Shown here piece after piece: positions 1-32,000 of a DNA stretch of 32,000 bases. The notes under the pieces were generated by a model that was given only the letters and a program-made list of their open reading frames with translations, had not been told where the DNA came from and made no database searches. The stretch is from Caedibacter taeniospiralis (GTDB lineage: Bacteria; Pseudomonadota; Gammaproteobacteria; Francisellales; Francisellaceae): NCBI RefSeq assembly GCF_002803295.2, contig NZ_PGGB02000001.1:77477-109476 (forward strand), written 5' to 3'. A program made the translations under genes and the position numbers. The stretch's first letter is position 1; every line of letters starts with the position of its first letter.

Positions 1-298
1 TTAAGACAACCCCAGCCCCTGCTTTTAACCTCTTCACCATAAAGGCAACTACTGGCGTTGGAATGATGCCCAGGTTAATGACATTGACTCCTGTAGCGGT
101 GATCCCCGCAACAAAAGCAGATTTCAGCATATCAGAAGATCGTCTGGTATCCTGCCCAATGACAACCGTTAATGGTAAACCCTGGTCACGCAATGTACAT
201 CCCACAGCATTTCCCAGTTTCATTGCAAACTCAGGCGTAATGGGATTTACCCCGACCTTGCCACGCACCCCATCCGTGCCAAAATATTTTCTTGCCAT
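1..298 (-). CDS. glmM: phosphoglucosamine mutase, N-terminal fragment (gene continues beyond the left edge)
   Basis: Reverse-complement reading from the ATG at 296-298 gives MARKYFGTDGVRGKVGVNPITPEFAMKLGNAVG..VIGQDTRRSS..GIIPTPVVAF, the conserved GlmM N-terminus. The frame stays open to base 1, which is why it is absent from the ORF track. The listed 63..437 + ORF is its antisense shadow. Confidence 0.85.
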   Translation of the reverse strand, partial: MARKYFGTDGVRGKVGVNPITPEFAMKLGNAVGCTLRDQGLPLTVVIGQDTRRSSDMLKSAFVAGITATGVNVINLGIIPTPVVAFMVKRLKAGAGVVL

Positions 299-487
299 GT
301 TCTCTCATTATTTTAAATTTCAAACGCCTGACATTATGCACACCTTAAGAAAAATGGTTAAGTGGTTTTTAGTGAAAAACGCATACCCATTTCATATCAC
401 ACTTGTTACAATACTGGCGATTTTCAACAAGCACTGAATGCTTTGCAATCGTTTTAAAAGTGTATAGACAAACTAAGGGATAGAATA

Positions 488-1456
488 ATGGATCGCAATT
501 TAGCACTAGAAACTGTTCGTGTCACCGAAGCTGCCGCTTTATCTGCCTGGCGCCAAATGGGTCGAGGCGATGAAAAAGCTGCCGACCAGGTTGCCGTCGA
601 CGCAATGCGCCGCGCCTTAAATGGTCTTAATATCGATGGCACCGTTGTTATTGGCGAAGGCGAGCGTGATGAGGCTCCCATGCTTTATATCGGTGAAAAA
701 GTTGGCAAAGGCGGACCCAAGGTTGATATTGCCCTGGACCCACTAGAAGGCACAACCATCACTGCCAAAGGCGGACCCAATGCACTTGCTGTGATCGCCA
801 TGGCAGAGGATGGTGGATTCTTAAACGCTCCTGATGTCTACATGGAAAAAATTGCGGTTGGTGGGCATGGCATTCCTTATGATCTTATCGATATTAACGC
901 AACTCCTCATGAGAATTTAAAGCGATTAGCTCAGTTTAAAGGAGTCCCGCTTGAGGCACTTGTGGTTTGCATTTTAGATCGCCCGCGCCACGAGGAGATT
1001 ATTCGTAAAGTTCGCGAAGCGGGTGCGCGCATCGCCCTTATTGGTGATGGCGATGTCTCAGCCGTCATCGCAACGGCACACGAAGATAGCGGTATTGATA
1101 TGTACATGGGGACAGGGGGGGCACCTGAGGGGGTGCTTGCTGCCGCCGCACTACGGTGTTTAGGGGGGCAAATGCAGGGGCGCCTTATTTTTAGGAATGA
1201 TGACGAAAAATCACGCGCCAAGAAATGGGGAATTACCAATTTAAATAAAGTATATCATTTAACCGATTTAGCCTCGGGGAATGTGCTTTTTACCGCAACT
1301 GGTGTCACTGACGGACAAATGCTTAAAGGAGTTAAGCGCAAGGGTCTGTTTGCTAAAACACACAGCTTAGTTATGCGCTCAGTTTCAGGAACGATCCGTC
1401 ACATCGAAGCCGAACATAATTTCAACTTCAAGAAAGGATTTGAATATCTAGGCTAA
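488..1456 (+). CDS. glpX: fructose-1,6-bisphosphatase, class II (GlpX)
   Basis: 322-aa ORF with ATG start. It aligns along its full length by eye to GlpX: RVTEAAAL..GRGDEKAADQ.AVDAMR, IDGTVVIGEGERDEAPMLYIGEKVG, DPLEGTT, GDGDV, GTGGAPEGV. Confidence 0.9.
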   Translation: MDRNLALETVRVTEAAALSAWRQMGRGDEKAADQVAVDAMRRALNGLNIDGTVVIGEGERDEAPMLYIGEKVGKGGPKVDIALDPLEGTTITAKGGPNALAVIAMAEDGGFLNAPDVYMEKIAVGGHGIPYDLIDINATPHENLKRLAQFKGVPLEALVVCILDRPRHEEIIRKVREAGARIALIGDGDVSAVIATAHEDSGIDMYMGTGGAPEGVLAAAALRCLGGQMQGRLIFRNDDEKSRAKKWGITNLNKVYHLTDLASGNVLFTATGVTDGQMLKGVKRKGLFAKTHSLVMRSVSGTIRHIEAEHNFNFKKGFEYLG

Positions 1457-1471
1457 GGGCTAAGGTAAAGC

Positions 1472-2344
1472 ATGCTCTCACACAAACAACTGACTGTTTT
1501 TACTGCCATTGCTGAGCATGGCAGCATCACCAAAGCATCAGAAAGCCTCAATTTGACACAACCTGCTTTAAGCTCGGCACTTTCTAGCCTTGAGAGTGAA
1601 CTTGGCGTCAGGCTCTTTGATAGAATTGACCGCAAAATTGTGCTCAACCATAATGGTGAACTTCTTTATCCCAAGGTTATGCAGCTACTTGAAGACACTG
1701 CCAAAATCCAAAACTTCTTCAATCACGAGCAAACGCTAACGGGCAGCATTCACATTGCCGCAAGTAACACCATTGGTAATTATATTTTGCCGCCATTGAT
1801 GGCAAGCTTCAAAGAAAAGCATCCTGACACACAGCTTGCATTATCTATCGGTAACAGCGAGCAAGTCATTGAGTCCGTTGTTGGACACCAGGCTGATATT
1901 GGCTTTATTGAGACTCCCTGCTTAAATAACCAGATCAATAGTTTTGCTTTTGCCAAAGATCAATTAGTATTATTTGTTCGTCACGGACATCCTCTGGCTA
2001 AACAAAAAATCGTCAGTGTTGGCGAGCTGAAACAGCACCCCTTTATTCTGCGTGAAAAAGGCTCTGGCAGCCGAACTGTTGTCGAACAAATACTGCTTCC
2101 GTTATTGAACTATCAATTAAATCTATTTTTAGAGCTTGGTAGTAGCGGCGCAATATGCCTTGCAACTGAGCGCAGTGACGCCATAGGCTGCGTCTTGGCT
2201 TCAGCCTTGCAAAATCAGAAAACCATTCATGTTTTGAATTGCCCAGAGATAAGACTGGAAAGGGATTTTTTCGTTGTCCAAAACAGACGCGCGCACATCT
2301 CCGAGCTTACTGAGGAATGGCTGGACTGGGTGATCAATAAATAA
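1472..2344 (+). CDS. LysR-family transcriptional regulator
   Basis: 290 aa. N-terminal wHTH LTVFTAIAEHGSITKASESLNLTQPALSSALSSLESELGVRLFDR is followed by a LysR substrate-binding-like domain. It starts 15 nt after glpX. Confidence 0.85.
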   Translation: MLSHKQLTVFTAIAEHGSITKASESLNLTQPALSSALSSLESELGVRLFDRIDRKIVLNHNGELLYPKVMQLLEDTAKIQNFFNHEQTLTGSIHIAASNTIGNYILPPLMASFKEKHPDTQLALSIGNSEQVIESVVGHQADIGFIETPCLNNQINSFAFAKDQLVLFVRHGHPLAKQKIVSVGELKQHPFILREKGSGSRTVVEQILLPLLNYQLNLFLELGSSGAICLATERSDAIGCVLASALQNQKTIHVLNCPEIRLERDFFVVQNRRAHISELTEEWLDWVINK

Positions 2345-2483
2345 TTTCAATCCATGACATAAATTCTACGTACTTTTATTTATTTATAAAACCCTGTAAA
2401 TTATCCGAAAATAAAGCGGCAACTGAGTCTATATCAAGTTCCTTTTAGCTTAAATCAATCATTGAAGTCAGGTGTACTGTATT

Positions 2484-3482
2484 ATGAAACAAAGATTACA
2501 CGCAATACTCGAAAAAGTGCCAACGCCAATGGCAGGTTTAGCACTTGGCATTTCAGGTCTGGGTTGGTCTGCTGACAATGCGTTGCCTACAAATAACACA
2601 CTACAAATAACCTCCGCTGCAATAGCTTTTGTATTACTTCTACTGGTTACCGCAAAATTCATCATTTGGCCACAAAAACTACGCGATGACCTGGCTCATC
2701 CAGTTGTTGGCAGTGTTGTCCCAACCTTTGCTATGGCGCTAATGATCATCTCAAACAGCATCAACTACTTTAATCACCTGGCAGCGGAACTTATCTGGTT
2801 ATTTGCCGTTAGCATCCATCTGCTGTTTTTGGCAACTTTTATTTATCACCGCATGAAAGAATTTAAACTCCATCACATGGTGCCATCGTGGTTCGTTCCC
2901 CCTGTTGGAATTATTGTTGCTGATGTCGCCTTTCCAGGCGGTGCCCTGCAGCCACTTGCGATTGCTTTACTTTATTTCGGATTAATCAGTTATGCAATTT
3001 TACTGCCTTTAATGCTCTATCGAATCATGTTCACTCATGAGATCCCTGATGCGGCGAAACCGACTATCGCTATTTTTGCTGCTCCCGCGAGCTTGTCGCT
3101 AGCGGGCTACCTAAATGTTGTACGCGATCCATCCCCTCTTATTGTGATGCTCTTATTGGGTATTGCTATCTTAATGACTGTAATGATTTATCTTAGCTTT
3201 ATTAAACTGATGAGCCTTCCTTTTAGTCCAGGATTTGCAGCATTCACCTTCCCTCTGGCGATTGGCTCCACAGCACTATTTAAGACAGCTCACTGGGCGG
3301 AAAACGCTTTACAACTTGCACCACAGACCAGCAGCCAAATTCACTACCTGGCGATTTTTGAGTTAATGATTGCTGCTTCGGTTATTGGTTATGTTGCCTG
3401 GAAATACTTTTATCACTTGGTGCTTGAGAATATTTTGCCAGATAAATGCCTACAAATTGAGAAACCCATATTCCCATTGTAA
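2484..3482 (+). CDS. TDT-family (TehA/Mae1/SLAC1-like) anion/tellurite-resistance type transporter
   Basis: Polytopic membrane ORF with about 10 hydrophobic spans. The N-terminus VPTPMAGLALGISGLG is typical of TehA-like proteins. The ORF track starts at GTG 2472; I prefer ATG 2484, which has AGGTG 10 nt upstream. Confidence 0.7.
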   Translation: MKQRLHAILEKVPTPMAGLALGISGLGWSADNALPTNNTLQITSAAIAFVLLLLVTAKFIIWPQKLRDDLAHPVVGSVVPTFAMALMIISNSINYFNHLAAELIWLFAVSIHLLFLATFIYHRMKEFKLHHMVPSWFVPPVGIIVADVAFPGGALQPLAIALLYFGLISYAILLPLMLYRIMFTHEIPDAAKPTIAIFAAPASLSLAGYLNVVRDPSPLIVMLLLGIAILMTVMIYLSFIKLMSLPFSPGFAAFTFPLAIGSTALFKTAHWAENALQLAPQTSSQIHYLAIFELMIAASVIGYVAWKYFYHLVLENILPDKCLQIEKPIFPL

Positions 3483-3536
3483 AGCTGGGGGTTGTCGATG
3501 GGTGCATTCCAAAGTCTTCACGTTTTTTGATTTACC

Positions 3537-4019
3537 TTACGAAATCGAAACACCTTTTTCAAAAGTCGCTTTACTTTGCATAAAAAGAGAAAGGCTGTCA
3601 TCGCGACCTGTGGAAACGTCTGTTTTTGCCGACGCCTCGTCAAAAGCATTATTAAATGCTTTTGCTGTATATGCGTTTTGAGCTAAAAAGACTTTGAGAT
3701 TTTGAGAGCCACTGTCAACTAAATAATGATCCCTTAAGCCTTGCATGGTCGTTGAAAATTCTTTTGGATTCGACTCCAGTGTGTCCACAAAGGCTTTAAA
3801 CTGCTCAAATGTTTTGTTGCTTGCTGCCATAGGGGATAATGTAAACCACGCCACAAAAGCATCATCTTTTTGAATGCCTTTATCCACCAGGGTTTGTACA
3901 AATCCTGACTCTTTAGTTAAAAGAAATTGCTCCATGTTTTCAATTCTACTTGCAGTATTCAGCTTTTCTTTTCTTAATTCTTGTAATTTTGACTCTACTT
4001 TTTCAATATTAACGCTCAT
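3537..4019 (-). CDS. hypothetical protein with predicted N-terminal coiled coil
   Basis: 160-aa ORF with ATG start and AAGGGA 9 nt upstream. I recognise no motif. It is convergent with the transporter gene and is the only long ORF in its region. Confidence 0.55.
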   Translation of the reverse strand: MSVNIEKVESKLQELRKEKLNTASRIENMEQFLLTKESGFVQTLVDKGIQKDDAFVAWFTLSPMAASNKTFEQFKAFVDTLESNPKEFSTTMQGLRDHYLVDSGSQNLKVFLAQNAYTAKAFNNAFDEASAKTDVSTGRDDSLSLFMQSKATFEKGVSIS

Positions 4020-4283
4020 TCTTGTTATCCCTTAAATTAATTTGGCTATGTTAGCGTTATTTCGTGGAAATCTACTCTCATTTTTACAACCTGTATGGTT
4101 AGCTGCGACTATATTTCCCACCCACTCTACGCTAACAGGGTCATTAAGTTTTAATTGTTACTGTTTTTGCAAAGCATCTGTACTGATGCCTGGCACTAAA
4201 GTTACTCTTATTTACTTAGAGTTACAATATTTGGCAATTCTATCGGACAATTTGATTGGTTTAGACTACGCTACAGCGTTTTA

Positions 4284-5399
4284 TTAGATCTCAAAACATT
4301 GTGTCATGACTTTTAACACTTCATCGCCTTCGTGTACGGTTGCCGATGAGGTGCGAGTCAATAATAAAGCTTCTTGTGCCAAGGTCAAAACTTGTGGTTC
4401 AGCTAAAGCTAAAATACTGCTTTTATCATATACAGTCGCAAGTGGAGTATTGGGCTTTTGCAAGCCACCTAACAGGTGATCGGCATAAGCCACCATCCCT
4501 CCCATCGGCGCTCTAATACGAAAAAAGTCGCGCTCAAGGCAGGCATACTGCGGCATATGAGGTTTCGCTATGTCAGTATTTTTAATATAGGCGATGATGC
4601 CTTTAAGCAAGGTTTCAGCATTTCCTAAGTCAAAACTCTCTTTATTCCCCATCTCATAGGTGAACGCATGTTTTGGTGGTACTTTGTTTTCGCCTGTGAG
4701 ATTATTCCAACACTCGGTCAGCTGCCACCAGGGATAAAAAATAGCCTGGTTAAAACAGCCACTTGGCTCATTGGGGGTCAAAATAAACGCATTGCTGTTA
4801 AAATGTCTTAAGCGTTCATCTTGCAAATAGTTAGGGGCATAGATATATGGCACTGAAATGGAATCACAGTGCAAATCAAAGCTAAAATCAGCATTTAGCG
4901 CCAGATGGTGCAGGATATTGGCAAGCTTCTCATACGGTGCATTATCGTGCTGAAAGCAGGTGTTCAAACGCTCTCTTAACAAAGCTAAAAACCGCTCACA
5001 CAGCACCACAAACCCCTGTTTTTGATGCGCTTTAACAAAGGCATCTAAATCAATTGCAGGCAACTTGCCATAGGGCATCAGCAGATTTTTAAATCCGCGA
5101 TTCCAATTCTCACCCGTTTTGGCATCAAAGCGCCCATAGGTGTACTCACCAATTTTGATATCCATCGCAAACGGATTAGCAAACGGCACTAAGGTCACAT
5201 TGTAGGGAAAATCATGCGTCTCTAAATATTGCCGCAGTAGATAAATCAAGGCAATGCCATTGCTTTCAGCAGCATGCAATGCCGCTTGCATGTAAATATT
5301 CGCCTTGGCCTTAGGGTGTCTATATTCCATGACACTGAGGCTATGGGTTAATCCTGAAATAGTTGTTCTAAAAGGAATTTCTCTAATTTGTATCATCAT
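4284..5399 (-). CDS. succinylglutamate desuccinylase/aspartoacylase (AstE/AspA, M14-like) family zinc hydrolase
   Basis: 371 aa. It has an HxxE zinc motif (ALHAAESNG) and a downstream DLH motif (FDLHCD), as in the AstE/AspA family. Its ATG overlaps the dapF stop (ATGA at 5396-5399). Confidence 0.6.
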   Translation of the reverse strand: MMIQIREIPFRTTISGLTHSLSVMEYRHPKAKANIYMQAALHAAESNGIALIYLLRQYLETHDFPYNVTLVPFANPFAMDIKIGEYTYGRFDAKTGENWNRGFKNLLMPYGKLPAIDLDAFVKAHQKQGFVVLCERFLALLRERLNTCFQHDNAPYEKLANILHHLALNADFSFDLHCDSISVPYIYAPNYLQDERLRHFNSNAFILTPNEPSGCFNQAIFYPWWQLTECWNNLTGENKVPPKHAFTYEMGNKESFDLGNAETLLKGIIAYIKNTDIAKPHMPQYACLERDFFRIRAPMGGMVAYADHLLGGLQKPNTPLATVYDKSSILALAEPQVLTLAQEALLLTRTSSATVHEGDEVLKVMTQCFEI

Positions 5400-6178
5400 A
5401 TTTCCCCTATATTTCCACTAAAAATCGTTTTGATTGCACCGGTTAATAAAACCTCTTCTGCCATACACTCAACAATGAGCTGGCTAACTGCATTTTCCAC
5501 CGTCACCTTGGGTTTTAATCGCCCAAGATAAACTCCTGAAAAAACACAGGCAATGCTGCCACTGCCACACGATGGCGTGATTCCCGTACCACGCTCCCAA
5601 TGCTCAACATAGATTCGATCGTATGCCAACTGTTTTACTGCATGAACATTTATACCACCTTGATATCTTTGCTGCAGCGACATCCCAAGTTCATCAAAGG
5701 AGCCTGCCTCATTAAGATTACGCCATAACACCAGATGGGGATTCCCCACATCCACTTCCACAGCGGCATCAAACTCCGAATCATCTGTGATGATATATTG
5801 CCCAGGCTTAATACTGGGCAATGGAAAAGCGACCTGAATCCAATCATGTGCGATCATCTGGCAACGATGCACAAAGCCTCCTACTTCAATTTCAACATGC
5901 TGAGTGTTCTTTTCCGCCAATAGCAAACTTGCCACGGCGCGTAAACCATTGCCACATTGCTTTGCCTTAGAGCCATCTTGATTATAGATGTGCATGCTGG
6001 CATCCGCTTTGCCTGATTTTCTAATCAAAAGCAGCTGATCGGCGCCCACGCCAAAGCGCCGATCACAGATTTGTTTAACTTGCTGGGGCTGCCAATTGCG
6101 TGGACGCTCTCGTTCATCGATTACGACGAAGTCATTGCCCAGCGCGCACATCTTGGTAAATATAAGTGGCTTATTCAC
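5396..6178 (-). CDS. dapF: diaminopimelate epimerase
   Basis: 260 aa. FTKMCALGNDFVVID, GVGADQLLLI, both catalytic Cys motifs (QCGNGLR and SCGSGS) and VGNPHLVL align with E. coli DapF. The GTG start overlaps the upstream KS stop by 8 nt. Confidence 0.8.
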   Translation of the reverse strand: MNKPLIFTKMCALGNDFVVIDERERPRNWQPQQVKQICDRRFGVGADQLLLIRKSGKADASMHIYNQDGSKAKQCGNGLRAVASLLLAEKNTQHVEIEVGGFVHRCQMIAHDWIQVAFPLPSIKPGQYIITDDSEFDAAVEVDVGNPHLVLWRNLNEAGSFDELGMSLQQRYQGGINVHAVKQLAYDRIYVEHWERGTGITPSCGSGSIACVFSGVYLGRLKPKVTVENAVSQLIVECMAEEVLLTGAIKTIFSGNIGEI

Positions 6179-7409
6179 TGAGGTAATCCTTAAAAATCAA
6201 TGAGGTATTAATTCCGCCAAAGGCGAAATTATTGCTCATGACAATATTCGTTTTAATCGCTTGTGCGCTACCCATAATATAATTAAGTCCTGCACAGGCT
6301 GCATCGACTTCGACAAGATTTGCCGTGGGCATAAACAAACCATCTTTCATCATCATGATGCTAAGCCAGGATTCCAGCGCACCACAAGCTCCCAGAGTAT
6401 GACCGAAATTGCCCTTCAATGAACTGATCGGAACCTGGTTACCAAAGATTGCAAAAGTTGCCTCACTTTCGGCAATATCCCCTCTATCAGTCGCGGTACC
6501 GTGCGCTGAAATATAGCCGATATCTTGAGCCTCAAGCTTTGCATCACTTAAAGCAAGTTTTAATGCTTCAACCATTTTCTCGGCGGTGGGCTGGGTGATA
6601 TGCCTTGCATCACAATTGGTACCAAAACCCGCGACTTCGGCATAAATCTTAGCTCCTCGCGCCTTGGCATGCTCATATTCCTCCAGAATCAATGTACAAG
6701 CCCCTTCACCAAGCACGAGCCCATCTCTGTTTTTATCAAATGGTCTTGGCGTTAAGTGTGGGGAGTCGTTCTTTTGACTCGTTGCAAACAAAGTATCAAA
6801 AATCGTCACCTGGCTTGGACATAACTCTTCAGCACCTCCTGCTAACATGATCTTTTGATAGCCGTGCTTAATCGCTTCATACGCATAACCAATCGCCTGT
6901 GAGCTTGAGGTACATGCGCTGGATGTTGGAATTACGCGTCCTGTTAGACCAAAAATCAGTGCTATATTAACTGCACAGGTGTGACTCATTGATTTCAAAT
7001 AAGTTGTTGCACTGACATTTTTCACCGTGCATTCTGTTCTTATTTTTATCAGATCACACAAGGCTTCAGTACTCCCAGAGCAAGAGCCATAGGCAATCCC
7101 AACCTGTCCACTTTCCAGTAACTCAAACTCTTCCAACAACCCTGCATCCATCAACGCATTTTCACTTGCTACGGTCGCAAGATGGGCTACACGCCCCATT
7201 GATCTTAGCTGCTTACGCGTATAGTGTTCAGGCATTTTAAAATCAAGAATTGGCGCGCCAAGATTGGTATGTAACCCTTGAATCTGTGACCACTTACTCA
7301 TTCTTTTTATGGCTGTTTTACCACTAAGCAACGCCTCTTTAATAGTTTCCCAATCACTTCCTAGAGCGCTGACTCCAGCCATTCCTGTAATCACAACACG
7401 CTCTGTCAT
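6171..7409 (-). CDS. beta-ketoacyl-ACP synthase, FabF/KAS-II-like (second KS of the module)
   Basis: A Cys-His-His triad is present (SSACTSS, ARHITQP, AHGTATDRGD) and the C-terminus is NNFAFGGINTSLIF. The ORF track starts at 7469, but MTERVVITGMAGVSALG from ATG 7409 is the canonical KS N-terminus and forms an ATGA overlap with the upstream reductase stop. Confidence 0.85.
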   Translation of the reverse strand: MTERVVITGMAGVSALGSDWETIKEALLSGKTAIKRMSKWSQIQGLHTNLGAPILDFKMPEHYTRKQLRSMGRVAHLATVASENALMDAGLLEEFELLESGQVGIAYGSCSGSTEALCDLIKIRTECTVKNVSATTYLKSMSHTCAVNIALIFGLTGRVIPTSSACTSSSQAIGYAYEAIKHGYQKIMLAGGAEELCPSQVTIFDTLFATSQKNDSPHLTPRPFDKNRDGLVLGEGACTLILEEYEHAKARGAKIYAEVAGFGTNCDARHITQPTAEKMVEALKLALSDAKLEAQDIGYISAHGTATDRGDIAESEATFAIFGNQVPISSLKGNFGHTLGACGALESWLSIMMMKDGLFMPTANLVEVDAACAGLNYIMGSAQAIKTNIVMSNNFAFGGINTSLIFKDYLSE

Positions 7410-8134
7410 ATGAGTCCACCATTGACTGAAATCACTTGGCGCGTGATGTAACTTGCAGCATCTGAGCATAGAAAGTTAATGACAGCGGCGACCTCTTCCA
7501 CTGTACCCGCGCGACGCATGGGGATACGTTTTTCAATTTCGTTTTTGTACTCTAAATCCTTGGTCATATCAGTTTCTATCAAGCCAGGAGCAACGCAATT
7601 GACGGTAATTTTACGTTTAGCAAGTTCCAATGCCAGGGCTTTAGTCGCACCAATAATGCCTGATTTTGCCGCACTATAATTGACCTGTCCTTTATTGCCA
7701 GCCATTCCTGAGACTGATGCCAGCGTCACGATTCTGCCACCTGTACGCTGCTGAATCATCGGCATCACACAGGGCTTTAGCACATTGTAGAAGCCATCGA
7801 GGTTGGTATGAATGACACGATCCGACATATCTTCTTCCATTGCAGGAAACGGCACATCCAGACAAATGCCCGCATTATTAACAACCGCATAAAATGCGCC
7901 ATTTTGCGCAATTTCTGCCATCAGCCTCTCTTTACAGGCTGCTCTATCTTGTATATCAAACTGGATTAAACAAGCCTTTCTGCCATTTTCCTCAATGAGG
8001 CGAGCGGTTTCTTTTGCCCCCTTATCATCACGATGGTAATGCACGACCACTTCAAACCCTGATTGTGCGAGCATAATCGCCACACTTTGACCAATGCCTT
8101 TACTGGCCCCCGTTACTAACGCTCTTCTAGTCAA
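7406..8134 (-). CDS. 3-oxoacyl-ACP reductase (FabG-like SDR)
   Basis: 242 aa. It has the TGASKGIGQ Rossmann motif, NNAG, and a YSAAK catalytic motif. The TTG start overlaps the upstream dehydratase stop by 8 nt. Confidence 0.85.
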   Translation of the reverse strand: MTRRALVTGASKGIGQSVAIMLAQSGFEVVVHYHRDDKGAKETARLIEENGRKACLIQFDIQDRAACKERLMAEIAQNGAFYAVVNNAGICLDVPFPAMEEDMSDRVIHTNLDGFYNVLKPCVMPMIQQRTGGRIVTLASVSGMAGNKGQVNYSAAKSGIIGATKALALELAKRKITVNCVAPGLIETDMTKDLEYKNEIEKRIPMRRAGTVEEVAAVINFLCSDAASYITRQVISVNGGLI

Positions 8135-8588
8135 AATTTTTCCCTTGAATAATTTGTTTAAACTCTATCTCACTAGGCTGATACGCACTAAATTTAGCCG
8201 ATGCCACACATTTTCCCTCCTGGTGAATTTCACATAAAAAAACTCCCAAAGGATCGCTAATCATCTCTTTTTTGGCAATGACGGTCAAAGTATCCCCTTC
8301 ATTAAAGCTCACTTGCTCTGTTTTAAAATTTCTCACACTAATCATAAACCCACGCCTTGGAGCATGTTGCTCTTTATCACCCTGAAAATAGGCAAGGGCA
8401 GCGGATGCCTGCGCCATCATCTCAATGCCAACCCAAGCATAAACCCCCTTGATTTCTTTGTCATAGAAAATATGCTCTGGGGTAATTTTAACCCCGCAAA
8501 CAGCCTGATCTTCATTAACCTGCTCGAAGGTGTCAATCAACCGCATCGGCGGTGATTGTGGGATTATTTCACTTAAATCATACTGCAT
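8127..8588 (-). CDS. hotdog-fold 3-hydroxyacyl-ACP dehydratase-like protein (ApeP/FabZ-like)
   Basis: MQYDLSEIIPQSPPMRLIDTF...WVGIEMMAQA...GFMISVRNF matches the short hotdog dehydratases found between KS and KR genes. I use ATG 8588 rather than the ORF-track TTG at 8624. Confidence 0.7.
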   Translation of the reverse strand: MQYDLSEIIPQSPPMRLIDTFEQVNEDQAVCGVKITPEHIFYDKEIKGVYAWVGIEMMAQASAALAYFQGDKEQHAPRRGFMISVRNFKTEQVSFNEGDTLTVIAKKEMISDPLGVFLCEIHQEGKCVASAKFSAYQPSEIEFKQIIQGKNFD

Positions 8589-8627
8589 ACTCAGTCCATC
8601 ACATAAAACAATGACTATTGCCAATAA

Positions 8628-9782
8628 TTAAACTGACGTTATTACCACCGAAATACTCATAAAGCAGGGCTTTTCCCAAACGCTTTTATCATTCGTTAAT
8701 TGGATTGCCGATAATTTTGGGTCAAAATGATCATTGTTTACTTGTGCAGGTAACTTTCTCTCAGGGTTATATGCTTTCAAGAGTAAAAGCGCACATAATG
8801 CCATCTCCGTCGCACTTGCAGCACCCAAAGTGTGACCTGTTAGAGGCTTAGTTGAGCTGCAGCATACGCGATCCGCAAAGACTTCATAAATTGCGCAACT
8901 TTCCATCGCATCATTTTTGGGCGTTGCCGTCCCATGCGTGTTGATATAGGCAATATCCATGGGCTTAATATTGGCGTCCATGAGTGCATTAAGCATCGCT
9001 TGTTTTGCCCCTTTGCCTTCTGGGTCTGGGGAGGTGATATGATAGGCATCAGAAGTCTCACCGCCGCCTAATAACTCAAGTTCGCTTGAATGCTTACTTA
9101 AAATAAATAATGCCACACCTTCTCCAATATTAATGCCATCCCGATTTTGCTGAAACGGCTGGCAAATACCACTTGAGATAGAATCTAGCGCATCAAAGCC
9201 ATTTAGTGGCAATTGCGATAAGCTATCGGCTCCACCAACAATACACAAATCACACAGTCCTGCCTTGATTAGGTGTTTTGCGGACATAAATGCTTTGCCA
9301 CTGGAAGAACAGGCAGTTGAGATCACATAGGCAGGACCTCGGGCAGCTGCAAGTTTTGCAACAAACTCCGCCATTGTGCCAAATTCCTGCTGATGATAAT
9401 GAAAACTCCTTGGCATTTGCCCTGTCCTGGCATAATGCTGATAAGCCATCTCTCCTTCTAAAATGCCTGAGGTACTTGTGCCTAAGATCACGCCTATTCT
9501 TTCTGGATTCATCTTGTGTGATAAATCTTCATAGGCGGACTTTATTTCCTGAAATGCTTTAAATAGCAATCGATTATTATGACAGTCAACCTGCTGATAT
9601 TGCTCTGGCAAACTCGTTAGCTGAGCTGTCACTTTTCCCACATAGGTTTTCCTGCCACTAAAGAGCGCATCATATGGAATCAGCACTGCGCGATTCGCCA
9701 GTAACGCCCTGGCAACTTCTTCTTTACCATCACCTAGCGCATTGATCACAGCAAAATCATTAATATAGACATTATTTTTCAT
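8628..9782 (-). CDS. beta-ketoacyl-ACP synthase (first KS of the module); 3' end apparently frameshifted
   Basis: It has the KS triad (STACSSS, AYHITSPD, THGTATPKND) and GHTLGAAS. The start is ATG 9782, or TTG 9788 as in the ORF track. The annotated frame ends ..WEKPCFMSISVVITSV*, whereas the -1 frame reads ..KALLYEYFGGNNVSLIIGNSHCFM* and ends at 8599. That is the expected KS C-terminus (see findings). Confidence 0.8.
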   Translation of the reverse strand: MKNNVYINDFAVINALGDGKEEVARALLANRAVLIPYDALFSGRKTYVGKVTAQLTSLPEQYQQVDCHNNRLLFKAFQEIKSAYEDLSHKMNPERIGVILGTSTSGILEGEMAYQHYARTGQMPRSFHYHQQEFGTMAEFVAKLAAARGPAYVISTACSSSGKAFMSAKHLIKAGLCDLCIVGGADSLSQLPLNGFDALDSISSGICQPFQQNRDGINIGEGVALFILSKHSSELELLGGGETSDAYHITSPDPEGKGAKQAMLNALMDANIKPMDIAYINTHGTATPKNDAMESCAIYEVFADRVCCSSTKPLTGHTLGAASATEMALCALLLLKAYNPERKLPAQVNNDHFDPKLSAIQLTNDKSVWEKPCFMSISVVITSV

Positions 9783-9784
9783 AT

Positions 9785-10369
9785 TCAATAGTCATTTGTT
9801 TGCCCAAAGGAAGTCATGGACAAAAAGGTTGAAATTTGCCTAAAGCTCACCTCAATATCGCTATACGCGTGACCTTGCCCCGTCTTAATATCGATATTCG
9901 CACCTGCAAATACCTGTTTAGCAAATTGTATGGGTGTTGTCATATCATCCTCCTGCAGCAATACCAGGTAATTTTTCAAATCTTTCAACGTTTTTGGCAT
10001 TGCATTAACCAGCATCATCGCCTCTTCATACACATGCTGATAGGCAGGAGTTTCCGCGATCAAATCAAGGCGTACGGCGGGATTAATTAAAACCACCTTA
10101 TCAACATCATCACGAAGCTGCTTTTGCAAATGCGCCATATAGCCGCCCAGGGAGCTGCCGATAATTACTTTGTGCCTGGCGTTCGTTCTTGTCAGCAAGC
10201 GATCAATTAAGTCGAATGCTTCTTTGGTCGTCGCTGGCAATTGTGGTGCTTCTATGATCGCGTGAGGATACTGTTGCTTTAACCATACTTTAAGTTTTTG
10301 CGCTTTTGGGGAATCAGGGGAGCCCTGAAATCCATGTAAATATAAAAAATAAAGGCTGCTATTATCCAT
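9785..10369 (-). CDS. YqiA-family (UPF0227) alpha/beta-hydrolase esterase
   Basis: 194 aa. LYLHGFQGSPDSPKA, PQLP, the nucleophile elbow GSSLGGY, and NPAVR align with E. coli YqiA. The stop abuts the KS start. Confidence 0.7.
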   Translation of the reverse strand: MDNSSLYFLYLHGFQGSPDSPKAQKLKVWLKQQYPHAIIEAPQLPATTKEAFDLIDRLLTRTNARHKVIIGSSLGGYMAHLQKQLRDDVDKVVLINPAVRLDLIAETPAYQHVYEEAMMLVNAMPKTLKDLKNYLVLLQEDDMTTPIQFAKQVFAGANIDIKTGQGHAYSDIEVSFRQISTFLSMTSFGQTNDY

Positions 10370-10375
10370 TTTTCC

Positions 10376-12070
10376 TCACAACATGTACTGCCAACAATTA
10401 ATCAAATGATAGCCCGTGGTCGATTTTATCAAGTTAAAACCAGGATTACCTGAATAATCGACGTACTCAACAGGTAAATCATGATCGATAAAGGTCGCAC
10501 TGAATGTATCAAACACTGAGGCTAAAGACGCAGATTGTCCGCTCATTGCCAAGTAACGCATATACTCCAGCATCGGCCAAATGCGATATGGCGAGGTTTG
10601 TTCATTTTCATGCAGATTGGGTCTCACGTATCCCTTCGCACTCAAGCCTTGCTTTAAAGTCTGCTCAAAGAGGGTTTTATCATCATCCATCACACTGATA
10701 TCAACACCTAAACTCTTCGCTTCGGTCATTAAAGAGCACCACTCAAAGCTGTGTCCTGGCTCAAATATTTCAGGTTGCTCTTCAATAGAGTACTCACGTA
10801 TCAGTTTTTTTTGTGGATCAAAAAACAATACCATGATCTTGCGATACAAGTCTTCGGCTTGCGCTTTAAATAAAGTTTCACGGGTATGCCGAAAAGCCAT
10901 CAAATAGCCTTCAAACAAGTGCATCAGTGCATTTTGACCAATCACCCCTGTTTCACTTCTTAAGCGACTAAATTCGTTTTCGATAAATTTTTGGTGAATG
11001 CGTGTGTGAACATTTAAAATGTCCTCCAACAACGCTTCCTCCTTAAAATTGCCATACAGCTCACTTAGCGAAAACAACAAAAAGGCGTATTCATACGGAT
11101 CGTTGTCATTTTTGCAGAGCTTGTCTTTGTACCAACCCTGGCTAACTGAATCAAAATATTCATTTTTGATCATCTGATATAGCTGATAGGCTTTATTAAG
11201 TCCCTCTGTTGTATTGGTTAAGCGTGCATATGTTAGTAAATAAAACATGCCGCGCGTTTGGCACAATAGTCTCGTGCAATCTGCGTCAATTTCATGGGGT
11301 TTATCCAAAAACTCTGGCACATAACCCAAGTGCTCAATATTTTTAATAAGAAGCTGGTAATAACACTCCATCCAGAGCTGAATTGCCTTTTGCCTGTTTT
11401 TCAATTCAATTGCCGATAAGATTTTATCGAATACCTCTCTGATGCCCAAGTGACCTGTATCGATAATCCACGCATCTTCTGCAGGTCTTAATGGTGCCAC
11501 GACCCTATTTCTATCTTGCCTGTCCCGCGCCTCTAACTGCGCCAAAATCTCGTCATAGTCTGCCTTTTCACCTTTTACTGCAAGCTCGTCAAAACGTCTC
11601 TTTGCACGTATTCTGCTATTTGCTTCAAGAAAAAATTTATGCTTGGCATGAGGAAATACTACCGTTCCCATATCTCTGCCATCTGCCACAAGTCCATTCA
11701 CACCTTCTGCAAAGTCCTTTTGACACTGCATTAGCGCATCTCTTACCACAGATATTTTTGCAATCTTAGAAGCCATCATTCCTGTTTGCTCTTCGCGAAT
11801 GCGGCTACTAACATCAACTTCATCCAAATAGGCTTTTGTCTTATCTGCCTCAACCGAGAAACGAATATTCAGCTGCGCTAGCTTTTTTGCCAACATACGC
11901 TCATCATCCAATGGCAACTGGTGATCTAACACATAAAGTGCCGCCAGTCGATAAATTGCACCACTGTCTAGCAGGGCATAATTGAACTTTTGTGCCAATA
12001 ATCGTGACAATGTGCCCTTACCCACACCACTGGGTCCATCAATCGTAATAATTTCTACTTTATTTGGCAT
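10376..12070 (-). CDS. cmk: fusion protein: cytidylate kinase (N) + N-acylglucosamine 2-epimerase/AGE-superfamily domain (C)
   Basis: The N-terminal ~230 aa are Cmk: IITIDGPSGVGKGTLSRLLA, LDSGAIYR, DGRDMGTVVFP. The C-terminal ~335 aa carry AGE-family motifs: QNALMHLFEGYL, EPGHSFEWCSL, RIWPMLEYMRYL. The reading frame is uninterrupted. I prefer ATG 12070 (AAGG 8 nt upstream) over ATG 12103. Confidence 0.75.
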   Translation of the reverse strand: MPNKVEIITIDGPSGVGKGTLSRLLAQKFNYALLDSGAIYRLAALYVLDHQLPLDDERMLAKKLAQLNIRFSVEADKTKAYLDEVDVSSRIREEQTGMMASKIAKISVVRDALMQCQKDFAEGVNGLVADGRDMGTVVFPHAKHKFFLEANSRIRAKRRFDELAVKGEKADYDEILAQLEARDRQDRNRVVAPLRPAEDAWIIDTGHLGIREVFDKILSAIELKNRQKAIQLWMECYYQLLIKNIEHLGYVPEFLDKPHEIDADCTRLLCQTRGMFYLLTYARLTNTTEGLNKAYQLYQMIKNEYFDSVSQGWYKDKLCKNDNDPYEYAFLLFSLSELYGNFKEEALLEDILNVHTRIHQKFIENEFSRLRSETGVIGQNALMHLFEGYLMAFRHTRETLFKAQAEDLYRKIMVLFFDPQKKLIREYSIEEQPEIFEPGHSFEWCSLMTEAKSLGVDISVMDDDKTLFEQTLKQGLSAKGYVRPNLHENEQTSPYRIWPMLEYMRYLAMSGQSASLASVFDTFSATFIDHDLPVEYVDYSGNPGFNLIKSTTGYHLINCWQYML

Positions 12071-12254
12071 ATTTCTAACCTTAAACTCAAATGCCAAGGG
12101 CATTCAACAATATATCTATGAAGAATTTTGCGCCCAATTCTACTATCTATTGTTGAAGAAACCAAACTATACCCATCGCAAATCATGGTCGCCTCATTAA
12201 AATTTTGCCCATGGCACTACCTTGTAGAATCTCGTCAACTATACTTTTTGACAT

Positions 12255-14465
12255 ATGGATTATCAGGATCTGCTGAACATGAATAAAACGGGACATCGTG
12301 AACAAGGCAGTGTACTACTGATAGCACTCATCATTGTTGCTGTAGTATCAATATTATCAGGTGTTATTTTGTATATGCTGAAAGTCAGTATGGTGCAAAA
12401 TCAGGCGATTGAAAACTACAATAATGCGCGCAATGCTGCGTTTTTATCTTTAAAAAATACGATGGAAACAAATGATTACCCCTACACCAATACACCTTTA
12501 AGTCCTGTTGTAAAAAATTATACTTCAAACGCTGAAAACATTACCGTGACTAGTACGGTACCTGTGGATTTAAATGATGCTATCTTTCCCGATCATGCGG
12601 CGCTTAATAACGCCTCCGCCGTGTTGCAATATGGTGTAAATATACGGGTTACTGCACAGGCACAACACCAGATCGAATACGTAGCTATTGTCAATGCGCC
12701 CAGCCAATACAGGCAATTAAATGATTTAACATCGCAAGCAATACAAAATGTGAATATCCCTGCAGTAATTTTGACTAACTTGAATGCTTTACAAAAAAAC
12801 GCTAACAATACGATAGATGACGGGCAGGCAGGATTTCTAGGGACTATCAGTGTGGATAACACAGGAACCGTTGGGGCAGCTGGTTCTGGTAAACAGCTGA
12901 ACTATAGTCCAACCACGGGAGGGAGCCATAGTTTAGAATTTGCAGATAATGGGAATTACAAGCTCGAACAAGGCTGGTATTTAAATGCTGGAGCTTGGCA
13001 TTGGCGTTTGATCATCTATGAGGGGGCGTATGCTTACTATACGGAGATAGCTTTATCTACACTGAAAGCTCAGTCAGGGAGTTTTGCTAATTTAGCCTGG
13101 ACGCGCCTTCTTGTGCAAGACATGCTAAGCTCCCCCAATCAATATGACTCAAGTAAAGAATATCCAGCAGGCAGTTATGTGAACTATGCTGGGCAGATTT
13201 TTGTGGCGTTAAGTGAGGTCAACACAGGTCAGAATAAAGACCCTTACAGTAATTGGAGCCAATGGCGATTAATCATCCCATTTGGTACCTATCCAGCATG
13301 GAATGCGGATGTCCAATACTACAAAGGTGATATTATTACGTACAATGGTGTCAAATATGTTGGTACCATGAACAATGGGGTCGGGAAGGGGGATCCTCCC
13401 AGTAATGGCTGGGCAGTGGCGCAGTTTAATCCTGCGCCTTGGCAGAATCAAGTTTATGATCCTGGTGAGTTCGTAACTTATGAGGGCTATACTTTTGTCA
13501 ACGTCCATAAAAGTGTCGCGAGCAAAACACCATTTGAAGAGAGTGACCGCTGGAGGGTTGTTTTACCAGAGAATAGTCAGCCACTGGCTTATGATCCCCA
13601 TATTTATTACACAGAAGGTTTTAAAATCAGCTATAAGAATAATATTTTTGTAAACACCCAAGGGACAATGGAAAGCCCTGATTCCTCTCAGGCTAATCGG
13701 TGGCTTAAGATTACGACACCGATATATACAATAAAATGGATCAATATCTTTAATCTCATTTATGGTTTTACCCTCATTCAAACTACCGATGGTACTATTA
13801 AAGGGTTCATTTTTGATAATGTGGGGAATCAGGCGAGTGCGGCAGTGGAGTTAGTGACACTCTCAGATGTGACTCATGCCTATATTTTACCTATAGATAT
13901 CAGAGCGAATCAGAATGTAACCAGGTTACTGTTGTTTCTATCCGTGGCTTCGGGACTTAAGCATATTGTTGACATCACGTTAAATTCACAAGCTCAGATC
14001 ACAGCAAGCACGATTATTTACACAAAAGATGATCCAGAGGAACAACTTAGCTATGTTCCACAGGTTTTGTTTAGAGATGAAAGTAGCCATTTTTTGGTCG
14101 TGCCATACCAAAGCTACATCGAGATTTATGTCTATCCCTCTTCATCAACTACACCTTCGGCTGTTTTAAATCGATCAGTTAGTTTTCCAGGGGAAACGCT
14201 GAAACAAGTCATTCCTTTTCAGGGTTTTGTAATGGTGATTACCGAGAGTAATAGCAATCCTCCTAATGGTTTTGCCCATTTTATTGCCTTGAGAGTTAAT
14301 AAGGAATTTGCCACTGTCAATCTAAGCTCAACGACTGGCGTTTATATAACTTACAATCCAGTAACGCAACAAACGCGACTTAACACTTCAACAGACTCAA
14401 TCGGGATCGAAATTCAAGATGCGCCTATGCCTTATGGCGTGATTGGAGTGCGGGCATTGCAATAA
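12255..14465 (+). CDS. membrane-anchored protein: PilX-like N-terminal domain, four CBM5/12-like repeats, beta-rich C-terminal domain
   Basis: 736-aa ORF. The N-terminus REQGSVLLIALIIVAVVSILSGVILYML..NQ..N..ARNAAF resembles the PilX_N pilus-assembly anchor. Residues ~296-486 hold four tandem W/Y..Y..G..V.Y.G..F/Y.....P....W repeats. An alternative start is ATG 12279. Confidence 0.7.
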   Translation: MDYQDLLNMNKTGHREQGSVLLIALIIVAVVSILSGVILYMLKVSMVQNQAIENYNNARNAAFLSLKNTMETNDYPYTNTPLSPVVKNYTSNAENITVTSTVPVDLNDAIFPDHAALNNASAVLQYGVNIRVTAQAQHQIEYVAIVNAPSQYRQLNDLTSQAIQNVNIPAVILTNLNALQKNANNTIDDGQAGFLGTISVDNTGTVGAAGSGKQLNYSPTTGGSHSLEFADNGNYKLEQGWYLNAGAWHWRLIIYEGAYAYYTEIALSTLKAQSGSFANLAWTRLLVQDMLSSPNQYDSSKEYPAGSYVNYAGQIFVALSEVNTGQNKDPYSNWSQWRLIIPFGTYPAWNADVQYYKGDIITYNGVKYVGTMNNGVGKGDPPSNGWAVAQFNPAPWQNQVYDPGEFVTYEGYTFVNVHKSVASKTPFEESDRWRVVLPENSQPLAYDPHIYYTEGFKISYKNNIFVNTQGTMESPDSSQANRWLKITTPIYTIKWINIFNLIYGFTLIQTTDGTIKGFIFDNVGNQASAAVELVTLSDVTHAYILPIDIRANQNVTRLLLFLSVASGLKHIVDITLNSQAQITASTIIYTKDDPEEQLSYVPQVLFRDESSHFLVVPYQSYIEIYVYPSSSTTPSAVLNRSVSFPGETLKQVIPFQGFVMVITESNSNPPNGFAHFIALRVNKEFATVNLSSTTGVYITYNPVTQQTRLNTSTDSIGIEIQDAPMPYGVIGVRALQ
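13140..13712 (+). repeat. four tandem ~45-codon carbohydrate-binding (CBM5/12, ChtBD3-like) repeats inside the 736-aa ORF
   Basis: The four protein-level repeats are QYDSSKEYPAGSYVNYAGQIFVAL..DPYSNWSQWRL; YPAWNADVQYYKGDIITYNGVKYVGT..DPPSNGWAVA; APWQNQVYDPGEFVTYEGYTFVNV..PFEESDRWRVV; and LAYDPHIYYTEGFKISYKNNIFVNT..PDSSQANRWLKI. Confidence 0.6.
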
Positions 14466-14585
14466 CAGCTTAGTACCATACCCCATAAATAACACCAAAA
14501 GTACTCCTGTGTTTGCGATGGGTATATACATTCAACTTCTTATCTTTTACTATGACTGCTATTTGTTGTATCTATTTCAAAAATA

Positions 14586-15803
14586 ATGAAAAAAATCCTC
14601 TTGTGCGTTACTGGCAGTGTGGCAGCCTACAAGGCTCTGGAATTGACCAGGCTTTTAACCAAGGAAAATTATGAGGTGAAAGTCATATTAACCAAGGCAG
14701 CCCAAGAATTTGTGACGCGTTTAAGTTTTGAAGCGCTTTGTCAGCACAGAGTTTATGATGATTTATTCCGCTATACCGACAACCCGATTGAGCATATTGA
14801 ACTCGCTCGCTGGGCGGATCAGATTGTGATAGCACCAGCTTCGGCAAACACCATTGGCAAACTTGCAGCTGGACTTGCAGGTGATTTACTCGGGAATGTC
14901 GTATTGGCAACCGATAAACCTGTTTATATTGCGCCAGCCATGAATAAACTGATGTGGCAAAATAGCATTGTGCGGGAAAATTTAGCCAAACTTAAAGATA
15001 GAGGATGTGTGGTGCTTCCCCCAGACTCAGGCGAGCAAGCCTGTGGCGATGTTGGCGAAGGTCGCTTAATGGAGCCCGAAGCAATTGTAAAAAATATTTT
15101 CCATGCAATAGCAGAAATTGATAAAACAGTGCTTATAACTGCAGGACCAACGGTCGAGCGACTCGATCCTGTGCGCTATATTTCCAATCACAGCTCAGGG
15201 AAAATGGGTTATGCTTTAGCACAAAGTTTTGTACATTTGGGCTGGAGAGTGATCTTGATTTCTGGACCAACTCAGCTTCAGGCTCCCAAAGGAATAACCT
15301 TGATCAGGGTGAAAAGTGCCGATGATATGTATAAAGCGGTGCACCAATATATTGTGGATGCCGATATATTTATTGCCGCAGCGGCGGTGGCTGATTATCG
15401 CCCTGAAACTTATGTTGAGAAGAAGATTAAGAAAAAAGAGGGCGAGGAGCTTCTATCGATCAAGCTTGTCAGGAATGAAGATATTTTAAAGAGCGTATCA
15501 TCGTTAACGCATCATCGTCCGTTGTGTGTTGGATTTGCCGCTGAAACCCACAATGCCAAGGAGAATGCGCTGAGTAAAATCAGTAGTAAAGCCCTTGACT
15601 TTTTGGTGCTCAATCAAATCGATAATGAAACTGGTTTTCCCTTTTATAGTGAGCAAAATCAGGTACAGGTCTATGATCACCTGCATCAGCTTGTATTGGA
15701 TTTGGCGCGGATGTCAAAAAAAGAAATCGCTCAAGAGATTGCAAAACTATTGAATAGGCAAATACTGAAAAAAGAAATTCAGACGGAATTAAGCTATGAA
15801 TAG
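14586..15803 (+). CDS. coaBC: bifunctional phosphopantothenoylcysteine decarboxylase / phosphopantothenate-cysteine ligase
   Basis: 405 aa. It has the flavoprotein N-domain (ILLCVTGSVAAYKALEL, APASANTIGKLA, PAMN..MW) and the CoaB C-domain (ITAGPT.E.LDPVRYISNHSSGKMG, AAAVADYRP). Confidence 0.9.
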   Translation: MKKILLCVTGSVAAYKALELTRLLTKENYEVKVILTKAAQEFVTRLSFEALCQHRVYDDLFRYTDNPIEHIELARWADQIVIAPASANTIGKLAAGLAGDLLGNVVLATDKPVYIAPAMNKLMWQNSIVRENLAKLKDRGCVVLPPDSGEQACGDVGEGRLMEPEAIVKNIFHAIAEIDKTVLITAGPTVERLDPVRYISNHSSGKMGYALAQSFVHLGWRVILISGPTQLQAPKGITLIRVKSADDMYKAVHQYIVDADIFIAAAAVADYRPETYVEKKIKKKEGEELLSIKLVRNEDILKSVSSLTHHRPLCVGFAAETHNAKENALSKISSKALDFLVLNQIDNETGFPFYSEQNQVQVYDHLHQLVLDLARMSKKEIAQEIAKLLNRQILKKEIQTELSYE

Positions 15804-17754
15804 ACGGATAAAAATATTACCGACAGAGCTCGCCAATCAAATCGCTGCAGGTGAGGTGGTGGAGCGACCGTCGTCAATTGTCAAAGAGTTATTTGAAAAT
15901 GCGCTTGATGCAGGAGCCACTGAAATCACTCTTGAACTTGAGCATGGAGGCAAAGAAAAGATTTTAATTCGCGACAATGGGATGGGCATAGCCAAAGAGG
16001 ATCTGCCATTAACCCTTATGCCACATGCAACAAGTAAAATTTATTGCCTGGATGAATTAGAAGCGATTGCAAGTATGGGCTTTAGGGGAGAGGCGCTTGC
16101 CAGTATTGGCTCAATTGCTAAAGTAAAAATTACCTCAAAAACGCAAAGCGACTCGCATGCCTGGTGCTTGGACAACCAATTGGGCGATGATTTAATTCCT
16201 GCCTCTCATCCTGTTGGCACCACGATTGAAGTGTCAGAGGTTTTTTATAATACGCCAGCACGGCGTAAATTTTTAAAAGCTGAGCGCACCGAGTATGTGC
16301 ACATTGATGAGTTACTGAAGAAATTCATGCTGTGTCATTTTCATATGGCTCTCACCATTTTGCATAATGGCAAAGAGGTGAAGTCCTATCCAATTGCGGA
16401 TACGCCGCAAAAGCAGCAGCAACGGATTGCCGAGATTTGTGGCGAGGAGTTTATTGAAAATGCGCTGATGATCCAAGAAGAGTCTATGGGTCTACAATTG
16501 CATGGTTGGGTGGCGAAACCACAGTTTTCAAAGTCGCGTGCGGAGTTGCAGTATTTCTATGTCAATGGTCGGATCATCAAAGATAAACTCGTTGCGCACG
16601 CAATAAAGCAGGCCTATAAAGATGTACTACATCACCAGCTTTATCCAGCGTTTATTTTGTTTTTTAGTATAGAGCCCTCGGCTGTGGATGTGAATGTTCA
16701 TCCAACAAAGCATGAAGTACGTTTTCGCGAGTCGCGTTTGGTACACGATTTTTTATTTGCCAAAATTCATCACGCATTGGCGCAAACTACGCCGAAAAAT
16801 GTTGAAGAAAGCGGATTGGCAGATGACTCCAAGGACGTTTCAACACTTTATGAGCAAGCTTCTAAGGAGAAAAAGGAATTGACACCAGCTTTTCAAACAG
16901 CTGGTTTTACGATAAAACCGCAGCAAAATCATACAAAGAGCATGTCGTTGTATGAGCAGCTTATCGCTAAATCCAATGGCGATACAGGGAAAAACCAGGT
17001 CTTTACAGCCACCACAGGCTTATCAGGTGCTTTAAAAGAGGTAGATCAATGGCAAACGGCGACTCAGCTGGCTATGCCATTAGAAATTGACCCAGCAGAT
17101 CAGCTGACTAGAGATGGCGAAAGTGCGGCTAAAGTACTTAATGAAGCACAACCCGTGACAGAGGTAAAAACTTACCCTTTAGGCTTCGCCATTGCACAGG
17201 TTCATGGAATTTTTATTCTCGCACAAACCGAAGATGGGTTGATTGTGGTTGACATGCACGCCGCTCATGAGCGCGTGTTGTATGAGAAAGTTAAACGGTT
17301 GTGGGCAAACAAAACCCCTTTCTCGCAAACGCTATTGTTGCCATTGACATTTGAATTAAGCCCACTGCTATTGGATGTGTTACTAGAGCATGAAGTGCTG
17401 TTGAATCAATTAGGGTTTGATTATTCAGCCTTGGGGGAAAAGACCTTGGTTGTGCGTGAAATCCCAGTGTATTTGAAGAATAATGATATTCAGACCCTGC
17501 TTTTAGACATTGCAAAAAGCCTTGAGCTAGGCGGCAAAACCAAACCGATGGAAGATTACTTGCATCAAATCCTTGCGACGATGTCTTGTCATAAAGCAGT
17601 GCGCGCCCATGATCAAATCACGCTTCAAGAGATGAATCAGCTATTGCGTGACATGGAAGGGACGGAACGCGCAGACCAATGTAACCATGGCAGACCCACA
17701 TGGGTCAAGCTGACGATAGTGGACTTGGATAAGCTCTTTATGCGTGGAAAGTAG
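15796..17754 (+). CDS. mutL: DNA mismatch repair endonuclease MutL
   Basis: 652 aa. It has the GHKL N-terminus IKILPTELANQIAAGEVVERPSSIVKELFENALDAGA and the C-terminal CNHGRPTW motif. It overlaps the coaBC stop by 8 nt. Confidence 0.92.
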   Translation: MNRRIKILPTELANQIAAGEVVERPSSIVKELFENALDAGATEITLELEHGGKEKILIRDNGMGIAKEDLPLTLMPHATSKIYCLDELEAIASMGFRGEALASIGSIAKVKITSKTQSDSHAWCLDNQLGDDLIPASHPVGTTIEVSEVFYNTPARRKFLKAERTEYVHIDELLKKFMLCHFHMALTILHNGKEVKSYPIADTPQKQQQRIAEICGEEFIENALMIQEESMGLQLHGWVAKPQFSKSRAELQYFYVNGRIIKDKLVAHAIKQAYKDVLHHQLYPAFILFFSIEPSAVDVNVHPTKHEVRFRESRLVHDFLFAKIHHALAQTTPKNVEESGLADDSKDVSTLYEQASKEKKELTPAFQTAGFTIKPQQNHTKSMSLYEQLIAKSNGDTGKNQVFTATTGLSGALKEVDQWQTATQLAMPLEIDPADQLTRDGESAAKVLNEAQPVTEVKTYPLGFAIAQVHGIFILAQTEDGLIVVDMHAAHERVLYEKVKRLWANKTPFSQTLLLPLTFELSPLLLDVLLEHEVLLNQLGFDYSALGEKTLVVREIPVYLKNNDIQTLLLDIAKSLELGGKTKPMEDYLHQILATMSCHKAVRAHDQITLQEMNQLLRDMEGTERADQCNHGRPTWVKLTIVDLDKLFMRGK

Positions 17755-17806
17755 GGGCGAAAAATCTTTCACCCCTTAGTGTGCCATTAGGTTATACAAT
17801 ACGCCC

Positions 17807-18709
17807 CTAAACATAGGTCAGAGCATCTGATGCAACGATACCTTGAGTAATTTCGGCAAAACATTTTTTGATATGTTTCGTTACTTCACCCGTTTCACCA
17901 TGCCCTGCGATCTTTTGATCATCAACACTGCGGATTGGGGTGATCTCAGCCGCAGTACCACTGAAAAATGCCTCGTCTGCCTGGAGAATATCTGCAACTT
18001 TAAAGTAGATTTCATGGACTTTATAGCCTTGCTCTTTAGCAATCTGAATGACTACTCTACGCGTGATGCCATCCAAAATAGTGCCCAGCGGGGTGGTGAA
18101 AATTTCATTAGCTTTAACATAGAAAATATTTTGTGCCGCACCCTCAGCGACATTACCATCAGCATCTAGCAGTAATGCCTCATGGTAATGCGTACCACGA
18201 ATTTGCATACTAGCCAGCATACTATTGACATAATGTCCTGAGATCTTTGCATCACATACGGTCGATTTTGGATGAATTCGAATATATTGACTGACCATCA
18301 CATCAACGCTTTCAGCCCCCAAATAACGTCCCATTGGCAAACACCAGATAATAACCTCAATCGGGTGTTCTGGTTTGGGTAACACCCCAACGCTTTCGGT
18401 GTTACCATAAAAAGCCAATGGTCTTATATAGCAAGAATCAAGCCCGCTTTTTTTAACAGTATCAATCACCGCTTGACACATCTCATCAACCGTATATGGA
18501 GGTTTCATCCCCAATGCTTTCATTGAGTAGTCAAAGCGCTGCATATGCTCTTTAAGCTTAAAAATGGCAGTGCCCTTAGACGTTTTATAGGCGCGAATCC
18601 CCTCAAAAACAGCTGAACCATAATGTAGCGCATGCGTCATGACACTGATTACCGCTTTTTCTTTTTCAAAAAATTGACCATTCTGCCAAATATATGTCTG
18701 TTCGCTCAC
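17807..18709 (-). CDS. ilvE: branched-chain amino acid aminotransferase (class IV)
   Basis: 300 aa. YIWQNGQF, ALHYGSAVFEGIRAY and the EGAAQNIF motif are present. The GTG start has GGAGGA 9 nt upstream. Confidence 0.88.
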   Translation of the reverse strand: MSEQTYIWQNGQFFEKEKAVISVMTHALHYGSAVFEGIRAYKTSKGTAIFKLKEHMQRFDYSMKALGMKPPYTVDEMCQAVIDTVKKSGLDSCYIRPLAFYGNTESVGVLPKPEHPIEVIIWCLPMGRYLGAESVDVMVSQYIRIHPKSTVCDAKISGHYVNSMLASMQIRGTHYHEALLLDADGNVAEGAAQNIFYVKANEIFTTPLGTILDGITRRVVIQIAKEQGYKVHEIYFKVADILQADEAFFSGTAAEITPIRSVDDQKIAGHGETGEVTKHIKKCFAEITQGIVASDALTYV

Positions 18710-18802
18710 TTGCGTTTATCCTCCAAAAAAATGCTACAAAACTCACTAAATGTGATCACTAAAACTTGATTGTAAATTACCAAAGAAAAAACAAATTGCC
18801 GC

Positions 18803-18895
18803 CTACCAGCGAGGCAGTCGCAGAGACAGAGTAAGAGGGGAAAGCGCCAAAGGCAACGAGTGCTTTTTTGCTGTTTTCGACATCACAAGCCTCCT
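18803..18895 (-). promoter_or_regulatory. candidate leader ORF (26 codons, Leu-rich) with consensus Shine-Dalgarno, upstream of ilvE
   Basis: On the minus strand, AGGAGG (18895-18890) is followed by a 6-nt spacer and ATG 18883. The ORF reads MSKTAKKHSLPLALSPLTLSLRLPRW with stop TAG at 18805-18803, and a T-run (AATTTGTTTTTTCTTT) follows immediately. Only a weak hairpin precedes the T-run. Confidence 0.25.
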
Positions 18896-19080
18896 GCGCT
18901 TTTTAATGACAACCGAAACAAGCTACCATCATCGCCAGCGAAGCGCAACCGTAAGATAAATGTTTTTACTTTTTAATGTCTTGAGAAAGATGGTTATTTA
19001 CGTTTCGGCATTGACCGTATTGCTGCCCGCAAAGGCGCATTTAATACGCCCCTACGTTTATTCATAAAAATTTCAGGCAT

Positions 19081-19107
19081 AAAAAAAGCGACTCAAGGTC
19101 GCTTTTC
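19081..19107 (-). terminator. rho-independent terminator downstream of rpsJ
   Basis: On the minus strand, AGCGAC-cttga-GTCGCT (6-bp stem, 19087-19103) is followed by a run of T (complement of the A7 run at 19081-19087). It lies about 45 nt after the rpsJ stop. An AT-rich 7-bp hairpin (19116-19135) lies just before it. Confidence 0.6.
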
Positions 19108-19146
19108 GCAAGAAGGCATTGTATTGCAACAATGCTCAATTTAGTC

Positions 19147-19470
19147 TCAGTTTAAGCTGATCTGTACATCAACCCCCGCAGCCAGATCAAGTTTCATTAG
19201 GGCATCTACTGTTTTTTCAGTTGGCTCAACGATATCGATCAAACGCTTGTGAGTTCTGATTTCATACTGGTCACGAGCATCCTTATTAACGTGTGGAGAA
19301 ATCAGTATCGTGAAACGCTCTTTACGTACGGGAAGAGGGATAGGACCTCTTACCTGCGCGCCTGTTCTTTTTGCTGTTTCAACAATCTCTTTAGTTGATA
19401 GATCAATTAATTTATGGTCAAACGCTTTCAAGCGAATGCGAATGCGCTGGTTACTTATATTTGTTGCCAT
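19147..19470 (-). CDS. rpsJ: 30S ribosomal protein S10
   Basis: 107 aa. [15 protein letters not shown]...[17 protein letters not shown].. is the classic S10 sequence. Confidence 0.95.
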
Positions 19471-19488
19471 TTTATTTCAACCTTCTAG

Positions 19489-21585
19489 TTATGAGTTACG
19501 CTTTTTAATGATGTCTTCTGCAATATTATTTGGCACTTCTGCATACTTTTCAAACTCCATAGAGAATGACGCACGCCCTTGAGAGATTGAGCGTACATTC
19601 GTTGCATAACCAAACATCTCCGCCAATGGCACCAAAGCATTGACCACCTTACCACTTGGATTTTCATCCATGCCAGAGATCATGCCGCGACGACGGTTTA
19701 AGTCACCAATCACATCACCCATATACTCTTCAGGCATAACCACTTCAACTTTCATCAAAGGCTCCAGAATCACAGGCGACGCTTTTTGTGCACCCGCTTT
19801 GACAGCCATTGAACCCGCGATTTTAAATGCCATCTCAGATGAGTCCACATCGTGATATGAACCATCATAAAGCGTTGCTTTCACATCAATCATAGGATAT
19901 CCCGCAATGACGCCGTTCTTCAATTGCTCTTCAATCCCCTTACCGACGGCACCGATATATTCTCTAGGCACTGTACCACCAACGATCTGGTCGACAAACT
20001 CAAAGCCTTTACCCATTTCTTGCGGTTCCAACTTGATCCATACATGACCGTATTGACCACGACCACCAGACTGGCGAACAAACTTACCTTCCGCCTCAAC
20101 TTTTTGCTTAATTGTTTCGCGGTAAGCTACTTGTGGGTTACCTACATTCGCTTCTACTTTGAACTCACGCCTCATACGATCAACAATAATCTCCAGGTGA
20201 AGTTCACCCATTCCAGAGATAATCGTTTGACCTGATTCCTCGTCCGTATGTACGCGGAAAGATGGATCTTCTGCTGCTAGACGACCCAATGCTAAAGACA
20301 TTTTTTCCTGGTCTGCTTTTGATTTTGGCTCAACCGCCACTGAAATTACTGGCTCTGGGAAGTCCATACGCTCCAGTGTGATAATTTTATTCTCATCACA
20401 CAACGTATCCCCTGTTGTCACCTGTTTCAATCCAATACATGCCGCAATATCACCCGCACGGACTTCTTTGATTTCATCGCGCTTATTGGCGTGCATTTGA
20501 ACGATACGACCGATACGCTCTTTCTTACCTTTTACTGGGTTATAAACAGAGTCACCTGATTGCAGTACACCCGAGTAAACACGGATAAACGTCAGGTTAC
20601 CAATAAATGGATCTGCTGCTAATTTAAATGCAAGCGCTGCAAATGGCTCATCATCGGAAGATTTACGTGATGCTTCTGTACCATCTTCTAACTCGCCACG
20701 AATCGCAGGGACTTCATTTGGCGCAGGAAGATAACGCACCACACCATCAAGAACTGCCTGAACGCCTTTATTTTTAAACGCTGAACCACAGAATGCCAAT
20801 ACGATTTCGTTATTAATCACACGCTGACGTAATCCCGCATGAATCTCATCATCGGTTAGCTCTTCACCTTCAAGGTATTTATTCATCAATACTTCATTAG
20901 CCTCAGCAGCTGCTTCAACAACCCCCTGGCGAAGCTCTGCAGCGTGCTTATGAAGCCCAGCTGGAATTTCTTCTAATGTATAGGTTAAGCCTTTATCTTC
21001 CTCGTTCCACATGATTGCTTTCATGCGCACAAGGTCAATAACTCCTTTGAATTCTTCTTCAGCGCCAATATTTAGCTGCATAGGCACAACAGTCGCTTTC
21101 AAGCGCGTTCTGATTTGACCCAACACGCGCTCAAAGTTGGCTCCCGCTCTATCCATTTTGTTCACAAATACGATGCGCGGAACGCCATATTTATTTGCCT
21201 GGCGCCACACCGTTTCTGATTGTGGCTCAACACCAGAAGAACCACAGAAAACAACAACTGCACCATCTAATACGCGCAAAGAACGCTCTACTTCGATCGT
21301 GAAGTCCACGTGTCCTGGGGTGTCGATAATGTTAATGCGATGCTTGTCAAACTGTTTATCCATACCTTGCCAGAAAACAGTGGTCGCAGCAGAGGTAATC
21401 GTGATTCCACGCTCCTGTTCCTGCTCCATCCAGTCCATTGTTGCGGTACCATCATGCACCTCACCAATTTTGTGAGAAACACCTGTATAAAACAACACCC
21501 GCTCGGTGGTGGTTGTTTTTCCCGCATCAACGTGGGCACAGATGCCAATATTCCTGTATTTACTAAGTTCTGTCGCTCGTGACAT
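19489..21585 (-). CDS. fusA: translation elongation factor G
   Basis: 698 aa. [52 protein letters not shown] and NKMDR are present. Confidence 0.97.
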
Positions 21586-21600
21586 GAGTTTTCTCCAATC

Positions 21601-22478
<878 letters not shown>

Positions 22479-22535
22479 TATTTACTCCGTAGTTTTTTAA
22501 ACATCTGATCTTTGCTAAATATAAAAAGACGCGGC

Positions 22536-22565
22536 ATTATATACAAAAGGCATGCCAATTTGCAA
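22536..22565 (-). promoter_or_regulatory. sigma70-type promoter candidate for rpsL-rpsG-fusA-rpsJ
   Basis: On the minus strand, TTGCAA (22565-22560) is followed by an 18-nt spacer and TATAAT (22541-22536), about 58 nt upstream of the rpsL ATG. Confidence 0.45.
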
Positions 22566-22693
22566 GAAGTGGATTTGGGTTTATTCTGATTTAACAGAGT
22601 TTCTTGCAAAATTATCTAAATTTTAATCAATTCAAACTGGAACCAATGTAATAATATTGAGGTGATGATACGAATGTTGATGCGAGTAAATTC

Positions 22694-22972
22694 ATGGATG
22701 ACTTGTTAGGTGGTGAGCTGACTATTGGTGAGGCGATTTATACCATAAGGGTAACAGAATATGCTGATTTAAAACAATCTGAGTTTGCGGACAAAATCGG
22801 AGTTTCAAAAAGCTACTTATGTGACTTAGAACACAACAGAAAGAGCATAAGCATTGCAAAGGCTATTGATGTAGCCAATAAACTAGGACAAAGCAAAAGG
22901 TTTTTTGTAACTTTAGCAGTGCAAGACTCGTTAAGAAGGAATAGCTTAAAGTATAAGGTTAATCTGGCTTAG
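22694..22972 (+). CDS. XRE-family helix-turn-helix protein, antitoxin-like, no partner gene
   Basis: 92 aa. The HTH LKQSEFADKIGVSKSYLCDLEHNRKSISIAKAIDVANKLG is followed by FFVTLAVQDSL, as in HigA/XRE-type antitoxins. There is no toxin-sized ORF within 128 bp upstream or 96 bp downstream. Confidence 0.7.
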   Translation: MDDLLGGELTIGEAIYTIRVTEYADLKQSEFADKIGVSKSYLCDLEHNRKSISIAKAIDVANKLGQSKRFFVTLAVQDSLRRNSLKYKVNLA

Positions 22973-23068
22973 TGGGGCTGCTGAATAGTTATCACTAAGC
23001 TGTTGATTAAAATCCGATTTTTCGATTTTTAAAGAATCAAATCCCCCTTTGCTCTTTCAATATCAGGC

Positions 23069-23407
23069 TTAAAAAGCCGCTTTCACCCACTGAATTTCAC
23101 CCCCAGTAATACCAATAACATCAAAGCGGCATTCAGCATTCTGATATCGTGTATAACGCTGAAGGAAAATCTCCGCAGTTTTGCGAATCTTTATTTGTTT
23201 GGTTTTGCTCACCATGTCAAGTGCTGTGCCAAACTCAGCACTTCTTCTTGCCTTCACCTCAACAAATAGCACTATACCATCAAGGACGCCAATGAGATCA
23301 ATCTCACCCAGGGGGGTTGAAAAATTCTGACAAATGAGGCTAAAGCCATTTTGCTGTAAAAACTGACATGCCTGCTCTTCTGCATTTTGCCCTATTTGGC
23401 GACTCAT
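23069..23407 (-). CDS. yraN: YraN-family (UPF0102) endonuclease-like protein
   Basis: 112 aa. GEIDLIG, VLFVEVKARRS, RFDVIGITG..IQWVKAAF align with E. coli YraN. Confidence 0.85.
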   Translation of the reverse strand: MSRQIGQNAEEQACQFLQQNGFSLICQNFSTPLGEIDLIGVLDGIVLFVEVKARRSAEFGTALDMVSKTKQIKIRKTAEIFLQRYTRYQNAECRFDVIGITGGEIQWVKAAF

Positions 23408-25426
23408 CTACATAATTCCATTGTGGCGCAATAGTGCATCGATTGTTGGTTTTTGCCCTCTAAAGGATTCAAATAATTTAGCCGCAGGCTCGGAGCCTCC
23501 CTTTTCCAGAACTTCACGCATAAACTTCAGCCCTATTGATCTGTTCAACACCGAGCTTTGAGATTCAAACACCGAAAAAGCATCACTTGACAACACTTCT
23601 GCCCACTTGTAACTGTAGTACCCTGCGGAATACCCCCCTGCAAAAATATGTGAAAAGCTATTTTCAAAACGATTATATACAGGGGGATTTATCAATGCCG
23701 TGGAATTTCTCACCTCTTCTAGTACTTGGTGAATATCCAAATGCTCAACCTCTGCCTGATGCAGTTTCATATCAAATAATGCAAACTCCAATTGCCGCAA
23801 CATTGCAAGCCCTGATTGATATCGTCTTGATTGAATCAGTTTTTCAAACAAGGATCTCGGCAAAGACGCTCCCGTTTCAATGTGACAAGACAATAAACCC
23901 AAGCCCTCCTCACACCAGCAAAAGTTTTCCATAAACTGACTTGGTAACTCCACGGCATCCCATTCCACACCATTGATTCCGGATACAGGAAGATGTTCTA
24001 CTTGCGTCAAAATATGGTGTAGCGCATGACCGAACTCATGAAATAACGTCAATACATCATTATGTGTTAATAGTGCCCCTTTATCCGCTTTTGGCGGCAT
24101 AAAGTTGCAGGTTACATAAGCAACTGGAATCTGTATGCTTTGATCCAGACGCCTGTACCGCGTGCGACATTCATCCATCCAGGCACCATCACGCTTATGC
24201 TCTCTGGCAAATAAATCAACGATGATCGCTCCTCTTAAAGCATGACTTTCATCATAAAATTCATATAAAGCTGTCTCAGCCTGGTAACGATCCCAGCTCG
24301 CCACCTCACTTGCCCTAATTCCATAAAGTGATTCAATGACTTTTAGCAAACCGTGGGTAACATGAGCTAGCGGGAAATAAGGGCGCAACTCTTCAGCCGT
24401 AAAGCTATATTTAGCCTTCTTCATTTTTTCACTATAGTAGCTAACATCCCAGGACTTAAGCTCTTTGCCATACCCTTCACTCTCAACAAATGCTTGAAGT
24501 TCCCTAAGTTCTTTTTGCGCTTGCGGCTTTGCTTTCTCACACAGATCCTTTAAAAAATGTATGACCTCATCCACTGAACTCGCCATTTTGCTTGCCAAAG
24601 AGACTTCAGCATAGTTTCTGAATCCTAAAAGCTCAGCCTCTTTTGCCCTTAACTGCATAATTTCCTGCATGATTGGTGCATTATCGAAACGTTTATTTTC
24701 TGCCTGATCTGATGCACGTGTCACATACGCATGATAAAAGGCTTCACGCAATTGACGATTGTCAGCTTGCTGCATGACCGAAATATACGTTGGCGCATCA
24801 AGTCCCAGACAAAACCCATCCTTCCCTTGCGCCTTGGCTTTTTCTCTAGCCTGTGCTTTAGTGTTGACCGACAACCCATTAAGCTCTTTTTCATCTTCGG
24901 TCCAGTAATGCCAAGCCATCGTTGCATCAAGCACGTTGTTCTCAAAATCACTTTGGATTTTCGCAAGCCTTGTGGCAACCTCCTCAAATTGACTGCGCTT
25001 ATCGTCATCAAGATCAACGCCAGAGAGCTTAAAAGCACGAATGGCATCTCCAATGGCCTTAATCTGTGCTAAATCCAGCGTTTTATCTTCCTTTAAGATG
25101 CGCTGATATGCTTCCAGCATGCGCCTATCTTGTGCGGTTTGAGTTGAATATTCTGAAATTTTCTCTACACACGCTTGAAAAACCTCGCGCAATTTGGGGG
25201 TGTTTTTGACTGCATTTAAATGCGCCAAAGGACCAAACGTCTTAGAAAGCCTGTCTTCTTCTTCCTCCATCGGATAAATGAAGTTATTCCAGGTTAATGC
25301 TTTTTGTTGCAGTAAATTTTCTTTTAATTCTCTACAGCGCCGTATACAAGTCTCTACCTCAGCTTGTGCCTGATTAATATCCAGTGTAGAGAAAACAGGC
25401 AGGTCTAAATTAATAACATTTCTCAT
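23408..25426 (-). CDS. prlC: oligopeptidase A (M3 family zinc metallopeptidase)
   Basis: It has the HEFGHALHH zinc motif and aligns with PrlC from MRNVINLDLPVFSTLD. I prefer ATG 25426 (AAGGAA upstream) over the ORF-track ATG at 25459. Confidence 0.88.
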   Translation of the reverse strand: MRNVINLDLPVFSTLDINQAQAEVETCIRRCRELKENLLQQKALTWNNFIYPMEEEEDRLSKTFGPLAHLNAVKNTPKLREVFQACVEKISEYSTQTAQDRRMLEAYQRILKEDKTLDLAQIKAIGDAIRAFKLSGVDLDDDKRSQFEEVATRLAKIQSDFENNVLDATMAWHYWTEDEKELNGLSVNTKAQAREKAKAQGKDGFCLGLDAPTYISVMQQADNRQLREAFYHAYVTRASDQAENKRFDNAPIMQEIMQLRAKEAELLGFRNYAEVSLASKMASSVDEVIHFLKDLCEKAKPQAQKELRELQAFVESEGYGKELKSWDVSYYSEKMKKAKYSFTAEELRPYFPLAHVTHGLLKVIESLYGIRASEVASWDRYQAETALYEFYDESHALRGAIIVDLFAREHKRDGAWMDECRTRYRRLDQSIQIPVAYVTCNFMPPKADKGALLTHNDVLTLFHEFGHALHHILTQVEHLPVSGINGVEWDAVELPSQFMENFCWCEEGLGLLSCHIETGASLPRSLFEKLIQSRRYQSGLAMLRQLEFALFDMKLHQAEVEHLDIHQVLEEVRNSTALINPPVYNRFENSFSHIFAGGYSAGYYSYKWAEVLSSDAFSVFESQSSVLNRSIGLKFMREVLEKGGSEPAAKLFESFRGQKPTIDALLRHNGIM

Positions 25427-25523
25427 CGTATTTTTATTCCTTTGGCATAACTTCTTCATTCTGGTTGTGCTTTATAATACACTGATTCCACTGTGAAGAA
25501 ATACGAAAAAGTATCAATCAATA

Positions 25524-26168
25524 ATGCCCGCTGACCTCACTACTTACCTTAATGCCTTTGTAATGTTTATCATCCCTATGCTATTTGCCATCACACTGCA
25601 TGAGGCAGCGCATGGGTTTATTGCCAAACTTCGAGGCGACCAAACGGCTTATCTTATGGGGCGCGTGACACTTAACCCCATTAAGCACATCGATATTTTG
25701 GGAACGATTATTCTACCCACTGCCATGTTTCTATTAGGAACAGGCTTTCTTTTTGGCTGGGCAAAACCTGTTCCTGTTAATTTCAGCCATCTTAAAAAGC
25801 CGCGCCAAGACATGATTTTAGTGGCAATCGCAGGACCACTTGCCAACTTTGCTATGGCGATTATGTGGTTTTTATTATGGAAATTTGTCCCTAACTTTGG
25901 CTTCCACCAAATGGCACAATTTGGTGTTGTACTGAACTTAATGCTGATGGTGTTTAATCTACTGCCCATCCCACCTCTAGATGGCAGTCGCGTCGTTAGC
26001 GCCCTACTGCCCTATAAAGCCACTTTGCAATACAATCGCCTTGAGCGCTGGGGATTTCTAATCGTGCTGCTCTTATTGTTTATCCCCTTTGGTCAGTCAA
26101 ATTTACTTGCAAGCATACTGATCCCAATCATCAACAAACTCTATCAGCTCGTTCAGTTTATCTTTTGA
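25524..26168 (+). CDS. site-2 protease family (M50) membrane metalloprotease
   Basis: 214 aa. It has the HEAAHG (HExxH) motif in the first TM helix and NLLPIPPLDG in a later helix. Confidence 0.8.
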   Translation: MPADLTTYLNAFVMFIIPMLFAITLHEAAHGFIAKLRGDQTAYLMGRVTLNPIKHIDILGTIILPTAMFLLGTGFLFGWAKPVPVNFSHLKKPRQDMILVAIAGPLANFAMAIMWFLLWKFVPNFGFHQMAQFGVVLNLMLMVFNLLPIPPLDGSRVVSALLPYKATLQYNRLERWGFLIVLLLLFIPFGQSNLLASILIPIINKLYQLVQFIF

Positions 26169-26176
26169 GGTTAAGA

Positions 26177-26548
26177 ATGCAATTAGCACATGAAAAACCA
26201 GACACCGTGATTTACGTAAAACATTACCAGCATGGACAACTGACGCTACCACAAAAAATCCTTCATAACAGCGTTATTATTACCCCTGAAATGATCCTTC
26301 AGGAAAATTGGGGTGTGCGAGATATTGATAAGCTTGACGTTCATGAGCTTTCAGGCTTTATTGGATTTGACGCTAATATTTATCTCCTTGGCACAGGGAG
26401 GACGATCCAAATCCCCAAAGATGAGATAATAATCGCATTCGCGCGCTTAGGGAAGTCGCTGGATTTTATGGACTCAGCCGCGGCATGCCGCACATTCAAC
26501 ATTCTTGCCAATGAAGGACGCAATGTGGTTGCTGCAATTATTGTATAG
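26177..26548 (+). CDS. Mth938-like (DUF498/NDUFAF3-like) domain protein
   Basis: About 123 aa. LLGTG and DSAAACRTFNILANEGRNVVAAI are typical of the Mth938 domain. I use ATG 26177 (GAGG 6 nt upstream) rather than the TTG at 26165. Confidence 0.7.
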   Translation: MQLAHEKPDTVIYVKHYQHGQLTLPQKILHNSVIITPEMILQENWGVRDIDKLDVHELSGFIGFDANIYLLGTGRTIQIPKDEIIIAFARLGKSLDFMDSAAACRTFNILANEGRNVVAAIIV

Positions 26549-26644
26549 CCTGAATTTACTCACGGTGATCCCTGCAAAAAGTCAACTTCCTTTCATTCTC
26601 CATTAATTTTTAGATAACCTAACTTGATATCCCTTTACTACCTG

Positions 26645-26679
26645 CCCTGATTAGGATTATAGTAATCAGGGATTTTTAT
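26645..26679 (+). terminator. rho-independent terminator after the M50/Mth938 pair
   Basis: CCCTGATTA (26645-26653), a 9-nt loop, and TAATCAGGG (26663-26671) are followed by ATTTTTAT. Confidence 0.65.
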
Positions 26680-26707
26680 ATGTTCAACACAATAGAAGGA
26701 AGAAAAA

Positions 26708-27241
26708 ATGAAAAAACTCAATCTGCTTAGCATCATTTCAGGTACCGTTTTACTATCAGCGTGCGCAACTCCGCCTAACACGTCAGCGCCTGCTTTAGCC
26801 AACGAAAAGAGTGAGGCTGGCGCTCATGCGATGATGGGAGCATCAGAATTATTTGATAGCGCAGAAGCAACAGAAACGACTCATGACACTACATTACCCA
26901 CCTCAACAGTTAAACTAAGTGCTAAAGACGGTCGCTTAACTGCTAAAGTGTATACGGATTGGAATGGAGCAAAACAAGGCACTTTAAGACTTCACTGGAT
27001 TGCACCAAGCGAGTCACATTGCATGAGCACTACTTTCCCAATTATGAAATACAAAGAAGCAAGCGACTACTCGTGGGCTTATAGAACACTGCAACATGAA
27101 AGTGCCGATGGTTCTATCGCTTGTCCTGGTGTGTGGAAAGCAGAAGTGCTTTACACTCCAACCAAAGTCGTTGTGGGCAAGACCGAGCTTAATGTCTCTG
27201 CTGAAAGCACACTGACGCCAACTAAAGCGGCAACTAAATAG
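26708..27241 (+). CDS. lipoprotein of unknown function
   Basis: 177 aa. The signal peptide has a lipobox, MKKLNLLSIISGTVLLSAC. GGAAG lies upstream of the ATG. The mature part has no recognisable motif. Confidence 0.7.
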   Translation: MKKLNLLSIISGTVLLSACATPPNTSAPALANEKSEAGAHAMMGASELFDSAEATETTHDTTLPTSTVKLSAKDGRLTAKVYTDWNGAKQGTLRLHWIAPSESHCMSTTFPIMKYKEASDYSWAYRTLQHESADGSIACPGVWKAEVLYTPTKVVVGKTELNVSAESTLTPTKAATK

Positions 27242-27265
27242 TTTTTTGACAAGTCCTTGGTATTC

Positions 27266-27303
27266 TTTGCCTATCCAGAAAAATGGGCTTAGGCAAATTT
27301 TCC
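27266..27303 (+). terminator. possible intrinsic terminator after the lipoprotein gene
   Basis: TTTGCCTA (27266-27273), a 16-nt loop, and TAGGCAAA (27290-27297) are followed by TTTTCC. The loop is long, so confidence is moderate. Confidence 0.4.
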
Positions 27304-27324
27304 GCCCAAACAAAAGTCACGGTC

Positions 27325-27344
27325 ATTCCCGCGAAGGCGGGAAT
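27325..27344. repeat. REP/dRS3-like palindrome ATTCCCGC-GAAG-GCGGGAAT
   Basis: It is a perfect 8-bp stem with a 4-nt loop and has the ATTCCC-N8-GGGAAT architecture. There is only one copy in this window. Confidence 0.5.
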
Positions 27345-27467
27345 CCAGCTTTTAAATGACTCCTGCAACCTCGCATAGGGTGACAGTGGGCGGGAAGATG
27401 GTCGGAGCCGAAAAATGACTGATCCAGTAAAAATTTAAGAGCGCAAGCAACCTCGCAAGGATCAGTT

Positions 27468-28625
27468 ATGCACGCACTCAACAAAAACACAATAGACGCC
27501 TTAATAGACATCCACAGTTACTCACCACCTGAACTTGATGTCAAGAAACATTACAACTCGAGCTACCAACATGTCTTACTCACTGGTGCCAACGGCTATT
27601 TAGGCGTTCATCTAATTGATGAGCTGCTTAAACACACAGACGCTTTGGTTTATTGTGCAATTCGAGCAGAGTCAATATCAGAAGCCCAGAAGAAACTCGA
27701 TCTTAACCTACATCGCTATGGCTTCTTTGAGCATACAGCCAACCCGAGGCTTTATATTGTTTTAGTTGACCTGGCTAAACCGCAACTTGGATTAGAGGGT
27801 CTAAAATGGCAGGCAATGTGTGAAACCATTGACGCCATTTATCACAACGGTGCGTACGTCCACCACCTGCAAACCTACGAGCGCATGGCTCCCACTAATG
27901 TCGGCAGCACAACGGCAATCATTGAACTGGCAAGCCAAATAAAACTTAAACGCATTCATTTCATCTCAACTAAATATGCTGCGGTTAATTGCGTGTCAAC
28001 CATCGCCAAAGAAGGCATGCCTACTATTGCGCCTATTCATCCTGATATTAGCTTCGGCTATACCACCACTAAATGGACAGCTGAATGGCTATTGTGGAAA
28101 GCACAAGAAAATGGCATCCCTGTTGATATTTATCGCTTGGGTCAAATCACAGGACAATCGACAAGTGGCAAGAGTAATTATGAAAAAAACAATTTAACTC
28201 ATTTTATCTTGGGCTGTATCGACATGGGTTATGCACCTGATTTACAAGCACAGCACGAGATGATTCCAGTTGACCAGGCTGCCAAGAGCATCATATCTCT
28301 GTCTTTGCTGACATACCAAAAAGCCAATGGCTGGAACCTCGTTAATAATTTACAAATTACGCATGGTGATATCTTTACGATTATCAATGAACTCGGTTAT
28401 TCTATCAAAAAATTGCCACCTATCATTTGGCGCGAAAAACTCCAAAAAATTGATCAAAGTAACCCGCTTTTTCCCTTAATTTCTTACTATAACAATGACG
28501 AAACGATGCCTTTTATCACAACAGAAAATCACAAAACCATGGTCGCATTAAAAAAGCTGGGCATCAATATTACTGAAGATTATCACGCGCTTTTTAAACG
28601 CTATCTTCACTATTGGCAGAGATAG
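27468..28625 (+). CDS. stand-alone thioester-reductase (NRPS/PKS/CAR terminal R-domain-like) SDR protein
   Basis: 385 aa. VLLTGANGYLGVHL (the TGxxGxxG motif), AIYHNGA, and the YTTTKW (YxxxK) catalytic motif match the NAD_binding_4 / thioester reductase architecture. An in-frame stop lies 33 nt upstream of the ATG. Confidence 0.75.
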   Translation: MHALNKNTIDALIDIHSYSPPELDVKKHYNSSYQHVLLTGANGYLGVHLIDELLKHTDALVYCAIRAESISEAQKKLDLNLHRYGFFEHTANPRLYIVLVDLAKPQLGLEGLKWQAMCETIDAIYHNGAYVHHLQTYERMAPTNVGSTTAIIELASQIKLKRIHFISTKYAAVNCVSTIAKEGMPTIAPIHPDISFGYTTTKWTAEWLLWKAQENGIPVDIYRLGQITGQSTSGKSNYEKNNLTHFILGCIDMGYAPDLQAQHEMIPVDQAAKSIISLSLLTYQKANGWNLVNNLQITHGDIFTIINELGYSIKKLPPIIWREKLQKIDQSNPLFPLISYYNNDETMPFITTENHKTMVALKKLGINITEDYHALFKRYLHYWQR

Positions 28626-28698
28626 GTTTGGATTGTAGAGACGGGTTTGAAACCCATGAAACCCTGGAAAGTATCTATCAGTGCAAGATAGCAAGCTA

Positions 28699-28812
28699 GG
28701 GGTCAGGTCTGAAACCTGACATTTTCGAATGCGCGCCTGAGCGTAAACCCACTTCACTTGCACCAAAAAAAGTTACCTACTTCGGCTAGTGTCAAATTTC
28801 AGGTCTGACCCC
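28699..28812. repeat. pair of ~20-nt imperfect inverted repeats bracketing 74 bp (MITE/REP-like) between convergent genes
   Basis: GGGGTCAGGTCTGAAACCTG at 28699-28718 matches the reverse complement of 28793-28812 (GGGGTCAGACCTGAAATTTG) at 16 of 20 positions. Both copies share the core TCAGGTCTGA. Confidence 0.45.
28702..28725 (+). terminator. rho-independent terminator after the reductase gene
   Basis: GTCAGGT (28702-28708), loop CTGAA, and ACCTGAC (28714-28720) are followed by ATTTT. Confidence 0.5.
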
Positions 28813-28813
28813 C

Positions 28814-29887
28814 TCATTCGCTAAATTCAACTTTAACTCCGGGCATATTAATCATCATCGCCTTCGGCAACTGGGCAATATCAACTGCCAGTTTTAATGC
28901 GATGTCAGCATAGGCTTTAGCAATCCTTGAATCACTATTTATTGCACTGGGTTGACCACGATCAGCATCTTCTCTTATGGCAATGTCTAAAGGTAACGCA
29001 CCCAGTACTGGAATGCTAAACTGCTGGCACAGCTTATCTGCTGCCTGTTCTCCAAAAATATGCGACTCATGCCCGCAGTTTTGGCAGGTGTGTGTACTCA
29101 TATTTTCAACAACACCCGCAACATAAATATCAAGTTTATTAAACATAGCTACCGCTCTTTTGGCATCAATAAGCGATAAATCCTGTGGGGTTGTAACGAT
29201 GATTGCTGCGGTCAATGGAATTTTTTTAGTCATCGTCAGCTGAATATCACCCGTGCCTGGAGGCAAATCAATAAAAAGATAATCAAGCTCACCCCAATGG
29301 GTGTCATTGAGCAATTGCATTAAGGCACCCGAAACCATGGGACCGCGCCAAATAATTGCTGAATTCTGATCGACAAGATTGCCCACAGAAATCATTTTGA
29401 CCCCGTGACATACAAGCGGCTCAATTTTTTTCTTATCATTCGTCACTGGATTGTTAATATTCCCCATAATAAGCGGCTGGCTTGGACCATAAATATCGGC
29501 ATCCAAAATCCCAATTTTCGCCCCCATCCGCGCAAGAGAAATGGCTAAATTAGCCGTTATCGTTGACTTACCAACGCCACCTTTTCCTGAAGCCACGGCA
29601 ATAATATTCTTAATTCCTTTTATTGGCTTGATACCTTGCTGCACCTTGTGCGTTAAAATCTCATTATGAATCACAAATTCAAAGGCTTGATTCATATTTT
29701 GAGCATATAAATAATCGCTTAGCTCTGAGGTAAGCTGCTCAATCTGCACAGTAGTTAATGGAACCCCCGGTTTTATATGGACATAAGCAGCTCCATCTTT
29801 CTCAATGACTTGTATCGAGTCTAAAAACACCGATGGAGATAAGCCAAAAATAAGCTGCTGATAAGCTTGTAAACACTGCTGTAGCAT
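28814..29887 (-). CDS. apbC: Fe-S cluster carrier ATPase ApbC/Mrp
   Basis: It has the deviant Walker A motif VASGKGGVGKST, ILDADIYGPS, and the CxxC motif CQNCG. I prefer ATG 29887 over the ORF-track TTG at 29935. Confidence 0.88.
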   Translation of the reverse strand: MLQQCLQAYQQLIFGLSPSVFLDSIQVIEKDGAAYVHIKPGVPLTTVQIEQLTSELSDYLYAQNMNQAFEFVIHNEILTHKVQQGIKPIKGIKNIIAVASGKGGVGKSTITANLAISLARMGAKIGILDADIYGPSQPLIMGNINNPVTNDKKKIEPLVCHGVKMISVGNLVDQNSAIIWRGPMVSGALMQLLNDTHWGELDYLFIDLPPGTGDIQLTMTKKIPLTAAIIVTTPQDLSLIDAKRAVAMFNKLDIYVAGVVENMSTHTCQNCGHESHIFGEQAADKLCQQFSIPVLGALPLDIAIREDADRGQPSAINSDSRIAKAYADIALKLAVDIAQLPKAMMINMPGVKVEFSE

Positions 29888-29953
29888 AAGAAACAAATAA
29901 TAATTTAATTTAGATTTGCCGTAGTCTAACGCCAAGGCGCTTATTTTGCCAGG

Positions 29954-30598
29954 TTAAATTCGATATGCCAGGCTTGTCATGACTTTTGATTGCGCTTTCA
30001 TTACCAGCTTTGCCCATAGTGGAAATTCAGCCCCCCCAGCAAGTTTAGCTTTGTCAGCGTGCTCTTTTTCATCTTTATACATCTGCGTTAAAATAACTCG
30101 TGATTTTTCATCTTGCACTGGAAGTTCGCTTAAATGCGCCTCCAAATGTCGCATGACTTGCTTTTCAGTTTCAATCACAAAGCCATAGCTGATCTTATCA
30201 CTAATAAGCCCAGCTGTAGCGCCAATGGCAAACGATCCGATATACCATAATGGATTTAATAAACTCTTCCTGGCGTCAAGATCCTCTAGTCTGCCTTCAC
30301 ACCAGGATAAGTGGTTATATTCTTCCTCCGCAGCATGATGTAAACGCGCTTTAGTTTCGATCGATTTAGCTACAAAAGCCTGACCACGGTACAGCGCTTG
30401 CGCGCATATCTCACCGGTATGATCGACGCGCATAAGCCCTGCAACATGCTTTGACTCTTTGGCACTCAACGTTGATTCGTCAACTTCATGAGCAGGTGTT
30501 TCCATTATTGGGTTTTTAGCAGTCAGCACAACAGATTTCACAAAATGCTGCAGCTCCCCCAAACATTGATCTAGAAAAGAATAACGGCGTAATGGCAT
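29954..30598 (-). CDS. coq7: demethoxyubiquinone hydroxylase (Coq7 family di-iron monooxygenase)
   Basis: 214 aa. MRVDHTGEICAQALYRGQ and the EExxH di-iron motifs (EEEYNHL, DEKEHAD) are present. Confidence 0.88.
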   Translation of the reverse strand: MPLRRYSFLDQCLGELQHFVKSVVLTAKNPIMETPAHEVDESTLSAKESKHVAGLMRVDHTGEICAQALYRGQAFVAKSIETKARLHHAAEEEYNHLSWCEGRLEDLDARKSLLNPLWYIGSFAIGATAGLISDKISYGFVIETEKQVMRHLEAHLSELPVQDEKSRVILTQMYKDEKEHADKAKLAGGAEFPLWAKLVMKAQSKVMTSLAYRI

Positions 30599-30633
30599 AA
30601 TTTACTTCTTATCGGATCTTCCTCAGATACCTT

Positions 30634-32000
30634 TCATTCAACTAAAAAAAGCTCAGGCTTTTTACCCTTGCCGTCATCCTCCGTTTTACGAAATGGCAGG
30701 GTAAAAGAGAAGTAGCGACCTTCAAATAAATGTTCATTAAGATCTTCCCCGCCACAGAGTACGTCTGCATAGTGCATGGCTAAGGATACATCATACGCAA
30801 AATCATGCTTATCAAAGGCAACACGCGTTTGCGATTTATACACCATGTGTTCCGCACGGATCTCGTCCTCCTCCACTTCTACAAAGGGCAGGGGACCTTT
30901 AAAGTCAAAGGTCACGTAAAGTATATCATGATAGCCGTCTTCAGCGGTGATGCTTAAATGAATATCGTCTTTGCGTCTTTTTTTATCAATACCTTTGGTG
31001 TAGTTAGCAAATAAAGTCCTCAAAATATGCTGGAGTTTTCTATAGTCAACATCGAGCTTTTGTTTTGACTTTTCATCCATCTCATATGACACTTTCACAT
31101 CAAATTCAGCACTGATGCAGGACTCGGCAAGACCCACTTCAGTTTTAATCAGATTTTCCATGCGCAGTGGAATCTCATGTTTCTGATCAAAATACTTGAT
31201 ATTTTCTTCTGCACCAATAACGGTGCTATATAGCTTGTGATACATGGTGTACAGCTCAGACAGGCTTTCGTTCAGGATATAGAACTGATCATTGAGATCG
31301 TACTCAAGCTTGGCTGCAATATCGAGCCGCTTGAGTCGATGCTCAATCTCCGCGACTGCATTTGAAACTGCTTTAATAGAATCTACCCATTCGTAGCCTG
31401 CAGACTTCAGATAGCTGTGCTGAAATTGCAGTTTTTTCTCCAGCTGGTTTTTCTGGCGAATGGTTTCTTCCTGAAGTTTTTTGCGTTCGGTGATGTCAGT
31501 TGAAATACCACAAACACCAAAAATATTCTTATTTTCATCGTATAAAGGAGAAAGCACAACATCAAAGAAAACAGTTTCGCCAGTTTTTGGATTGACAACA
31601 CTTTCTTCGCAGTGTATTTGCTTTCCAGTTTGAATCACGCTTTTATGGTGAGCAATAATTTCCTCTGCCATTTCCTTGGGATGATTTTCCAATGGAGTTT
31701 TTCCTAAAACATTTTCAAGTTTCACGCCTGCACTTTTGAGTATAAACGTATTTGCTCCTATCAGTTTATGATTTAAGTCGCACCAATAAAAACCGCCTGG
31801 AATCTTTTCAGCAAACTCTTCGAATAAATGTTGTTGAAAGGCCAGTTGTTTTTCCAATTGCCCTTTTTGTCTTTTACGTTCGGTAATGTCAACAGAGATT
31901 CCACACGTACCGATAATGTTTTTATTTTCATCATATAATGGTGCAATAGCTGCATCGAACACTTTGGTTTCCCCTGTTGTTCTATCCACAATTGACTCCT
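30634..32000 (-). CDS. multi-PAS sensor protein with degenerate histidine-kinase-like C-terminal module (N-terminus beyond the right edge)
   Basis: The frame is open through base 32000 (..ESIVDRTTGE), so the ORF-track GTG at 31989 is not the true start. It contains two near-identical PAS ends (TGET.(V/F)FD..(I/L)(A/S)PLYDENKNI.G.CGIS.DITERK). After these come an H-box-like segment with Tyr in place of His and an N-box-like LQHILRTLFANYTKG, with no G1/G2 boxes. Confidence 0.75.
   Translation of the reverse strand, partial: ESIVDRTTGETKVFDAAIAPLYDENKNIIGTCGISVDITERKRQKGQLEKQLAFQQHLFEEFAEKIPGGFYWCDLNHKLIGANTFILKSAGVKLENVLGKTPLENHPKEMAEEIIAHHKSVIQTGKQIHCEESVVNPKTGETVFFDVVLSPLYDENKNIFGVCGISTDITERKKLQEETIRQKNQLEKKLQFQHSYLKSAGYEWVDSIKAVSNAVAEIEHRLKRLDIAAKLEYDLNDQFYILNESLSELYTMYHKLYSTVIGAEENIKYFDQKHEIPLRMENLIKTEVGLAESCISAEFDVKVSYEMDEKSKQKLDVDYRKLQHILRTLFANYTKGIDKKRRKDDIHLSITAEDGYHDILYVTFDFKGPLPFVEVEEDEIRAEHMVYKSQTRVAFDKHDFAYDVSLAMHYADVLCGGEDLNEHLFEGRYFSFTLPFRKTEDDGKGKKPELFLVE

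Follow-up and report, generated by a model that had tools for sequence, protein, structure and literature searches.

An eight-gene coupled block in Caedibacter taeniospiralis combining a Cmk::epimerase fusion, an ApeOPQR-type module and a dapF–amidohydrolase pair

Eight minus-strand genes at positions 4284–12070 of the window (the whole 32-kb stretch of C. taeniospiralis DNA analysed here) probably form one coupled operon in a compact Fastidiosibacteraceae genome, assembled from three functionally separate units; we put the probability of this reading at roughly 0.7. Unit A would be the lineage's ordinary (d)CMP kinase, found ancestrally behind serC, fused to what was once an adjacent AGE-family sugar epimerase/isomerase and accompanied by a UPF0227 esterase that appears to be the usual neighbour of AGE in Fastidiosibacteraceae. 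Unit B would be apeO-apeP-apeQ-apeR, the 3′ terminal sub-operon of an aryl-polyene (APE)-type type II PKS, detached from the remainder, and unit C, a lysine/cell-wall pair, would supply the last two steps to meso-diaminopimelate (DAP). What remains of interest is the orphan ApeOPQR module and a candidate DapE analogue. The features, in order of transcription, are as follows.

12071..12254, no strand: divergent intergenic region 5′ of the block, the sole sizeable non-coding gap at that end
11372..12070, minus: Cmk domain, (d)CMP kinase (TIGR00017, 226 bits, cutoff 135.55)
10376..11371, stop included, minus: AGE-family (N-acylglucosamine 2-epimerase-like) domain (PF07221, 77 bits, cutoff 23.4)
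9785..10369, minus: UPF0227 (YqiA/YcfP-family) alpha/beta-hydrolase esterase, EST (PF05728, 85.5 bits)
8599..9782, minus: ApeO-type ketosynthase KS1, disrupted (PRK09185, 458 bits, cutoff 407)
8127..8588, minus: ApeP-type hotdog dehydratase subunit, DH (PF22817 ApeP-like, 78 bits)
7406..8134, minus: ApeQ-type ketoreductase (FabG2), KR (TIGR01831 fabG_rel, 360.9 bits, cutoff 338.85)
6171..7409, minus: ApeR-type (FabB-like) ketosynthase KS2 (PRK09116, 668 bits, cutoff 470)
5396..6178, minus: dapF, diaminopimelate epimerase (TIGR00652, 195 bits, cutoff 114.65)
4284..5399, minus: AstE/AspA-family (M14-like) zinc amidohydrolase (PF24827, 51.7 bits)

Gene junctions, transcription and the apeO deletion

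All eight open reading frames are present, and a Pfam/NCBIfam run agreed with every domain call of the initial annotation (Cmk::AGE, UPF0227, KS, DH, KR, KS, DapF and M14-like). Re-derivation directly from the sequence also bore out its account of eight joined genes, the KS1 stop excepted. The fusion stop (TGA, 10376–10378) is spanned by a GAGGA, with a gap of 6 nt before the ATG of the esterase (10369); only 2 nt separate the esterase stop (9785–9787) from the ATG of KS1 (9782), and that stop overlaps a TTG at 9788. DH and KR overlap by 8 nt, KR and KS2 share an ATGA (7406–7409), KS2 overlaps dapF (start GTG 6178) by 8 nt, and dapF shares a further ATGA with the M14-like gene (5396–5399).

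The frame-restored KS1 stop that had been placed at 8599–8601 is not reached, 10 bp being missing from the window: apeO is frameshifted by a deletion in this particular sequence. Loci L011 and L025 (94% and 99.5% identical to the window, respectively) contain the ten base pairs (ATTCATTTGC, at about 8654), and in both KS1 is intact, with 397 aa and an end 10 nt before the DH ATG. In the window, the KS1 frame ends at 8628–8630 with the tail ...FMSISVVITSV and a stop, and the conserved NSFAFGGNN C-terminus is consequently gone.

The tightness of the seven consecutive junctions (each ≤10 nt) exceeds the background of the window, where 3/17 same-strand pairs outside the block are equally tight, all three joining unrelated genes (coaBC and mutL, for instance, overlap by 8 nt). 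Inside the block, promoter-like sites are at chance level (22 found, 21.8 expected) and terminator-like sites show no clear enrichment (12 found, 7.6 ± 2.9 expected). Judged from sequence, the likeliest site of an operon promoter is the gap at 12071–12254; one weak promoter-like match was seen on the minus strand (12266–12238). We infer that the eight genes are co-transcribed as one operon. All of them are under purifying selection (dN/dS 0.08–0.24, window against L011), with the minimum in DH, KR and KS2.

Identity and partners of the KS-DH-KR-KS module

Curated models, best PDB matches and homologous canonical APE clusters indicate that the KS-DH-KR-KS genes are orthologues of ApeO/P/Q/R, and the assignment made in the initial annotation is correct (PRK09185, PF22817, TIGR01831 and PRK09116, with PDB matches to ApeO, ApeP and ApeR). 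The best PDB matches of KS1 are the ApeO structures 6QSP_A (341 bits) and 7F28_B, and its Cys-His-His triad is invariant in homologues. DH is best matched by 6QSR_B; among its homologues, invariance is limited to one Arg and the IEMMAQ Glu and extends to no His. The FabZ-type GHFP His of canonical clusters resides in a separate subunit, ApeI. The KR start is placed at TTG 8134, which fits the 242-aa homologues, and KR is 85% identical to its Cysteiniphilum orthologue and 65% to ApeQ of a canonical cluster, L023. KS2 matches 4EWG (516 bits) and Acinetobacter baumannii ApeR 7F27 (489 bits) best, compared with approximately 250 bits for FabF structures, and keeps residues aligned with the aryl-stacking Tyr135 and Phe202 of AbApeR (PMC8358021). 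Beyond the family, the closest loci are canonical APE clusters with these four genes at their end: L023 and L027 both carry GT2/LpxL, 4HBT thioesterase, LolA, MMPL and DUF3261 genes before them, an aromatic amino acid lyase being found in L023 only, and identities to L023 are 43/31/65/56% for KS1/DH/KR/KS2.

A role for these genes as the sole FabF, FabZ and FabG, in plain housekeeping fatty-acid synthesis, is scarcely credible. The small genome and very strong conservation would suit it, and KR passes one FabG-named NCBIfam model (NF004200, 377.9 bits), but both ketosynthases fall under the FabF equivalog cutoff of 494 bits (369 for KS2, 182 for KS1), DH scores only 29 bits with FabZ models (cutoff 155) and lacks the invariant catalytic His, and KS1 is disrupted in the window sequence. 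Moreover, fabI, fabD, fabH and acpP are not adjacent, unlike at real FAS loci (L032–L038), and close homologues lie in secondary-metabolite APE clusters. The initial annotation had offered, as a fallback, a chance grouping of housekeeping genes in one operon; this comes nearer the mark for four of the eight, but the ApeOPQR genes, not being canonical FabF/FabZ/FabG, do not fit it.

The ApeOPQR enzymes would perform cycles of condensation, ketoreduction and dehydration on a carrier-protein-bound chain, with no enoyl reduction. As the initial annotation had observed, the 32-kb window is devoid of ACP, acyl ligase, acyltransferase, LolA and MMPL genes, judged by tblastn searches with positive controls. 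Around the module, ApeC and ApeI are lacking, as are ACPs and any starter or export gene. In characterised systems, ApeO is a half-enzyme needing ApeC (chain-length factor) and ApeP needs ApeI/H (PMC8358021, PMC8253772). Since there is no ACP nearby and characterised ApeO and ApeP depend on such partners, we infer that the partners of the module are encoded elsewhere in the genome. They may be the remaining genes of an APE cluster that was split, or else housekeeping AcpP and FabZ.

The first of these options, a sub-hypothesis of the three-unit reading that concerns unit B only, holds that the four genes are the displaced 3′ end of an aryl-polyene cluster, with apeA-N (including apeC, apeI, apeE/F, starter and export genes) elsewhere and an ordinary APE pigment lipid as product. 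It is a serious prospect at somewhat less than even odds. The half-enzyme character of ApeO and ApeP speaks for it, as do the ApeP-like protein without the invariant His where ApeI has GHFP, the retained aryl-stacking positions of KS2 and strong purifying selection on the Ape genes. In E. coli, apeC lies far from apeO, at the opposite cluster end (PMC8253772), so a single break would give exactly this four-gene unit. On the other hand, no further Ape gene was found in the 32-kb window or within ±10 kb of ten related loci, some 14 more pigment genes would be costly for C. taeniospiralis, which has only 1,092 CDS (PMC7297999), and no literature report of APE clusters in Fastidiosibacteraceae was found.

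Conservation and modular distribution among relatives

The same eight genes occur in the same order, with equally tight junctions and different flanks, in five Cysteiniphilum species or MAGs, in Fastidiosibacter and in other Caedibacter contigs; comparison of neighbourhoods, which had been proposed as a check, thus found the linkage kept in three genera. The block is also modular, each sub-block being found separately in related genomes. In a marine lineage, cmk::AGE stands alone after serC and is followed by 1.6 kb of non-coding DNA (26% GC). Facilibium (L005) has AGE-EST-[LysR, MFS]-KS-DH-KR-KS-PPTase, L006 has AGE-EST-PPTase with no adjacent KS module, and L039 has AGE-PPTase. Fangia has KS-DH-KR-KS-PPTase without AGE or EST, its dapF-AstE pair lying on another contig. 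A Francisella species carries dapF-AstE alone, without KS genes. The PPTase (Sfp/HetI type), AGE-EST and the KS module are neighbours in varying pairwise combinations. Between genera, KR and KS2 are 85% and 82.5% identical, compared with 72% for Cmk and DapF. As a counterpoint, the persistence of seven tight junctions in three genera could point to a functional connection despite the modular distribution, and the recurring adjacency of AGE-EST, KS module and PPTase may mean that units A and B cooperate.

According to the initial annotation, the combination of chain extension, epimerase, deacylase and esterase pointed to an uncharacterised product of acyl or lipo-amino-acid type. An acylated DAP-like amino acid would be one such product if all eight genes cooperated. 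Tight coupling of all eight in three genera accords with this idea, but it is largely refuted by the modular distribution and is now very improbable: dapF-AstE belongs to the DAP/lysine pathway, being found inside complete lysine/DAP operons and also without KS genes, DapF exceeds its equivalog cutoff, cmk is the lineage's ordinary, housekeeping orthologue, and in Facilibium and Fangia it is the PPTase, not dapF-AstE, that follows the KS module. A single novel pathway is unsupported because the block is modular.

A narrower proposal is that ApeOPQR has been repurposed as an autonomous minimal module, building a short acyl chain (unsaturated or 3-hydroxy) without ApeC or ApeI. The carrier would be housekeeping AcpP, or one primed by the Sfp-type PPTase seen in Fangia and Facilibium; the UPF0227 esterase would free the chain, and the AGE-family enzyme might supply or modify a sugar acceptor. 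The recurrent pairings just described, the very high conservation of KR and KS2 and the retention of ApeOPQR in a 1.3-Mb endosymbiont genome are consistent with such a role, as is an xHxF His near the expected loop in 4/5 family DH sequences, although this residue is Asn in Facilibium. It is nonetheless unlikely, given that every piece is also found alone, that the adjacency fits inherited synteny with differential loss, that no ACP or acyltransferase lies nearby and that apeO is broken in the window sequence.

The three-unit reading draws further on units A and C. Homologues of 564 aa favour ATG 12070 as the start of the fusion. The P-loop and the CMP-binding Arg and Asp are kept among fused homologues, and the closest standalone Cmk proteins are those of Facilibium (65%), Fangia (64%) and Francisella (55–59%), with none from fusion-bearing genera among the best 120 matches. 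Similarity of the Cmk domain tracks the species tree, grouping it with standalone Cmk of sister genera. Directly upstream of cmk in Cysteiniphilum, Fastidiosibacter and the marine relative is serC (NF003764, 420 bits, cutoff 253), which is no longer there in the window. The Cmk domain is probably the organism's housekeeping cmk. AGE, fused to it in frame in the window, is unfused in Facilibium, L006, L039 and L007; conserved residues across 25 homologues are R267, H384/E387, G439-H440-x-F-E443-W444 and Y554-H555, and the sole sequence match to a solved structure is a weak one to cellobiose 2-epimerase 5ZHB. The esterase contains a GSSLGG nucleophile elbow, reaches only 90 bits with the YqiA equivalog NF008291 (cutoff 252), and follows AGE in Facilibium (L005) and L006 with no KS module adjoining.

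In unit C, both catalytic Cys motifs of DapF (CGNG and SCGSG) are visible. The AstE-like protein belongs to a small subfamily; its best PDB matches, 3FMC and 3LWU, with which its HxxE...H motif aligns, are annotated only as putative succinylglutamate desuccinylase/aspartoacylase. AstE itself is a zinc-dependent N-succinyl-amino-acid amidohydrolase. The gene is immediately 3′ of dapF in 5/5 independent contexts examined, and in two of these (metagenomic contigs L010 and L024) the order is asd-lysC-dapB-dapA-dapD-dapF-X, where X is the AstE-like gene; both dapD genes exceed the NF008808 succinyltransferase cutoff, and L024 additionally carries an aminotransferase. Because X closes complete succinylase operons, gene context and family chemistry make it a likely non-orthologous DapE, a candidate for the N-succinyl-LL-diaminopimelate desuccinylase. 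It would free succinate from N-succinyl-LL-DAP, and DapF would then epimerise the product. No paper proposing a DapE role for this family was found.

Comparison with known systems

APE type II PKS clusters (E. coli CFT073 apeA-R, Xenorhabdus doucetiae, A. baumannii) contain the same four proteins in ApeO-ApeP-ApeQ-ApeR order, and the terminal homologues of L023 and L027 are 31–65% identical to the module. They differ in having ApeC, ApeI, two ACPs, acyltransferases, LolA/MMPL export genes, an aryl-starter ligase, a lyase and a thioesterase, all missing locally in the block, which instead has the cmk::AGE fusion, the esterase and the DAP-pathway genes (Fangia and Facilibium have the PPTase). 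To our knowledge, no pigment is known for the block.

The rhizobial acpXL-fabZXL-fabF2XL-fabF1XL cluster resembles the block as an accessory KS/DH set apart from the main FAS, but starts with a dedicated ACP, has another order and lacks a KR. A very-long-chain fatty acid reading, already doubted in the initial annotation, is rejected here too, the proteins belonging to ApeO/P/Q/R families and the block having no ACP.

Unit C resembles DapE (M20) with DapF in that the AstE-like gene adjoins dapF and fills the sole unassigned step in two contigs, although its fold and family (AstE/AspA, M14-like) differ from those of M20-family DapE. The E. coli gene order is serC-(aroA)-cmk-rpsA, and this ancestral gammaproteobacterial arrangement is echoed in Cysteiniphilum, Fastidiosibacter and the marine relative, where cmk comes after serC. 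Fusion of Cmk to an adjoining gene is frequent, as in AroA-Cmk, PanC-Cmk and Cmk-Der, and in other bacteria its many unrelated partners include EPSP synthase, aminotransferases, prephenate dehydrogenase and CinA; the block's partner is a C-terminal AGE-family epimerase, seen on Cmk, among the matches listed, only in Caedibacter, Cysteiniphilum, Fastidiosibacter and one marine lineage.

Architecture and conservation of the block

All eight minus-strand genes that the initial annotation had placed at 4284–12070 are present in the sequence, and the junctions listed for them could be re-derived, that at the KS1 stop excepted.

Genes of the block in order of transcription, with model scores in bits
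12070 (start), minus: cmk::AGE fusion; Cmk domain, (d)CMP kinase (TIGR00017, 226, cutoff 135.55); AGE domain, N-acylglucosamine 2-epimerase superfamily (PF07221, 77, cutoff 23.4)
between the fusion and KS1, minus: esterase, UPF0227 family
8599–9782, minus: KS1, ApeO-type ketosynthase (PRK09185, 458, cutoff 407; top PDB match 6QSP_A, also 7F28_B)
8127–8588, minus: DH, ApeP-type hotdog protein (PF22817, ApeP-like, 78; best PDB match the ApeP chain 6QSR_B)
7406–8134, minus: KR, ApeQ (FabG2) (TIGR01831, 361, cutoff 339)
6171–7409, minus: KS2, ApeR (FabB-like) (PRK09116, 668, cutoff 470; best PDB matches 4EWG and 7F27)
5396–6178, minus: dapF
4284–5399, minus: AstE/AspA-family (M14-like) hydrolase

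Fusion and esterase are separated by 6 nt, with GAGGA lying across the stop, and esterase and KS1 by 2 nt; DH/KR and KS2/dapF each overlap by 8 nt, and an ATGA is shared by KR/KS2 and by dapF/hydrolase. Starts at 12070, 8134 (TTG), 7409 and 6178 (GTG) fit the lengths of homologues. Elsewhere in the window only 3/17 same-strand pairs are equally tight, so seven such junctions in a row are not background. However, the tight pairs outside the block consist of unrelated genes (coaBC/mutL, 8-nt overlap at 15796–15803; prlC/UPF0102, 0 nt at 23407/23408; M50-like/DUF498, 4-nt overlap at 26165–26168), and coupling in this genome therefore implies no shared pathway. Sequence scans of the block found promoter-like sites at chance level and no clear enrichment of terminator-like sites. 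The block is probably transcribed as one unit.

The proposed linkage is conserved. Five Cysteiniphilum species or metagenome-assembled genomes (MAGs), Fastidiosibacter lacustris and further Caedibacter contigs all carry the eight genes in this order; the junctions there are as tight as in the window, and the flanks differ. The block is a genuine, conserved operon. Outside this Cysteiniphilum/Fastidiosibacter/Caedibacter clade it comes apart. Facilibium has an unfused AGE-esterase pair, a LysR regulator, an MFS transporter, KS-DH-KR-KS and an Sfp/HetI-type 4'-phosphopantetheinyl transferase (PPTase; L005:9612–10304); in Fangia, neither AGE nor esterase accompanies KS-DH-KR-KS, which is followed by such a PPTase (L022:13584–14279), and dapF and the hydrolase gene are paired on a separate contig. 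Metagenomic relatives carry AGE-esterase-PPTase (L006, PPTase at 11624–12283) or AGE-PPTase (L039, 4121–4657), again of the Sfp/HetI type, and a Francisellaceae MAG carries AGE alone; the window has no such PPTase. In a marine relative (L003), serC and cmk::AGE are followed by 1.6 kb of 26% GC DNA without called genes (11696–13342), and no esterase, KS or dap remnants were detected 3' of this stand-alone fusion.

The block is a composite of separate units. That all eight genes serve one pathway to an acyl or lipo-amino-acid product, as had been suggested, is unsupported: the sub-blocks separate in relatives, and the dapF-hydrolase pair belongs to a diaminopimelate (DAP) context. Since, in a compact genome, tight translational coupling is no evidence for a shared pathway, the eight-gene idea mostly dissolves.

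The Cmk domain retains the GPSGxGKGT P-loop, D35-S36-G37, R41, R110, the D130-G-R-D133 motif, R182, D186 and R189. Its identity to standalone Cmk (64–65% in Fangia and Facilibium, 55–59% in Francisella) follows the species tree, and none of its 120 best matches was a standalone Cmk from a fusion-bearing genus. Upstream of the fusion, relatives carry serC (NF003764, 420 bits, cutoff 253); a serC-(aroA)-cmk neighbourhood is found in other Gammaproteobacteria. Elsewhere, Cmk occurs in fusions with many unrelated neighbours, so that the fusion here is weak evidence for a functional link. In the AGE domain, R267, H384, E387, H440, E443 and H555 are ≥95% conserved in 25 homologues, and a sequence search against the PDB gave only a marginal, very weak match to cellobiose 2-epimerase. 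The esterase, initially called YqiA, does belong to the UPF0227 family (PF05728, 85.5 bits, cutoff 21), but it falls well short of the YqiA equivalog model (NF008291, 90 vs 252).

The block is chromosomal, from a gammaproteobacterium of the Fastidiosibacteraceae, and lies among core genes (glpX, a LysR regulator, coaBC, mutL, ilvE, rpsL-rpsG-fusA-rpsJ, prlC and COQ7). Window GC is ~42%; C. taeniospiralis, an obligate Paramecium endosymbiont, has a genome of 1.32 Mb with 1,092 CDS and 41.3% GC (PMC7297999). Scans of the window for tRNA and Rfam families gave no match. Divergent from the block, on the plus strand at 12255–14465, is a 736-aa protein whose sole match is CBM_5_12 (chitin-binding-type); it is kept at the same place in the Caedibacter contig L011, and in Cysteiniphilum and Fastidiosibacter the upstream gene is serC instead. 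A plus-strand ORF at 27468–28625, ~15 kb from the KS module, has the NAD_binding_4 (‘male sterility’) domain found in fatty acyl-thioester reductases. The str operon (19147–22478, minus) has the order rpsL-rpsG-fusA-rpsJ, in which fusA and rpsJ are adjacent without an intervening tuf, and continues with ilvE, not rplC; its S12-S7-EF-G-S10 arrangement is also found in Cysteiniphilum (L001).

The dapF-hydrolase pair

Both gene calls at the 3' end of the block held up. DapF scores 195 bits against TIGR00652 (cutoff 114.65), and both catalytic Cys motifs, CGNG and SCGSG, are present in the translation. The gene called an M14-type deacylase encodes a member of the AstE/AspA (M14-like) family (PF24827, AstE_AspA_cat, 51.7 bits, cutoff 25), which was its sole family match; no NCBIfam model matched. 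It is 98% identical to a protein named from C. taeniospiralis and ~40% identical to the structural-genomics entries 3FMC and 3LWU, annotated as putative succinylglutamate desuccinylase/aspartoacylase; the match to 3FMC (160 bits) is full length, and LHAAE and DLHCD align with the His and Glu residues of the structures in an HxxE...H zinc-ligand motif. The subfamily is small, with 67 representatives at E ≤ 1e-30 among 1.84 billion.

An AstE-like gene directly follows dapF in 5/5 independent contexts. Two of these loci, both metagenomic, read asd-lysC-dapB-dapA-dapD-dapF-X, where X is AstE-like (L010, 4830–11110, X 44% identical; L024, 2529–10327, 38%). Their dapD genes both pass the succinyltransferase model NF008808, an aminotransferase after X in L024 is a DapC candidate, and no M20 dapE was found in either operon. 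Of the succinylase-branch steps, that of the DapE desuccinylase alone has no gene there. AstE-family enzymes are zinc N-succinyl-amino-acid amidohydrolases. Taken together, operon context, the vacant DapE step and family chemistry allow what had been read as an amino-acid epimerase and a deacylase to be read as DapF and a candidate DapE substitute. From this context, the odds are slightly in favour of the hydrolase being a non-orthologous DapE. By family it is not an M20 DapE, and the proposal concerns DapE-like function only. A literature search found no proposal of an AstE-type DapE.

DapE has been pursued as an antibiotic target, and a non-orthologous DapE, if this is one, would affect both pathway prediction and the choice of targets. 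In the annotation of lysine pathways, the lack of a DapE is a known gap (GapMind, PMC7311316). In a Francisella sp. (L008:1–8940), a dapF-AstE-like pair lies beside an island with integrase, AlpA, primase-like and restriction-type genes.

Identity and integrity of the KS-DH-KR-KS quartet

The order KS, DH, KR, KS had been taken for that of ApeO-P-Q-R in aryl polyene (APE) clusters, and profile models, PDB matches and the order of canonical clusters all agree with this. KS2 scores about twice as high against ApeR structures as against FabF structures, and the Cys-His-His triad of KS1 (C158, H283, H317) is invariant among homologues. In scans of genomes and metagenomes, the closest loci outside the family Fastidiosibacteraceae were canonical APE clusters (L023, L026–L031); the same quartet closes L023 and L027. 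These scans, run with KS1 alignments, returned 11 and 14 loci through clade-specific back-translated patterns and are no census of APE clusters.

A housekeeping fatty acid synthase (FabF/FabZ/FabG) was rejected on equivalog scores, on a DH lacking the histidine and on a broken KS1. Neither ketosynthase passes the FabF model (TIGR03150, cutoff 494; KS2 369 bits, KS1 182), DH reaches 29 bits against a FabZ cutoff of 155 (TIGR01750), and KR 269 against a FabG cutoff of 298 (TIGR01830), although another model that bears the FabG name, NF004200, is passed by KR. The surroundings of the KS module contain no acpP, fabD or fabH.

Where the initial annotation had placed a ‘frame-restored’ KS1 stop, at 8599–8601, the stop is indeed found in the close Caedibacter contigs L011 and L025, but in the window itself the ORF ends earlier. 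Both contigs, which share 94% (L011) and 99.5% (L025) DNA identity with the window across the block, have 10 bp (ATTCATTTGC) in KS1 that are missing from the window at ~8654 (8640–8660). A single-base sequencing error or homopolymer slip is thereby excluded. In L011 and L025, KS1 is intact at 397 aa, with its stop 10 nt before the DH start; in the window it ends in ...FMSISVVITSV* and has lost the conserved NSFAFGGNN segment, which corresponds to the part of ApeO that carries the gating Phe (PMC8358021). The deletion may have inactivated the gene in this strain, or it may be an assembly error. All nine coding segments of the block are under purifying selection between the window lineage and L011 (dN/dS 0.08–0.24, lowest in DH, KR and KS2), so any decay of KS1 would be recent. 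A further difference, at ~9809 (L025:143), is a T-run at the end of the esterase gene, three long in the window and L011 and four in L025, where it would change the C-terminus of the esterase.

Partners of the quartet and comparison with known clusters

In characterised APE systems, ApeO forms heterodimers with ApeC, the chain-length factor; ApeP has another hotdog protein as its partner subunit; ApeR, which is FabB-like, is a homodimer; and the chain is carried on two dedicated ACPs (PMC8358021, PMC8253772). The ApeP-type alignment contains no invariant His, its invariant residues being the Glu of IEMMAQ and one Arg, and the one ApeI examined, that of L027 (3820–4185), has a FabZ-type QGHFP motif; this suggests, as far as sequence goes, that an ApeP/ApeI heterodimer may form one active site from two complementary half-sites.

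The usual companions of the quartet had been noted as missing from the window, and tblastn with positive controls confirmed this. With E. coli AcpP and both APE ACPs of L027 as queries, neither the window nor the family loci yielded an ACP, while acpP was recovered in loci of genuine fatty acid synthesis (L032–L038), as were the ACPs of L023. The upstream cluster ORFs of L027, which include ApeI and no ApeC-like query, matched L023 but neither the window nor any of 12 related loci, and the window has no third KS-like ORF. Neither the window nor, within ±10 kb, any of the loci of Fastidiosibacteraceae and Fangia contains genes for an aryl-starter ligase, lyase or 4HBT thioesterase, for acyltransferases or for LolA/MMPL/DUF3261; aryl-starter, acyltransferase and export genes are present in L023 and L026–L031. 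As neither the window nor the ±10 kb examined in relatives encodes a partner or an ACP, ApeOPQR depends on genes elsewhere.

The reading we prefer (probability roughly 0.4) is that of a split cluster, the other APE genes lying elsewhere in the genome. In E. coli, apeC is located at the end of the cluster opposite apeO-R (PMC8253772), and a single break would therefore yield exactly ApeOPQR. An autonomous, re-purposed module is unlikely; this reading leans on the recurrent adjacency of AGE-esterase, KS module and PPTase, and on very strong conservation between genera (KR 85% and KS2 82.5%, compared with 72% for Cmk and DapF). More improbable still is a self-sufficient, undescribed minimal type II polyketide synthase of Fastidiosibacteraceae and Fangia, in which AGE, esterase and ApeOPQR, joined in some genera by an Sfp-type PPTase, would make a new unsaturated acyl or acyl-sugar lipid with no chain-length factor, ApeI or ACP of its own, important enough to be retained in a 1.3-Mb obligate endosymbiont. 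A search of the literature on APE or antiSMASH in Francisellaceae and Fastidiosibacteraceae found nothing relevant.

ApeOPQR has no canonical partners locally, yet is under strong purifying selection across the family, an obligate Paramecium endosymbiont included. This raises the question of what the widespread ‘aryl polyene’ enzymes are capable of outside the full cluster.

As to known systems, the initial annotation had set aside a very-long-chain fatty acid cluster of the rhizobial acpXL type, and we agree. That cluster begins with the dedicated carrier AcpXL, after which come FabZXL and two FabF-XL genes; the block has no such carrier or any other ACP ORF, its order is KS-DH-KR-KS and its proteins fall in the Ape families. 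Canonical APE clusters (L023, L026–L031) differ from it in what precedes the quartet: a GT2/LpxL-type acyltransferase, a 4HBT thioesterase, LolA-like, MMPL and DUF3261 genes and, in L023, an aromatic amino acid lyase. The new element here is an ApeOPQR unit detached from the known APE cluster.
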